A stretch of DNA of 64,000 bases from Candidatus Latescibacterota bacterium (GTDB taxonomy: Bacteria; Latescibacterota; UBA2968; UBA8231). Under the pieces are notes generated by a model. It worked only from the letters and a program-made list of their open reading frames with translations, had not been told where the DNA came from and made no database searches. Location of the stretch: contig OZ242214.1 of the NCBI GenBank assembly GCA_965206595.1, positions 384,001 to 448,000 on the forward strand, read 5' to 3'. The position numbers and the translations under genes were made by a program. This document shows, one piece after another, positions 1 to 64,000 of the stretch (position 1 is its first letter; each line of letters opens with the position of its first letter).

Positions 1-19
1 GGACAGCGCCGGGGGGCAG

Positions 20-1651
20 GTGATCGAGAACCCCCTCGGAGAGGTGAGGGCGCGCCCGGTTTCCAGACGCCCGCTGCTGGCCGCCTGGGCGGCGAGTTCG
101 GTGGAGAAGCTGTTCCTGCACAGCTGGCCCGGCATCGGTCGGGAGGTGTACGAGTTCCCGCCCGCGGAAGGCGCCCCGCCGCTGCGCGTCGACCTGGCGG
201 GAAACGAGCAGGAATCGGCGCAGTTGGTGCTGCTGAGCCGGGGGCAGGCGGAGCTGAAGGCAGCGGTGGGCAAGCTGCTCCACGGCGACGGCCAGACCCT
301 CTTTCCTTCCGGGGGCTGCCGCATCGACCTGGTGGGGTACGTGAAAACGAAGGCCCCCGAGGAGTACGCCGTCGATTTCGCCGGCTGGTGGCCGGATCCC
401 CTGCTGCCGGTATCCAGGGTCGCCGCCAGGGCAGGGGAGGCGACGCCGCTCTGGCTGTCGTTTGCGACCTCGGATACGACGCCGCCGGGGGTGTACCGCG
501 GTGCCGTCGAGATCTCCGCGGACGGGCAACCGGCCGGCTCCGTTCCCCTGCAGGTGACCGTGCACCATCCGGTGCTGCCCGATTCGACGACCGTCCGCAC
601 CGCCTTCTCGCTCTATGAAAACATGCTCGAGAAGGTGTACGGAACGGAGTTCCGAGAGGGGCGCCGCAGTCGCCGCGGGCAGGCGATTTACCTAAAATTC
701 CGCGACTTCATAGCTGCGCACCGGCTGAACGTCACCCATCTGTACCGCCGCTCGCCGCCGGGCGTTCCGGAGATCGTAGAGCTCGCCGGCCGACACCAGC
801 TGAACGCCGCCAACCTCGTCAACCTTCGAACCGGCGACTACACCGAGCAGGAGCTGGCGGCCATCGCCGACAGCCTGGAGCCGACGGTGCGGTTCCTGCG
901 CTCCCGGGGGCTGCTGCCGCGGGCCTTCATCTACGGCTTCGACGAGGCGACGGTCGCGGATTTCGAGAATCTCAGGGGCGCCTTCGGGTACATGAAACAG
1001 CGTTTCCCGGACCTGAAGACGGCGACGACGGCAATGGACCCGAGCTACGGCCTGGAGAGCGGCCTCGACGACGCCGTCGATATCTGGGTGCCGCTGACGG
1101 CGTTCTACGACGAGGGAGCGGCCGCGGCCGCGCGCGCCCGCGGAAAGGAGGTCTGGTGGTACATCTGCATCGGGCCCACGCATCCGTTCGCCAACTGGTT
1201 CATCGAGTACCCGCTGCTCGAGGCGCGGCTGCTCTGGTGGATGACCTGGCGCCGGGGGGTTACCGGTTTTCTCTACTACACCCTCAACCGCTGGCCCAAC
1301 CAGGAGGCGCCGTTGCGCACTGCCCCGGGATCGAACAGGACCGGCTGGAATCCCGCCTCGTTCGGGACCGCCAACGGCGACGGTTGCCTGATATATGCAG
1401 GGGAGAACGGCCCGGTGTCGTCGCTCCGGTTCGAGAACGTCCGCGACGGCATCGAGGATTTCGAGCTGTTGCAGATGCTGAGCCTGCGGAAAGGGGACGC
1501 CGGCGCCGCGGGCCGGAGGCTGTGCGACCGGCTGGTGCGCTCGCTTACAGACTTCACCGCGGATCCAGGCGAGTTCATGGAGGCGCGGCGGCAGCTGCTG
1601 GAAGAGCTCGACCGCCTGGCAGCCAATGATGGAAGTGGTATTGAAGAGTGA
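20..1651 (+). CDS. DUF4091/GH123-like glycoside hydrolase domain protein (may extend 5' beyond the window)
   Basis: Motifs LxGNEqESxQL, YGFDE, WWYxC, GFLYY and GDGxLxYxG..SLRFENVRDGIEDFE; high-GC codon usage. Confidence 0.8.
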   Translation: MIENPLGEVRARPVSRRPLLAAWAASSVEKLFLHSWPGIGREVYEFPPAEGAPPLRVDLAGNEQESAQLVLLSRGQAELKAAVGKLLHGDGQTLFPSGGCRIDLVGYVKTKAPEEYAVDFAGWWPDPLLPVSRVAARAGEATPLWLSFATSDTTPPGVYRGAVEISADGQPAGSVPLQVTVHHPVLPDSTTVRTAFSLYENMLEKVYGTEFREGRRSRRGQAIYLKFRDFIAAHRLNVTHLYRRSPPGVPEIVELAGRHQLNAANLVNLRTGDYTEQELAAIADSLEPTVRFLRSRGLLPRAFIYGFDEATVADFENLRGAFGYMKQRFPDLKTATTAMDPSYGLESGLDDAVDIWVPLTAFYDEGAAAAARARGKEVWWYICIGPTHPFANWFIEYPLLEARLLWWMTWRRGVTGFLYYTLNRWPNQEAPLRTAPGSNRTGWNPASFGTANGDGCLIYAGENGPVSSLRFENVRDGIEDFELLQMLSLRKGDAGAAGRRLCDRLVRSLTDFTADPGEFMEARRQLLEELDRLAANDGSGIEE

Positions 1652-1923
1652 GGCCGGGCAGTCCGCGGCTGCGGGTGCCTGCGTGGGTACGTGAGGGTGC
1701 GAAAGAGAGCCCCTCGGCAGCCGGATATTGCCATCTTTCCGGGACGGGACAGGACGCCGGCAGCAGGCAGGATGGGGCCCCCATCGGGGGTCGTTCCCGA
1801 TGTCGGCCGGGACGGTGGACGAAACCTGCCGTCGAGGGATGACCGGCAGCAGACTCGAAGAGCGAGCCAATTCAACCGCGGCGCCGCCACAGGCGGTTTC
1901 GCCGCACACAAGGGAGAGAGATC

Positions 1924-2910
1924 ATGTACAGAGTAGGAGTCATCGGCTGCAGGGGGATCGGCAACCGCCACGCCCAGGGCGCGGACGGGCTGGCCAACGC
2001 CGAGGTGGTTGCCGGTTGCGACCTCGTCGAAGAGCAGCGGCGAAGCTTCGAGGAGGAGTTCCGGCCGACGAATCCCGGCCTGGAGATGTACGGCGACTAC
2101 CGCGAGATGCTCGACAAGGCGAAGCCCGACATCGTCACCATCGCCACCGGGGACAACGCCCACGCGAACATGGCCGTGGACGCGGCCGAAGCGGGGGTGA
2201 AGGGGATCTTCTGCGAAAAGCCGCTGGCGACCACGCTGGAGGATGCCGACCGCATGGTCGCCGCCGCGGAGGCCAACGGCACCCTGCTGTCCGTCGACCA
2301 CACGCGCCACTGGTACCCCCTCTGGCACCGCTGCCACGAACTGGTCGCCGACGGAGCCATAGGGGAGGTGCGCAGCGTCGTGCTGCTGTTCCACAGCGCC
2401 CGCTCGATGCTGTTCCGCAACGGCACTCACATGCTCGACGCCATCATGTGGTTCGCCGGCGGCCGCCCGCAGTGGGTCGTCGCCGAGCTCGAGGACGGGT
2501 ACGAGGGTTACGGCGAGTACCGCGGGGACGGCGGCCACGATCCGGCCACCGAACCGAGCGCCAACGCCCTGATTCGTTTCGACAACGGGGTGCGCGGCGT
2601 GTACCACGGCGACAAGCAGGCCCAGCAGCGGACCGAGTTCACGGTAAGCGGCACGGAGGGGCGCCTCCTGATCGCCGGGGAGAACGCCTTTCTCGACCGC
2701 GGCGAGCGACGCGAACCGATTGCGGCACCGCAGTGGGAGGTGAAGGAGATCCAGGCGGGGGTCCATGAGCTGGTCCGCGTCCTCGACGGCGAGGGGGAGC
2801 TCTCCTGCACCGGCCGCGACGGCCTGGCGGTGGTCGAGATGATGCTCGCCTGCCTGCAGTCGCAGGTCCGGGGCAACGTCCGCATCCCGATTCCCCTGGA
2901 GCGGTCATGA
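1924..2910 (+). CDS. Gfo/Idh/MocA family oxidoreductase
   Basis: N-terminal VGVIGCRGIG, CEKP motif, GTHMLD; RBS gggagag upstream. Confidence 0.92.
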   Translation: MYRVGVIGCRGIGNRHAQGADGLANAEVVAGCDLVEEQRRSFEEEFRPTNPGLEMYGDYREMLDKAKPDIVTIATGDNAHANMAVDAAEAGVKGIFCEKPLATTLEDADRMVAAAEANGTLLSVDHTRHWYPLWHRCHELVADGAIGEVRSVVLLFHSARSMLFRNGTHMLDAIMWFAGGRPQWVVAELEDGYEGYGEYRGDGGHDPATEPSANALIRFDNGVRGVYHGDKQAQQRTEFTVSGTEGRLLIAGENAFLDRGERREPIAAPQWEVKEIQAGVHELVRVLDGEGELSCTGRDGLAVVEMMLACLQSQVRGNVRIPIPLERS

Positions 2911-3785
2911 GCGCCGACAAGAAGGCCGAACCCCTGCGCATCCTGTCGATCGGCGCCCACCCGGCCGACATCTTCGACCAGTCCGGGGGCGCCATGGCCC
3001 ACCACGCGGCGCGCGGCGACTGGGTGGGATGCGTGGTCCTGACCCACGGCGCCCGCGTGCACGACGCCGTGGTCAGCGACGAGATGTTCCACCGCGAAGA
3101 GGTCCCCGAGGCCGAGGAGCTGAAGCAGTTGATGGCGGAGCGCTCCGAGGTCAAGGCGGAGGAGGTGCGCCGGGCCTGCCGCTCTCTCGGGGTCGAGGAG
3201 GTCCGCTTCCTCGGGATCGACGACGCCGTGCTGATGGTGACCGAGGAGGCGGTGCGGACGCTGGCGCGTCTGATCCGGGAGCTCAAACCCGACGTCGTGC
3301 TGACCCACTTCCCCCGGGAGGGGGACGGCAAAACGAACGCCCACGCCACCGCCGGGCAGATCGTCCTGCACGCGCTGTCCCACGCCGCCGGCGTCGACCC
3401 GGGGGACCGTCGGCCCCCTCACAAGGTGGCCCAGGTCCTCTTCTTCGGCTGCGGGGGCGCTTCCCTGCCGCGCGACGTCTGGGGCTCCGAAGGGGGGTAC
3501 TACAACGACCTGTTCATCGACATCACCGACGTCGTCGACAAGAAGCTCGCCGCCCTCGACGCCCTGGTCAGCCAGGGGTACGGCGGCGCCTACGCGCGCA
3601 AGCGGATCGAAACCACCGACGGCGCCTTCGGGCAGGCGGGGGGCTGCGCCTACGCCGAGGGCTTCATAAAAATGACGGCGGAAACCCGCTACTACTTCCC
3701 GGTCACCGGGCAGGCCCTGGAGCTGGCGCGGGCCTCGGATCACGAGGTGATCGGGCGGACCTCCTACAAGATCGAAACGGACTGA
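2907..3785 (+). CDS. PIG-L family deacetylase (variant AHPAD motif)
   Basis: ILSIGAHPAD, IRELKPDVVLTH, DITDVVDKKLAAL, YAEGF; ATGA overlap with the upstream gene. Confidence 0.85.
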   Translation: MSADKKAEPLRILSIGAHPADIFDQSGGAMAHHAARGDWVGCVVLTHGARVHDAVVSDEMFHREEVPEAEELKQLMAERSEVKAEEVRRACRSLGVEEVRFLGIDDAVLMVTEEAVRTLARLIRELKPDVVLTHFPREGDGKTNAHATAGQIVLHALSHAAGVDPGDRRPPHKVAQVLFFGCGGASLPRDVWGSEGGYYNDLFIDITDVVDKKLAALDALVSQGYGGAYARKRIETTDGAFGQAGGCAYAEGFIKMTAETRYYFPVTGQALELARASDHEVIGRTSYKIETD

Positions 3786-3799
3786 GGCGGGAGGGGTCC

Positions 3800-4789
3800 C
3801 TACCGGGAGAGGGCGCGCTCGACGTCGATGCGGCCGGCCGCAACCGCCCTGCGGAAGAGCTCGACCGAGTCGCGCACCCCGTCGCCGAGGGAGCGCCAGC
3901 GGATGCCGGGGATGTCCGCGCTGAGCTGCGAGTCGTCGACTTCGGAGGGATGGGGCAGCGGCGCCGGATCGAAGCTGATCCTGCCCCTGGCATCGGGCAC
4001 CGCCTCCTCGATGGCGGCGACGATATCCGCCATGTGGGCGGTGCTGCCCCCGAGGTTGTAGACCGGCGCCCCTTCGAGCCGGGTGCGCGCCCCCAGGATC
4101 ATCGCCGCGGCGACGTCCTCGGCGTGGTGGTAGACGAGGGTGCCTCCGTAGGTGATGCGGTAGTCGCGGCCGAGCGCCGCGGCGAGCATCGCCTTGGTCG
4201 GCGTCGAGGTCCAGCCCTGGTCCCTGCCGGGGCCGTAGACGACGCAGGGTCTCAGGCCGATCGACGGCAACCCGTTCTCGCGCCAGTACACCGTCGCGGT
4301 CCCCTCGTTCGCCTGCTTGAAGACCCCGTACAAGGTCGGCGGCGTCAGCGGCGCGTCGTGGGCGATCGGTCCGGGCGGGTAGTTCCCGGGATCGCCGTAC
4401 ACTCCGAAGGAGCTGGCGAAGGCGACGCCGCGCACCTGGTCGGCGCGGCGCCTGGCGGTTTCGAGGACGACCGTCGTGCCGACGACGTTGACCGCGGCCC
4501 CGGCCACCGGGTCGGCGCGCACCAGGGGGACCTGCAGGGCGGCGAGGTGAACGATGTGGGTGATGCCGTTGTCGGCGACGACGCGGTCGAAGGCGGCCGC
4601 GTCGGTGATGTCGCCGGTCTCCATGTGGACGGCCGTCATCTCGTCGTCCCCCATCACCAGCCGCAGGCGATGCGGGTCGCCGCCCAGGTCGTAGGTCCAG
4701 ACCGGGACCCCCTCGGCGACCAGGAGGCGCGCGGCCCAGGCTCCGACGCAGCCGTAGGCGCCGGTGATCAGGAATCTTTCAGAGCTCAT
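3800..4789 (-). CDS. NAD-dependent epimerase/dehydratase
   Basis: LITGAYGCVG, HLAA, YGVFK (YxxxK), VYGPG. Confidence 0.9.
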   Translation of the reverse strand: MSSERFLITGAYGCVGAWAARLLVAEGVPVWTYDLGGDPHRLRLVMGDDEMTAVHMETGDITDAAAFDRVVADNGITHIVHLAALQVPLVRADPVAGAAVNVVGTTVVLETARRRADQVRGVAFASSFGVYGDPGNYPPGPIAHDAPLTPPTLYGVFKQANEGTATVYWRENGLPSIGLRPCVVYGPGRDQGWTSTPTKAMLAAALGRDYRITYGGTLVYHHAEDVAAAMILGARTRLEGAPVYNLGGSTAHMADIVAAIEEAVPDARGRISFDPAPLPHPSEVDDSQLSADIPGIRWRSLGDGVRDSVELFRRAVAAGRIDVERALSR

Positions 4790-4978
4790 CTCTCCACTCC
4801 CGGGAAACTCGGCAGCTTGGGGATCCTGCCTGCAGGCGAGGCTGAAGGACCGGCGCCGAGACCAGGTCGACCAAGGACCAGGCGCCGGCTCGGTGCTGAG
4901 ACCTGCCCGCCGGAGGGGCGGAGCGCGGATGCGCCCTGCCGCTGGCGGCGGGAGTGGAACATAAGCCGCCGCGGCCCC

Positions 4979-5611
4979 TCAGTCAGCCGCGGCGCCGAGT
5001 GCCCTGCCGAGGGCGGCGAGGACGGCGCGGGGCTCCGCCCACCCCCGGGCGAGCAGGACCTTCTTCCCGGAGCCGGCCGGCGCTTCGAACAGCAGCGTGG
5101 GAAACTCGCGGACTCCCAGCCGGCGGCGCGTCTCGAAGTCCCGCTGCAGCTGCGCTTCGACCTCGGGGGAGGCGATTTCCCGCTCGAAGCGGGCGGCGTC
5201 GAGCCCGAGTTCCGCGGCCAGGGAGGTGAGGGTCTCGAGGTCGGACGGATTGCGCGCCTCGGTGTAGTAGGCGCTCTGGACGGCGCGGAACATCGCCGGC
5301 CCCGCGTCCTGCAGCTGGGCGGCGAGGACCGCCCGGCAGGCGGGGTAGGTGGAGCGCCTCGGGAGGCAGCGCTCCCAGAAATCCCAGTTGAAGGAGGCCC
5401 CGGTCCCGGCCTCGACGGCGCGCCAGTTCTTCTGCACGTAGGCGTGCACCTCCGGCGCCATCGGTTCGTCCGAGTCGGGGGCCAGGCCGCCCATGACGTA
5501 GCACAGGGGGACTTCAGCCGGCAGCCCCGCCTCGACCGCGGCGAGGGCGGGGCCGAATCCCCAGCACCAGGAGCACATCGGATCGCCGATGTAGAAGACG
5601 GTTCCGGTCAT
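4979..5611 (-). CDS. DsbA family protein
   Basis: DPMCSWCWGF thioredoxin CxxC and GVxxFPT; start placed at ATG 5611 after a ggag RBS. Confidence 0.9.
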   Translation of the reverse strand: MTGTVFYIGDPMCSWCWGFGPALAAVEAGLPAEVPLCYVMGGLAPDSDEPMAPEVHAYVQKNWRAVEAGTGASFNWDFWERCLPRRSTYPACRAVLAAQLQDAGPAMFRAVQSAYYTEARNPSDLETLTSLAAELGLDAARFEREIASPEVEAQLQRDFETRRRLGVREFPTLLFEAPAGSGKKVLLARGWAEPRAVLAALGRALGAAAD

Positions 5612-5673
5612 CTCCAGCTTGAACCGACAGGGTACAACCGCATAAAAAACAAGACCTAGGCCTAGATTTTCGC

Positions 5674-5702
5674 TTGACAAGAAAGCGGGATGCAAGTAGT
5701 AT
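5674..5702 (+). promoter_or_regulatory. Sigma70-type promoter P1
   Basis: TTGACA (5674-5679), 17-nt spacer, TAGTAT (5697-5702). Confidence 0.75.
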
Positions 5703-5708
5703 TGGGCT

Positions 5709-5796
5709 GTTCCAAACATAAAGCCAGTCACCCTTTCGGGTGCTGAGCTTTGTTCCGGGCCGGCAGGACAGAGGCGATCCTGTCGGCCTTTCTTTT
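5709..5796 (+). ncRNA. Putative small RNA 1 (~88 nt)
   Basis: Follows P1; stem AAAGC.CAG.CACCC-TTTC-GGGTG.CTG.GCTTT, then terminator GGCCGGCAGGA/TCCTGTCGGCC plus TTTCTTTT; no credible ORF. Confidence 0.6.
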
Positions 5797-5798
5797 GC

Positions 5799-5827
5799 TT
5801 GACTTTCACCGGGCCGCTTCGTAGGAT
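5799..5827 (+). promoter_or_regulatory. Sigma70-type promoter P2
   Basis: TTGACT (5799-5804), 17-nt spacer, TAGGAT (5822-5827). Confidence 0.7.
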
Positions 5828-5833
5828 TTGCCC

Positions 5834-6005
5834 ATCCCCACATCGACGCCGGGAGCGATCCTGGCGCCGGTTCCACCCGGAAACGGGTGGTGGGCGTCCG
5901 GCAGGGTCGCCTCGTGCCGGATGCCCTTCGCCGGACGGACATTTTCTCCTCCGTCCGGCTTCTTTTCCCTGACAGGGGGCAACCTTGGTTGCCCCCTGTT
6001 TTTTT
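5834..6005 (+). ncRNA. Putative small RNA 2 (~170 nt, five hairpins)
   Basis: Follows P2; consecutive hairpins with GCGA and GAAA loops, one with loop CATTTTCTCC; ends in an intrinsic terminator. Confidence 0.6.
5972..6005 (+). terminator. Rho-independent terminator
   Basis: ACAGGGGGCAACC-TT-GGTTGCCCCCTGT followed by a T-run. Confidence 0.8.
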
Positions 6006-6167
6006 GTACCTGCCCTGCGGACCGGCTGCGCCAGCAGGACAGGGGCCGCAACCTGCCGGGTCCCCAGGGACCCGGGTCCCGATTGAGACCATCTGACGTC
6101 GTCGCTATTATCTGCCCCTGCGGCGGCGAGGAGTCGCCGCAGGGGTTTCGCAAGGAGAGGGGCAACC

Positions 6168-7187
6168 GTGAAAGCGGCGTTCTACGAGGGCGGCAAGAAG
6201 ATCGGAGTGGGGCCGTGTGAGCCGGTGGCCCCGGGGGCCGGACAGGTCCGCGTCGACGTCGCCTGGTGCGGCGTGTGCGGGACCGACCTGCACATCTTCC
6301 AGGGCCACATGGATCAGCGCGTGAGCACGCCGCTGGTGATCGGTCACGAGATGTCCGGGACGATCGCCGAGACCGGTCCCGGGGTCGGCGGCTGGGCCGC
6401 GGGGGACGGGGTCGTCGTGCGCCCGCTGGAGCCGTGCCATGGCTGCCCGGCCTGCCGCCGCGGCCACGAGCACATCTGCCAGAATCTCAACTTCATCGGC
6501 ATCGACAGCCCCGGGGCCTTCCAGGCCTCCTGGACGGTGCCGGCGCACACCCTGCACCGGCTGCCCGAGGGCATCTCGATGGAGCTGGCGGCCCTGATCG
6601 AGCCGCTGGCCGTGGCCTGCCACGACGTCCGTCTCGGCGAGGTGAAACCGGGGGAGCGGGCCGTCGTCATCGGCGGCGGCCCGATCGGAACCCTGGTCGC
6701 CCTGGTCTGCCGCCACGCCGGGGCCGAGGTGCTGCTGGCCGAGGTCAACCCGTACCGGGTGCAGTTCGCCCGCGATCTCGGTTTCGAGACGGTGGACCCG
6801 CGCGCCCGCGATCTCGCCGGGGCCGTGGAGGAGCACAGCCCGGGTGGCGCCGACGTGCTGTTCGAGGTCTCCGGCACGCAGGAGGGGGCCCGGGTGATGA
6901 CGGAGCTGGTGCGCACGCGCGGCCGCATCGTCGTCGTCGCCATTTTCGCCGATCCGCCGAAGATCGACCTGTTCCGCTTCTTCTGGCGCGAGCTGCGGCT
7001 GTGCGGGGTGCGCGTGTACGAGCCGGAGGACTACGACGCCGCCATAGCGATGGTCGCCTCCGGCGAGCTGCCGCTCGAGCGCCTGATCTCGGCGCGCCGC
7101 GGGCTCGGCGATCTGCAGGGCGTCTTCGAGGAGATCGAGGCGGGCGGCGAGCTGATGAAGGTTCTGATCGACACACAGGGAGAGTAG
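6168..7187 (+). CDS. Zn-dependent alcohol dehydrogenase (MDR family)
   Basis: CGVCGTD, GHE, CxxCxxC...C structural Zn site, GGGPIG. Confidence 0.95.
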   Translation: MKAAFYEGGKKIGVGPCEPVAPGAGQVRVDVAWCGVCGTDLHIFQGHMDQRVSTPLVIGHEMSGTIAETGPGVGGWAAGDGVVVRPLEPCHGCPACRRGHEHICQNLNFIGIDSPGAFQASWTVPAHTLHRLPEGISMELAALIEPLAVACHDVRLGEVKPGERAVVIGGGPIGTLVALVCRHAGAEVLLAEVNPYRVQFARDLGFETVDPRARDLAGAVEEHSPGGADVLFEVSGTQEGARVMTELVRTRGRIVVVAIFADPPKIDLFRFFWRELRLCGVRVYEPEDYDAAIAMVASGELPLERLISARRGLGDLQGVFEEIEAGGELMKVLIDTQGE

Positions 7188-7193
7188 AAGGAC

Positions 7194-8186
7194 ATGGGAA
7201 AAGTGCGCATGGCCCAGCTCGGCATCGGACACGGGCACGCCGCCGGCAAGATGCGTTCGATGAGGACGAACGACGGCGTCGAGGTTGCCGGGGTTTTCGA
7301 GCCGGATGAGGAGGAGCGCCGGACGTTCTCAGGCAACCCGGAGTACGAGGGTCTGCACTGGTACGAAAGCGCCGAGGAGATGCTCGCCGACGACAGCATC
7401 GCCGCCGTCGCCTCGGAGGGGCGCAACTCCAACAGCCTCGACCAGACCGAACAGATCGTCGCCGCGGGCAGGCACGTCTGGTACGACAAGCCGGCCGGCG
7501 ACGACTACCGGCAGTGGGAGCGCGTGATCGCCGCGGCGCGCGCCGCCAACCTCGTGGTGCAGATGGGGTACATGCTGCGCTACAACCCGCTGTTCCGGCA
7601 GGTGACGGAGTGGGCGCGCTCGGGGTTTCTCGGCGACGTCTTCTCGGTGCGGGCCCACATGTCGACGAGCGTTCCGGCGGAGGCGCGCCAGCGCATCGCC
7701 GAGGCCCACCGCGGCGGCGTCCATTTCGACCTCGCCGGCCACATGCTCGACCAGATCGTCTGGATGCTCGGCCGCCCGGAAAGGGTCACGGCCTTCCTGC
7801 GCAACGAAACCGGCGAGGTCCCCGAATTCAGCGACAACACCGTCGGCGTGTACGAGTTCGAGAAGGCCGTCGCCATCGTCGCCATCGCCGCCATGGAGAC
7901 GGCGCCGATGGCGCGCCGCTTCGAGGTCTACGGCACCCGGGGCAGCGCCATCATCGTCGAGCCGTTCGAGCCGGGGGACCGGGTGCGGCTCTGCCTCGAC
8001 GAGGACCGCGGCGGCTTCCGCAAGGGGCTCCAGACCGTCGAAATGGAGGGCCGCGACCGCCAGGGCTGCTACGACGAGGAGCTGGTCGCCTTCCTGGCGG
8101 CGATCTCCGGCGCGCGCGCGCCGGACCGGCCGTACGAGCACGAGCTGCTGGTCCAGGAGACCCTCATGCGGGCGGTCGGGGGCTGA
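7194..8186 (+). CDS. Gfo/Idh/MocA family oxidoreductase
   Basis: Rossmann start, DKP motif, GYMLRY, GGVHFDLAGHMLD. Confidence 0.9.
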   Translation: MGKVRMAQLGIGHGHAAGKMRSMRTNDGVEVAGVFEPDEEERRTFSGNPEYEGLHWYESAEEMLADDSIAAVASEGRNSNSLDQTEQIVAAGRHVWYDKPAGDDYRQWERVIAAARAANLVVQMGYMLRYNPLFRQVTEWARSGFLGDVFSVRAHMSTSVPAEARQRIAEAHRGGVHFDLAGHMLDQIVWMLGRPERVTAFLRNETGEVPEFSDNTVGVYEFEKAVAIVAIAAMETAPMARRFEVYGTRGSAIIVEPFEPGDRVRLCLDEDRGGFRKGLQTVEMEGRDRQGCYDEELVAFLAAISGARAPDRPYEHELLVQETLMRAVGG

Positions 8187-8218
8187 GAGAGCCGGCCCTC
8201 CGGCAGGGGCGCCGTGCG

Positions 8219-9898
8219 ATGAAGCGGCTGCGCATCACCATCGCCGCGGGGACCGTGGCCGCCGATCTGGCGGACTTCCCGGTGGTCGTCAGGCTGCCGG
8301 GGGCCGCGGCCGCAGCAGGCCTCACCTTCACCGACTCACAGGGCAGGGAGCTTCCGAGCGTCCCGTTCGGAACCCCCGGGGAATCCCTGGTCCGGGTGCT
8401 CCTGCCCGAGGTGACCGCGGCGGCCGACACCGTCTTCTTCGCGGCAGGCGGCGGCAGCGGCTCCGGAGGGTCCGAAGACCCGTTCACCCGGAGCTGCCGG
8501 TTCCCCGTTTCAGAAGAATCCCCGCAGGCGACGGACAAATCGAGCGACGGGAACCGCGGCGGCAGCGCCCTGACCGTCGAGTCCTGGATCCACGCCGGGG
8601 AGTCCCGTGCCGAACAGATGCAGGTGATCGCCTCGCAGTGGCCGCTGGCGGCCGCTCTCGAGCGCTTCGCCACCTACGACGCCGGCGCCACCGACGGCCT
8701 GGAGACGCGGGGGTTCTTCGGGGCGATGTGCGACGGCCGCTACGTCTACTTCTCGCCGCAGTGCAACACCGCGGGGCGCCACGGAACGGCGCTGCGCTAC
8801 GACACCCACGGCGGCTTCGACGACCCGGGAAGCTGGTCGGCGTACGACGCCGGCCGCACCTCGGGGCTCGACACGACCGGGTACTACGGGGTCGCCTGCA
8901 CCGGCCGCTACGTCTACTACGTCCCGGGATACGACGGCGACGGCGGCGGCGGCAGCGGGCTGGTGATCCGCTACGACACCACGGCGCCGTTCGCCGAGGC
9001 GGACAGCTACGAGACCTGGGACGCCGGCGATACCGGCGGCGTGGCCTGCTCCTGCTACGACGGGGCGGTGTTCGACGGCCGCCACGTCTACTACGTCCCC
9101 TACGGCGACAACACCGCGGTGGTCCGCTACGACACCGAGAGCCCGTTCGATGCGGGGGCGAGCTGGGAGTCGCGCGACGTCGCCGGGACCTCCGGCCTGG
9201 ACTGCCGCGGCTTCGACGGCGCCCTGTTCGACGGGCGCTACGTGTACTTCATCCCGTTCTACAATGGGGGGGCCGACGAGAGCGGCTTCCACTGCGAGCT
9301 GCTGCGCTACGACACCAGCATGGACTTCGCCGACGGGGAGGCCTGGAGCGCCGTGGACGGCTCGCTGCTGGCGCCCCCCAATCCCGGCGGCTTCAACGGC
9401 GGCGCCTTCGACGGCCGCTTCCTCTACTTCGCGCCGTGGCGCAAGGACGGGAAGCCGGGCGACCCGACCGGGGACGGTACGATCTTTCCGTACGGACAGG
9501 TGCTGCGCTACGACACCGCCGGCGACGGGGCGCGGTTCCTGCTCAAGTACATGGACTGCGGCCACAACGGCGGCCTCGGGGCCTCGCTGCCCGGCCCAGT
9601 GTTCACCGTCAACACGAAAACCGGTCCGGTGAGCGCGCGCGCCAACTGCAACCCCGGGCCGGGGTGGCATCACGTCGCCGGGGTGTACGACGGCGGGGAG
9701 GCGCGGCTCTACATTGACGGGAGGCTGGTGGGGGCCGCCAGGGGGAAGGGATACCTTGCGGTCAGCGGCGCCGGGGTGCAGGTCGGCGAGCTCGAGGGCT
9801 GCAGCCGCCTCGACGGCGTCGTCGCCCACCTGCGGGTCGAGGAGCGCGTCCGCTCGGGCGCCTGGATCCGCAGGTGGGCGACGACGCCGGGAACATGA
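8219..9898 (+). CDS. LamG-like domain protein with an inserted FDGRYVY-repeat propeller
   Basis: LTVESWI ... WHHVAGVYDG..LYIDG LamG motifs flanking five FDGRYVYxxP repeats; start ATG 8219 inside track ORF 7514..9898. Confidence 0.7.
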   Translation: MKRLRITIAAGTVAADLADFPVVVRLPGAAAAAGLTFTDSQGRELPSVPFGTPGESLVRVLLPEVTAAADTVFFAAGGGSGSGGSEDPFTRSCRFPVSEESPQATDKSSDGNRGGSALTVESWIHAGESRAEQMQVIASQWPLAAALERFATYDAGATDGLETRGFFGAMCDGRYVYFSPQCNTAGRHGTALRYDTHGGFDDPGSWSAYDAGRTSGLDTTGYYGVACTGRYVYYVPGYDGDGGGGSGLVIRYDTTAPFAEADSYETWDAGDTGGVACSCYDGAVFDGRHVYYVPYGDNTAVVRYDTESPFDAGASWESRDVAGTSGLDCRGFDGALFDGRYVYFIPFYNGGADESGFHCELLRYDTSMDFADGEAWSAVDGSLLAPPNPGGFNGGAFDGRFLYFAPWRKDGKPGDPTGDGTIFPYGQVLRYDTAGDGARFLLKYMDCGHNGGLGASLPGPVFTVNTKTGPVSARANCNPGPGWHHVAGVYDGGEARLYIDGRLVGAARGKGYLAVSGAGVQVGELEGCSRLDGVVAHLRVEERVRSGAWIRRWATTPGT

Positions 9899-9944
9899 GG
9901 GCCCCCGACGATTTCGCCCGCGTCAGCGAGGAGGGGTGACGAGC

Positions 9945-10224
9945 GTGTCCGACAAGGTGCGTTACGCCGAGCTGCGGCCGCGGGAGTTCCGCGAGCGCCT
10001 GGCGCAGCGGCCCCTGGCCTTACCTGCCCCTGGGGACCCTGGAAGGGCACGGGGAGCAGCTTCCCCTCGGCAGCGACGCCATCATCAGCGAGGGGGTGTG
10101 GAAGAGCCAGATCGATCACGCCGCCCGCAACAAGACGTCGCTGGTGATGGCCCTGCGTCCCGGGCTCGTCGATCTCGGGGCCCTGGATGCCGACCGCGAG
10201 GCGGGAAACATTCACGCAACGTAA
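9945..10224 (+). pseudogene. Creatininase-family remnant (frameshift plus internal deletion)
   Basis: VRYAELRP..., then after a frameshift YLPLGTLEGHGEQLPLGSD, directly joined to the C-terminal KTSLVMALRPGLVDL. Confidence 0.7.
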
Positions 10225-10251
10225 CCGGACGATACCACAGGAGGTGAACGG

Positions 10252-12753
10252 ATGATAAAGGACTACGAACCGATCGACCTGGCAGGGGTGCGCAACGCCG
10301 GGGCGGACCTTTTCGGCGGCGGGGACTTTCCCGCCGGGGACCGGACCTTCCAGGGGCTGCCGTTCTCCATCGGCGGCAGCGGGGCGGGGCCTGAGAGCTG
10401 CCTGCTGGCCGCCGGGCCCGGGCACGCGACCGAGCCGGTCTCGATACCTGTGGCCAGCTCCGCGCGCTACGTCGTCTTCGCCCACCGCCTGGTGGAATCG
10501 CGGATCTCGGCGGGCGGTCCGGTCGGCGAGGAGGTCGGCTCCTACGTCTTCCACCTCGCCGGCGGCGAGTCCCACGCGGTCCCACTGCGGGAGCGCTTCG
10601 AGATCTGCACGGTGCCGCCGGACGGGGGCTCCCCGTTCCTCGCCTTCCCCGACTGCGGCGACAGGCTGCTGCCGCGCTGGGAGGGCGGCTGGAGCGACGC
10701 GGGGCGGCGCCAGACCGAGGTGGAGCGGGCGACGCCGCGCTGGTTCGTGCTCTGGTGGTGGAAGAACCCCTCCCCGGAGAAGGAGCTGGTGGCGATCGAG
10801 GTGGTCCCCGGGCGGCGGGTCCTCGCCATAGGCGGCATCACCCTCGGCCGCGCCGACGAGGAGCCGGTCTGCCGGCAGGGGTTGCGCGACGTCGTCGTCA
10901 CCCTGCCGCAGGCCGAGGACGCGGAGAAACCGTTCGCTCTCGAGGTCGAGGTCGACCGCGGCGTGGCGACCTACCCGTACCCGCTGCCCGAGATGCCGGC
11001 CGGCGAGTTCGTCGCCGACGACCGCAAGGGATGGGGGGAGCCGCAGAACGAGAAGAGCAGTCCGTCCCAGGTCGAGATCGCCGCCTCGCCGTCGGCGACG
11101 GTGACCGTGAAGCAGGGGGAGGAGACCCTGGGAGAGGTCAACTGGGGGGAGGTGCTCGCCGAGGGCCGGGCGGAGTCCGGTTCGAGAGTTCGCGTCGAGG
11201 TCGTCGACGACGGCCGCAACTGGGTGCACACCCGGGTGATCGACGACGACACCGGGCGGCCGGTCCCCTGCCGCGTCCACTTCCGCTCGCCGCGCGGGGT
11301 GGCCTACGCCCCCCACGGGCACCACGCCCACGTCAACTCCAACAACGGCACCTGGCACTTCGACGTCGGCGGCGACCTGCGCCTCGGCCAGGCTTCCTAC
11401 GCCTACATCGACGGCACCTGCCAGGGCTGGCTGCCGCGCGGGGAGGTGATCGTCGACGTGGCCCGGGGGTTCGAGTACGAGCCGATCCGGCGCAGGCTCG
11501 AGCTGAAACCGGGGCAGCGGGAGCTGGAGCTGCGCCTGAAGCGCTGGTGCCACATGAACGCCGAGGGCTGGTACAGCGGCGACTCCCACGTCCACTTCCT
11601 GTCGGCCCAGGGCAGCCACACCGAGGCCAACGCCGAGGACCTCAACGTCGTCAACATGCTGCAGTCGCAGTGGGGCACCCTGTTCACCGACAAGCAGGAG
11701 TTCACCGGCGCTCCCAGTGTTTCCGACGACGGCAACAGCATCGTCTACGTGTCGCAGGAGAACAGGCAGCACTTCCTCGGCCACCTGATTCTGTGGGGCC
11801 TCAAGGAGCCGGTCATGCCCTGGTGCTCGGACGGCCCCGGGGAGGCGGAGATGGGCGGCACCCTCGAGGTGACCATGTCGGACTGGGCCGACCGCACCCA
11901 CGCCCAGGGAGGGACGGTGGTGATCCCCCACCTGCCGAACCCCAACGGCGAGCCCGCGGCCCTGATCGCCACCGGCAGGGCGGACGCCGTCGAGATGCTG
12001 CGCCACGCCGAGTTCAATCACCACGAGTACTACCGCTACCTCAACTGCGGGTACAAGCTTCCGCTGGTCGGCGGCACCGACAAGATGTCGAGCGACGTGC
12101 CGGTCGGCATCTACCGCACCTACGCCAGGCTCGGCGAAGGGGAGGAGTTCACCTACGACAACTGGTGCCGGGCGGTGGCCGCCGGCCGCACCGTCCACAG
12201 CGGCGGGCCGATGCTGAAGTTCCGCGTCGACGGCCGCGAGATCGGCGACACCGTAGAGCTGCCGGGCAACGGCGGCACCCTGGAGTTCGAGGCCGAGGCC
12301 GAGTGCATCTTCCCCGTCCACTGCCTGCAGGTGGTCCAGGAGGGGCGCGTGGTGGCCGAGGCGTCCGAGCCGAAGGGGGCGCGCCGGCTCACCCTCAGGG
12401 GGAAGGCGGAGATCAGCGGCCACTCCTGGCTGGCGGCGCGGGTCGCCGGCCCGGGGTACCGGTCGGTGCCGCATTACGACGGCTGGGGCCGCGGCATCTT
12501 CGCGCACACCTCACCGGTCTACGTCGCCTGCGGCGGGGAGTGGTGGATGTTCGATCAGGAGACGGCGACCTACATGCTGACCCTGGTCGACGGCTGCATC
12601 GAGTACATCCGCAACACCAGCCGCCAGCACGAGGTGGGGACGGCCACCCACCACCACGGGGAAGCCGATCACGGCGCCTACCTCGAGCGGCCCTTCGCCG
12701 AGGCGCGCGAGGCCATTCACCGGCGCATGCACAAGCTCGGCCTGCCGCACTGA
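10252..12753 (+). CDS. CehA/McbA-type (PHP-like) metallohydrolase domain protein
   Basis: GWYSGDSHVH, YRYLNCG...GGTD, AHTSPVYV. Confidence 0.8.
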   Translation: MIKDYEPIDLAGVRNAGADLFGGGDFPAGDRTFQGLPFSIGGSGAGPESCLLAAGPGHATEPVSIPVASSARYVVFAHRLVESRISAGGPVGEEVGSYVFHLAGGESHAVPLRERFEICTVPPDGGSPFLAFPDCGDRLLPRWEGGWSDAGRRQTEVERATPRWFVLWWWKNPSPEKELVAIEVVPGRRVLAIGGITLGRADEEPVCRQGLRDVVVTLPQAEDAEKPFALEVEVDRGVATYPYPLPEMPAGEFVADDRKGWGEPQNEKSSPSQVEIAASPSATVTVKQGEETLGEVNWGEVLAEGRAESGSRVRVEVVDDGRNWVHTRVIDDDTGRPVPCRVHFRSPRGVAYAPHGHHAHVNSNNGTWHFDVGGDLRLGQASYAYIDGTCQGWLPRGEVIVDVARGFEYEPIRRRLELKPGQRELELRLKRWCHMNAEGWYSGDSHVHFLSAQGSHTEANAEDLNVVNMLQSQWGTLFTDKQEFTGAPSVSDDGNSIVYVSQENRQHFLGHLILWGLKEPVMPWCSDGPGEAEMGGTLEVTMSDWADRTHAQGGTVVIPHLPNPNGEPAALIATGRADAVEMLRHAEFNHHEYYRYLNCGYKLPLVGGTDKMSSDVPVGIYRTYARLGEGEEFTYDNWCRAVAAGRTVHSGGPMLKFRVDGREIGDTVELPGNGGTLEFEAEAECIFPVHCLQVVQEGRVVAEASEPKGARRLTLRGKAEISGHSWLAARVAGPGYRSVPHYDGWGRGIFAHTSPVYVACGGEWWMFDQETATYMLTLVDGCIEYIRNTSRQHEVGTATHHHGEADHGAYLERPFAEAREAIHRRMHKLGLPH

Positions 12754-12773
12754 CCGGGCGGGGCCGGCGCAGC

Positions 12774-13973
12774 TCAAAGGTGCGCCGGGTAGTACCCGTA
12801 CCCCCGCAGGTCGACCTCGTCGCCTGCCCGCGCCCAGGGCAGGGACAGCTCGGAGAACAGGGCCGCTTCCGCGAACGCCTGCAGCACCGCCTCCTTCATT
12901 CCGGGGAAGACGACGGTGCCTTCACGCAGCTGGTGGCCGGGAAGCGCGTGGACCGCGGAGGACTCGAAGCTGCCGCAGGTGCACAGGGTCTGCGCTCTGG
13001 CCACGGCCAGCGGGCAGGGAGGCAGGTCGAGCCCGCCGATGGCGAGGGCGGCCGCCTTTTCCAGCACGTCGGTGACCGCGGCTTCGGGAACCGGCAGCGG
13101 TTCCCGCCCCCCGCCGGACCATTCGATGGCGCCGCCCCCTTCGTACTCGAGAGTGATCGTCGCTTTCTCCGCTTCCAGCACGAAGACGGTGTCGAGCAGC
13201 TCGTCGGTGCAGTGGCTGGCGGCGAAGAGAACCTCGGCCCCTTCGACGGACTGCATGCGCAGGGAGACGGAGTCGGCGCTGTGGATGGCGTTGCAGCGGT
13301 AGAGCTCGGCCCGGATCGACTCCGGGGTCAGCGACTGCCGCGGGCGCTCGCAGCCGAGGTAGCACATGAGGTTGACGGCGTGGGCCATGGCGTTCTGGTG
13401 GGGGGCGTCGAGAACCCAGCGGTCGCCGACGCCGAAGTGCCCTGCCCACTCGTTGCGGCCGTAGTACTCGAGGCTGCGAGGCCAGCTCCCGAACGCCTTG
13501 ACCCTGCGCACCGCCCCGAAGCGGCCGGCGCAGATCCACTCCTTGAGCCGGGCGACGTCGTCGCGGTACAGGTGCTGGTAGCCGACGGTGACCTGCAGTC
13601 CGGACTGCCCGGCGGTGCGGACCATGGCGTCGGTATCCTGGATCGAGCCGGAGGCCGGCTTCTCGACCAGCACGTTGCAGCCGGCCTCGAGGCAGGCGAC
13701 CGTCATCGGCCGGTGCAGGTGGATGCCGGTGGGAATGGTGACGAGGTCGATCTCGTGCCGCTGCGCCGCCAGCATCTGGCGCAGGCTGTTGTACACGGCG
13801 ACGCCGCGCTGGCGCAGGGCGGCGATGTCGGCGGCGAAGGGCCGGTGGTCGAAGGGCGGGGCGACCTGGGCGACCTGGCGGACGGCTCCCTTGCCGTCGA
13901 GTTCGCGCGCCCAGGAGCGGTGGTCCGCGGCGAACCCCCCCATGCCGACGACGGCAACCCTGGGAACCGTCAT
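12774..13973 (-). CDS. Gfo/Idh/MocA family oxidoreductase
   Basis: VAVVGMGGFA, VLVEKP; start at ATG 13973 with a ggag RBS. Confidence 0.88.
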   Translation of the reverse strand: MTVPRVAVVGMGGFAADHRSWARELDGKGAVRQVAQVAPPFDHRPFAADIAALRQRGVAVYNSLRQMLAAQRHEIDLVTIPTGIHLHRPMTVACLEAGCNVLVEKPASGSIQDTDAMVRTAGQSGLQVTVGYQHLYRDDVARLKEWICAGRFGAVRRVKAFGSWPRSLEYYGRNEWAGHFGVGDRWVLDAPHQNAMAHAVNLMCYLGCERPRQSLTPESIRAELYRCNAIHSADSVSLRMQSVEGAEVLFAASHCTDELLDTVFVLEAEKATITLEYEGGGAIEWSGGGREPLPVPEAAVTDVLEKAAALAIGGLDLPPCPLAVARAQTLCTCGSFESSAVHALPGHQLREGTVVFPGMKEAVLQAFAEAALFSELSLPWARAGDEVDLRGYGYYPAHL

Positions 13974-14149
13974 GTTTCCATCTCCGGCAGGAAAGCCGGT
14001 ATCCCGGACCTGGGATATCTCACGCGTGAGGATTCCAAGGGCGCGGCTCCTCCTTTGCGGGTTGGCGTTTGCAGTTGACGAAAGTACGTTGCCGGAAACC
14101 TGAGCAGGGCATCGATTCTCGCGGCGACCGCGAGCAGGAAAGGTCAATA

Positions 14150-15940
14150 ATGTCGGCTGCAGAGCTTTCGAGTCCCAATCCCACGAACCGCCGCGTCGAC
14201 CCCATAGCCTTCGAGGTGATCCGCAACGCCCTGGTGGAGGCGACCGAGGAGATGGCCGTCGCCCTCAGGCGGTCGGCGTACTCGACCAACATCAAGACGC
14301 GGGCGGACTTCTCCTGCGTGCTGTTCGACCGCGACCTGCGGGCGGTGGCCCAGTGCTTCGCCCAGCCCACCCACCTCGGGTCGATGGTCGAGCTGGTGCC
14401 CAAGGCGGTCAGGATGTACGGGGCGGAGAACCTCGGTCCGGGGGACGCCATCCTGACCAACGACGCCCACGCCGGCGGCGTCCACCTCAACGACATCGCC
14501 CTGATCTCTCCGGTCTTCTGCGCCGGCGAGCTGTTCGGGTACGCCGCCAACATCGCCCACCACGTCGACGTCGGCGGCGGCGCCCCGGCCAGCGTCGGCG
14601 CCTTCCAGGAGGTGTTCCAGGAGGGAGTGATCATCCCCGCGATCAAGCTGGTGCGGGCCGGGGAAATCGAGCCCGACCTGTTCCGGCTGGTGCTGGCGCA
14701 GATCCGCTCGAAGCGGGAAACCGCCGGCGACCTGCGCGCCCAGATCGCCGCCAACAACACCGGGATCCGCCGCGTCAACGACCTCGTGGCCCGCGTCGGG
14801 GCGGAGGCAGTGGCGTTCTACACCGGCGAGCTGATCGCCTACACCGAGCGGCGCACGCGCGCCGACCTCGCCCGGCTGCCGAAAGGGGAGTTCCGCGCCG
14901 GGGGCTGCATCGACAACGACGGCTTCGGCGGCGAGCCGGTGGCCCTGGCCGCCCGCATCCTCATCGGGGAAGACGGGGTGCTGTTCGATCTCGAGGGCTG
15001 CGACCCGCAGCGCCGGGCGCCGGTGAACTCGACCTACGCCCAGACCTTCTCGGCCTGCGCCTTCGTGCTCAAGTGCCTGATCGACGACGACGTGCCGGTC
15101 AACGCCGGCTTCTACGGCCAGGTGCGCATGAACGCCCCGGTGGGTACCGTCGCCAACTGCACCGCTCCGGCGGCCGTGGTCGGCGGCTGGGAGACCCAGA
15201 CGAGGCTGATCGACGTGATGTTCAAGGCCCTCGCCCCCGCCCTTCCGCAGCGCATGCCTGCCGGCACCAAGGCGATGCAGTGCCACGCCGGCTTCGGCGG
15301 CACCGACCCGCGCAGCGGCGAGTACTACTGCTACCTCGAGACCTTGGCCGGCGGCTTCGGGGGCCGCGCCGGCAGCGACGGCCCCGACGCCGTGCAGACG
15401 CACGGGCAGAACACGGAGAACGCGCCGATCGAGGAGACGGAGATGAACTACCCGCTGCATGTCGTGCGCTACGAGCTGGTCGAGGACTCCGACGGGGCCG
15501 GCACCTGGCGCGGGGGCCTGGGACTGCGGCGGGACTACCGCTTCTACGGCCACGAGGTCCGCTTCACCGTGCTCGCCGACCGCGACCGCTGGGGGCCTCA
15601 CGGCCTGTTCGGGGGGGAGCCGGGCCGCAAGGCGAGCTACGTGCTCGACCCGGACGGCGAGGCCGCGGAGCTGAGCTCGAAGGTGACCTTCGACCTCGCC
15701 CCGGGGGAGGTGATGAGCTACCGCACCTGCGGCGGAGGCGGGTACGGTCCGCCGCACGAGCGCGATCCGCTGGCGGTGCTCGCCGACGTTCGCGAGGGCA
15801 AGATCTGTCTCGAACGCGCCCGCGAGGTGTACGGCGTTGCCGTCGACACGGAGGGCTGGCGAGTGGACGAGGCGGAGACCGCCAGGCTGCGCGCCGCTGC
15901 CGAAGAAGGGGGGGGACCGTGGCGCATAGACTGGGTATAG
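14150..15940 (+). CDS. Hydantoinase B/oxoprolinase family subunit
   Basis: AYSTNIKTRADFSC, HLGSM, NDAHAGGVHLND, HHVDVGG, GGGGYG. Confidence 0.93.
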   Translation: MSAAELSSPNPTNRRVDPIAFEVIRNALVEATEEMAVALRRSAYSTNIKTRADFSCVLFDRDLRAVAQCFAQPTHLGSMVELVPKAVRMYGAENLGPGDAILTNDAHAGGVHLNDIALISPVFCAGELFGYAANIAHHVDVGGGAPASVGAFQEVFQEGVIIPAIKLVRAGEIEPDLFRLVLAQIRSKRETAGDLRAQIAANNTGIRRVNDLVARVGAEAVAFYTGELIAYTERRTRADLARLPKGEFRAGGCIDNDGFGGEPVALAARILIGEDGVLFDLEGCDPQRRAPVNSTYAQTFSACAFVLKCLIDDDVPVNAGFYGQVRMNAPVGTVANCTAPAAVVGGWETQTRLIDVMFKALAPALPQRMPAGTKAMQCHAGFGGTDPRSGEYYCYLETLAGGFGGRAGSDGPDAVQTHGQNTENAPIEETEMNYPLHVVRYELVEDSDGAGTWRGGLGLRRDYRFYGHEVRFTVLADRDRWGPHGLFGGEPGRKASYVLDPDGEAAELSSKVTFDLAPGEVMSYRTCGGGGYGPPHERDPLAVLADVREGKICLERAREVYGVAVDTEGWRVDEAETARLRAAAEEGGGPWRIDWV

Positions 15941-18006
15941 ACATAGGCGGCACCTTCACCGACGCCAACCTCGTCGACGAGGCGACCGGCGAGGTGCGCA
16001 CCGCCAAGGTCCCGACCACCCCGGGGGACCCGGCCGCCGGATTCAGCGAGGCGGCGCGGCGCATTCTCACCGAGCAGGGGGTCGACGCCGGGGACGTCAC
16101 CTACGTCATGCACGCGACCACCGTAGCGACGAACGCCATCATCGAGGGGAAAGTGGCGTGCACCGGGTTCGTCACCACCGCCGGCTTCCGCGACATGCTG
16201 GAGATCGCGCGCCAGATACGCCCCTCCCTCTACGACCTGCATTTCGAGAAGCCCCGGCCCCTGGTGCCCCGCTACCTCTGCGTCGGCGTGCCGGAGCGGC
16301 TCGGGGCCGGCGGCGAGGTCCTCGAGGCGCTGGACGAGGAGGCGGTCGGGCAGGCGGCGGACCGGCTGCGCCGGGAAGGGGTGGAGGCGATCGCCGTCTG
16401 CTTCCTCCACGCCTACGCCAACCCCGGGCACGAGCGCCGCGCCGGCGAGATCCTGCGGCAGCGCTTTCCCGGGGCCATGGTATCGCTGTCGTCGGAGGTC
16501 GCCCCGGAGTTCCGCGAGTACTTCCGGGCCAGCACCACCGTCATCAACGCCTGCATCCGCCCGGTCGTCGCCGAGTACCTCAGGCGCATCGAGGAGCGCC
16601 TGCGCGCCGCCGGGGTGGCCGCGGAGCTGCTGGTGATGCAGAGCAGCGGCGGGGTGTTCAGTTTCGCCGCGGCGAGGGAGAAGCCGGTGTTCATGGTGGA
16701 GTCCGGCCCGGCCGCGGGGGTGACCGCGGCCGCCTGGCTCGGCAACTCCCTCGGCCGCGGGGAGGTCATCTCCTTCGACATGGGGGGAACCACCGCCAAG
16801 GTCGGACTGATCCGGAACGGCGCCCCGTCGGTGACCAAGGACTACGAGGTCGGAGCGGCCGCCCGCAGCGCCGCCGGGGCCTCGCGGGGAGCGGGATATC
16901 CGATACGGACCCCGGTGATCGACCTGGTGGAGATCGGGGCGGGAGGGGGCTCCATCGCCTGGGTGGACGCCGGCGGAGGACTGAGAGTCGGTCCGCGCAG
17001 CGCCGGGGCCGACCCGGGTCCCGCCTGCTACGGACAGGGGGGCCGCGAGCCCACCCTGACCGACGCCAACCTGCTCCTGGGGCGCCTCAACCCCGGTTAC
17101 TTTCTCGGCGGGGAGATCCCGCTCGACGTCGAGGCGGCGAGGAGTGCCATCGCCGGCGCCTGCGCCGAGCCCCTGGGAATGGACCCGGTCGAGGCCGCCC
17201 ACGGCATCGTCGAGATCGCCAACGCCGCCATGGTCAACGCCCTGCGCCTGGTCTCCATCCAGCGCGGCTGGGACCCCCGGGAGTTCGCCCTCGTCGCCTT
17301 CGGAGGAGCCGGACCCGTGCACGCCTGCCGCCTGGCCGCGGAGATGGAGATACCCCTCACCGTCATCCCCGCGAGCCCGGGCACCTTTTCCGCTACAGGC
17401 CTCCTGGTCACCGATCTCAAGCGGGACTACTCGACGACGCGGATCCAACGCGCCGACCGGCTCGACATCGAGGCGGTCGAGTCGGTGTACGCGGGACTGG
17501 AAGCGCAGGGACGGGAAGCGCTGGAGCGCGAGGGGATTCCTGCCGGGGACACCGGCTACCTGCGCCAGGCGGATATCCGCTACGTCGGGCAGAGCTACGA
17601 GCTGACCCTGCCCCTGCCGGTCGGGAAGCTCGACGAGGCCGCAATCGCCGGCGTGCTGGCCGAGTTCCACCGCGAGCACGACCGGGCCTACGGCTTCAGC
17701 GCCCCGGAGGAACCGGTCGAGTTCGTCGCCCACCGACTGACGGCGACCGGACGCATCGCCAAGCCGAGGCTGCGGGAATGGCAGGGGGGCGGGGAACCAC
17801 CGGGTGCCCGGAAGGAGAGCAGGCCCGTGTACTTCGCCGAAAGCGGGGGATTCGCAGACTGCCCGGTGTACGACCGCTACGGTCTGCGGGCCGGGAGCGT
17901 GGTAGAGGGGCCGTGCGTGGTGGAGGAGAAGGATTCGACGACGGTCATCCATCCGGAGTTCGCCGCCGAGGTCGACGGGTTCGGGAATCTCGTGGTTACC
18001 CGGTGA
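15919..18006 (+). CDS. Hydantoinase A/oxoprolinase family subunit
   Basis: GIDIGGTFTD, ESGPAAG, DMGGTT, GAGGGS, FGGAGP; GTG start at 15919. Confidence 0.93.
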   Translation: MAHRLGIDIGGTFTDANLVDEATGEVRTAKVPTTPGDPAAGFSEAARRILTEQGVDAGDVTYVMHATTVATNAIIEGKVACTGFVTTAGFRDMLEIARQIRPSLYDLHFEKPRPLVPRYLCVGVPERLGAGGEVLEALDEEAVGQAADRLRREGVEAIAVCFLHAYANPGHERRAGEILRQRFPGAMVSLSSEVAPEFREYFRASTTVINACIRPVVAEYLRRIEERLRAAGVAAELLVMQSSGGVFSFAAAREKPVFMVESGPAAGVTAAAWLGNSLGRGEVISFDMGGTTAKVGLIRNGAPSVTKDYEVGAAARSAAGASRGAGYPIRTPVIDLVEIGAGGGSIAWVDAGGGLRVGPRSAGADPGPACYGQGGREPTLTDANLLLGRLNPGYFLGGEIPLDVEAARSAIAGACAEPLGMDPVEAAHGIVEIANAAMVNALRLVSIQRGWDPREFALVAFGGAGPVHACRLAAEMEIPLTVIPASPGTFSATGLLVTDLKRDYSTTRIQRADRLDIEAVESVYAGLEAQGREALEREGIPAGDTGYLRQADIRYVGQSYELTLPLPVGKLDEAAIAGVLAEFHREHDRAYGFSAPEEPVEFVAHRLTATGRIAKPRLREWQGGGEPPGARKESRPVYFAESGGFADCPVYDRYGLRAGSVVEGPCVVEEKDSTTVIHPEFAAEVDGFGNLVVTR

Positions 18007-18021
18007 GTCGGGGCCGCGGGG

Positions 18022-18180
18022 TTACTCCTCGAACAGGCTGGCCTTGATGCGGCCCCAGGAGACGCCTTCGACAGCGGTACCATCGGAGCCGCCGTCTGCT
18101 TCCAGGAGGATTCCTTGAGCCCAAAAATCAGATTGGGAAACATTGGGATCGTCGTACGACGCATTCGGACCAAATAGGTT
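18022..18180 (-). pseudogene. Orphan C-terminal fragment of an SWGxIK-tail secreted protein
   Basis: Translates NLFGPNASYDDPNVSQSDFWAQGILLEADGGSDGTAVEGVSWGRIKASLFEE*; homologous to the adjacent fragment; no start codon. Confidence 0.75.
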
Positions 18181-18182
18181 GG

Positions 18183-18478
18183 CTATTCCGACAGGCTGGC
18201 CTTGATGTGGGCCCAGGTGAGGCTTTCGATCGCGGTGTCATCGGTACGACCGTCTGCGCCCAGAAGAATACCTCGAGCCCACAAGTCAGACTCGAAAAAC
18301 AGTTTGGGGAAATAGTCCTCCAAACTCAGGACGGAAGCATCCGGTCCGAACAGGTCCAGGTACCCCTCCGCCGGGCCAAGGTCCTCGTGGTATTCGTCAT
18401 AATCGGACAATGAGATGGCGAACCCGATTGTCTTGCCGGAGGAAAGATCCGAGACCGCACTTTGCTCCGGGGCATCCA
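18183..18478 (-). pseudogene. 3' fragment of an SWGxIK-tail protein truncated by IS3
   Basis: DLSSGKTIGFAISLSDYD...DDTAIESLTWAHIKASL aligns with the C-terminus of 62980..63945; the 5' side is the IS end. Confidence 0.75.
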
Positions 18479-19820
18479 GAGGTGGACCCCATTCTTTGGA
18501 CAGCCGGACAGCAGGATTAGGTGGATTCATTGTGGTTAATTTGCTGCCCTGTCCTTCTTGTTCTGGAGTCCCCTGAAACCTCCTTTCCGACTCTGCAAGA
18601 TCGCCGTTTTGCTGGGTGCAGGATCGTCCACCCGTCCTTGGCAAATTGTCCACACCGTCCCCCCTTCCCTGTTCATGCCGCCCTGCGCCGGGTGTATTCT
18701 TCCATAGGCGTCCGGTCGCCGGCCAGGCTGGAATGAGGCCGCTCTTCGTTGTACTAGCGAAGCCAAGCCGCGATCATCTGACGCGCCTGCCGTCCATCCT
18801 GAAAGTCGTGCAGATAGACACACTCGTATTTTAGGGAGCGCCAGAGACGCTCGATGAAGACGTTGTCCATCCATCGCCCCTTGCCGTCCATCGAGATCGC
18901 TACCCCGGCTTGCTCGAGGACCTCGGTGAACTCCCGACTCGTAAACTGGCTGCCCTGGTCGGTGTTGAAGATGTCCGGTTTTCCGTAGCGGGCCAGGGCC
19001 TCCCGCAAGGCCTCCCGGCAGAGCGCACTGTCCTGGGTATTCGACAGCCGCCACGAAAGCACCGTGCGCGTCGCCCAGTCCATGATCGCCACCAGATAAA
19101 GAAAACCACGCTGCATCGGGATATAGGTCACGTCCGCGCACCACACCTGGTTCGGCCGCTCGATCCTGAGATGGCCGAGACGATACGGATAGATCCGATG
19201 GGACCCATCCGGCGACGACGTCTGCGGCTTGCGGTAGATGGCCGTCAGTCCCATCTGTCGCATCAATCGACGCACGCGCTTGCGCCCGACCCCATGGCCT
19301 TGGCGCCGCAGCTGACGGGCCATCTGCCGGGACCCATACCAGGGCGTGGCCAGAAACTGTTCGTCGATGGTGCGCATCAACTGCCGGTTGAAGGAACTTT
19401 CCCCTCGACCCGCGTAGTACTAGGTGGATCGCGAGAGGGCAACCAAGGTGCACTGGCGCACGATAGGGAGCCGGGGATGATCCGCATCGATCATCGCTTC
19501 CCTTCGGTCGCGGCTCAACGGCCGAAGGCGCGAGACAAAAAATCGTTCTCGACGGTCAGCTGGCCGATCTTGGCGTGCAGCGCCTTGACCTCCGCCTCAT
19601 GGTCGGCGGCGCGGGAAGAGGTCTTGCGGGCGAACGCCTCGGGCAGGCTCTCCCGGGCCTGCCGTTTCCACTGCGCAATCACGTTGGGGTGCAGGTGATG
19701 CTTGGCGGCGAGCTCGGCCATCTTGGGCGGAGAAGCTACGTCGTTTTCCCATGTCTCCAGTCCTTCCGTAGAGGGGTTGGATCCACCTAACGTAACTGTC
19801 CGAATTCCGGGGGCCACCTC
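18479..19820 (-). mobile_element. IS3-family element, inactivated
   Basis: Imperfect IRs GAGGTGGACCCC..TGGACAG / CTGTCCGA..GGGGCCACCTC; orfA with LHAKIGQLTVENDFL; orfB integrase core WCADVTY, TDQGSQF, DNVFIERLWRSLKYE; two in-frame TAG stops; no TSD. Confidence 0.9.
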
Positions 19821-20175
19821 TCTATTTCCACACTGTTCATTCATTCAGGACTCCCTGTCGTTCCTAGCCGGCTCATTCGCTTTCCTGCTGTTTATCGTCA
19901 CCGTCAGTATTCTCCTTAGGAGAATACCCGTCTTTCACCTTGCCTGTCGGCCTCCGCAAAAATCGTGCCACCTGTTCGGCTTGCCGGTCAATTTCGTCCT
20001 GATTGTACAATCATTGCGCTCCTCCCTGTATTCTCCTGTCGCTTATGGTCATAAACCATAATTCCCCTTGCCCATCTGTCAACAGAACCATAAAATCTAC
20101 TATTTTCTCCCCTGTCACTCTACTGCGTGGAGACCCTCGAAGTGTCGGGTCTCTCATAGACGAAGGAGACTGAGG

Positions 20176-23100
20176 ATGAGGAACTTCACTCCCATTCTAT
20201 TTCTATCCGTTGTTCTCTCGTCCATGGGCCATCCCGCGTCCTCCTCGGCCGAGGGCACGGGTTTCTGCCTGCCTGTCGATTCGGAGAGGCTTGAGCGCCA
20301 TCTGCAACGCCCCGCGGCCAAGCCGGCCCTGTTGAATGCGGGAGAGCCGCGCACCGTGCGAATGATCTACTTCGTATCCGATCCGCAAGCGTTCAGGCAA
20401 GAAGTAGTTGATAAGATGAAATCTACGATTCGGGAGGTGCAGCGTATTTTTGCCGACCAGATCAGGGCGCACGGATTCGGAGAGAGAACCTTCCGTTTTG
20501 AGAGGGATGCACAAAATGAACCCATGGTTCATATCGCATATGGTGCCGGAGGTACTTACGACCATTGGGGTGCCCTCGAACGTATTCAACAGGAATATGA
20601 TCTCAATTCAAATATTTACTTCATCGTCCTAGGCAATGAAGAAGATATTAAATTTCGAAATGTATTAGGGCTTGGTCTCCAAGAGTCAAGAACCGGTGGA
20701 TGGGCGATGTTGAGACAATATATTGACCCGAATTTCGTTGTCAGGGCGGCCCATGAACTGGGACATGCTTTCGGATTGTGGCACAATTTCAACGACGGGG
20801 CCCACATCATGTCATACGGTCGTGGACGAAATAGGTTATCCGAGCTCAGCGCCGGGCATCTGGCCGTACACCCCCATTTCAATCCTGATAGTCCAACGGA
20901 GACGCTTCCTGAGAGCGAGTTGCCAACGGGTCAGGTTCTTTCGTCGCGTTCATATCGGACAGGAGCGACAAGCGTCCCTATTCAACTTGAACTCAGCCAC
21001 CCTGACGGTCTTCAGCAAGTATCTCTATTTGTTACAACACCAGAAACCCACTTTTCCGCAGGCTCTCCCGAATTGAAGACAGGTCGTCTATTAGGGGGGG
21101 TGACGAATGCGATTGTTGACTTCGAGTATGACGGCATTATTCCATCGGACAGAGACCATGCGAATCTCTCCACCCTTCTTACGCACAGGATGGAGTTCGA
21201 GGTTGTGGATATGCTCGGCAATATCGGCAAAATAGGCCTATCGCTGCTGCATAATTCGACCCACAAACTCGTCATCTCCCTGGACAGGAGAAAGAGAAAT
21301 GGCGCCTATGGGGTGGCCTTTTCTCCCGATGGGAAAGTCCTCGCCTCAGGGTCAGAGAATCAAACCGTTGAACTGTGGAACGCAGAGACAGGCGAACATA
21401 TCGCCACACTCTCAGGATATGAGGGTCGGGGGTATCACCGCCGGGTCAACTCTGTGGCCTTTTCTCCCGATGGCACAATCCTCGCCACGGGAACATGGGA
21501 AGGCACGATCAAGCTATGGGATATGGAAACAAGAACAGAGATCATCACCTTCGAGCATGGCGGTGATGAGGGGCGGATCATGTCTTTGGCGTTTTCGCCC
21601 GATGGAAAGATCCTCGCCTCAGCGTTGACGGATGATTGGACAAGTCCAGCACACACGATCAAGCTGTGGGACATGGCAACAAAAACCGAGATCGCCACCC
21701 TTAGCGGCCATAGTAATGGTGTCCAGAGCGTGTCGTTTTCACCGGATGGAAAAACCCTTGCTTCAGGTGCTTTTGATAGCACAATCAGGCTATGGGATGT
21801 GGCGACAAAAACCCAGATTGCCTACCTCCCCTATGAGAACACGGTTACTTCTGTATCGTTCTCACCGGATGGAAAAACCCTCATTTCGGGTGCTTTTAAT
21901 AACAAACTCGCTTTTTGGGACGTGGATAAAAAAACCTTTAAGGATCAGTTTGAGGTAAGCAAACAAAGTATTCTGCGCTATGTGTCATTTACCCCCGATG
22001 GCGAAAAAATTGTCTCCGCGATACAGGGGGGGGATATTAAACTTTGGGAGATAGATGGGGATACAAACACATACGAAAGAATCGCGGCATTTCAAGGGGC
22101 CAGCGGAGAGAAACTGTTTTCCAATTCTGGGTCATTTTCCCCTGATGGCACAACTTTCGCCACGTCATTAGGCAATTATGGAAAGGGGGATTACACCATC
22201 GTCTTGTGGGATATGTCGCCTTATGTCACACCCGTAGTACATATCGCCGACTTCAACCTCAAAGCGGCAATTCGAGAAACACTGGGCAAATCCGGTTACG
22301 GACCTATCACCAGGACAGATATAGCGCGGTTGACCACGCTCAATGTGAGCAACCGAAATATCCGCGATTTAATCGGGCTTGAGTTTGCAACCAATCTGAC
22401 CACATTGAATCTTGAGGGCAATCCGCTGAATCCGTTAGCCGCCAATACCCATCTGCCAGCCTTGGAAGCCAGGGGTGTTGAGGTCTTGTTCTCGCGTATG
22501 GTTGAGGTCCTGATCAAGCTCTCGGGGGATAGCCAGCAGGCGCCGTCGGGCACTCAAGTTCAGGACCCCTTTGTGGTCGAAGTTCTGGATCAGAACGGGA
22601 TGGTCCTGCCCGGAGCCGTGGTGGCGTTTTCGGTCATCGAGGGGGAGGGGACCCTTTCTGTTTTTACCGACACCACCGACGCAAGGGGCCGCGCCTCCAC
22701 CGCCCTGACCATCGGGCAAGGGAGTGGGACCATCACCGTGGAGGTGAGGGTGAATGGCCTGGAGCCGCAGATCTTCACGGCCACGGTTATCGCCATCGCC
22801 GACTTCAACGGCGACGGAGTGACAGGTTTAGACGACTTCTTCCTCTTCGCCGAGGCTTTCGGCGGAACGGATCCCCGCTTCGACCTGGACGGCAGCGGCA
22901 CGGTGGACTTTCCCGACTTCTTCCTCTTCGCCGAGAACTTCGGGAAGACGGCGCGCGCCAAGCTGCTGGCCATGGCCAGCGAGCGGATCGGCCTGCCCGA
23001 GGGTTCGCAGCTTCGGCAGAACGCGCCCAACCCCTTCAACAGCCGCACCGTGATTTCCTGGTTCCAGCTGCACCCCGGGGAGGTGCAGCTGGAGGTGTTC

Positions 23101-23277
23101 GCCCTAACCGGCCAGCGGGTGGCGGTGCTGCACGAGGGTGCAAAGAAGATCGGCCTCCACCGCCTCACTTGGGACGGGCGGAGTGACCAGGGCCGCCCCC
23201 TGGCCAGCGGAGTATACGTGTACCGGCTGGTGACGGCCGAAGGAGCGTGGACCCGCAAGCTCACCCTGCTTCGTTGA
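20176..23277 (+). CDS. Secreted zincin metallopeptidase + WD40 repeats + LRR-like + Big-1 + dockerin/EF-hand-like + FlgD-Ig/T9SS-like tail
   Basis: Signal peptide, HELGHAFGLWH, repeated FSPDG..LASG..LWD, DFNGDG..DFFLFA pair, QNAPNPFN...LASGVYVY. Confidence 0.85.
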   Translation: MRNFTPILFLSVVLSSMGHPASSSAEGTGFCLPVDSERLERHLQRPAAKPALLNAGEPRTVRMIYFVSDPQAFRQEVVDKMKSTIREVQRIFADQIRAHGFGERTFRFERDAQNEPMVHIAYGAGGTYDHWGALERIQQEYDLNSNIYFIVLGNEEDIKFRNVLGLGLQESRTGGWAMLRQYIDPNFVVRAAHELGHAFGLWHNFNDGAHIMSYGRGRNRLSELSAGHLAVHPHFNPDSPTETLPESELPTGQVLSSRSYRTGATSVPIQLELSHPDGLQQVSLFVTTPETHFSAGSPELKTGRLLGGVTNAIVDFEYDGIIPSDRDHANLSTLLTHRMEFEVVDMLGNIGKIGLSLLHNSTHKLVISLDRRKRNGAYGVAFSPDGKVLASGSENQTVELWNAETGEHIATLSGYEGRGYHRRVNSVAFSPDGTILATGTWEGTIKLWDMETRTEIITFEHGGDEGRIMSLAFSPDGKILASALTDDWTSPAHTIKLWDMATKTEIATLSGHSNGVQSVSFSPDGKTLASGAFDSTIRLWDVATKTQIAYLPYENTVTSVSFSPDGKTLISGAFNNKLAFWDVDKKTFKDQFEVSKQSILRYVSFTPDGEKIVSAIQGGDIKLWEIDGDTNTYERIAAFQGASGEKLFSNSGSFSPDGTTFATSLGNYGKGDYTIVLWDMSPYVTPVVHIADFNLKAAIRETLGKSGYGPITRTDIARLTTLNVSNRNIRDLIGLEFATNLTTLNLEGNPLNPLAANTHLPALEARGVEVLFSRMVEVLIKLSGDSQQAPSGTQVQDPFVVEVLDQNGMVLPGAVVAFSVIEGEGTLSVFTDTTDARGRASTALTIGQGSGTITVEVRVNGLEPQIFTATVIAIADFNGDGVTGLDDFFLFAEAFGGTDPRFDLDGSGTVDFPDFFLFAENFGKTARAKLLAMASERIGLPEGSQLRQNAPNPFNSRTVISWFQLHPGEVQLEVFALTGQRVAVLHEGAKKIGLHRLTWDGRSDQGRPLASGVYVYRLVTAEGAWTRKLTLLR

Positions 23278-23339
23278 AGCGGGGCAGCAGAGCGAAGCTG
23301 ATGCAAGATACCTCTGACTCGCCGGCGGTTGGATGGAGC

Positions 23340-23456
23340 CTATCGTCCTGTCCCAGGAATATTTTGAATAAATATGGTTTCCTCATTAGGTTCCTGTCTA
23401 GCGATATCGCAAGGAGGGAACCTATGCCAATGGGACGTCCCCTGAAGCCGCTCTGA
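23340..23456 (+). mobile_element. Possible IS630-type 5' remnant
   Basis: Strong RBS aaggagg followed by MPMGRPLKPL*, resembling the start of IS630 transposases; abruptly truncated. Confidence 0.35.
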
Positions 23457-23529
23457 AAGGGATCAGGAACTTCCTGAATCCTGCGTCCAGAGACTATAGA
23501 AGAGTTTGCGGGATACGTCTAATAAAAAT

Positions 23530-24750
23530 GGCTCGTCAGTAGAATTCGTGGGTGAATTGTGGCTCGGGTAAATCGCCGAGCTGATGGAATGAAGCGATTT
23601 GGAGTGCCTTGAAGGTGCGGCATCCGAATGCTTTTCTCCCTGTCAGATTCCATTTCAGGTTCAAGCCCTCGACCATGCCGTTGTTGAACTGCTTCCTGGC
23701 CCTGGACCAATTGAGGATGAGCTCTTGGTGACGCCGCAGCATTCCGGCGATGTCTTTCATCGGTTCGATGTTGCTTCTCATCGTACGGAAACACCCGCGC
23801 TGGAGGAACTTCTCAGCCCACGCGGAGTAGGTGTAGTCCCAGAAGCGCTGGAAGTCCTCCTTGAGCAGGTAGGCTCTGACCGTCCGCAGGTTCATCTTCA
23901 ATAGCTCCGACAGCTTCAAGCCTTGGGAGTCGCTTCTGGTCGAGGAAACGGGTCGGCTCCTGCTCGCCGCCGGCTTCCTGCTTGCGCCGGTGCTCCTGCT
24001 CCCGTTCGGTAAAGCCGTCGTTCAAGGCCTTCTTCGTCCGCTTCTCGCCCATCCACAACAGGCGGCGGCGGTGGGGGTCGATCTGGTACAGCAACGTCAG
24101 ATAATGAGGCCCCTTACGATACTGGATTTCATCCACGCCGAGGGCCGTGACCTGGTCGAGGCAGCGATGAGCGAGCCCATAGTCCACGACGTACTGGACG
24201 GAGTGGTAGACCTTGTCCCAACGGGTCCGGAAGGAACGCGCCACCTCGATCCACGACAGTTTTTTGGCCCCCTGGGCCAGGAAGCAGCGGTAGAGGTCGG
24301 TCAGGTGGTGCTTGCCCGTGCTCCAGGGGACCTTCTCGACGACCACCCGGCCGCAGGCTTTGCAGGCAACCCGGCGCATGCGATACACCAGAAAGACCGG
24401 AAACCCCCAGAGGGGAACAAACTCGAACAGCCGGGCCTCGGGGGCCGTGTCATAGGTGGGGGCCAAGTGACCGCAGCCGCTGCACGCGCCCCGGGAGTTT
24501 TTCCGTGGCCTTATCCTCACCATTATCCTTCCGTGCCGGTCAAAATGACTGCCCTCAAACACAAACCGCTTGAAGGTCGTGCACCGGTTTAGTACCGTGA
24601 TCAGGCGCATCATTCCCTCCACAGGTAGTTGGGTTCCGTCTTGGTGGACTGTCCCAACATACCGGGGGATGATGCGCCTGGGCTACCTGGCCTCCTCTAT
24701 TCCCATCGCCGCAGCCTCCCCTCCTCACCCACAGATTCTCCAGAGGAGCC
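23530..24750 (-). mobile_element. ISL3-family element with internally deleted transposase
   Basis: IRs GGCTCGTCAGTAGAATTCGTGGGTGA / TCACCCACAGATTCTCCAGAGGAGCC; zinc finger CSGC...CKAC, GVDE, NGMVEGLN; split into two ORFs by a deletion near 23930. Confidence 0.88.
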
Positions 24751-24828
24751 TCCTTTTTCGAAAAACCCTCCCTATCGAATCTGTACTGCTCCACTCCGTT
24801 CCCCTCGCCTGAGGCCGGGAATCGGGGT

Positions 24829-26258
24829 GTGGTATTTCGAGCTACTTCGCTCCAACTCCAGGAAGTAATGGTCCAATACATTACGGATCTATCTTCCTAC
24901 AAGACTTGGGGAGAAGAAATAACGGTCCAGAAACTCATCCTGTTCGACGATGGCCAACACGACGATCTGAAGGAGGGGGACCTCGTATACGGCAACCGTC
25001 TCGTGCTGCCGGAAAACTACACTGGCCTGGTCCCCTATTCTTTCAGATCAGGAGACTACAGCTATCCTCAAAACGGGTTATTCTATATCAATTACGTGGC
25101 GACGAAGACCTACGCCTTGAATGTGAGTCACGCTGGTTTCGAAGATTACAAACGGCTGCGGATCGGAGACGTTTACCAGGTACGGAATGGATATTTCGTT
25201 GAAATTATCAACACCGGTGAGTTGCAGTTGGACCTGTCCTACTGCAGTTTCGAATCCGGGGAATATTTCAACCGTTTCATGTTCCCACCCGATACGAAAA
25301 TTGGAGCGGGTGCAAGCATTATACTCTCCTCAAATAGAGAGGTCGCCAGCGGGCTGTTTTCAGATTCTCCGGCAATTGGCAATTTTTTTTCGAGGTTTCC
25401 CTTGATGACACGATGAGACTGTTGACCCCGGCTCTGACGGAAATGGCTACCCGCGTCAATGAAACCTACAGCCCCATAGACGTGACTTCGCCAGCGATTG
25501 TAATTAACGAAATAAACTATCACTCGGCGGACGAACTTGATACGGGAGATTGGGTCGAATTATACAATCCCAATGATTTATCCGTCGATCTTTCCGGTTG
25601 GTATTTTCAAGACGGGAATATCCGGCATTCCTTCGCGTTGCCGGAGGGTACGCTTGTCGAACCGCGCGGCTTCCTCGTATTATGCCAAGATCGCAAGGCC
25701 CTGGAATGGCTCTCGGGAACCACATGCATCGGAGACTTCGATTTCGGATTGAGGAACAGCGGAGAACTCGTTAGCCTGTTCGACCGCCATGGATTACAAG
25801 TCGATTCAATCGCCTATGGAGATAGTAGTCCGTGGCCGGAGGAGGCGGACGGCGACGGTCCGACGCTGGAATTGCGTCATTATGAGCTGGATAATTCGGA
25901 ACCCTCGAATTGGCTGGCTTCCATCTCTCCGGGGGGAACTCCGGGCGGGGTGAACAGCGCCTACGAATTTCGCGGAACGACCGGATTTGTGCGCTTTACG
26001 TTGTCAGAGGCGATTCCCAATCCATTTGTCTCCACAGTTCGGCTCGAACTCGACTTGGCAGAGAGGACTCCTGCTACACTTAAAGTATACAACGCACTAG
26101 GTCAGATGGAGGAGATACTGGCGGATGAAGTCTTAGCCAACGGAATTAGCCAGTTCACCTGGAATCCCCGGGAAAGAGGGGCTGGGGTCTACTTCATTTC
26201 TCTATACCTTGGCCGGCGGCTCGAAGCCGTACGAAAGGCAGTTTACCTAGGCGGATAG
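24829..26258 (+). pseudogene. 3' part of a lamin-tail-domain (CotH-type) secreted protein with T9SS-like tail; frameshift at a poly-T run near 25385
   Basis: VINEINY...DWVELYN...DLSGW lamin-tail motif, GGTPG, PNPF...GVYF tail; 5' end lost near the ISL3. Confidence 0.65.
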
Positions 26259-26288
26259 GCTAACGGAACGCGTATGGAGTAATCCACT

Positions 26289-26660
26289 TCACCTTTTGAT
26301 GTTCGAGCGGAACCAATCCGCGAGCGTGGCTTCATCGATGCGGTCAGCGGCGACACCTTTCCATGATGCGGACGGCGTCCAAAGGCTAGAACTCGAGGTG
26401 TTGGCCGTTGTTCGGCAAGGAACAGGGGGGCGACCACCGAGGCGGTCGCCCTTGTTGCCGTCGATGAAGCCGTGGTTTCTGGCCAGGCCCCAGGCGTAGT
26501 CCGCGGGCAGCGCCGCCGCATCCGGATTTCCGTAGCGTCCGAGGTTCAGCGGACGGGCAAAGGGCGGATTCGACCATTCCCGGGTCACGGATCCCGTCTT
26601 CTCCGCCGTGCTCGGCGAGCTGGCGGTCGTGGATCGCAAGAACAACCCGGGATGGGTGGC
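26289..26660 (-). pseudogene. Doc/Fic (death-on-curing) toxin remnant
   Basis: AIHDRQLAEHGG..GIRDPGMVESAL and ARNHGFIDGNK across several frameshifts. Confidence 0.75.
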
Positions 26661-26773
26661 GGCGCTCAGGATCGGCTCACGGGCGCCGCTGGGAGAATGC
26701 TTGCGCCTCGCCGATGCCGCGCCCAGGCCAAGGTGCCGCCCCAACTGCTGCGTCCGGCCGGCCCTCCTCGAAC

Positions 26774-28270
26774 TCATATGGCCCTCGCCAGCAGCTCTTC
26801 CGGGGTGGTGCCGGCCCCGGGAAGCTCACCGACGATGCCGCCTCCCTTCATCACGTAGATGCGGTTGCACAGCCGCAGCAGCTCGGGGATCTCCGAGGAG
26901 ATGACGATCACCGCCAGCCCCCGCTCCGCCATTTCCCGCAGCAGGCGGTAGATCTCGAAGCGGGCGCCGACGTCGATGCCCCGGGTCGGCTCGTCGACGA
27001 ACAGCACCTCGAGGTTCTGCTTGAGCAGCCAGCGCGCCACCAGAACCTTCTGCTGGTTGCCGCCGCTGAGCACGGCGATCCGCTGCTGCAGGGAAGGAGT
27101 GCGGATCGACAGTTCCTCGACGAAGGCCGCGGCCGCGGCCCGTTCGCGGGAAGGGCTGATGATCCCGCGAACGCAGAAGCGGTCGAGGGCGGCGACGGTC
27201 ATGTTGTGCAGCACCGGCTGCTCCGGGAAGAGCCCTCCGCCGCGGCGGTCCTCGGGGACCAGTCCGACGCCGAGGCGCCGGGCGGCCGCGGTCGAGTCGG
27301 GGGGGAGCCGCTGCCCGCCGACCTCGATCTCCCCCTGGCGGCGTCGGTCCGCCCCCAGCACGGCGCGGGCGAGCTCGGTGCGGCCGGCCCCCATCAGCCC
27401 GGAGAAGCCGACGATCTCCCCTCGGTGCGCGCGGAAGCTGACGTCCCGCACCCGGGCGGTCGACAGGTTCCGCACTTCAATGGCGATCTCGCCGCTGCCG
27501 GCCGGGGCCGGCGCCGTCTCCGAGCCGAGCGGCCGTCCCGCCATGAGGGAGATCAGCCGTTCGCCGTCGAGCTCCTCCACCGGGGCGGTGCGCATCAGCC
27601 TGCCGTCCCGCAGCACGCTGACCCGGTCGGAGAGCGCGAGGATCTCCTCGAGCTTGTGCGACACGTACACGATCGCCACCCCCTCCTGCTGCAGCCGCCG
27701 GATCAGCGCGAACAGCCGCTCGATCTCGCGCGGGCTGAGGGCGGAGGTGGGTTCGTCGAGAATGAGGACACGGGCCGCCTGCGTCAGCGCCTGCGCCACC
27801 TCGACGAGCTGCTGCTCGCCGATGCCTAGGTGCCGGACCTGCCGCCGCGGGTCGAGCTCGAGGCCGACCTGGCCGAGGGCCGCGGCCGCCTCCTCGTGAA
27901 GGCGCCGCCAGGCCACCCGCCCCCGGCGGGAGGGCAGCCGTCCGAAGAAGATGTTCTCCGCCACCGACAGGGTGGGAACCAGCTTCGGCTCCTGGTAGAC
28001 GACGCTGATCCCGGCGGCGATCGCCGCTCGCGGACTGTCCGCGGCGGCCGGGCGGCCGTCGATGGAGTACGAGCCCCCGTCCGGCTGGTGCACCCCTGTG
28101 AGGATCTTGATCAGCGTCGATTTGCCGGCCCCGTTCTCGCCGACGATGGAGTGCACCTCTCCCCGTCGCAGATCGAAGTCGACCTCGGCCAGGGCCTGCA
28201 CCCCGGGGAAACGCTTGTCGATCCCGCGCAGGTCGAGGAGCGGTTCGCCGTTCCGGTCCGGGGGGATCAC
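26774..28270 (-). CDS. Sugar ABC transporter ATP-binding protein (RbsA-like)
   Basis: GENGAGKST, LDEPT, LSGGNQQK, DEPTRGID; GTG start at 28270. Confidence 0.92.
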   Translation of the reverse strand: MIPPDRNGEPLLDLRGIDKRFPGVQALAEVDFDLRRGEVHSIVGENGAGKSTLIKILTGVHQPDGGSYSIDGRPAAADSPRAAIAAGISVVYQEPKLVPTLSVAENIFFGRLPSRRGRVAWRRLHEEAAAALGQVGLELDPRRQVRHLGIGEQQLVEVAQALTQAARVLILDEPTSALSPREIERLFALIRRLQQEGVAIVYVSHKLEEILALSDRVSVLRDGRLMRTAPVEELDGERLISLMAGRPLGSETAPAPAGSGEIAIEVRNLSTARVRDVSFRAHRGEIVGFSGLMGAGRTELARAVLGADRRRQGEIEVGGQRLPPDSTAAARRLGVGLVPEDRRGGGLFPEQPVLHNMTVAALDRFCVRGIISPSRERAAAAAFVEELSIRTPSLQQRIAVLSGGNQQKVLVARWLLKQNLEVLFVDEPTRGIDVGARFEIYRLLREMAERGLAVIVISSEIPELLRLCNRIYVMKGGGIVGELPGAGTTPEELLARAI

Positions 28271-29236
28271 GGGTTGGCCAGCAGCCGGCGCAGAACCGAA
28301 TCGCGGCGGCGCCGGTCGAGGTACACGGCGAGGATGATGACGAGGCCGCGGGCGATGTCGTGGTAGAAGGAGGAGACGTTGAGCAGCACGAGACCGTTGT
28401 TCAGCACCGTGAGGATGAGGATGCCGAGGATCGCCCCGGCCAGCGAACCGACCCCCCCGGTCAGGCTGACCCCCCCCGAGCACGACCGCGGCGATCACCT
28501 GCAGCTCGAAGCCGAGCCCGGCGTTCGGCTGCCCGGAGTTGAGGCGCGAGGCGAGGATGAAGGCGCTGATCGCGGCCATGGCCCCGCCGATGGCGAACAC
28601 CGTCACCTTGATCCGCTCGACCGGAAGGCCGGCGAGGCGGGCGGCCTCGGCGTTGCCGCCGACGGCGTAGATGTAGCGGCCGAAGGGGGTGTGGTGGAGG
28701 ATGAAGTAGAAGAGGGCGAAGAAGAAGGCGGCGACTGCGACCGGCAGCGGCAGGGGGCCGAGGTGGCCGGTGCCGATGTCGCTGAAGCCGGGGACCGCCG
28801 CCTGTATGGAGACCGCCTGCGTCGACACCATGGCGGTGCCGCGCAGGATCGCCATCATTCCCAGGGTGGCGATCAACGAGCTGATGCCGGCCCTCGTCAC
28901 CAGCAGGCCGTTGGCGACTCCGCAGGCGGCCCCGAGGCACAGGGCCGCGGCCAAGGCCAGGGCGATGCTGCCGCTGCCGTTGAGGACGAAAACCGCGAGA
29001 ATGCCGGCGACCGCCTGGGCCGAGCCGACGCTGAGGTCGATCTCCCCCTGCAGGATGATCAGGGCCATGCCGATGCCGGCGATCGCCACCAGCGAGGCGT
29101 CGCGCAGGATGTTGGTGACGTTGGCCACCGTCAGGAAGACCGGAGACAGCGCGGCGATGACGGCGCACAGGAGCAGCAGGGCGATCAGCAGGCCGGCCTG
29201 CTCGCTGTGCAGCAGGCGCGACGGCAAGTTCGGCAT
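28267..29236 (-). CDS. Sugar ABC transporter permease (RbsC-like) with +1 frameshift in a G-run near 28475
   Basis: GEIDLSVG, GRYIYAVGGN, IAAVVLGG; removing one G restores VSLTGGVGS...LANP* (970 nt = 3n+1). Confidence 0.85.
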
Positions 29237-29255
29237 TCTCGGGCTGCTGTGCGGA

Positions 29256-30254
29256 CTATGGTGAAGCGGTCATCAGCCGGCGTACCGCCTCGATCTTCAT
29301 GGGGTAGCCTTCCTCGGGGCCGCCGTAGAACTGCGAGAAGTTGGCGCGCGTGATCATTATGGTGGGGGTCTCGTAATGCGCCGGCAGGGTCTTCCCGGCG
29401 GCGAGGCTGATGGCGGCGTCGACGATCGAGGTCCCGACGAAATGCGGGAACATCGCCAGCGCCGCCTTGTACGGCGTGTCCCCGAGCAGGGCGCTGCGTC
29501 CGACCGAGCCCTCGAACCCGAAGCCGATCGCTAGGAGCTCGCTCTCGTCGAGGCCGGCGGCGCGGTAGGCGGCCATGGCGCCGGTGGTCGAATCGTCGTT
29601 GATCCCGAAGAGGACGTTGACCTCCGGATGCGCGGTCAGGGCGTCCTGGGCAACCTTGAACGCCTTCTCCTTGAGGCCCTGTCCGTCGACTTCCTGGACC
29701 ACGGCGCCGGTGAGGCCGGCCTCGTCCACTGCGGAGACGAATCCGTCGACGCGCTGCCGGCAGTCCACGAAGTTCGGGTAGCCGACGACGAGAATTTTCG
29801 GGTCGATCCCGGTGGCGGCGAGGTGCTCGACGAACCAGTCCCCCGCCTTGCGGCCGGCGGCCCGGTTGTCGATGCCGACGTAGGTCTCGGCGCCGACGGC
29901 CGGGTTCGATTCGGTCAGCACGCGGATGCCCTGGGCGCGGGCGCGCTCGATAACGACGCCGAGTGCCTTGGCGTCGACCGGGGTCAGCGCCAGCACGTCG
30001 ACCCCCTGGGCGATCATGTTTTCGGCCTTGGAGATCTGCGCGGCGATATCGAGGTTGGCGTCGGCGATGACGATATCGACCCCGAGCTCGGCGGCGCGCG
30101 CCTCGGCCGCGGCACAGATGTTCTGGTACCACTCGTGCGACATGAAGTTGACGATGTAGCCGACCTTGAGGCGGCCTTCCGCTTCCGGTCCGCCGCGGCC
30201 GCAGCCGGCCAGGAAGGCGGCCGCAGCCAGGATCGGCAGCAGCAGGTTTCGCAT
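29256..30254 (-). CDS. Sugar ABC transporter substrate-binding lipoprotein
   Basis: LAGC lipobox; periplasmic binding fold motifs QISKAENMIAQGVD and GINDD. Confidence 0.9.
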   Translation of the reverse strand: MRNLLLPILAAAAFLAGCGRGGPEAEGRLKVGYIVNFMSHEWYQNICAAAEARAAELGVDIVIADANLDIAAQISKAENMIAQGVDVLALTPVDAKALGVVIERARAQGIRVLTESNPAVGAETYVGIDNRAAGRKAGDWFVEHLAATGIDPKILVVGYPNFVDCRQRVDGFVSAVDEAGLTGAVVQEVDGQGLKEKAFKVAQDALTAHPEVNVLFGINDDSTTGAMAAYRAAGLDESELLAIGFGFEGSVGRSALLGDTPYKAALAMFPHFVGTSIVDAAISLAAGKTLPAHYETPTIMITRANFSQFYGGPEEGYPMKIEAVRRLMTASP

Positions 30255-30321
30255 TCCCTTCTCTTTCTCAGTGCGGGTTTGCCCCGGGTTCGTGCGGCCG
30301 CCGCAGCGCCGGCGACGCGGA

Positions 30322-31131
30322 TTACCGGGGGGAGACGGCGCTGCAGGTGAAGCCGCCGTCGACGACCAGCTGGGTGCCGGTGACGTACTTCGCCTCGTCC
30401 GAGACGAGGAAGAGGGCGGCGTAGGCGACGTCCCAGGCGTCTCCCTGCCGGCCCATCGGCACCTGCGCGTCCCTGATGGCGATCATCTTCTCGACGTCCC
30501 CGCCCGAGTACGCCTCGGCCACCGACTTGCGCGCCATCGGCGTGTCCATCAGGCCGGGGAGGATGCTGTTGCAGCGGATGTTGCGCGCCGCGTACTGCAG
30601 GGCGACCGACTGGCTGAACTGGATCACCGCGGCCTTGGTGGCGCTGTAGGAAATGTAGGGGACGCCGAGCCAGCGGATGCCGGAGATCGAGGCGACGTTG
30701 AGGATGGCGCCGCCTCCCTGGCGCTCCATGTGCGGCAGCACGCTCCTGCAGGTGAGGAAGACGGACTTGAGGTTGACGTCGCAGACCAGGTCCCAGTCCT
30801 CCTCGCTGCTTTCCACCGGGCCGCCGAGCCGCAGGATGCCGACGTTGTTGTGAAGGATGTCGACGCGCCCGTAGAGCTCGAGGCAGCGGGCGACCATGGC
30901 CTCGACCTCGTCCGCCTTCGACACGTCGCACCCGGCGACGCGGCATTCCCCTCCTTCGGCGGCGATGATGCCCGCGGTTTCCGCGGCGGCCTCCGGCTCG
31001 ACGTCGACGGCGAGCACCCTGGCCCCCTCGCGCGCGAACAGCACCGCGACGGCCTTGCCGTTGCCCCATCCGGGCCCGATGGAACCGGCGCCGCAGACGA
31101 TGGCCACCTTGTCTTTCAGTCTGTCCCCCAT
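30322..31131 (-). CDS. SDR family oxidoreductase
   Basis: GAGSIGPGWGNG, NNVG, YSATK, VDGG. Confidence 0.93.
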   Translation of the reverse strand: MGDRLKDKVAIVCGAGSIGPGWGNGKAVAVLFAREGARVLAVDVEPEAAAETAGIIAAEGGECRVAGCDVSKADEVEAMVARCLELYGRVDILHNNVGILRLGGPVESSEEDWDLVCDVNLKSVFLTCRSVLPHMERQGGGAILNVASISGIRWLGVPYISYSATKAAVIQFSQSVALQYAARNIRCNSILPGLMDTPMARKSVAEAYSGGDVEKMIAIRDAQVPMGRQGDAWDVAYAALFLVSDEAKYVTGTQLVVDGGFTCSAVSPR

Positions 31132-31220
31132 GGAAGCCCTCCGTTTTTCCCCTTCCGGTGCCGGCTTACTATATGTGCAACCAGAACGCAGTCAATCGAC
31201 GATTCAGCAGGGAGGACGGC

Positions 31221-32270
31221 ATGTTCCCAACCACCGTAATCGGCAGCCTTCCCAGACCGGAATGGGTGCGGCAGCTCATTCTCGAAAGAAAGGCGGGAGC
31301 CCTGTCGGAGGCCGATGCCGACCGCATACTCGACGGCGCCATCGAATCGGCGATCCTGCTGCAGGAGCGGGCAGGCCTCGAGGAGATAACCGACGGCGAA
31401 TGGCGGCGCGAGAGCTACGTCAAGGTGTTCGCCGAGCGCGTGCGCGGCTTCCGGCCGGACCTCACCGTCAGCGGCCTTCCGTACCCCGCCGTGGTCGAGC
31501 CGGTCGAGTACTACCGCCCGATCGCCGCCGAGGAGATCCGCTTTCTCAGGAGCCGCACCGGCCGGCGCGTCAAGGCGACGCTGCCGGGGCCGTACACGAT
31601 CGGCCGCCGCATGTGGCACGAGGAGCACTCGCGCGAAGCCTACCCGCAGCCCCCCGACCTCATGCGCGCCTGCGTCCCGATCCTGCGGCAGGAGATCGAG
31701 CTCCTGAAGGAGGCGGGGGCAGACACCGTGCAGCTCGACGAGCCCTGGCTCTGCGTCCTCGTCGACCCGGAGCGGCGGCAGCAGGACGGCATCGACGACA
31801 TGGAGGCGGAGATCGAGCTCTGCGTCGAGGTCGTCAACGCCACCCTCGAAGGGGTGACGGGCATAACCACCGGCCTGCACCTGTGCCACGCCCACTTCGA
31901 CCACCGGCACGGCAGCGAGGGGGCCCTCGACCCGGTCATGTCCGGGCTCGCCCGCATCGCCGTGGACGTCGTCTCGCTCGAGCTGGCCACCCCGGTCTCG
32001 GGTGGGCTGGAGTGCCTGGCATCGTTCTCGAAGGAGGCCCGGCTCGGGCTCGGGTGCATCGACCACTGCGACCGCGAGATCGAGACCCCGGAGCGGGTGG
32101 CGTCGCGGGTCGAGGAGGCGATGAAGTACGTCGACAAGGAGCGCATCGTCCTGCATCCGGACTGCGGCTTCTCGCCGTCGGTGCAGAACCCGATGGACCT
32201 GGACGAGGCCTACCTGAAGCTGACGGCCATGTGCCGGGGGGCGGAGCTGCTGCGCTCGCGCCACGGGTAG
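31221..32270 (+). CDS. Cobalamin-independent methionine synthase II family protein
   Basis: TTVIGSLPRP, TDGEWRR, QLDEP, HLC, HPDCG. Confidence 0.88.
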   Translation: MFPTTVIGSLPRPEWVRQLILERKAGALSEADADRILDGAIESAILLQERAGLEEITDGEWRRESYVKVFAERVRGFRPDLTVSGLPYPAVVEPVEYYRPIAAEEIRFLRSRTGRRVKATLPGPYTIGRRMWHEEHSREAYPQPPDLMRACVPILRQEIELLKEAGADTVQLDEPWLCVLVDPERRQQDGIDDMEAEIELCVEVVNATLEGVTGITTGLHLCHAHFDHRHGSEGALDPVMSGLARIAVDVVSLELATPVSGGLECLASFSKEARLGLGCIDHCDREIETPERVASRVEEAMKYVDKERIVLHPDCGFSPSVQNPMDLDEAYLKLTAMCRGAELLRSRHG

Positions 32271-32296
32271 GGGCCGGCGCGGGCCCCGGCAGCGGT

Positions 32297-33029
32297 TCAA
32301 CCCCGGCTCGCCGGCACTCCCAGAACCCGCAGGATTTCCCCGGCCGTCCAGACTCCGGATCTCGACGGCGAGCCCCGGATCCGGACAGTCGCGCCGGTAG
32401 CGGTTGAGCCATCCCGCGGCCATCCCGCTCCCCAGGACGCCGAGGACGTCGTTCTCCCAGGAATCCCCGACCATCGTCACCCGTTCCGGGGCCACGCCCA
32501 GCCCGGAGAGGGCGTGCCGGAAGATCGCCGGGTCCGGCTTGGCCGCTCCCACCTCCTCCGAAATCGCCAGGGTGTCGAGGTCGTCGGGGCGGATGTCGCA
32601 GAACCCGAGCTTGTCCCGCTGCCGCGCCGACGGGCCGTTGGTGACCACGCCGATCCTCACCCGTCCCCGCAGGGCCTCGAGCAGCTCCGGGACCCCCGGC
32701 ACCAGGCGCGGGTTCGACAGTTGCTCGCGCGCGTACGCCGCCGCCGCCTCGGCAATCGTCGCTTCGTCCGCCTGCACCCCGTAGCGGCCGCAGATGCCGC
32801 GCATGCGTTCGAGGCGGGCTTCGTCGTCCGACAGGCTGCCGTCGAGGGTGCGCAGATAGTTGGCGTGAAGCTGCTCGTCGTGGACGAGCTCCAGCTCCTC
32901 GAGCGGCACCGGCGCCAGCCCCGGCAGCAGCTCCTGGACCGCGCGCAGCCCGTGCCGGCGCGAGTACTGGAAATCGATCAGCGTGTCGTCGAGATCGAAG
33001 AGGACGGCCTGGACGGCCGGAGAGCTCAT
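32297..33029 (-). CDS. HAD family hydrolase (+1 G near 32340 removes the natural stop)
   Basis: FDLDDTL, VTNG, KPDP, GDSWEND; deleting one G gives ...REILRVLGVPASRG*. Confidence 0.82.
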
Positions 33030-33292
33030 GGGCCGTTCGCTCCCAACGCCGTCCTGCCGGTCCGGTGTGGGAAGGGGTGCCCGAAGGTCAGCGGATTCTG
33101 CTGGAACTCGCCCCGTCCCGAATCTCCGGCCAGCGCCTCCGAACCCCCGGAAAGCCCGGGCTCGCGGTTGCGAATCAGCCCGGAGTGGCGGTCGACCGCC
33201 TCGTTGGCGCGCTGCAGCTGGCCGCCGGCGAGCACCCTCTCGAGGACGACGTATCCCCACAGGTCGAAGAGAAACGCCTCTTTTTCCGTCAT
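33026..33292 (-). pseudogene. Truncated phytanoyl-CoA dioxygenase-family N-terminus
   Basis: MTEKEAFLFDLWGYVVLERVL is a typical PhyH-family start; ends after ~88 aa without the HxD...H triad. Confidence 0.55.
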
Positions 33293-33441
33293 CCTTGCAC
33301 CGGACCGGTTTTCAGGTTGGCCGTGGCCGGGGGCCTGCGGCGAAGCAGCATCCCCCTGTTTTTTCAATCTCATTTTATCAATCCTCGGGGGGCCGGTTCC
33401 TTTCCCTTCGCCCGTTCCCTCTACACCCACGGCTTCCCCGC

Positions 33442-34155
33442 TCAGCCGAAGAAATCCTCCCGGTGCGCCCGCAGGTCGATCTCGAAGGCCCAGGCGCCGG
33501 GCTTCTGGTTCGCCAGGTTCCAGTAGGTTTCGGCCACCGCGTCGGTGTCCATCACCGGCTCGTCCGCGTCGACGCCGGCCTCGCGCAGCTGCGGGGTGTC
33601 GAGCAGGCCGTCGATGATCACGTGGGCGACGTGCACCCCCTGCGGCCAGAGCTCGCGCGCCAGCGACCAGGCGAGCCCGCGCACCGCGAACTTGGCGCTG
33701 CTGAAGGCAAGGGCGCCCGCGCGGCCGCGGATGCTCGAGGTCGCCCCGGTGAACAGGATCGCCCCGGAACCCCTCGCCGCCATCGGGCCTGCCGCCTCCT
33801 TGCTGCACAGGAAGGAGCCGAGGGCGCAGACCCGCCAGGAGCGCTCGAACTCCGCCGCGGTCAGCCTGTCGAAATCCCCCCAGGCGGCGTTGCCGGCGTG
33901 GTTGATCAGCACGTCGACCTCTCCCAGCTCTTCGCGCACCCTGGCGAAGGCGTCGCCGACCTGCGCCGGGTCGGTGACGTCCGCGGCGATGGCCAGCGAG
34001 TCCCTGCCCGCTTCGCGCAGTTGCTGCGCCAGGCTGTTGATGAAACCGGACGACCGCGCCAGCAGCGCGGTGTCGTACCCCTCGTCGGCGAACCTGACCG
34101 CCAGAGACGCTCCCAGACCGGAGCCGACGCCGGAGATTACCGCTGTCTTTGCCAT
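33442..34155 (-). CDS. SDR family oxidoreductase
   Basis: ISGVGSGLG, FTGATSS.RG, FSSAK, HVAHVIIDG. Confidence 0.9.
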   Translation of the reverse strand: MAKTAVISGVGSGLGASLAVRFADEGYDTALLARSSGFINSLAQQLREAGRDSLAIAADVTDPAQVGDAFARVREELGEVDVLINHAGNAAWGDFDRLTAAEFERSWRVCALGSFLCSKEAAGPMAARGSGAILFTGATSSIRGRAGALAFSSAKFAVRGLAWSLARELWPQGVHVAHVIIDGLLDTPQLREAGVDADEPVMDTDAVAETYWNLANQKPGAWAFEIDLRAHREDFFG

Positions 34156-34313
34156 GTCGTCCTTTCCGTGAACTCCGTTGCAGATCATCCGGGCGGCCGC
34201 CCCGGCGTCCAGGATGTACCGCCTGCAGGAGCGGCTTCCAGGCTTCCCTGTCCTTGGAACGGTGCCGGGCGGTTGCGTAGCATAGGTGGAAAGCTGAACG
34301 GGGAGCAACCGGA

Positions 34314-35769
34314 TTGCAGGATGACAGGCTGGCGATAGGGATCGACGCCGGGACCGGAGGCGTGCGCGCCCTCGCGGTCTTGGCGTCGGGGGAGGTCGCC
34401 GCGGCCGCGAAGCAACCTTTCCCGCCGCTGCGCAGGGGGCTGCCCCGAGGCTGGCACGAGCAGGACCCGGAGTCCTGGTGGAAGGCTGCGCAGGCATGCC
34501 TCGCCGAGGTCGCCGGGCTGCTCGGAAAGCGGGCGGAGGCAATCGCGGTCCTGGCGGTCGACGGCACCTCGGGAACACTCGTCTGCCTGAACGGCGCCGG
34601 TGAAGCGGTGCGTCCCGCGCTGATGTACAACGACGCCCGCGCCGGCGCCGAGGCGGAGGAGCTGTGCGCGCTCGCGGCCGACCACTGCCGCCGCCACGGG
34701 TACCGCTTCTCCTCATCCTTTGCCGCGGCCCGGATCCTCTGGCTGCTGCGTCACGAGCCGGAAACGGTCGCGGCGACGCGCTGGTTCTGTCACCAGGCCG
34801 ACTACATCGCCGCGCGCCTGTGCGGCCGCTGCGGAGTCAGCGACTACAGCAACGCCCTGAAGACGGGGTACGATCTCTTCGAAGAGCGCTGGCCGGACTG
34901 GGTCGACGCCTGTGGCGGGATGCGGGAGAGGCTGCCGGAGGTGGTGGCTCCGACAGCCCGCCTCGGCGAGCTGTCGCCCGCGGCCGCTGCCGCCACCGGG
35001 CTGCCGGCAGCGGCCGAGGTAGTCGCCGGGGCCACCGACGGCACCGCGGCATTCATCGCCTCAGGGGCCCACCTTCCGGGGGATGACAACACCACTCGGG
35101 ACGACCTTGGTCTTCAAGCGCCTCGCTTCCCGCCCCGCGGCCTCCCCGGACGGATTGGTGTACAGTCACAAGCTGCCGGGCGGGTACTGGCTGCCCGGCG
35201 CCGCCAGCAATACCGGGGGGGAGTGGATCGGGGTCCAGTTCCCGCGGCAGGATCCGGCTGCGCTCGACCGGCAGGCGGCGTCCCTGCTTCCGAGCCATCT
35301 CGTCGCATACCCCCTGGCGCGCACCGGGGAGCGGTTCCCGTTCGCCTGTGCCGGGGCCGAGGGGTTCTGCGATCCCGAGCCGGCCTCCTCCCTGGAGCGG
35401 TACGCCGCCAACCTGCAGGGAGCGGCCTTCACCGAGCGCCTGGCGTACGAGGTGCTCGACGCCGCGGCCAGGGCCGGCGACGGCTCCGTGTACGCGACCG
35501 GGGCCGCGGCGCGGAGCGACGTCTGGCTGCAGCTGCGCGCCGACGCCACCGGCCGCAGCGTTCACCGGCCGGTCTGTCCGGAGTCCGCCTTCGGCAGCGC
35601 GGTCCTGGCCGCGGCGGCAATGCTAGGGGGCCTGTGGCCGGCAGCCCGGGCCATGGTGCGGACCGAGCGCACCTTCGTCCCGGACAGGGGCCGCGGCGCA
35701 GCATTGGACGAGGGCTACGCCGCCTTCAGGGAAGCGCTGGAAGAACGGGGATACCTGGAATCTGGGTGA
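34314..35769 (+). CDS. FGGY family carbohydrate kinase, -1 frameshift near 35095
   Basis: GIDAGTGG, DGTSGT, MYND.R, GATDG; the second ORF continues LGTTLV...ESAFG. Confidence 0.85.
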
Positions 35770-36141
35770 AGGTCGAACCGGGCCGCGGCCACAGTGGACC
35801 CCTTCGCCGGGAGCGACATGGTCTGGTTCCTGGGCGCGCAGGTCCGAGGAAACCAGCGACCTGGTGCCCGTGCGTGTTAAGCGTACGAAGGAGGTGCCGA
35901 AGCTCCCGGCTCGCAAAGCGCCCGAGCGAGTCGTACCGGGGGTGTACGGCGAGCGAAGGCAACGCGGGGAGCCGGGATTGAGGGGAAAAATCGCACAGAT
36001 GAAGGGGTTTGGATTGAAACCGCGATTTTTCCCCTCAAGATGCAGCGGCGGCCGAATCACGCGGAATAGTGGGCGCAGGCACTCGTTCAGACGGAGTTGC
36101 GCGCGAGGAAGCCGTCAACCCTACATCGGAGCAACGTGGAA

Positions 36142-36819
36142 ATGAGCGCCATACTCGAAGAGCTGGTGAGAACCGCGCGGGGCCTGAGCGAAAGCGGCCT
36201 CGTCACCGGGGCCGGCGGCAACGTCAGCGCCCGCGAGGGGGGCGGCATGTGGATCTCGCCGAGCGGGTTTTCCCTCGGCGAGGCCGCCGCGGCCGACTAT
36301 CCCTGCGTCGACATCGACACCGGGGAGATCGTCAGTCCCGGCAGACGCCCTTCGTCGGAGGTGCTGATGCACCTCGGGATCTACCGCGCGCGCCCCGAGC
36401 TGGAGGCCGTCATCCACACCCATCCGCGCACCGCCATCGCCCTGACCGCGGCCGGCCACGACCTGCAGCCGATGTTCGCCGACTACTACGTGTACCTCGG
36501 GCCCAAGGTGCCGCATATCGACTACGTAACCGTTACCACGCCGGAGCTGGCGGCCGCGGTCACCGCCGGGTTCGCCGACCCGGGCGTGGTCGGCATGGTG
36601 CTGCGCAACCACGGCAGCATCACCGTGGGCGCCTCGATCAAGGAGGCGCTCTACCGCAGCCTTGCCATCGAGGAACAGGCGGATATCCAGTGGCGGGCCC
36701 TGCAGGTCGGCACCCCCACCATCCTGTCGGACGAGGAGTGCGCCAGGATGGACGAGCTCGGCAGCGAGGAGTACCGCCGCAGGCTGCTGGCGGAGATGAA
36801 GACTCGGCAGGACGGCTGA
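36142..36819 (+). CDS. Class II aldolase/adducin family protein
   Basis: GGNVS, PSSE..MH, HTH, LRNHG. Confidence 0.92.
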   Translation: MSAILEELVRTARGLSESGLVTGAGGNVSAREGGGMWISPSGFSLGEAAAADYPCVDIDTGEIVSPGRRPSSEVLMHLGIYRARPELEAVIHTHPRTAIALTAAGHDLQPMFADYYVYLGPKVPHIDYVTVTTPELAAAVTAGFADPGVVGMVLRNHGSITVGASIKEALYRSLAIEEQADIQWRALQVGTPTILSDEECARMDELGSEEYRRRLLAEMKTRQDG

Positions 36820-36840
36820 AAACCGCGAGCGTTTTCTACC

Positions 36841-39200
36841 TTACCGCAGCAGGGTGAGCTTGCGCGTCTGGACGTTCTCGGAGGTAATCAAGCGGTACAG
36901 GTACACTCCGCTGGCCAAGGGGTGGCCCCGGTCGTCGCGACCGTTCCAGTGAACGCGATGGACACCCGCCTTCTTCGGCCCCTGGTGCAGGATCGCCACC
37001 CGCTGCCCGGTCAGGGAGAACACCTCCACTCGGGCCGCACCGGGGCGCAGCAGGAACCAGGAGATGACGGTTTTGCTGTTGAAGGGGTTGGGAGCGTTCT
37101 GCTGCAGCTGCGGACCGTCCGGAAGGCCGATCATCTCCCGGGCCAGGGCAAGGAGCTTGCCGCGGGCCGGATCCCGGAAGTGGTCGGCGAAGAGGAAGAA
37201 ATCCCCGAAATCAACTGAACCGCTGCCGTCGAGGTCGAAGCGGGGGTCGCTGCCGCCGAAGGCGTCGGCGAAGAGGAAGAAGTCGGAGAAGCCGGTCTCG
37301 CCGTCGCCGTCGAAGTCGGGTGTGGCTTCCGCGGTGCCGGTGAAGGTGACCGGGTCGAGGCCGGCCGCGGATACGGTGACGGTGTTCGTTCCCGGTTGGC
37401 TGCCCAAAGTCAGGGTGGTGGCGGCTTGGCCGTTGGCATCTGTAGTTGCGGTGGTTGCGGAGAGCATCCCGCCGCCGGCGGTGACGGAAAAGGTGGCTTC
37501 GGCCCCGGGAAACGGGTCCCCGTTCTGATCGACCACCGAAACCACCAACGGCTGGGGCAGCGAAGCCCCGGGCGCTGCCTGCTGCTCATCGCCGGAGAGC
37601 TTGGCAAGGCTTTGGGGAATCGCCTGCCCGGTGGCGATGAAGGCCGCCGGTTTCAGCTTGGCGACCCTTACCGAGACGGTGTTTGTCCCCGGCTCGCTTC
37701 CCAGGGTCAGGGTGCTGGATGCGCGTCCGTTGGCATCGGTTGTGTCGGTCGCTGTGGAGAGGGTTCCACCGCCGGCGGTGACCGTGAAGGTCACTTGGGC
37801 GCCTTCGAACGGATTGTTGATTTGATCTCGGACTACAACAACCAACGGCGCGGACAGGGCAGCTCCGGCCGGTCCCTCCTGTTTATCGCCGGAGAGCTTG
37901 GTCAGGCTTGTTGGAACCGCCTGAGCAGTGGCGCCGAAGATTACCGGTTTCAGCTCGGCGACCCTCACCGCAACTGTATTCCTTCCGGGATCACTGCCGA
38001 GGGTCAGTGTGGTGGCGGCGAGGCCGTTTTCATCGGTGGTGGCGGTGGTTGCCGAGAGCGTCCCCCCGCCCGCGGTGACCGCAAAGGTAACGGTGGCCCC
38101 GGGAAGGGGGTCCCCGTTCTGGTCCAGTACGGAAACTTCAAACGGCCGGGCCAACGTCGAGTCGGGCAATCCCTGCTGTTTGTCGCCGGAGATCTTGGTC
38201 AGGGTGCGGGGGTGGGGTAGAACAAGCTGCGTATCCCACAGCAGTACCGTGCCGTCCGGGGACCCGGAAGCGAAGAACCTTCCGTCCGACGAAAACTCCA
38301 CAACATCGACGGTACTCGCATGACCATACAGGGTGGATGCACGCGTTCCAGCCCCGATGTCCCAAAGTTCGACTGTTGGACGATTCCGGTTGTCAGAGGA
38401 TCCGAAAACGAGCATGCTTTCATCGGGTGACAATACCGCAGAGAAGATCGGGGGATTGTTAGCATTCTCGGAGAGTTTGGCAATCCTGGTGGCCGTTGCC
38501 AGATCCCACAACTCGGCTGTCCCATCCCAGATTCCCCCTATAGCAATGGGCGTCATTTCGGGCGAAAACGATATGGAGAGTATCCAATCGGTATCCAAAT
38601 TAAAGGTCGCGGTCCTGGTACCGGTCGCCACGTCCCAAAGCCTGATCTTCGGATCTGACGCCCCCGGGAAAATTATCGCGTCACCGGAAGCGAGAATTGT
38701 CCCATCAGGAGAAAACACCACGGATGGGGCATAGGTATGGCCCTCGAGAGTGGCCGTTCTGGCGCCCGTGGCCACGTCCCACAAACTGGCCGTTAGGTTG
38801 TAATGACCCGTAGCAATCGTCGTCCCATCGGGGGAAAGTGCTACAGAGCTCACACCGTTTCTGTGTCCATGCGTTTCCAGGGTGACGACACCGGCGCCGG
38901 TGGTCACGTCCCACAGCCTGACCGTGCCATCCGAAGATCCTGAAGCCAGGATGGTCCCATCGGGGGAAAATACCAGGCTGTTGATCCTGTGGGTATGCCC
39001 CTTCAATACGGCGGTATTGTTTCCCGTCGTCACGTCCCCCAGCCTGATCGTCCCAAAACCATATCCCGAAGCGAGGGTTGTCCCGTCGGGTGAGAGCGCC
39101 AGGGACCAGATCATCCCCGTATGCCCCTTCCCGACGATGCTGGCGTTGCCGGTGGCCACCTCCCACAGCTTGACGGTTCCATCCGCCGACCCGAATGCAA
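36841..39200 (-). pseudogene. 3' part (WD40 + 3x Big-1 + dockerin-like + FlgD-Ig tail) of a gene split by the island
   Basis: Reading frame begins mid-WD40 (LAFGSADGTVKLW) at ~39200; tail closely similar to that of 20176..23277. Confidence 0.8.
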
Positions 39201-39988
39201 GGGGAATTATATAGATAACTACGCAAGCGCAACTTTCGTAAACCCATCCGCGAATTTAAAGAAAATCTGGTATAATATAGTAGAGAAAATACCAGAGAGA
39301 AGGACATCCAGGTCCTCAAGTGTTTAGCCCGGAAACTCGGAAGCATGTCAGATTGACACCACGGGTTAAGCCGCTGGGGTGAGGAATCATTCCGTTTGGT
39401 TGACAAGTTCACAAAGCAAACTGAATCTAATTGCTGGGTCGGCGTGCGATACTGCCGGGAGGCAACTGGCAGCAGGTTGTCATCTTGCTGACCATTCGGA
39501 AGGATTCTCTGCTTCCCAGGTGCAGCCTGATCTTTATGCGCAAGACGGGTATTCTCCTTCGGAGAATACTGACGGGACGCAGGGGGCAGCGGTTGTCACC
39601 TTGCTGACTTTTCGGAAGGATTCGCCCTCCCTCCACCGATGATGAGTGAAGGGAGTCGGAGGGACCTCCGTCTCCACAAGATCCCGGTGCGTTAGCCGTT
39701 TCTTCATCATCCGCGCCGTCAAATACCTCATCTGCTCCTCGGAGTCCAGGTGGCGGATATTGTACCTGCCTGCGAACTCGTTGAGGTATCGGGGCAAATA
39801 CTTCGGAGATACGTGGCGATACCCGTGATAGGTTCCTTTCGCCAGAGCATTAAACGATTCCGCACGGTTCGTTCCGGGGCGGCTCTGACGTATTCACCTT
39901 TTTTGTGGTTTACGGATTCGTGCCTGCTGGCCCATCCGAAATCGGAATAGGAACTGAACTCGTCGCTGTATAGGATTCCATTCTTTTT

Positions 39989-41452
39989 GGCTATATCCGG
40001 GTTTTTCAAAGGACATTTTATAGCATGTACAGAGAGAGATATTGAGTGATTCACACGGTACGGAATCGGGCCGGAATCTGCGCAGGGATATCGAGGTCTC
40101 CGACGCACAGGTAAATGAGGTCGGCAAAGGCATCCAGAGATTTAAATCCACTGGCTCGATTCTTGACCATGCGGATGATTCGATTGAGCCCTTCGGCGGC
40201 GGCGTTGGTCAGGTGCGTGTCGACGAAGGCCGTGATGCCGGCCGCATGCTTGCGCACCGTGTTGACGAACCTGCGCAGGGGCTCCAGGCGGCTGCGCAGG
40301 GCCGCCGTCGTCCACTTCTTGAGGAAGCGTTCGGCGGCCCAGCGCGCCTTGTAGCGCCAGAAGTGCTCGAACTCGTCCTTCAGGCGCCAGGCGCGGTAGA
40401 TGCGGCGGTTGGCCTTCTCCAGGGTTTGGAGCGTGCGCCGGTCCTTTGGCGAGCGCCGGGCGGAGTGATGCAGCAGCACCCAGCGCAGGCCCTTGAGCAG
40501 CTTGCGGTCCTCGCCGCAGGCTTGCCGCCACTGTTCCTTGCGCACCTCGTCGACGGCTTCGTTGAGGGCCTTGACGACGTGGAATCGGTCCAGGACGAGC
40601 TGGGCGTTGGGGCCGTGCTGGCGGATGGCGCCGATGAAGGTCTCGCTCATATCGCAGCAGGCCCAGCGGATACGGGCCTTCCGGAAGGCGCTGAGATGGT
40701 CCCGGAAGAACGTATCGATCGTTTCGCGGGCCTTGCCCTTGCCGATCCAGACGACACAGGAGCGCTCCAGGTCGTAGACCAGGGTGGCGTATTTATGGCC
40801 CTTGGCGTAGGAGATCTCGTCGATGCCGAGGGTCGTCAGCGCGCGGATGCGATGGCCTGTACGCCGGCGCTCGATGAGCCGGTGCACCTGGTCGGACAGG
40901 GTCGAAGGAGCCAGGCCCAGCAAGCGCGCGGCGGTGACCTGCGGCATCCACTGGCAGTAGGTCAGCAGCAGGTATTCGAAGCGGTAGCTGACCCGGGCCG
41001 AGGGCGCTGCCCAGGGCACCTCCTCGACGTGCCGGCCGTGGGTCGGACAGCGGATCTCTCGAGGGCGGTGGTACAACCAGACGGTACGGCCGCAAATGCG
41101 GACGTCGCGCCAGCGGCGGGGCTCCATGACCTGTACGATCTTGCCCCGGCGCCCACACTCGGGACACCGGCACCCGTTCCTTTGGGGCTTCACCGCGACC
41201 ACGACGGCCGCTTCCTCCCCGTGTCCTTCGAACCACACGCCCACAGCGCCAAACCCCTTGAACTTGAACAGCTTGGAGACGAACTTCATAGCGGTCATAG
41301 GTCGCCTTCCCTTCCCTTTCCTGGGGAGTGCTTGATGGGGATACACCAAGCATAGGGAACGACCTATGGCCTTGTCATGTACTCAGATGAACAGCAAGGG
41401 CTCAGGTACTTTCCGTACTTACGTTTCGGCGTTGAAAAACCCGGATAGACCC
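39989..41452 (-). mobile_element. ISL3-family IS, apparently intact
   Basis: IRs GGCTATATCCGGGTTTTTCAA / TTGAAAAACCCGGATAGACCC; 8-bp TSD TTCTTTTT at 39981-39988 and 41453-41460. Confidence 0.95.
40051..41298 (-). CDS. ISL3 family transposase
   Basis: CPECG, GIDE, CDM, DRFHV, TNAAAEGLN motifs; start codon uncertain. Confidence 0.93.
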   Translation of the reverse strand: MTAMKFVSKLFKFKGFGAVGVWFEGHGEEAAVVVAVKPQRNGCRCPECGRRGKIVQVMEPRRWRDVRICGRTVWLYHRPREIRCPTHGRHVEEVPWAAPSARVSYRFEYLLLTYCQWMPQVTAARLLGLAPSTLSDQVHRLIERRRTGHRIRALTTLGIDEISYAKGHKYATLVYDLERSCVVWIGKGKARETIDTFFRDHLSAFRKARIRWACCDMSETFIGAIRQHGPNAQLVLDRFHVVKALNEAVDEVRKEQWRQACGEDRKLLKGLRWVLLHHSARRSPKDRRTLQTLEKANRRIYRAWRLKDEFEHFWRYKARWAAERFLKKWTTAALRSRLEPLRRFVNTVRKHAAGITAFVDTHLTNAAAEGLNRIIRMVKNRASGFKSLDAFADLIYLCVGDLDIPAQIPARFRTV

Positions 41453-42590
41453 TTCTTTTTCAGGTTTTTCCTTACGATGGGGAGCAAGGTCTTGCCCTTC
41501 CTGTCGGGGGTCACCTCGGTGGCTACCCTGCCGGTTTCCCGGCAGCATACTACGACCCCGATACTCACGCCCTTCTGCCAGTTGCCGTCAAACTTCTTGT
41601 TGAGGTGCCTGTTTTTATCCTTTCCCCCGAAAAAGGTTTCGTCTATTTCAACGGCGCTGCTGTTGAGGCTTTCCTGTTCTCCCCACCCTTCCCGGATGCG
41701 ATGCAGCATGAACAATGCCGACGAATACGCAAGGCCGAGGTCGCGGGCAAGCTGCCTGGCGCTGATTCCCTTCGGGCGGGACAGGTGCAGGTGGATGCCG
41801 ATGGCCCATATCTGCAAGGGGATCTTGGAGTGAGACATCACCGTTTTCGTGCGAACGCTGAATCGCTTTCGGCAGTCGCCGCACCAATACGGCTGGGGTT
41901 TGCGGTTAGGGCATTCCGTTATCATGCCGTAGCAGCCCCAATGCGGGCAGTGTATGTTGACGGGAAGGCCGTCTACCGTCTTCCCCCATCTGAGTTCTTC
42001 AAACCATTTTTCCGCTGTTTCATCATCTGGAAACATTCTGAATAATTCGATTAAGGATAAACTTTTACCATTCTTCACTCCGATTACCTTCGGGCCGTGG
42101 AATACCGAACTTGAGACCAGCGGCCCTCATAAAATATTGTGATTCACGCTCCCATAGGATTCCTTTCGGTTAGTGGGATGGTGACTCTGTCGGTGTTCGC
42201 CGACAGAAGGGACTGAGGAAGCGGCAGCGGATGCTGAGGGCTTCCTCTTCGAATTACCATTATTGTACCTGGATTTTCTAAAAAAAAAATCGGCTTGCAG
42301 GAAATTTCCATAAAGCTCGTAACGGCGAGGGCGAACTTTAGTTTCTGGAAGCGGGAGAGGGGGTGTGGCAGGGGAGGCAAGGAGGTCGGCGGTGGATGCA
42401 GGAAGGCCTGATTCAAGGGGGGATGAGCATCCAGACGGTTCCTTCAGGAGCTGGAGCCGGGGTGTGGCTTTTGCGGGGTAGGTCCTGGGGGGAGGGGATT
42501 GCGGGGCTGCAAGCCCGGTGTCGCTGGAGGTCTCAGTCCGGATCGGCGTTACCTAAAAAGGATTCAGGAACTGCGGGTCGAGGTGGCGCT

Positions 42591-42752
42591 GAGGGATACG
42601 ACCTGGTGCTTCGCCGACGAGGGAATCTTCATCCCTTTGGAGAAACGTCTGCTATCAGCGCCGCTACATGAACGGCATGACCCAGCTGCGCGGCCTGAAC
42701 AACTACCCCGAGCAGGAGGCGAGTATCAGGGAATTACCATCAACTGTGTACA
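42591..42752 (+). repeat. Direct repeat type A, copy 1
   Basis: Shares CTGAACAACTACCCCGAGCAGG (22/22) and TCAGGGAATTACCATCA with 44039..44214. Confidence 0.85.
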
Positions 42753-42771
42753 TCCATAGGACTATCGAAAC

Positions 42772-43569
42772 CTACCTGAACCTACCAGCGGCTTCCCGTA
42801 ATTCAAAGATGTTATTCATCTGTTCCGCGTTTGGTCTACGTCCGATCTTACCTAAGAAATCGCTCGCAACATCGGAATCGGTGATAGGCGTATCGCCACT
42901 GGGGTCGATTGCTGAGTCGATATACTGCACTGCCTTTGCGAGCTGCTTGGTATGGGCTATAAATGCTCCGGCCCTCGGTTCAATAACAACCTTGTTCCCT
43001 ATCTGTGAGTCGAGCAACCTTATGCTGATGTAGTTCAAAACTGAATGAATTTCGTCCAAGGCGTTCCCCACTTTTTCAATGCTTGCAGAAGCCAAGGGTT
43101 CAGGATTGGGTCCTATTACTCGGGAAAGGTCAGTATGAGCGATGACTCTGTTTCTCCAGTCACGCGCAAATTCTCCAGATTCAATCGCAGTATTGACGCG
43201 ACTACTCACTTCGCAATGCAATTCTGCATCTTCGCAAAGCTCCGGCAGCTTCAAGATGGTAAGATTGTCCTTTCCCTTGCCGCTACTAACAGGGTCGGTC
43301 AACTTGCTCACGAGCAGTATTAGATTCTCCCAGAATACCCACTGAACATGCAAAAGAAATCCACCCATAATTGCTCTTAGAGGTTTGGCATCCTCAGCCC
43401 TGGTGAGTATCCGAAGCTCTCTGATTGTTATTGTTCCCCAACACCAGTTATTTACCAAGGCATGAAATATTGTCCCGAATTCTACCCCGAGCTTATCCTG
43501 GTACTCTTGCTTTACTTCAGACGAACTTCTTTGTCGCCTCTCTGTCATTTTCCATCTTCCTTTTGCCAT
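42772..43569 (-). CDS. HEPN domain protein (AbiU2-like)
   Basis: ILLVSKLTD...NLTI and RNRVIAH (Rx4-6H) motif. Confidence 0.7.
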   Translation of the reverse strand: MAKGRWKMTERRQRSSSEVKQEYQDKLGVEFGTIFHALVNNWCWGTITIRELRILTRAEDAKPLRAIMGGFLLHVQWVFWENLILLVSKLTDPVSSGKGKDNLTILKLPELCEDAELHCEVSSRVNTAIESGEFARDWRNRVIAHTDLSRVIGPNPEPLASASIEKVGNALDEIHSVLNYISIRLLDSQIGNKVVIEPRAGAFIAHTKQLAKAVQYIDSAIDPSGDTPITDSDVASDFLGKIGRRPNAEQMNNIFELREAAGRFR

Positions 43570-43791
43570 CTTCTGTTCTCATTGGGGAAGCATTCAAATC
43601 GTATCACTTCTGGTTTCCCCTGTTCCAGTTGCACTTCCTGTTTCATTTTCATGGCTTGTAGGGGGCGTATTTCTTCGCCGCGGTATTGCAGCCGACGAAC
43701 AGAACCCCTGCGATGAGAAGATTCACTGCCTCTCTGTCATTCCTTCACCGGAACATCGACATCGACTTCGATCTTGGCGCGCGCCTTGACC

Positions 43792-43986
43792 TCATAGGGT
43801 GGACGCTCCAACGACTTCTTTCTCAAGGGTCACCGTCGTGGCCGTAGAATCCCCAATCGTAGTCACCGGCGATCCGGGCTCCTCGTCCCAAGGATCTTTG
43901 TCGTCGGGCGGATTGATCAGGTCCCAACCCGACAGAAGGATGGCCGTGGCGAAGATGGTGGCCTGGAGCAGCGTGAAGACAGTCAT
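43792..43986 (-). pseudogene. Small degenerate secreted/lipoprotein-like ORF
   Basis: Hydrophobic N-terminus ending LLSGW (lipobox with C replaced by W); RBS gaggaaagag. Confidence 0.4.
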
Positions 43987-44038
43987 AATACTCTTTCCTC
44001 AAGGGTTTCAAGCGAAACTTCCAGCACAATCGCCACTG

Positions 44039-44214
44039 GAAGGATTCGATCTGGCGGTGCTGTTCTCAACGGCAAGGCGAGGATATCGGCATCCCCTTGA
44101 GCGGAACGGACCTCAATCAGAGGTCGCCAACAGGAACGGCATGAATCACGCTGCGCGAACTGAACAACTACCCCGAGCAGGGGGTGAGTGTCAGGGAATT
44201 ACCATCACTGTACA
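44039..44214 (+). repeat. Direct repeat type A, copy 2
   Basis: Homologous to 42591..42752; ends ~10 bp from the stop codon of the convergent gene. Confidence 0.85.
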
Positions 44215-44223
44215 CTCTTGCAT

Positions 44224-44991
44224 TCAGTCCTCCTTCATTTTTCTCAGGTCAACAATTTGATCTACAGTCAATTCCTTTTCTATGGAATTGCAGATCTCAA
44301 CCATGCGAGATTGAAATGGCGAAAGAGGGCCTTTCTTATCCTCTCTCCACCTCAAGTGAAGAAGATATCCCAAGCAATCTGGCAATACACCACCAGGTAA
44401 ATTCTTGGCATAGAAAGATACGTCCCCAATTTTGCTATGATCAATTGACATATCCCCAGGAGATAAAAATTCGCTCATCCATTGATTGCTCACCGTGTTT
44501 CTCTGGAAAATAAAATATTGTAGGGGGGAATCGTCTCTTTCCATGAAGTAATGGAATAGATGATCAGATCTGGCAGAAGCCTTTAGTCCCATAAAGCACA
44601 TGGGAATCAACCATTCTTTTTCAAAGTTGATGTAGCTCTGTTTGCGACAATTATGGAATAACTCCTCCGCCCTTTCGTTTCTCCGATATCCAATTCGGAC
44701 AATAGGTATCTTCATTTCATTAATTATTGACGCCAGCCCTTCCATGAATTTAAACTTCGTTTTATCAGGCTCGTCAGGGAATAACTCGCATGCGTGTACT
44801 TCGGGAAGGCTGGGAATATGGTTACGAGGCGATGGGAATAAATCTCTGAGAAGAGAAAAGTATTTTTTCCTGAAAGGCACAATCTGAGTTGCCATGAGAT
44901 ATACGCCAGTCAGTGCAGTTACTTGGTTTTTCCTGGATTCGGTATGATCCGCATACTTTTCGTCAAGATAAACATGAACAGATTCAACCAT
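44224..44991 (-). CDS. DUF3800-like protein
   Basis: VYLDE N-terminal motif, EVHACEL, late LPDCLGY motif; ggagg RBS. Confidence 0.6.
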   Translation of the reverse strand: MVESVHVYLDEKYADHTESRKNQVTALTGVYLMATQIVPFRKKYFSLLRDLFPSPRNHIPSLPEVHACELFPDEPDKTKFKFMEGLASIINEMKIPIVRIGYRRNERAEELFHNCRKQSYINFEKEWLIPMCFMGLKASARSDHLFHYFMERDDSPLQYFIFQRNTVSNQWMSEFLSPGDMSIDHSKIGDVSFYAKNLPGGVLPDCLGYLLHLRWREDKKGPLSPFQSRMVEICNSIEKELTVDQIVDLRKMKED

Positions 44992-45068
44992 CTAGAGTAA
45001 CCTCCAGGAGAAAAAATGGAACCTTACAGAGATTATCATCACTGTACAGATCATCCTTCTCCGGTTAT

Positions 45069-45962
45069 CTATCTGTAGTTCGGAATCTCCAACCTTCCCT
45101 CTTGCACCTTCACGAGATACTGGAAGAAGTTTTCTCGATCATACCCCCTCATAAACTTGCAAATCTTGCGTAGCTCACCAGGAATCTGGTCACGAGAAAT
45201 TCCAGGATGAGGTGAGTTACCAGGATGTAGAAATCGTATGGCATACTCGACATTCTCGGTTATCAGGCGACTGATTCCAGAGTATATGCTCTGAAAACGA
45301 TCTTTTCTTCCCCCTTGGCCTTCCATAAGAGTGTTGGCCATTTCAAACATCTCTTCGTGCAGGGCACGACAGAGCCTTCTGGTGACATTCGGATACTCTA
45401 CCTCATCCTTCAACCTAATGAACTCATCTTCCAGGATGTATCTGATTCCTCTCGCTACTTCCAGCATCGCGCCAATGCTCACCTTCGGTTGTCTTGCACT
45501 GTCCTCGGGAAAGCCCTCAAGGAGGAAATACCTCCAAGTAGTATATCCATCCTGTCTTCCTCCATCTCCCCGAGCACCCACGTCAAGTTGATCGAGAAAA
45601 GGTTTCAACGTACGAAGAGGAATGTAGCTGTGCAGTTCAACGTACCCCTCGTACGTTCGATCCAGAGTTTCCTTGTGTTTTTCGCTCAGCTTTTCATACA
45701 GCCTGCTCAACCGATGTCCCCAACCGGATTTACCTGTATGGAACTGGATGAGTAGCTTCAGTCCCTGCTCTATGGCGGAATATGCCGACGGGACCCACAC
45801 CCACCCCTGAATCCCTTCATAGTCAGGTGCCATGTCAGGGGCTACCCCACCAGACTTATTGTACATTTTTGAGAGCGCGCTGATGGCCTCGGCAGTTCTC
45901 ATGTACGCAGGTCTCAAATGGTTGTCACTCGGCATTGCCGTTGCCTTCTCCCCTTCAGTCAT
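45069..45962 (-). CDS. Hypothetical protein with a HEPN-like helical motif
   Basis: AYSAIEQGLKLL...GHRLSRLY resembles the HEPN ExxLK...H.L..L pattern; start uncertain. Confidence 0.5.
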   Translation of the reverse strand: MTEGEKATAMPSDNHLRPAYMRTAEAISALSKMYNKSGGVAPDMAPDYEGIQGWVWVPSAYSAIEQGLKLLIQFHTGKSGWGHRLSRLYEKLSEKHKETLDRTYEGYVELHSYIPLRTLKPFLDQLDVGARGDGGRQDGYTTWRYFLLEGFPEDSARQPKVSIGAMLEVARGIRYILEDEFIRLKDEVEYPNVTRRLCRALHEEMFEMANTLMEGQGGRKDRFQSIYSGISRLITENVEYAIRFLHPGNSPHPGISRDQIPGELRKICKFMRGYDRENFFQYLVKVQEGRLEIPNYR

Positions 45963-46606
45963 TGGACAGTTCTCCCAATGTCCAGTACACAGTTTCCCCA
46001 TCTTTCGGAAGCCGTAGAGCCTGTCGCGTACTGCTTGCCTGAGCAAGTAGAATCTGGAAGCAGTCCATGAGATCGTCAGGAACTCCTCGACAAAAAGCTG
46101 CGCGAGGCCGAGAACTAGAGAACGCCGAGCTGGACCGGGAAAGCGACCGGCTCAAGTGCCTGTATAATGCGACGGTAGAATACCGATCAAAAGCGCGATT
46201 TTTCCGATTATCTGGTATAACCTAATAGAAAGCATTTATCCCCTCACCTCCAGGACTGCATCCCACCGAATCACGGTTTCCAACTTCGCAAGTACCGCCG
46301 ACAAAGGCGACCCGGGAACCGGCTTTTCCTTCCGTGGTTCCCCGTTTCCCTAAATCTCATATCACGCTGAGTCCATACCGACCCTTCTTGCAGACAACAG
46401 CATAGTAGTGAGTTGACGCAGTTGCCGCTACCGATTCGCTGAATTCTGCCACGGGGTTCTTCTCCGAATCCCGATCCTGCCGGAACCCGAATACCTGTCA
46501 ACACCCTGCCCGTCAGGCTGTCTCAAGGCGAGGTCAGGGCCGGTCTGTGTCCTTCTGTCTGATGGTGGCCACCGATAATCACCTCCCTGAAAAAAGGAGA
46601 ATAAAG

Positions 46607-46813
46607 ATGACGCAAGATCAGCTGAAAAGGGCCAGAGACGCCCTTGGCATGAAGCAGTGGGAGCTGGGCATCGCCCTCGGTGTCAGTGAGGCCGAAGTGT
46701 GCCTGTGGGAGAAGGGGAAGCGAACGATGCCGGAAAGGTATCTCCGTCTCATGGGAGCGATCATCCATCACCAGGAAAATGGCTTACGCCTGTCCTACAA
46801 AGCTGGGTCGTAA
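46607..46813 (+). CDS. XRE-family HTH protein
   Basis: LKRARDALGMKQWELGIALGVSEAEVCLWEKG; RBS aaggag; mostly synonymous differences from the second copy. Confidence 0.85.
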   Translation: MTQDQLKRARDALGMKQWELGIALGVSEAEVCLWEKGKRTMPERYLRLMGAIIHHQENGLRLSYKAGS

Positions 46814-46816
46814 AAG

Positions 46817-46969
46817 ATGGTTTTCAAGCCGGTCTGCTGTAAATGCGGCCAGGAAATCAGGCCCTATCACCTGTTCTATATGCCCACCCCCGGCGAGTAC
46901 CTATGCATCCCGTGCAGCGAGAAGGAAGACCCCGAAGAGGAAAAGAAAACTGCCGACGATGACGGATAG
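46817..46969 (+). CDS. 50-aa C4 zinc-finger protein with acidic tail
   Basis: CCKC...CIPC; frame and length conserved in copy 2; below the ORF-track size cut-off. Confidence 0.65.
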   Translation: MVFKPVCCKCGQEIRPYHLFYMPTPGEYLCIPCSEKEDPEEEKKTADDDG

Positions 46970-47202
46970 TTTGTGGGCAGGGGAAATCGAGTAGGTTGGA
47001 ACGGCAATTTGTCCGTCTGTTGAACTATGCCCCCCGAGCGTAGTCCCTTGAGCCGGAAAGAGAGCTCCTGCATTTTGCCGATTCGCAAAGACCCGCCTTT
47101 CGGTTCCCTCTGCCAATTTTCTCCCCCACCTCTCCGGGACAGGCGATTTCCATTCATATACTATCAGGATTGCTCTTAGAAGATTGTTCATCGATTGCCT
47201 CT

Positions 47203-49539
47203 CTATCGGAGTAATAGAAGGCGTTGTGATTGCTTCCCTCCAGAGTAGGTTAGTCGGACAAAGTAAACTCCTGATGCCTGATCCCTGGCATCCCAGGAAG
47301 TTATATAAGAACCAGCTGGGTGCGCCCGACTAACCAAGGTGTTCACCTGTTGCCCCAGAATATTAAACACGCCGAGGGATACCATACCGGGCTCTGACAA
47401 GCGGTATGGTATCTGTATCTGATTGTTGAATGGATTTGGGTATGGTTGCAGCAGCACTGACTTTATTGGATACTGCCCCGTAGTCTCGATGGCAGTTGGA
47501 ATCTTTTCTATCTGACGACTCCATATCTGACCCTGGTGGCCCACAACTATCAGTCGATTTCCAGCCCGATCCATTCGAGTAAGATAAGGGCCAAGTCCCT
47601 CACTGAAAACCGCCTCTTCTACCCAGTTTCTTCCTCCATCAGTTGTATGCAATATACGATCACCGGCAACCCATCCAGTTTTTTCATCCAAAAAAAACAC
47701 ACTGTTAAGCACATAATTTCGAGCAAAATCCCTATTGTATCCCCAGAGGCCCCTATATCCATCTTCTGTGGAAGTATATTGTACAGAAAGGTGCTCCCGT
47801 TCAATCCTATAAATTATTTCTCCGCTACCTCCGGCCCATGCTGATCCGGTCTCAAACCCAAAAACACCACCGAGAATACCACCGGCACTCCAAGCCGATC
47901 CAGTTATTCGATTCCAGGATTCCCCTCGGTCTCTGGTTTGAAAAATCATAGCCCCATCGTCCCAATCGGTTGATCCCGTTTGTTCAGTAAACCCCCCTAC
48001 AATCCATCCCCAATTGCCAGAAAAATAAAAATCTCTGAAATGTACCCATCCACAGCAGTTCAACCGCTCACAGATTCTCTCTCGACATTCCCCATCGGTT
48101 CCTTTGTAGTCTTCAGGAAGTTCCAGTTCCACCTCTTCCCAGGAAAGCCCTCCATTAATGGTGTGAAAAAGATGCTTGTTTGCTATTATCCAGCCTTCAG
48201 ATTGGCTATGAAAATAAACCCGTCGAGGACTTCCCCCTCTGTACTTCTCTGGCAGAGGGAGGTTATCATAGATGATGCTCCAGGTAGTTCCTCCATCTTG
48301 CGTTTTAACCAGATTTTGACCTTGAACCATCAGTCCGTTATCCCTATCCCAAAACCAAACCGCAGAGCCTCCCTCCGTACTTACCTGCCTCCAGGTATTC
48401 CCGCCATCTTCGGTTTTTAAAACTCCTTCATAGCCCACAGCCCACCCGGTTTGGCCGTCAACAAGCCTCAAATCAAAAAGGTCCCAGGATACAGTACTGC
48501 GGTGAATCTGCCAATCTTCGGGGACTGCAATCGATAGATTTTCATCGGGTTGGACAAACTCTGTAGTAGTAATTTGAGACGACAAATCCCACAGATAGAT
48601 ATTTCCACCCTCATAGGCTCCTCCATTAGCCATAATGGTTCCGTCTGGAGAAAATGCCACAATATCAAGTTCCCCAGACTTCTCAAACTTCATGCTGCCA
48701 AGCATTGTTCCGGATACTACATCCCACAACTGTAGTTCTCTGTAGCCTACCTTTACAGCTGCAATAGATCCGTTGGGAGAAAGGACAGATTGGCCATAAT
48801 CATAATGCCCGAACAAGTGGCCGATTATCTGCCCGCTGGGAAACTCTCGGATGCGGACAATTCCTCTTGTGTTAATGGTAACAATTGTTGAGCCGTCGGG
48901 GTTTATGACATACGAAGTAATCTCATCTGCCCCATCTTCCCCCTTAAACGAAGATATCTTTTCTCCGGTTTCTGCACTTGTTACATAAATTCCTCCTCCA
49001 TAACTTTGTTTGATTAACACTTTTCCGGTTGGATCAAAAGTAATACGTCCTGAATAATGAACACCACCCCAATCCTCCGAAGGAAATACTTCTTCAAGTT
49101 CCGTCATATCCCATACTCGTAGCGGTGCAGAATACCCAACACTTGCCAATACAGATCCATCAGGGGAAAACGCCAAGTCTCTTATACTACCGTCATCCTT
49201 GCTTAGGGAGTCCAGTAGGTCTCCGCTCTCCACATCCCAAAGATGAATGCGAGCTCCTTTATGTTCTCTCCACGGTTTTTCACTCCCGCTGGCCAGAGTG
49301 GCTCCATCAGGAGAAAACTCCAATGTGTTTACAAAAGGTTGAGATATGACAACCATCTCTGTGGAACTGGCTATATCCCATATCCGTATTCCATCCCGGT
49401 GGCTGCTGGCCATCAGTCGAGAGTCCTGTGAGATAACAAGGTCAGAAACGTCAGCCGGTGTCTCCAATTGAAAAACATCTTGACCCTGAACACTTACCAC
49501 CGAAAAACTCAGGGATAGAACTAACCCAAGCTTATTCAT
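47203..49539 (-). CDS. Secreted WD40 + YCF48/BNR-repeat protein with T9SS-like tail
   Basis: Signal peptide, FSPDG repeats, TxDGGxxW repeats, YPNPFN...ASGVYF. Confidence 0.85.
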   Translation of the reverse strand: MNKLGLVLSLSFSVVSVQGQDVFQLETPADVSDLVISQDSRLMASSHRDGIRIWDIASSTEMVVISQPFVNTLEFSPDGATLASGSEKPWREHKGARIHLWDVESGDLLDSLSKDDGSIRDLAFSPDGSVLASVGYSAPLRVWDMTELEEVFPSEDWGGVHYSGRITFDPTGKVLIKQSYGGGIYVTSAETGEKISSFKGEDGADEITSYVINPDGSTIVTINTRGIVRIREFPSGQIIGHLFGHYDYGQSVLSPNGSIAAVKVGYRELQLWDVVSGTMLGSMKFEKSGELDIVAFSPDGTIMANGGAYEGGNIYLWDLSSQITTTEFVQPDENLSIAVPEDWQIHRSTVSWDLFDLRLVDGQTGWAVGYEGVLKTEDGGNTWRQVSTEGGSAVWFWDRDNGLMVQGQNLVKTQDGGTTWSIIYDNLPLPEKYRGGSPRRVYFHSQSEGWIIANKHLFHTINGGLSWEEVELELPEDYKGTDGECRERICERLNCCGWVHFRDFYFSGNWGWIVGGFTEQTGSTDWDDGAMIFQTRDRGESWNRITGSAWSAGGILGGVFGFETGSAWAGGSGEIIYRIEREHLSVQYTSTEDGYRGLWGYNRDFARNYVLNSVFFLDEKTGWVAGDRILHTTDGGRNWVEEAVFSEGLGPYLTRMDRAGNRLIVVGHQGQIWSRQIEKIPTAIETTGQYPIKSVLLQPYPNPFNNQIQIPYRLSEPGMVSLGVFNILGQQVNTLVSRAHPAGSYITSWDARDQASGVYFVRLTYSGGKQSQRLLLLR

Positions 49540-49553
49540 TTTGAAAACTCCTG

Positions 49554-49730
49554 CTATGAGTCTGTGAGAACCTCTCGACCGATGACCATAAGTCCAGGAT
49601 TCAAAATGGATATTTCATTGATAAGCCAACCCTGAAGACGGCTTTCCAGATCCAACGGCACCGATTGCACTTGTAGCAAATGGGTTTCTACCGGGGAGTC
49701 TACTTTCCAAAGCTGTATTTCATCCGGCAT
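49554..49730 (-). pseudogene. N-terminal remnant of a NucS/DUF91-like endonuclease
   Basis: MPDEIQLWKV...LDLESRLQGWL...ILNPGLMVIGREVLT* stops just before the expected IDLL..ELK catalytic motifs. Confidence 0.55.
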
Positions 49731-50294
49731 TCAATTCGCACTCTTCAGTTAGAGAATCCCTGACTCTTCGTCGGCCAAAGCCTGTAGCCGCCTTCCCTGA
49801 CCTGGAAGGCCGTTTTCCTCGTTCTCCCTTGTGGTTGCGTTTTATCAGATCCGCGATTTTACGAAAAATCTGGTATAATATAATAGAGCAAGAATTTATT
49901 CCCCTCCCTGCAAGACCTGCAACTGCGCGTCTTCCGCGATCCGAAGGACTTCATCCGAACCACGGTCTCTAACTCCGCCAGCACCGCCGACAAAGGCGAC
50001 CCGGGAACCGGCCTTTTCCTTCCGTGGTTCCCCGTTTCCCTAAATCTCATATCACGCTGAGTCCATACGACCCTTCTTGCAGACAACAGCATAGTAGTGA
50101 GTTGACGCAGTTGCCGCTACCGATTCGCTGAATTCTGCCACGGGGTTCTTCTCGGAATCCCGATCCTGCCGAAACCCGAATACCTGTCAACACCCGGTCC
50201 CGTCAGGCTGTCTCGGGGCCGGTGCAGGGCAGTTCTGTGTCCTTCTGTCTGTCGGTAGTCACCGACAATCACCCCTGAAAAATGGAGAATGAAA

Positions 50295-50501
50295 ATGACG
50301 CAAGATCAGCTGAAAAGGGCGAGAGACGCCCTTGGCATGAAGCAGTGGGAGCTGGGCATCGCCCTTGGAGTCAGTGAAGCCGAAGTGTGCCTGTGGGAGA
50401 AGGGGAAGCGAACGATGCCGGAAAGGTATCTCCGTCTCATGGGAGCGGTCATCCACCACCAGGAAAATGGCTTACGCCTGTCCTACAAATCTGGGTCGTA
50501 A
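50295..50501 (+). CDS. XRE-family HTH protein (copy 2)
   Basis: 66/68 aa identical to 46607..46813. Confidence 0.85.
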   Translation: MTQDQLKRARDALGMKQWELGIALGVSEAEVCLWEKGKRTMPERYLRLMGAVIHHQENGLRLSYKSGS

Positions 50502-50503
50502 AG

Positions 50504-50656
50504 ATGGTTTTCAAGCCGGTCTGCTGTGTATGCGGCCAGGAAATCAGGCCATATCACCTGTTCTATATGCCCACCCCCGGCAGGCACCTATGCATCCCCT
50601 GCAGCGAGAAGGAAGATCCCGAAGAAGAAAAGAGAACTGCCGACGATGGCGGATAG
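50504..50656 (+). CDS. 50-aa C4 zinc-finger protein (copy 2)
   Basis: CCVC...CIPC; all cysteines conserved. Confidence 0.65.
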   Translation: MVFKPVCCVCGQEIRPYHLFYMPTPGRHLCIPCSEKEDPEEEKRTADDGG

Positions 50657-51032
50657 TTTGTGGGCAGGGGAAATCGAGTAGGTTGGGAGGCAATGGGCTG
50701 AAGCCTCTTTTCCGTCTGTTGAACTATGCCCCACGAGCGTAGTCCCTTTGAGCCGGAAAGAGAACTCCCGCATTTTGCCGATTCGTCAAGACCCGCCTTT
50801 CGGTTCCCTCTGCCACTAATCCACTCACCTCGCCGGGATAGGCGATTTCCCATATCCCTCACAGACCTAACCAACGGCTGAAGGCCATCGGCATCACCAA
50901 GAGCACGGCCCCATCGAAGGAGGCGGATCTAAGAGCAATACGAAATGTCCCAAATTGGTTGTCACGAGCTCCGTGAACGAAAGAAAATAATATACCTAAC
51001 TTGGTGATAACTCGCTTCCTTTTGGCACTGTT

Positions 51033-51353
51033 TCAGTCTGAAATCTCGAAAGAGGCCCACAGGTTCATCGTGCTTATACTGTTGGCCAGCTCAAGGGAGG
51101 CAATCTGGATATCGAAACCGCTGGTATTGCGTAGGGTGATCTCCCACGCTCCGGTAACATCGAACCCTTCGTCCGTTTCCCTGCTGGACAAGAAACGCCA
51201 GCGGGTATCTGCCTCGATGGGGGAGCCTTCCCAAGACAGACCGTCTTCTTCGTGGGGTGCAGTGTTCAGGCGGACATCGTTCGACGGTTCGACAACATCG
51301 GGCTTGGAATTGCAGGCCAACAGCCCAATTAGACACAGAATTCCGGTTCTCAT
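51033..51353 (-). CDS. Lipoprotein, possibly truncated
   Basis: MRTGILCLIGLLAC lipobox. Confidence 0.55.
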   Translation of the reverse strand: MRTGILCLIGLLACNSKPDVVEPSNDVRLNTAPHEEDGLSWEGSPIEADTRWRFLSSRETDEGFDVTGAWEITLRNTSGFDIQIASLELANSISTMNLWASFEISD

Positions 51354-51367
51354 AAGCCGCCGGTCCC

Positions 51368-51821
51368 TTACTTGAGTCGTTGGTAGCGACCTCTTCCTAC
51401 GCGCTTGAGTTCGCCCAAGCTATTTGTGAGATGTACAATTATAATGTTGCTCAGGGTTCTATCGGGTGTACTTCGCCCAGATATGGTAGGGGAGGACAAG
51501 GTATCTCCCTCGACTGTAACGAGCAGGGTATCGCCCTCGATGGAGTAGGCGACTTCTCCCTCGAATCCGGCAACGAAACTATCTACCAAAGCCGGGCTGC
51601 GAGGGATCCCGAGGTTCTGGTAGAGGCTCCAGTTCTCCATCCGGACCAGCCGTAACTGTGACAGCGACTACCCGGTAAATCTCGTAGCTGTCTGCATCGG
51701 GAACAAGGGTCCATTCAAGATACACAAACCCCTCATCCTGTCCCTCTATCCATACAGAATCAGGAGCAGGAACACTCCATGCCGATTGAGCCAGTAGGAG
51801 CAGAAAGGCAAGGCGGGTCAT
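51368..51821 (-). pseudogene. Frameshifted secreted FN3-like protein remnant
   Basis: Signal peptide, LEW..VPDADSYEIYR; continues in another frame to NSLGELK (degenerate SWGxxK tail). Confidence 0.4.
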
Positions 51822-51869
51822 TCTACCTCTTCCTTCATTCATTCCAGATTTCAGACAAAGGAGCCTCAA

Positions 51870-52118
51870 ATGCCTTCAGAACTGCATCAACCTTCCCCAG
51901 CACTCGCAGTGATTGTCGGGGATGCACCGCTGTCCTGGGTGAAGATAGTCGAACTGGTAGGTGAATATATCAAGGTGAACAACCTGGAGGCGGAGCCGCC
52001 ATACATCGCCGTAGACGCCGCTCTACGGTCCCTGGTGGATCGGGGGGACAAGGTGTCCATGAACGAGCTTACAAGGGCGCTGAAGCGCCACATAACCCCA
52101 ACAGGAAGGAGTGTTTAG
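51870..52118 (+). CDS. Stand-alone SWIB/MDM2 domain protein
   Basis: PSPALAVIVG..LS......EYIK.NNL...I..DAALRSL...KVSMNELTRALKRH matches the SWIB consensus; aaggag RBS. Confidence 0.75.
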   Translation: MPSELHQPSPALAVIVGDAPLSWVKIVELVGEYIKVNNLEAEPPYIAVDAALRSLVDRGDKVSMNELTRALKRHITPTGRSV

Positions 52119-52236
52119 GAACTGCATAATCCGCGATAGCCCGGAAGCGAGATCCCATTATCCATGGAAAGAGCCATCCGCGACGACAAACCCCCTCCTG
52201 GAGCAAGGGAAACTCGTTCCGGTCCAAAACGCATCG

Positions 52237-53260
52237 CTACTCTCCTTTGCGTTTGATTTCTCCCCAACTTCGAAGCCTAACATTTGTAGGCTTATTGGGA
52301 GAGATAAATCTAAGTGAATAACCTGGAATTCTTGGGCCAGTTCTATGCTGGTATACGATTGCATCTCCAGCAGGGCTCCACTCGGGGCGGGAATTCCATT
52401 GTCCATCAAAGGTTATCTGACGTACTGTCTTAAGCCCTTCCCCCTCGGCAATAAACAATTCCCTTGTGCCATCCGACAGCTCTAAGTCGAAAGCTAAGCT
52501 TTTGCCGTCTGGAGACCAGGCCAGCCCCGAAAGACTTAATAATCCGTCCGCAACACGAATACTTTCTCCATTTTCGTTTTTTGCATAGATCCATCCTGTA
52601 TACTCACCCACGAAGTTTCCATACCAAGAGCATGCATACCGACCGTCGAGGGTCCAATCTACTGGACTGGAGCATGATTTACCACTTCCGTGAATTCTAC
52701 TTTCTGATTCCGGATTCAAAATAAATGCAGAGGTCCTCTCGGACATTCGCGGAGTCCAACCCTGTACACTGTAAACCGTTATCCCTAATGGTCCCCAATT
52801 TCCTACGCCGTAATCGTGATAGCCAAGTACAATTTCCCGAACATCTTCTCCGTTAATATCCCTGATGAATATAGAGAAAATATCCCAAAGGGTCTCATAT
52901 TCCTCTACATATCTCTCAGATGATTTTGATAAAGCATACTGAGTCCCATCTGGTGACCAGCCTAATAATAGGCCACCATCTGTATCAGCAATCCTACGCA
53001 GGTTGGAGCCGTCTGGCTGAACGATAAACACCTCGCCGAGATGCTGGTAAATAATTCTGTCATCGACAGGAGACCAGTCCGGCCTTATTCCAGGTCCGAG
53101 TAATACAGACTGTTCCGTATAGGCGTTTACTACAAACATATTTCCTAACGGATAGTTTGGATACACAAACCGATCTCCCTCTGGAGACCAGGATAGCCAT
53201 GCATCTACGGGCGCGGAGAGGACTACTGCCAATCCTAAAACAAAGGAGAATAAAATGCCC
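52237..53260 (-). CDS. TolB-like PD40-repeat protein with SWGEIK tail (start uncertain)
   Basis: Repeated WSPDG/WSP motifs; C-terminal RSWGEIK. Confidence 0.7.
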
Positions 53261-53473
53261 GACGAAGTAAACCTACCGAGCTGGGTAATCCGCCGCTGGG
53301 TTGTAGTGAAAGACGGATCGGTTTCCCGCTTTGAGACCTTGCCGGAAGCAACAGCACACAAGGAGGAGCACGGCGGAACCGTTCGTGAGCTGGAGTTTCG
53401 ACTATGCAGCGTCAAAACAGTTCCTCAGAACTACAAGCCTAATCAAGGCTGGATTAGGTGCGACGGGAAGTAG
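53255..53473 (+). CDS. Hypothetical protein
   Basis: Strong RBS aaaggagaataaaATG; co-oriented with radC. Confidence 0.45.
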   Translation: MPDEVNLPSWVIRRWVVVKDGSVSRFETLPEATAHKEEHGGTVRELEFRLCSVKTVPQNYKPNQGWIRCDGK

Positions 53474-53581
53474 CCTCCGAAAGAAGAAGGGGGAGGGTAT
53501 CTGTTGGGAGGGGGATGATGTTTGTACAGCAGTTAAGTACATGTACTACTACTTACTAACCCATTAGAAGAAAGGACTATT

Positions 53582-54019
53582 ATGAAACTCGAAGTCGTAG
53601 AACGAACCGTGAAGCAGATATGGCAAGACGTGTGCAGCGAGGCCCTTGTCGGCCCCGGCGATGTTATCGCCTACCTGGACAGCCTGGATTTCAGGGATTC
53701 GGACAGAGAGGTTTTCATTGTCCTGCACCTCGACGCTCGCAACCGCGTTACGGCGCACGAGATAACGTCTATCGGCAGTCAGACGGCATCCCTCGTGCAT
53801 CCGAGGGAGGTATTCAAGTCGGCAGTCCTGAAGGGAGCTAACGGCATTATCCTTGCCCATAATCACCCCAGCGGCGACCCTGCGCCGTCGAAGGAAGATA
53901 TCGACCTTACCCACAGACTGCAGGAAGCGGGGGGACTGCTTGGTATCGAGGTAATGGATCATATCGTCGTTGCCCCTCCTGATGGAAGCGTGTCCATGAA
54001 GGAGCTCGGGATTGTCTGA
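53582..54019 (+). CDS. radC: RadC/JAB domain protein (short, mobile-element type)
   Basis: DREVF, VHPREVF, AHNHPSGD..PS..D, DHIVV. Confidence 0.92.
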   Translation: MKLEVVERTVKQIWQDVCSEALVGPGDVIAYLDSLDFRDSDREVFIVLHLDARNRVTAHEITSIGSQTASLVHPREVFKSAVLKGANGIILAHNHPSGDPAPSKEDIDLTHRLQEAGGLLGIEVMDHIVVAPPDGSVSMKELGIV

Positions 54020-54435
54020 TTTGATTTCACCACGAGGAAGGACCCTCCGTACCAAATATCCGCCGACGATAGTGCTCAATTGAGCATTAGTTTCTGATAG
54101 GTAGTATCCCCTCCTCCACAAGTCAACAACCTCTTGCCCTCCGTGGATCGGTGATCGGCTCCCGAGTATCAGCCAGGACACCGGAAGGGTCGTGGCCCGG
54201 TTCAGCCATGCAGTATCGCGTGACCCTTGCCGAAAAACCAGGTCGGAAGTGCCGGCTCACCCGTGCAGTGTCAATGTCCGCAACGGGAGGCATCCTGGTA
54301 AAAAAGGACCGCCGGGTTACCGAGCAGCGCCCCCTTGTCCGTGAACGGCGGAAATCGAGAATCGGGCAGGGGAAGGACGAAAGCAGCGCCTTCGCCCCGT
54401 GAAACACAGACCGTTTCGAGGCGGACTGAGGTGCA

Positions 54436-55570
54436 AGTCGGCAGATGCTGCCGCGACACTTCCCACAGATGGAACCTGATGCCTGCCCTGTTTCCGTCCC
54501 TGTCGACCGCGATGAGGGAAATCGGATGCACCTTCGGGTCGGAAAGATCCGTAAAGCCCCAGTCACTGCCCGAAGGGGACCACGCCGTCGAAACCGATTT
54601 CCACCTCGGCTTCCTCCTCACCCATCATTCCACGGCACAGTTTCAGTTCCCAGCCTCCTCTATCATAGGCGGGGTTGTGCGTCTCTCTCGTGGGAACCCT
54701 CAAGCGAACTAGATGGAGGCCATGCGCGTCGCTGAGTCTGAGCCGGATGGGGACACTCTCGGAGCCTTCGGGATACCCATGTGCGGAAAGGAGTTCGATG
54801 GCCGGTGCCTCTGCCCACTCGACCCCGACATCGGGATTGAAGTTGGGGTGAACGGCCAGAAATCCGGCGCTGCAAGCAGACAGGACCCTTCGTTCCTCCC
54901 GCCCGAATGACATGATGTAGGTATCGTCGCGGAAATCGTGTCCCATACCGAAGGTGTGTCCCAGTTCATGGGCCAGGGTTTGCCAGCTGAATTCCTCCGG
55001 CACCAAGAGGGCGCCGCTCTGTTTCGAGCTCCAGGTCGCCGATCCGGCCGCAGTCCTGTTGATCCGGTTGTTACTGTTATCGATGACGAAGACAGCGATA
55101 CTCTTCGACAGATCGAACAGCTGTTCAACCTCGCCGACCAGAGCCCACGTTCCGCCCAGATAGTGACTATCGGGGTGTTGCCCATCCACCCGGTGAACCA
55201 GCGGCTCCCCCTCGTCGTCGGTCTCGAAGCGGAAGGTCTTGTATCCATACCCGTGGGCCTCCATCTGCTCGCCGTAGAAGGTCTGAATGTTGCGGATTTC
55301 GTCCTTTATCCTCTGAACCACGTCCGCACGATACGGGCGGTCGTTGGGCAGGAAGTAGAAGAGGCGCACGGTGCGGGGTTCGCCGATGTCGAGATCGGCC
55401 AGCGGCTTGGCTGCGGGGCGGGGGTGATCGCGCCGCCATTGATCGAAATCGAACTGCAGGCAGAAATGCAGGCTGTCGGCAAGTGAAGGCGAAGCATGGA
55501 CCAACGCGGGCGGCAAAAGAACGAGAGCGAGCAGGGCGAAAAAGGCGGAGCGAAGAAATGGGGCTTTCAT
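54436..55570 (-). pseudogene. 5' part (signal peptide + zincin domain) of the split metallopeptidase-WD40 gene; frameshift near 54566
   Basis: FC...RPAAK...GEPRTVR, HELGHTFGMGH, LAVHP.FNPD, all homologous to the N-terminus of 20176..23277. Confidence 0.85.
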
Positions 55571-55765
55571 TGGGTCAGGTCCTGTATGCCAACGTTTGCA
55601 TTAGCCGGGACAGTACGGTCAACACGCATTTATTCCTATTCCATGCAGGTGACGTCGGGCAGCGAACCGCCCTTCTCTTGCAGGAGTTCCAGGGCGATCC
55701 CTACAGTAGTTCGTCTTGATTCGGCCAGGAGATGGCCCGTTCCCGCTTCAGCAGGATGAGCCGCA

Positions 55766-56086
55766 TTGCCTCCACGCAGCTACTACACCGGTCCCAGCCC
55801 GATCCACGGCAAGGGGGTATTCGCCGCCCGCAGGATCACCTGCGGCGAGCTGATCGGGGTGTATACCGGGACCCCCACCGACCGTGACGGAACCCACGTG
55901 CTCTGGGTCGAGGGGGAGGACGGCGTCATGGCGGGACGCCTGGGAAAGAACGGGCTGCGCTTCCTCAACCACTCCAGCCGCCCCAACGCCGAGTTCGACG
56001 GGGATCATCTTTATGCCCTGCGCCTCATCCGCAAGGACGAGGAGATCACCTTCCACTACGGTGAAGAGTGGGAAGGGGTGCCCTGA
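55766..56086 (+). CDS. SET domain protein
   Basis: SPIHGKGVFA, RFLNHS..PN, EEITFHY. Confidence 0.88.
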   Translation: MPPRSYYTGPSPIHGKGVFAARRITCGELIGVYTGTPTDRDGTHVLWVEGEDGVMAGRLGKNGLRFLNHSSRPNAEFDGDHLYALRLIRKDEEITFHYGEEWEGVP

Positions 56087-56168
56087 GGGGTGCCCTGACG
56101 GCAGTGCCAAGTTTCCATCGCTTCCCTCGCAATCCTCTGAACAAGCAGCATAACAAAAGGATTGATAC

Positions 56169-57158
56169 ATGAAGACCGCGGTGGATGCCGTGCGCCCCTT
56201 TCTCCCGTTGGCCGTTGCGCTTCTACTGTGCAGCGCCGCATCGAGTCCCGCTTCCGGGTTCGAGTTCGCCGCCATCGGCGACCTTCCGTACAGCGAGACT
56301 GACAGCCTGCGCTTCCCCTTGCTGCGCGAGCGTATCGATGCCGAGGACCTCGCCTTCGTCCTGCACGTGGGGGACATCAAGGGGGGTGGGAGCTCCTGCG
56401 CCGACGCGGTGCTGGAGTCGCGGCTGCGGATGTTCTCGCGCTTCCGCCATCCCTTCGTGCTGCTGCCGGGGGACAACGAGTGGACGGACTGCCACCGCGA
56501 GAAAGCCGGGGCCTGGAAGCCGCTGGAGCGGCTGGCCAGGCTGCGGGCCCTGTTCTTCACGCCGCCGGGGCGGGTGCTCGGAGGCGGCTCGCTAGCGCTG
56601 GTCTCCCAGGCCTCCGACCCTGCCTGGGCGGAGTTCCCCGAGCACGTCCGCTGGAGTCGCGATCGTGTGGTTTTCGTGGCACTGCACCTCGTCGGCAGCA
56701 AAAACGCTTTGGCGGGCTTCCCGGCGCGCACCCAGGAAGACGATGCCGAGGTGGCGCGGCGCACGGACGCGGCCATCGCCTGGATGCGCGAGGCCTTCCG
56801 CGTTGCCCGGGAGACCGATGCTCCCGCCCTGCTGATCGCCATGCACGGGAATCCGCGTTTCGAGACCGACCAGGCCGCGGATCCGCCGGGGCCGTACTCC
56901 GGGTTCCTGGGGGTGCTGTCCGGGGAGACCTCGGCGTACCGAAGGCCCGTCCTCCTCGTCCACGGGGACTTCCACTACTTCCGCGTCGACAAGCCGCTCA
57001 TCGGACCGGAGAGCGGACGCCGCCTCGACAACTTCACGCGTCTCGAGGTCTTCGGCTCTCCCCACATGCACTGGGTGCGGGTGCAGGTCGATCCCGGCGA
57101 TCCCCAGGTTTTCCGCTTCCGCCAGGAGATCATACCCGAGCACGCCCGGCTTGACTGA
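56169..57158 (+). CDS. Secreted metallophosphoesterase
   Basis: GDLPY, HVGD, PGDNEW, VHGD.H; signal peptide. Confidence 0.8.
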   Translation: MKTAVDAVRPFLPLAVALLLCSAASSPASGFEFAAIGDLPYSETDSLRFPLLRERIDAEDLAFVLHVGDIKGGGSSCADAVLESRLRMFSRFRHPFVLLPGDNEWTDCHREKAGAWKPLERLARLRALFFTPPGRVLGGGSLALVSQASDPAWAEFPEHVRWSRDRVVFVALHLVGSKNALAGFPARTQEDDAEVARRTDAAIAWMREAFRVARETDAPALLIAMHGNPRFETDQAADPPGPYSGFLGVLSGETSAYRRPVLLVHGDFHYFRVDKPLIGPESGRRLDNFTRLEVFGSPHMHWVRVQVDPGDPQVFRFRQEIIPEHARLD

Positions 57159-57448
57159 GCCCCGGGGTTGAGAGTTATGGCAGATCCAAAGGCCGATTCG
57201 GAAACAGCGGCCGGCAGCTGCGCCGCGCAGGTTTCCGGCCGAGACCTGCAATTGCGGCCTGCGGCCCGGTTTGAAATGGGGACGGGCTGTCGTGTCCGCG
57301 CCCCTTCGGTCAGAAGGCCCGGGTCTATTGCCCGCAGCCAGGTCCGGAACAACGGCCGGGTGCCGGGCCTTGGCAGCTTCGGCAGGCTGCAACCGGGTCC
57401 CGCGGACTTCCTGAACGGTTCGGTGAGACGCCAGGAAAGGGGCGGAGC

Positions 57449-58147
57449 ATGAAGGCGAAGGCGGTCCTGTTCGATCTCGACGACACCCTGTACGAGTACG
57501 CGCCCTGCAACAGGGTTGGGCTCGCCGCGGCGCGTGAAGTGCTCGGGGGCGCCTTCGAGATCCCGGCACAGGAGTTCCAGGGGCTTCACGACGAGGTCCG
57601 CGGACAGCTGGCTTCCGAGCTGCGTGGACAGGCCGCCTCCCACAACCGGGCGCTCTTCTTCAAGCGCATGGTCGAGGAGATCGCCGGTGGACGGCATCCG
57701 GCTTTGTCTGACCTGGTGCGGCGGATGTACGACCGCTACTGGGAGGCGTTCTACGAGCGCATGCAGCCGCAGGCGGACGCCCCGGAGGTCCTGGCTGCCC
57801 TGAAGGCCTCCCGCCCGCTGGTCCTGGTTTCCAACCACACCGCGCTGCCGCAACTGGGAAAGATCTCAGCCCTGGGTTTCGACGGCCTGTTCGACGCGGT
57901 CGTCACCAGCGAGGAGGCGGGGGCCGAGAAGCCGGCGGCGCGCATCTTCGAGATCGCCCTCGAGCGAGCGGGAGCCCGGCCGGAGGAGGCGGTGATGATC
58001 GGCGACGATCCCGAAACCGACATCGCAGGGGCCGCGGCGCTCGGGATGCGCAGCATCCAGACGCTGGAGTTCACTTCGAAGGGGGCGTCCCCGCAGGCGG
58101 ACCGGGTGGTCCGGGCCCTTGGGGAGGTGCTGCAGATTTTGAAGTGA
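57449..58147 (+). CDS. HAD family hydrolase
   Basis: FDLDDTL, EKP, IGDD..TD. Confidence 0.9.
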   Translation: MKAKAVLFDLDDTLYEYAPCNRVGLAAAREVLGGAFEIPAQEFQGLHDEVRGQLASELRGQAASHNRALFFKRMVEEIAGGRHPALSDLVRRMYDRYWEAFYERMQPQADAPEVLAALKASRPLVLVSNHTALPQLGKISALGFDGLFDAVVTSEEAGAEKPAARIFEIALERAGARPEEAVMIGDDPETDIAGAAALGMRSIQTLEFTSKGASPQADRVVRALGEVLQILK

Positions 58148-58475
58148 GCCGGCCGACCGCCAGGCCGAGCCGGGGAGGGATTCCGAAGTGCCGGGGCTAG
58201 GGCCCGGCTGCGTTCGGTCGGCCCCCACCATCCTCTGGCGTGCCGCGCAGGTGGGGCGGGCCAGTGGGATGCGGAAGATCATGCGCCGTTCCCGACGCGA
58301 AAGGCCAAGGCCGCATGGGCCCAGCCGCCGATCCCGCGCCGATCCCGCGGCCGCACCATCCCTTCTCGGTCGCTTCCAGGCGGCCGGCGGCGTAAATGGA
58401 AGAGACCCTGGGTTGCCTATATTCAGGTCCTCGCGCATCGACAACCGGCCCCACCCTCCGGGAAGGATGTGAAGT

Positions 58476-60314
58476 GTGATGGAGATTCTGCCACTGCTCG
58501 CCGTCGCCCTCTTTCTCCTGCTCCTGCTCTACTTCGGCAGGGGCAGGGAACCGGGGGGGCTCGATGCCTACTACGACGTCTCCCACGGCGAGCGCCACCT
58601 GCACAAGTGGGGGTACACCGACACCCGCATCGAGTTCGACGGCCCCCGCAGCGTGCGCATGACCGGCGGCCGCTACATGCTGGCCGGGTACAGCATGCCG
58701 CACCTGGTCCCGTTCGCCGAGGATGTCCTCGGGGTGGCGTTCACGCCGGATGAAATGATTGAGGAAGTGCCGCGGCAGCCCCTTCCCGAACCCAGGACCA
58801 ACCAGGCCTTCCTCGCAGCCGTTTCCGAGCGGCTGCAAGCGGACCAGATCGACGCCGGCGAGGAGGCCCGCCTGACTCACAGCCACGGCCAGCTCAGTGT
58901 CGACGAGGTCTACCGGCTGCAGTACATCGGCGGCCTGAAGCGGACCGTCGACCTCGTGCTCCATCCGCAGAGCGAGGAGGAGGTCGCCGACATCCTGCGC
59001 CTGGCGCACGAGCACGGCGTCTGCCTCGTTCCCTACGGCGGCGGCACCAACGTCAGCGGCGCCCTCGCTCTTCCCACGGACGAGGAGCGCATGATCGTCT
59101 CCGTCGACATGCGGCGCATGAACCGCGTCCTCTGGGTCGACACCGAGAACCTGCAGGCCTGCGTCGAGTGCGGGATCTACGGAAAGGACCTCGAGCGCGA
59201 GCTCGGGGCGCGGGGGTTCACCTCCGGGCACGACCCGGACAGTCTCGAGCTGTCGACCCTCGGCGGCTGGATCTCGACCAACGCCAGCGGCATGAAGAAG
59301 AACAGGTACGGCAACATCGAGGAGATCGTCCTCGAGGCGACGCTGGTGACCCCGACCGGGGAGATCGAGACCCGGCACGCGACCCCGCGCAACTCGACCG
59401 GCATCCAGCCGCGCGTCTTCCTTTTCGGCAGCGAGGGAAACTTCGGCGTCATCACCAAGGCGGTCCTCAAGATCCACCCGCTGCCCGGGGTGCGCCGCTA
59501 CGGGCTGCTGGTGTTCCCGCGCTTCGAGAACGGCGTCTCCTTCCTGAAGGAGCTGCGCGGCACCGGGGTGCTGCCGGCGAGCATCCGCCTGGTCAGCAAC
59601 TTCGAGCTGCGCTTCAGCCAGGCGCTCAAGCCGGCGCCCGGCTTCGGGAAGGGGATCGCCGACCGGCTGCAGAAGTTCGTCCTACTCAGGGTCAAGAAGT
59701 TCGACCCGCGAGCGATGGCGGCCTGCACGGTCGTGATGGAGGGGAACCGGACCGAGGTCGCCCACCAGAGGAGGGTGATCTACGCCACCGCGGCCCGCTT
59801 CGGCGCCCTGGACGGAGGGGAGAGGAACGGCCAGCGCGGCTACATGCTGACCTTCGGCATCGCCTACCTGCGCGACTTCTTCAACCAGTTCAACATCGTC
59901 GCCGAGACCTTCGAGACCTCGGTGCCCTGGAGCAGGATCCACGACGTGATCGCCGCGGTCGAGACCGAGCTGTCGGGTCAGTGCGCCGCCCGCGGCGTCG
60001 CCGGGACCCCCTACCTCGCCTACCGCGTCACCCAGACCTACCACACCGGGGTCTGCATCTACTTCACGATGGGGTTTTCAGGGAAGGGCCTCGAGGCCCC
60101 GGACGAGGTGTTTCACCAGATCGAGAGCCGCCTGCGCCAGGCGATTCTCGACAACGGCGGATCGCTCTCCCACCACCACGGCATCGGCAAGATCCGCCAG
60201 GGATTCGTCGCCCGCATCCAGAGCCCCAACAGCATCGAGGTGCTGCGCAGGACCAAGCAGGCGATCGATCCGGACAACGTCTTCGGGATCCGCAACAACG
60301 TCTTCAACGGGTGA
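58476..60314 (+). CDS. Alkyl-DHAP synthase-like FAD-binding protein
   Basis: PYGGGT, GHDPDS, STLGGWIST.ASGMKKNRYGNIE, GSEG, RVTQTY, GGSLSHHHGIG. Confidence 0.85.
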   Translation: MMEILPLLAVALFLLLLLYFGRGREPGGLDAYYDVSHGERHLHKWGYTDTRIEFDGPRSVRMTGGRYMLAGYSMPHLVPFAEDVLGVAFTPDEMIEEVPRQPLPEPRTNQAFLAAVSERLQADQIDAGEEARLTHSHGQLSVDEVYRLQYIGGLKRTVDLVLHPQSEEEVADILRLAHEHGVCLVPYGGGTNVSGALALPTDEERMIVSVDMRRMNRVLWVDTENLQACVECGIYGKDLERELGARGFTSGHDPDSLELSTLGGWISTNASGMKKNRYGNIEEIVLEATLVTPTGEIETRHATPRNSTGIQPRVFLFGSEGNFGVITKAVLKIHPLPGVRRYGLLVFPRFENGVSFLKELRGTGVLPASIRLVSNFELRFSQALKPAPGFGKGIADRLQKFVLLRVKKFDPRAMAACTVVMEGNRTEVAHQRRVIYATAARFGALDGGERNGQRGYMLTFGIAYLRDFFNQFNIVAETFETSVPWSRIHDVIAAVETELSGQCAARGVAGTPYLAYRVTQTYHTGVCIYFTMGFSGKGLEAPDEVFHQIESRLRQAILDNGGSLSHHHGIGKIRQGFVARIQSPNSIEVLRRTKQAIDPDNVFGIRNNVFNG

Positions 60315-60438
60315 CCGCGGCTGCGGCGATTCCGGTAGCCAGGTGCGGCAGCCGGCCACCCGCGGCCGTGCGTGGTCGGGCAGAGGTAATCTTTCCTCGC
60401 ACGCCCGGAGGCCCGCACCGGTTCCTGCCGCCGGTCCG

Positions 60439-61914
60439 CTATCCCCGGCGGACCTCCGGGTCGAGCGGAAAGATCGGCCGCCTCAGCTTGCGGTAGTCGT
60501 AGCTGAAGAGGTCGGGGCTGTGCACCCCGGGGGTGTCGACGTCGAGGATCTCGCAGGCGATCGGGGTGTAGTCGGCGCGGAAGTGGACGGCTGACTTCAG
60601 GGCGATCAGCTCGCAGTCCTCCGGCGCGATCCCGTTCGAGCGCAGCACCTCGGCGTCGTACGGCTGCACCCGCTCCTCGGTCAGCAGGACGGTGACGCCT
60701 CCGGCCTCGACCACCGCGGTGCGGCCGAGGCAGCCGGACTTGCCGCGTCCCATCGGCCCCTTGTGGACGAAGCGGCCGTCGGAGATCCGCCTGACGTAGG
60801 CCGTCGCCTCCACCGGCTCGCCGTGCAGGGGATCGGTCTTGCCGCCGATGCGCAGGGCGACGCGGGTGCCGGGGCCGGCCAGGAAAGCGAGGTCTACCGA
60901 CTCCGGGTCGGCGATGATGGCGACTACGGCGCCGCTCACCCCGGCCTCGATGAACGCCCTCAGCACGTGGGTGCCGTCGCAGGGGCCGCCGCCCCCGGGA
61001 TTGTCCGAGCCCTCGGCGAGCACGAACGGCTTCCCCTCGCTGGCGCGGGAACGGGCGATCGCCTCCTCCACGGAGACCAGGTCGGGGACGAGCTCGGCGC
61101 GGCGCTCCCACAGGTATTCGGCGAACTCTTCGGCGCACTGCTCAGCGAGCTGCCGGTCGCCGTCGGCGGCGACCAGCACCGAGGCCCCGGCGTCGCGGAT
61201 GTCGGCGAACGGGAACCCCATCGACAGGGTGGCGGTGAGCACCCCGGGCCGCGCCTCGAGGGCGTGCAACTGCTCTACGATGCCGCTCATCGGCTGCTTC
61301 ATCGTGCACTGCGCCGGCGGCCCGGTCAGCAGCGGCAGCTGGCGGTAGGCCGTCTCCGGGGAGACCGTCCCGGCCGCGGTGTCTCTGATGAGCCGCACGG
61401 CCTCCAGGCCGCGCTCGTAGCAGTCGACGTGCGGGTAGGTGTCGAAGCCGACGATGGCGTCCGCGTGGGCGGCCATCGCCGCGGTGATGTTGGCGTGCAG
61501 GTCGAGGGTGGTCACCAGGGGCAGCGGGCCGATGACCTCGCGCACCGCGGCGAGCAGGTCCCCCTCGGCGTCCTCGTGCGCCTCGGTGACCATGGCCCCG
61601 TGCAGGTCGAGCAGGACCCCGTCCACCGGGAGCGCCGCCTCGAGGCGCTCGAGGAAACGCTTCTTCAGGGTTTCGTACGCCGATTGCTCGATGGTCGCCG
61701 AAGGGGTTGCGAAGGTCCACAGCAGGGGAACGAGCTCGACCTCCAGTTCCGCGGCCCCGTCGATGAAGCCGCCGGTGACGGTGCCGGTCCCGGCGAAGGC
61801 GTCGAAGATGCCCTCCCCGGTCTCGTACGTCCCCTGCTCGAAGCTCTCCAGGGTGGTGGGAACCTTGGAAAAGGTGTTGGTCTCGTGGCCGATGCAGCCG
61901 GTGGCGATGCGCAT
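60439..61914 (-). CDS. MlrC/M81 family metallopeptidase
   Basis: HETNTF, LHGAM, LDLHAN, YPHVD, DNPGGG, KSAVHF. Confidence 0.92.
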   Translation of the reverse strand: MRIATGCIGHETNTFSKVPTTLESFEQGTYETGEGIFDAFAGTGTVTGGFIDGAAELEVELVPLLWTFATPSATIEQSAYETLKKRFLERLEAALPVDGVLLDLHGAMVTEAHEDAEGDLLAAVREVIGPLPLVTTLDLHANITAAMAAHADAIVGFDTYPHVDCYERGLEAVRLIRDTAAGTVSPETAYRQLPLLTGPPAQCTMKQPMSGIVEQLHALEARPGVLTATLSMGFPFADIRDAGASVLVAADGDRQLAEQCAEEFAEYLWERRAELVPDLVSVEEAIARSRASEGKPFVLAEGSDNPGGGGPCDGTHVLRAFIEAGVSGAVVAIIADPESVDLAFLAGPGTRVALRIGGKTDPLHGEPVEATAYVRRISDGRFVHKGPMGRGKSGCLGRTAVVEAGGVTVLLTEERVQPYDAEVLRSNGIAPEDCELIALKSAVHFRADYTPIACEILDVDTPGVHSPDLFSYDYRKLRRPIFPLDPEVRRG

Positions 61915-62005
61915 AGCGGTCCTTCCTTCTCCCAGTCTCTGTCTCGGTGGTGGTAAAGTGAACGGTTCGGCCGCCAAGGGGCGGCCCGGTCCCGGCCGCG
62001 AGCAG

Positions 62006-62752
62006 CTATTCGGGTTTCGGGCCCCCCGCCTCGAGCCACTCCTCGTACTCGGCGCGGCCCTCCTCGCTCAAGGGGTAGTACTTCCGCAGGTGGCCGCCCT
62101 CGGCCAGCTTCATGCGGCTGAAGTCCTCCCACTCCTCGTGGGCCGTCGCCTTCTCGATCAGCTCCGGGGCCAGGGCCGCCGGCACCACGGTGGCCCCGTC
62201 GTCGTCGGCGACGATGATGTCTCCCGGCACCACCGTGGTGTCGCCGCAGGCGATCGGCACGTTGACGGCGTACGGGAAGATGTCGGTCTGGGTGTGGAAG
62301 TTCGGGGTGACGCCGCGCAGCCACAGCCCGAGCCCGAGGTTGCGGACCTTGGGGAAGTCGCGGACGCAGCCGTCGACGACGGCGCCGATGCCGCCGCGCC
62401 CCTTGAAGAAGGTCATCATCATGTCCCCGAAGACTCCGCTCGACAGGTTGCCGCGCGCGTCGACGACGACGATGTCCCCCGGCCGGGTGTGGTAGAGGGC
62501 GTGGCGGTGCAGCTGCCTTTCCGGGTCGGCGTACTCGTCGACGTCGTAGAGGTCCTCCCTCTTGGGCATGAACTGCAGGGTCAGCGCCGGGCCGACGGCG
62601 CGCCTCCCCGGGGTGCGCGCGATGCAGCCGCTCAGGTGGGGGTCGCGAATCCCCAGGCGGGCGAGCTCGCCGCTGGCGGTGGCGCTGCTGATTGTGCCCA
62701 GCGACTCGATCAAGTCCTTCGGGGGACGTTCGATATCCGGTGTCTCGATCAT
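62006..62752 (-). CDS. RraA-family protein (HMG aldolase-like)
   Basis: GPALT, VVDA, FGD, VDGCVRD, PGDIIVADDDG. Confidence 0.88.
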   Translation of the reverse strand: MIETPDIERPPKDLIESLGTISSATASGELARLGIRDPHLSGCIARTPGRRAVGPALTLQFMPKREDLYDVDEYADPERQLHRHALYHTRPGDIVVVDARGNLSSGVFGDMMMTFFKGRGGIGAVVDGCVRDFPKVRNLGLGLWLRGVTPNFHTQTDIFPYAVNVPIACGDTTVVPGDIIVADDDGATVVPAALAPELIEKATAHEEWEDFSRMKLAEGGHLRKYYPLSEEGRAEYEEWLEAGGPKPE

Positions 62753-62979
62753 CTCATCCTTTCGGGAGCCGGCTGAGCCGGAAAGGTGTCGGGGTCCCTG
62801 GCCGGCATGTCAAAGGGCGGATGCCGCTGCCAGTCGGGGAGCAAGAGTAAGAACAGAGCGGGCCGAGGGGAACGCGGGCGGAGGGATCCGGGCAGGTGGA
62901 GGCCCGTTTCAGACAGAGGGTCGTCGGCCCAGGCGGGAGCAAGAGTAAGCAGGGAGCCGGACTTGGGCCGGTGTAACGG

Positions 62980-63945
62980 CTAGTCGATTTCCAGGGAGGC
63001 CTTGATCCGGCCCCAGGAGACCGACTCGACCGCGGAGTCATCCGGTCCGGCCGGGGCGGAGGGAAGCAGCAACCCGTCGAGAAACCTGTCCGCTCTATAG
63101 CGCAGTATATCAATGAAGGTATCGGAGTCCGTGTCAGGCATGACTTCGGGAGCCCAGAACATCCAGGAATTATCGGGCGGGTCATAATCATTCACCGCAA
63201 TCGTAAAGCCGACGATCTGACCGGCAGCAAGACCGCTGATCACGATTCCCTCGACGCTATCCCAGGCCCCACCCTTCTGGTTGAATGGCGTAACATACAG
63301 CTCGATCACGCTTATGAAGGGAGCTTCCCCTGCTACCCTACCACCGCCCTCCCCATAGGGAGGCAACGCTGTCCAGGCAAACGAACCCGTATAGAACCTG
63401 GTGGAAGAGTCATCCAAGGTCGGCCCATTGGTGCGGGCAATAGCCCCATATCTCTGAGTATGTCCAGAAATCTCCAGCCATTCCTCTTCCGAGCAACTAG
63501 AACAGCCCGCACCCCCACTGTGATCTCCGTCGACTGCCAGCATGATGCTGTCATGAGTGTACAATCTATGTCGTACGGACGTGCTCCAATCTACGCTATA
63601 GTCGTGGGTGTTCTTGTACACGTCATCGCTGGCCACGAAGGCCACATATAAGCGTGCTGGTTCGTCGTGCCAAGCCAGCCAGATCCGAAAGTCAAGGTCG
63701 GCAGGATCTGGTGCGGAGTCCTCCCATTCTTCAGTGAAATCCAGCAGAGTCATTGTGGGCTCGCCGATCAGCTCATACCACTCGTCCACCGACCCGTCCT
63801 CGAGATCGATCCTTTCCAGCATCTGGTCACTGAGATAGGCGATGGGGTACACGCGGTCGCCGACGTGGGCGCCGGCCGACATGGCAAAGCACAGGAGCAG
63901 ACCGAGAGAGGGATGCCAAAGTTTGGTGATTGGGTTGGGGCGCAT
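62980..63945 (-). CDS. Secreted DOMON/CBM9-like protein with SWGRIK tail
   Basis: Signal peptide, DGSVDEW, LAWHD..RLYVA..DD, D.I.L.VDGD, C-terminal SAVESVSWGRIKA. Confidence 0.7.
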   Translation of the reverse strand: MRPNPITKLWHPSLGLLLCFAMSAGAHVGDRVYPIAYLSDQMLERIDLEDGSVDEWYELIGEPTMTLLDFTEEWEDSAPDPADLDFRIWLAWHDEPARLYVAFVASDDVYKNTHDYSVDWSTSVRHRLYTHDSIMLAVDGDHSGGAGCSSCSEEEWLEISGHTQRYGAIARTNGPTLDDSSTRFYTGSFAWTALPPYGEGGGRVAGEAPFISVIELYVTPFNQKGGAWDSVEGIVISGLAAGQIVGFTIAVNDYDPPDNSWMFWAPEVMPDTDSDTFIDILRYRADRFLDGLLLPSAPAGPDDSAVESVSWGRIKASLEID

Positions 63946-64000
63946 CCTTTGCCTCCTTTGACCGTGCAGCAGCTGAGATTATCGAAGGGACTATAGCGGC

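What the first reader, a model, noticed from the sequence alone, without database searches (positions are those of the whole stretch)
46191..50853. Duplicated ~1 kb module (promoter, conserved non-coding core, HTH, C4 zinc finger, tail) abutting different cargo genes
Seen: 46191-47153 and 49849-50853 are direct repeats with the same order of parts: extended -10 promoter (TGgTATAA), ~380 nt leader, XRE HTH gene, 50-aa CxxC..CxxC gene and a ~185 nt tail. The HTH copies differ by 5 synonymous and 2 non-synonymous changes, so they look like maintained diverged copies rather than an assembly duplicate. Each tail is met head-on by an unrelated minus-strand gene (a WD40-YCF48 protein; a lipoprotein). 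The DNA left of each copy also differs (HEPN-like gene; NucS remnant). Inference: this is the backbone of an undescribed small integrative or cassette element that has integrated in tandem and swaps cargo, with the HTH and zinc finger as regulator and possible excision or directionality factor.
Basis: partly seen in the sequence, partly recalled or inferred. Interest (0 to 1): 0.8.

Follow-up and report, generated by a model that had tools for sequence, protein, structure and literature searches.

The report
Repeated regulatory head of mosaic islands
The two 1-kb repeats are real, diverged copies of a small repressor operon that heads a family of patchwork, probably mobile gene islands found in only one genus of uncultured Latescibacterota; it is a new variant of a familiar theme, not a new kind of element.

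Summary
46191-47153 and 49849-50853 are about 91% identical direct repeats with the parts described, and the HTH copies differ by 5 synonymous and 2 non-synonymous changes. Short-read contigs bridge every junction, so this is not misassembly.

The module is not a free-standing 1-kb cassette element. It has 6 copies in this genome and 5 and 7 in two congeneric genomes, and was found in 3 of 168 genomes of the phylum. In the 7-copy genome it always heads a roughly 5-kb backbone: HTH, one or two zinc ribbons, tail, two small ORFs, SWIB, small ORF, RadC, IS1595-type DDE transposase, 131-aa ORF. Window copy B heads a decayed backbone (SWIB, RadC). Copy A is a solo head.

Both genes are under purifying selection (dN/dS 0.13 and 0.17). 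A palindrome, GTCGGTG-NN-CACCGAC, lies about 45 nt before the HTH start and recurs before RadC/transposase units. I therefore read the HTH as a Cro-like repressor of itself and of the transposase.

No integrase, terminal inverted repeat or empty site was found, and mobility is not shown. Neither leader nor tail shows support for a structured RNA. Unrelated genes, often convergent, sit just after the tail. How they got there is unknown.

The parts
46096..46195 (+). Conserved stretch upstream of promoter A. It is a non-coding remnant (..RLKCL.. pseudo-ORF) shared with several copies in G001 and G002.
   Evidence: Alignment of the left flanks. Only short frames end here. nhmmer finds it only at the known copies.
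46194..46221 (+). Promoter A: CGCGATTTT..ATCTGGTATAAC, with an extended -10 at 46213-46221.
   Evidence: The 11-mer ATCTGGTATAA occurs 11 times in the genome. My own arithmetic from base composition expects about 0.5.
46222..46606 (+). Leader A (presumed 5' UTR). Its core is nearly identical to B's.
   Evidence: 171 of 174 identical over 46331-46500. No structure signal.
46543..46576 (+). Operator-like block of A: the direct repeat TCTGT..TTCTGT followed by a degenerate palindrome, GATGGTGGCCACCGAT.
   Evidence: The palindrome has 3 mismatches to GTCGGTGNNCACCGAC.
46607..46813 (+). HTH gene A: 68 aa, Cro/C2-like.
   Evidence: dN/dS is 0.127.
46817..46969 (+). Zinc-ribbon gene A: 50 aa, CxxCG..CxxC, acidic tail.
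   Evidence: dN/dS is 0.169.
46970..47153 (+). Tail A: non-coding, with a sharp end of homology.
   Evidence: Fold z-score is -0.64.
47203..49539 (-). Cargo gene convergent on tail A: a 778-aa WD40 protein with a T9SS sorting domain.
49554..49730 (-). 58-aa ORF remnant left of promoter B. The 'NucS' label is not confirmed.
49852..49879 (+). Promoter B: CGCGATTTT..ATCTGGTATAAT.
49880..50294 (+). Leader B.
50233..50266 (+). Operator-like block of B: TTCTGT-N5-TTCTGT followed by the palindrome GTCGGTAGTCACCGAC.
50295..50501 (+). HTH gene B.
50504..50656 (+). Zinc-ribbon gene B.
50657..50853 (+). Tail B.
51033..51353 (-). 106-aa lipoprotein-like ORF convergent on tail B.
   Evidence: No family hit.
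51870..52118 (+). SWIB-domain gene, part of the backbone downstream of B.
   Evidence: PF02201, E 2e-11.
53255..53473 (+). 72-aa ORF, a homologue of backbone ORFs D69 and D82.
53582..54019 (+). RadC-like JAB gene, the last backbone gene of the island.
   Evidence: PF04002, E 3.6e-40.
39448..42078 (-). IS1595-type DDE transposase unit, split by an unrelated multi-copy IS at 39989-41452.
42189..42204 (+). Operator-like palindrome GTCGGTGTTCGCCGAC (1 mismatch), upstream of the broken transposase gene.
39251..39290 (+). Second copy type of the same promoter motif, pointing into the 3' end of the transposase unit.

Best explanation
The repeat is the regulatory head of a genus-restricted family of mosaic, low-GC genomic islands in Candidatus Latescibacterota.

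The head consists of:
- a strong extended -10 promoter;
- an untranslated leader of about 390 nt;
- a 68-81-aa Cro/C2-type HTH protein;
- one or two tiny zinc-ribbon proteins;
- a tail of about 185 nt.

In the fullest copies the head is followed by two small ORFs, SWIB, another small ORF, RadC, an IS1595-type DDE transposase and a 131-aa ORF.

I propose that the HTH dimer binds the palindrome GTCGGTG-NN-CACCGAC. This palindrome lies about 45 nt before the HTH start codon and again before the RadC/transposase units. The HTH would then repress itself and keep the islands' transposases quiet, in cis and in trans, as an immunity-like function. That would explain why even solo heads stay under purifying selection.

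The copies diversify by recombination and gene conversion among themselves, and by gain of single genes just after the tail.

In the window, copy B heads a decayed backbone (SWIB, D82-like ORF, RadC; transposase lost). Copy A is a solo head with a WD40 cargo gene.

Shown: the repeat, copy numbers, selection, backbone synteny and the distribution of the palindrome.
Inferred: that the HTH binds the palindrome, that it represses, that the islands move by the DDE transposase, and how cargo enters.
For: Copy number and range:
- HTH matches number 6, 5 and 7 in G000, G001 and G002, which is 3 of 168 genomes of the phylum searched.
- By DNA, 4 of 61 relatives match, and the fourth shares only a 57-nt flank piece.
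- The 29 proteins found in the 5.8-billion-protein collection are all at least 81% identical and unnamed.

Selection:
- dN/dS is 0.127 for the HTH (15 copies) and 0.169 for zinc-ribbon residues 1-35 (12 copies).

Backbone:
- Collinear blocks from about 7510 to about 12465 of L039 are shared by the G002 copies. The right end falls within 10 nt in 5 copies.
- Gene identities are SWIB, RadC and DDE_Tnp_IS1595.
- Six of 7 G002 copies show RadC-transposase downstream, and the seventh plus 76.
- The window has SWIB, a D82-like ORF and RadC after copy B.

Operator-like palindrome:
- In G000 there are 26 sites with at most 1 mismatch in 7.05 Mb.
- Five are in HTH leaders and 6 are upstream of IS1595-type transposase or RadC units.
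- All 4 exact sites are in these elements.
- Six of 12 transposase hits have a site within 900 nt upstream, four of them about 54-56 nt before the estimated start.
- Sites also occur before the transposase in G002 (L072) and G001 (L077).

HTH type:
- The model has 4 helices and pLDDT 79.
- The nearest solved folds are Aca2, P22 C2, 434 Cro, R-M controller proteins and HigA2. All of these are small proteins known, from recall, to bind palindromic operators.
- PHROG transcription-regulator families match.

Island nature:
- Window 38-55 kb is about 50% GC against 64% for the genome.
- Window 36.8-55.7 kb corresponds to about 730 nt in G002 and to a different gene array in G001.

Recombination between copies is shown by mosaic identity.
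Against: - No binding or expression data exist. No RNA run was available.
- The palindrome lies about 350 nt downstream of the only recognisable promoter of the HTH operon, so simple promoter occlusion does not fit. A second promoter or a roadblock must be assumed.
- Copy A's palindrome is degenerate, with 3 mismatches.
- Six of 12 transposase hits have no site.
- Outside HTH leaders only 2 of 9 (G001) and 2 of 11 (G002) looser sites (GTCGGT-N4-ACCGAC) were seen next to element genes. With the leader sites the counts are 4 of 9 and 4 of 11. One G001 case rests on a p131-like match of 42% identity. Eight sites per genome were examined.
- The stem never covaries, so an RNA hairpin cannot be told apart from a DNA operator.
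- No terminal inverted repeats were found at the backbone ends, and no empty site. Mobility by the DDE transposase is therefore unproven, and the transposase may simply be an IS that rode along.
- Pfam HTH hits are below cut-off and Foldseek E-values are 0.05 or worse.
Confidence: 0.55

Rival explanations
1. One reading: the 1-kb module is the backbone of a small autonomous integrative or cassette element. It integrates in tandem and swaps cargo, with the HTH as regulator and the zinc ribbon as excision or directionality factor.
For: - Heads occur in pairs: A/B 3.7 kb apart, C/E 6.0 kb apart, F/D convergent, and G1b/G1a 1.95 kb apart.
- Homology ends sharply after the tail in 11 of 13 copies.
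- Unrelated convergent ORFs follow within 300 nt in at least 6 of 15 copies examined: A, C, F, G1a, G2e and G2f. These were called by a longest-ORF heuristic. Pfam hits were obtained for A, F and G2e. C and G2f gave no Pfam hit and G1a was not scanned.
- G002 has filled and empty forms of the slot, from 0-30 nt to 690-860 nt.
Against: - No tyrosine recombinase lies within 30 kb of the six copies, and the genome has no serine recombinase.
- No inverted or direct repeats mark the ends.
- Block boundaries elsewhere in the backbone coincide with stop codons and ribosome-binding sites. That fits homologous recombination between relatives.
- The module has constant downstream neighbours in 7 of 7 G002 copies.
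Confidence: 0.1
2. The HTH and zinc-ribbon pair is a controller or antitoxin-like regulator of the neighbouring defence genes. It would resemble R-M C-proteins, Aca proteins or a split MqsA, and would have nothing to do with transposition.
For: - The best NCBIfam hit is the HTH half of the MqsA family (TIGR03830, E 2.1e-6).
- MqsA is, from recall, a zinc ribbon fused to an HTH, and zinc-ribbon ORFs with CxxCG follow here.
- The fold neighbours include C-proteins, Aca2 and HigA2.
- Defence genes lie nearby: AbiU2, SIR2, HsdM, the PLD-helicase PbeA and a GmrSD_C nuclease.
Against: - The score is far below the family cut-off (27.6 against 61.8 bits).
- The neighbours differ at every copy and no conserved partner or toxin gene exists.
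- The conserved palindrome recurs before transposase and RadC units, not before the defence genes examined.
- Much cargo is not defence-related: WD40, amidohydrolase, ankyrin.
Confidence: 0.2
3. The conserved non-coding leader, the tail, or both are functional structured RNAs. An example would be RNA-based immunity as in satellite P4 (recalled). They would be the real reason for conservation.
For: - Between A and B the leader core is more alike (171 of 174) than the genes.
- The tail holds a hairpin, CTATGC-N7-GCGTAG, that tolerates G-U pairs and shows one compensatory change in copy G2g.
- The same promoter also drives a non-coding stretch with two 58-nt repeats beside the transposase.
Against: - RNAalifold on 14 leaders gives -2.75 kcal/mol, with 1 covarying pair of 12.
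- Single-sequence folds are no better than shuffles: z -0.30 and +0.63 for the leader strands and -0.64 for the tail.
- Rfam gives no match, even at E up to 1.
- The 5' half of the leader is replaced by unrelated sequence in other copies.
- The A-B identity is explained by gene conversion.
Confidence: 0.1
4. The duplication is an assembly artefact, for example two haplotypes joined.
For: The genome is a metagenome-assembled single contig with 4.5% estimated contamination. One run shows joints between A and B.
Against: - The copies differ by 9% and by indels.
- Independent short-read contigs bridge tail A through the WD40 gene into leader B (47033-50000) with 0 differences.
- Two other studies bridge the junction into promoter B.
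- The same tandem layout exists in G001.
Confidence: 0.02

Closest known systems
Cro/CI-type (XRE) repressors of temperate phages and transposable elements: 434 Cro, P22 C2
   Same: - Small 4-5-helix HTH.
- It sits at the head of an operon behind a strong promoter.
- An 18-bp palindrome with half-sites 10 bp apart lies near its own gene and near the element's recombinase gene.
   Different: - No lysogeny module, integrase or phage genes were seen, and there are no IMG/VR relatives.
- The recombinase is an IS1595-type DDE enzyme.
- The palindrome lies far downstream of the visible promoter.
- Pfam scores are below cut-off.
IS1595-family elements with passenger genes (ISNwi1/ISNha5-type, recalled from ISfinder; no paper read)
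   Same: A DDE_Tnp_IS1595 transposase with a zinc-ribbon N-terminus lies at one end of a multi-gene unit that occurs in several copies per genome.
   Different: - No terminal inverted repeats were found.
- Target duplications could not be checked, because no empty site was found.
- Heads and transposase units also occur apart.
MqsA-family antitoxins, R-M controller (C) proteins and Aca proteins
   Same: A small autoregulatory HTH with similar fold and sequence. CxxCG zinc ribbons are associated with it.
   Different: - The zinc ribbon is a separate downstream ORF, not an N-terminal domain.
- There is no conserved toxin, R-M or anti-CRISPR partner.
- The score is below the family cut-off.
Integron-like cassette platforms and defence-island hot spots
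   Same: There is a fixed platform with a slot where unrelated single genes sit, including nucleases. Empty and filled forms of the slot exist.
   Different: - No IntI-type recombinase lies nearby.
- No attC-like repeats were seen at the boundaries.
- The cargo is convergent on the platform promoter, not downstream of it in the same sense.

Membership tests
XRE / Cro-CI HTH (Pfam HTH_3, HTH_31) | Sequence match above the Pfam gathering score | tested here: not met
   HTH_31 scores 22.2 bits against a cut-off of 27, and HTH_3 scores 16.4 against 23. The longer G002 form scores 20.4 and 19.6 bits.
XRE / Cro-CI HTH (Pfam HTH_3, HTH_31) | Helical HTH fold like 434 Cro or P22 C2 | tested here: inconclusive
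   The AlphaFold2 model has pLDDT 79 and 4 helices. The Foldseek top hits are all of this class, with probability 0.9-1.0, but E is 0.05 or worse and TMq is 0.47-0.64.
XRE / Cro-CI HTH (Pfam HTH_3, HTH_31) | Palindromic operator near its own gene | tested here: met
   A palindrome with at most 1 mismatch lies in 5 of 6 G000 leaders, about 45 nt before the start. Binding was not tested.
MqsA-family antitoxin (TIGR03830) | Score above the NCBIfam cut-off | tested here: not met
   27.6 bits against a cut-off of 61.8. Only model positions 65-121 of 127 are matched.
MqsA-family antitoxin (TIGR03830) | N-terminal CxxCG zinc ribbon fused to the HTH | tested here: not met
   The zinc ribbons are separate ORFs downstream of the HTH.
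MqsA-family antitoxin (TIGR03830) | Conserved toxin gene next to it | tested here: not met
   The upstream and downstream neighbours differ among the 15 copies examined.
IS1595-family transposon with passenger genes | DDE_Tnp_IS1595 transposase within the unit | tested here: met
   PF12762 matches at E 2.7e-33 in L039. It is present downstream of 7 of 7 G002 heads. In the window only a broken copy exists, on the other side of the island.
IS1595-family transposon with passenger genes | Terminal inverted repeats at both ends | tested here: not met
   No inverted match links the left and right ends in 4 copies. No inverted-repeat pair listed in L039:7300-12700 lies at both ends of the backbone or of the transposase unit. 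The 25 longest of 38 pairs were shown.
IS1595-family transposon with passenger genes | Target-site duplication, or an empty site in a relative | tested here: inconclusive
   The flanks of the G002 and G001 elements have no collinear counterpart in G000.
Integron / gene-cassette array | IntI-type tyrosine recombinase beside the platform | tested here: not met
   PF00589 gives 13 matches in G000, none within 30 kb of the six copies.
Integron / gene-cassette array | attC-type imperfect inverted repeats at cassette boundaries | tested here: inconclusive
   No shared repeat was seen at the boundaries. No dedicated attC model was run.
Prophage or ICE | Integrase, and structural or transfer genes | tested here: inconclusive
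   No integrase lies near the window copies. The HTH has no relatives in IMG/VR. Capsid and T4SS families were not searched in the islands.
Known RNA families (Rfam 15) | Covariance-model match in the leader or tail | tested here: not met
   There are 0 matches at gathering score in the whole window and 0 at E up to 1 in 38500-55000.

The most novel reading that the evidence does not exclude
The heads are docking platforms of an undescribed gene-capture system without an integrase. In this reading, single genes are inserted, usually convergently, at one precise point a few bases after ...ACAGGCG at the end of the tail. The inserted genes include secreted eukaryote-like repeat proteins and defence nucleases. 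Insertion would be carried out by an enzyme acting in trans, perhaps the IS1595-type DDE protein, whose expression the HTH controls through the shared palindrome. The evidence does not exclude this. The break point is sharp in 11 of 13 copies, and filled and empty slots exist in G002. Cargo is unrelated among copies, apart from a shared start of the inserts in G2a and G2e.
Probability: 0.15. Interest if true: 0.75.

Novelty: new variant of a known kind. Interest (0 to 1): 0.4.

Why it matters
Latescibacterota are uncultured and their mobile DNA is essentially undescribed. My searches for 'Latescibacteria' plus 'mobile genetic elements' and for 'Latescibacterota' plus 'transposase' listed 13 and 2 papers. 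None is about such elements, judging by title and abstract start only.

This family gives a concrete, testable unit for that phylum:
- an orphan repressor with a defined candidate operator;
- an orphan zinc-ribbon family, with 16 representatives among 1.84 billion;
- a slot where secreted repeat proteins and defence genes accumulate.

If the repressor does silence IS1595-type transposases in trans, solo heads would be retained 'immunity' genes. That would be a useful model of how genomes tame transposons. If not, the finding is an ordinary mosaic island with a duplicated regulator.

Tried and rejected
1. Structured RNA in the leader or tail. RNAalifold, single folds against shuffles and Rfam give no support.
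2. HTH and zinc-ribbon complex. Complex prediction gave 'no answer' (score 0.02). This counts neither way.
3. Expression. No RNA holder was listed. This counts neither way.
4. Circle or deletion junctions. The joints 46974->50663, 49878->46607 and 45479->49852 occur in one run only, with sides of 26-58 letters, at 90% likeness and from contigs. Other copies or graph paths through shared 31-mers can explain them, so I did not use them.
5. Terminal inverted repeats of the 5-kb backbone or of the transposase unit. None found.
6. A shared 'junction element' between units. I thought the 82-nt repeats flanking AbiU2 resembled the stretch upstream of promoter A. The alignment is unconvincing and nhmmer finds only the input copies, so I dropped the idea.
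7. Empty sites. The flanks of the G002 and G001 elements have no collinear match in G000.
8. Phage origin. The HTH has no relatives in IMG/VR.
9. Labels for the left-hand neighbours. The 325-aa and 255-aa ORFs are unassigned in Pfam, NCBIfam, PHROGs and PADLOC, and the 58-aa ORF in Pfam, NCBIfam and PHROGs. The Atlas gives only weak leads.
11. Papers. I saw search listings only and read no paper or supplement. What I say about IS1595 passenger genes, MqsA, P4 and C-proteins is recalled.
Full report
**1. Observation**

The two stretches are collinear direct repeats. The repeat finder reports six main blocks of 79-97% identity at a spacing of 3687-3700 nt, plus the promoter block at 77%. A pairwise alignment shows homology from about 46186/49844 to about 47153/50853, with unrelated DNA on both sides.

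- TGGTATAAC and TGGTATAAT extended -10 motifs at 46213-46221 and 49871-49879;
- leaders of about 385 and 415 nt;
- a 68-aa HTH ORF (46607-46813; 50295-50501);
- a 50-aa ORF with CxxCG and CxxC (46817-46969; 50504-50656);
- a conserved tail.

The HTH copies differ by 2 non-synonymous and 5 synonymous changes, exactly as stated.

The arrangement is not an assembly artefact. Contigs of run X1 cover 44000-46352, 47033-50000 and 50657-54471 without a difference. Contigs from two other studies bridge 49507-50153 and 49744-50180.

I could not confirm the labels 'YCF48', 'HEPN-like' and 'NucS remnant'.

**2. A multi-copy, genus-restricted family**

The window is G000:C1:384001-448000, from a single 7.05-Mb contig with mean GC 0.64. 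Window 38-55 kb is about 50% GC.

The genome holds six copies:
- A and B in the window;
- C and E at 295 and 289 kb;
- F and D at 2758 and 2762 kb.

Two genomes of the same genus have 5 and 7 HTH matches. No other genome among the 168 of the phylum searched has one. By DNA, 4 of 61 relatives match, the fourth only over a 57-nt flank piece. Record titles name the relatives as Candidatus Latescibacterota MAGs.

The large protein collection holds only 29 relatives of the HTH, all at least 81% identical and unnamed. A profile of the zinc ribbon finds 16 representatives among 1.84 billion. IMG/VR has no relative of the HTH.

Both genes are under purifying selection: dN/dS is 0.127 for the HTH and 0.169 for the zinc ribbon core. 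One G001 copy, G1a, is frameshifted.

**3. The module is the head of a longer backbone**

In G002 the similarity among copies does not stop at the tail. Collinear blocks run from about 7510 to about 12465 of locus L039, and the right end falls within 10 nt in five copies.

The genes, in order:
- HTH;
- a second 73-aa zinc ribbon (absent from A and B);
- the 50-aa zinc ribbon;
- the tail;
- a 69-aa ORF and a 90-aa ORF;
- SWIB (PF02201);
- an 82-aa ORF;
- RadC (PF04002);
- an IS1595-type DDE transposase (PF12762);
- a 131-aa ORF followed by a hairpin and a T-run.

All 7 G002 heads have RadC and the transposase downstream in the same orientation. Six show this and the seventh.

In the window, copy B is followed by SWIB (51870-52118), a homologue of the 82-aa ORF (53255-53473) and RadC (53582-54019). 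The island then ends. An IS1595-type transposase gene lies at the other end of the island (39448-42078, minus strand) and is split by an unrelated multi-copy IS. Copy A has no backbone behind it.

SWIB-D82-RadC-transposase blocks also occur without a head, for example at 6047-6050 kb.

The whole stretch 36.8-55.7 kb of the window corresponds to about 730 nt in G002 and to a different gene array in G001, so the locus is variable.

**4. Variation**

Between the conserved blocks lie variable inserts at three junctions: just after the tail, around SWIB, and between RadC and the transposase.

Most block boundaries coincide with stop codons and ribosome-binding sites. That is what recombination among diverged relatives produces.

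The break after the tail is sharp in 11 of 13 copies. Within 300 nt of it, at least 6 of 15 copies carry a convergent ORF, called by a longest-ORF heuristic. Known cargo includes:
- a WD40 protein with a T9SS tail (A);
- an amidohydrolase (between F and D);
- a GmrSD_C/Excalibur nuclease (G2e).

The convergent ORFs after C and G2f gave no Pfam hit, and the one after G1a was not scanned.

Nearby genes include AbiU2, SIR2, HsdM, the PLD-helicase PbeA and ankyrin-repeat proteins.

Copies exchange sequence. A and B are 171/174 identical in the leader core, yet B is closer to C a few dozen bases further on. B also shares indels with C and G1b that A lacks. This gene conversion explains why the 'non-coding core' looked more conserved than the genes.

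**5. Candidate operator**

The most invariant non-coding stretch, shared even by copies with unrelated leaders, lies just before the ribosome-binding site of the HTH. It consists of GTTCTGTGCC(C)TTCTGTC followed by the palindrome GTCGGTG-NN-CACCGAC.

In G000:
- There are 26 sites with at most one mismatch in the whole genome.
- Five are in HTH leaders.
- Six are upstream of IS1595-type transposase or RadC-transposase units.
- All four exact sites belong to these two classes.
- The other 15 lie in high-GC host DNA.
- Six of 12 transposase hits have a site within 900 nt upstream, four of them 54-56 nt before the estimated start.

In the window these sites are 42189-42204 (transposase, 1 mismatch), 50251-50266 (B, 1 mismatch) and 46561-46576 (A, 3 mismatches).

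The looser pattern GTCGGT-N4-ACCGAC occurs 9 and 11 times in G001 and G002, against 0 and 1 for the reversed control. Of the 8 sites examined in each genome, 4 lie at element genes, among them sites before the transposase (L072, L077).

The HTH model is a four-helix bundle with pLDDT 79. Its nearest solved folds are Aca2, P22 C2, 434 Cro, R-M controller proteins and HigA2, although at E of 0.05 or worse. The best curated family hit is the HTH half of MqsA, below its cut-off.

From this I infer, but have not shown, that the HTH binds the palindrome and represses both itself and the transposase units. The same promoter motif also recurs: the 11-mer ATCTGGTATAA occurs 11 times, against about 0.5 expected by my own arithmetic. 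Five of these point into the 3' end of transposase units.

**6. What was not found**

- No tyrosine recombinase within 30 kb of the six copies, and no serine recombinase in the genome.
- No terminal inverted repeats.
- No empty site.
- No Rfam family.
- No consensus RNA structure and no fold better than shuffles.

Mobility is therefore inferred only from copy number, low GC, the variable locus and the transposase.

**7. Verdict**

It is wrong in its core claim that the 1-kb module is itself a small integrative element.

The best reading is a Cro-like repressor operon that heads, and probably controls, a mosaic island family carrying an IS1595-type transposase. This is a new variant of a known kind, in a phylum where such elements have not been described in the papers my searches listed.

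Noticed in passing
window 39989-46216 (= genome 423989-430216) and genome 89371-95598: A 6.2-kb segment is duplicated at 99.98% identity. It carries an IS, the 5' part of the IS1595-type transposase, AbiU2, two unassigned ORFs and the first half of promoter A. The second copy ends inside the -10 motif (TGGT|ATAA), where a different, high-GC transposase-like sequence begins.
   Followed up: partly
window 39989-41452: A 1465-nt insertion sequence with at least a dozen copies of 96-100% identity across the genome. The 437-aa plus-strand ORF has no Pfam hit. It splits the IS1595-type transposase gene.
   Followed up: partly
window 39202-39660: A non-coding stretch downstream of the transposase gene. 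It has the same promoter motif pointing back into the gene, and two direct repeats of about 58 nt (39449-39507 and 39566-39623). The first 200 nt are repeated at at least 7 other places in the genome. It may be an antisense or small-RNA unit.
   Followed up: partly
window 42666-42747 and 44130-44211: 82-nt direct repeats (88% identical) flank the AbiU2 gene. In two other studies, contigs diverge from the window exactly at 44214/44215 (loose ends), so this is a recombination junction between strains.
   Followed up: partly
genome 2742-2755 kb (outside the window): Four IS1595-type transposase units, all on the minus strand, lie about 4 kb apart. They are followed by heads F and D, which converge on one amidohydrolase gene.
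   Followed up: no
window 36841-39159(-) and 54563-55570(-): The genes bordering the island belong to large paralogous families, with many copies in all three genomes. One is a WD40 plus Big_1 protein and the other a reprolysin-like metallopeptidase. In G001 the same locus holds an array of them.
   Followed up: partly
window 18000-26000: A second low-GC stretch (0.51-0.60 against about 0.70 around it). I did not examine it.
   Followed up: no
L034 (G001:C10:932000-947000), oriented 7000-8643: Here a head without the usual leader sits between a D69-like ORF and an IS1595-type transposase gene that starts about 120 nt after the HTH. In this copy repressor and transposase are direct neighbours.
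   Followed up: no
L037, L041 (inserts after the tail) and L039, L040 (leaders): A short sequence, ..TTCACTC(A/C)CAGACCCA(A/C/T)CCG.., recurs both in the 5' half of some leaders and at the start of the inserts after the tails of G2a and G2e. It may be a small repeated element.
   Followed up: no
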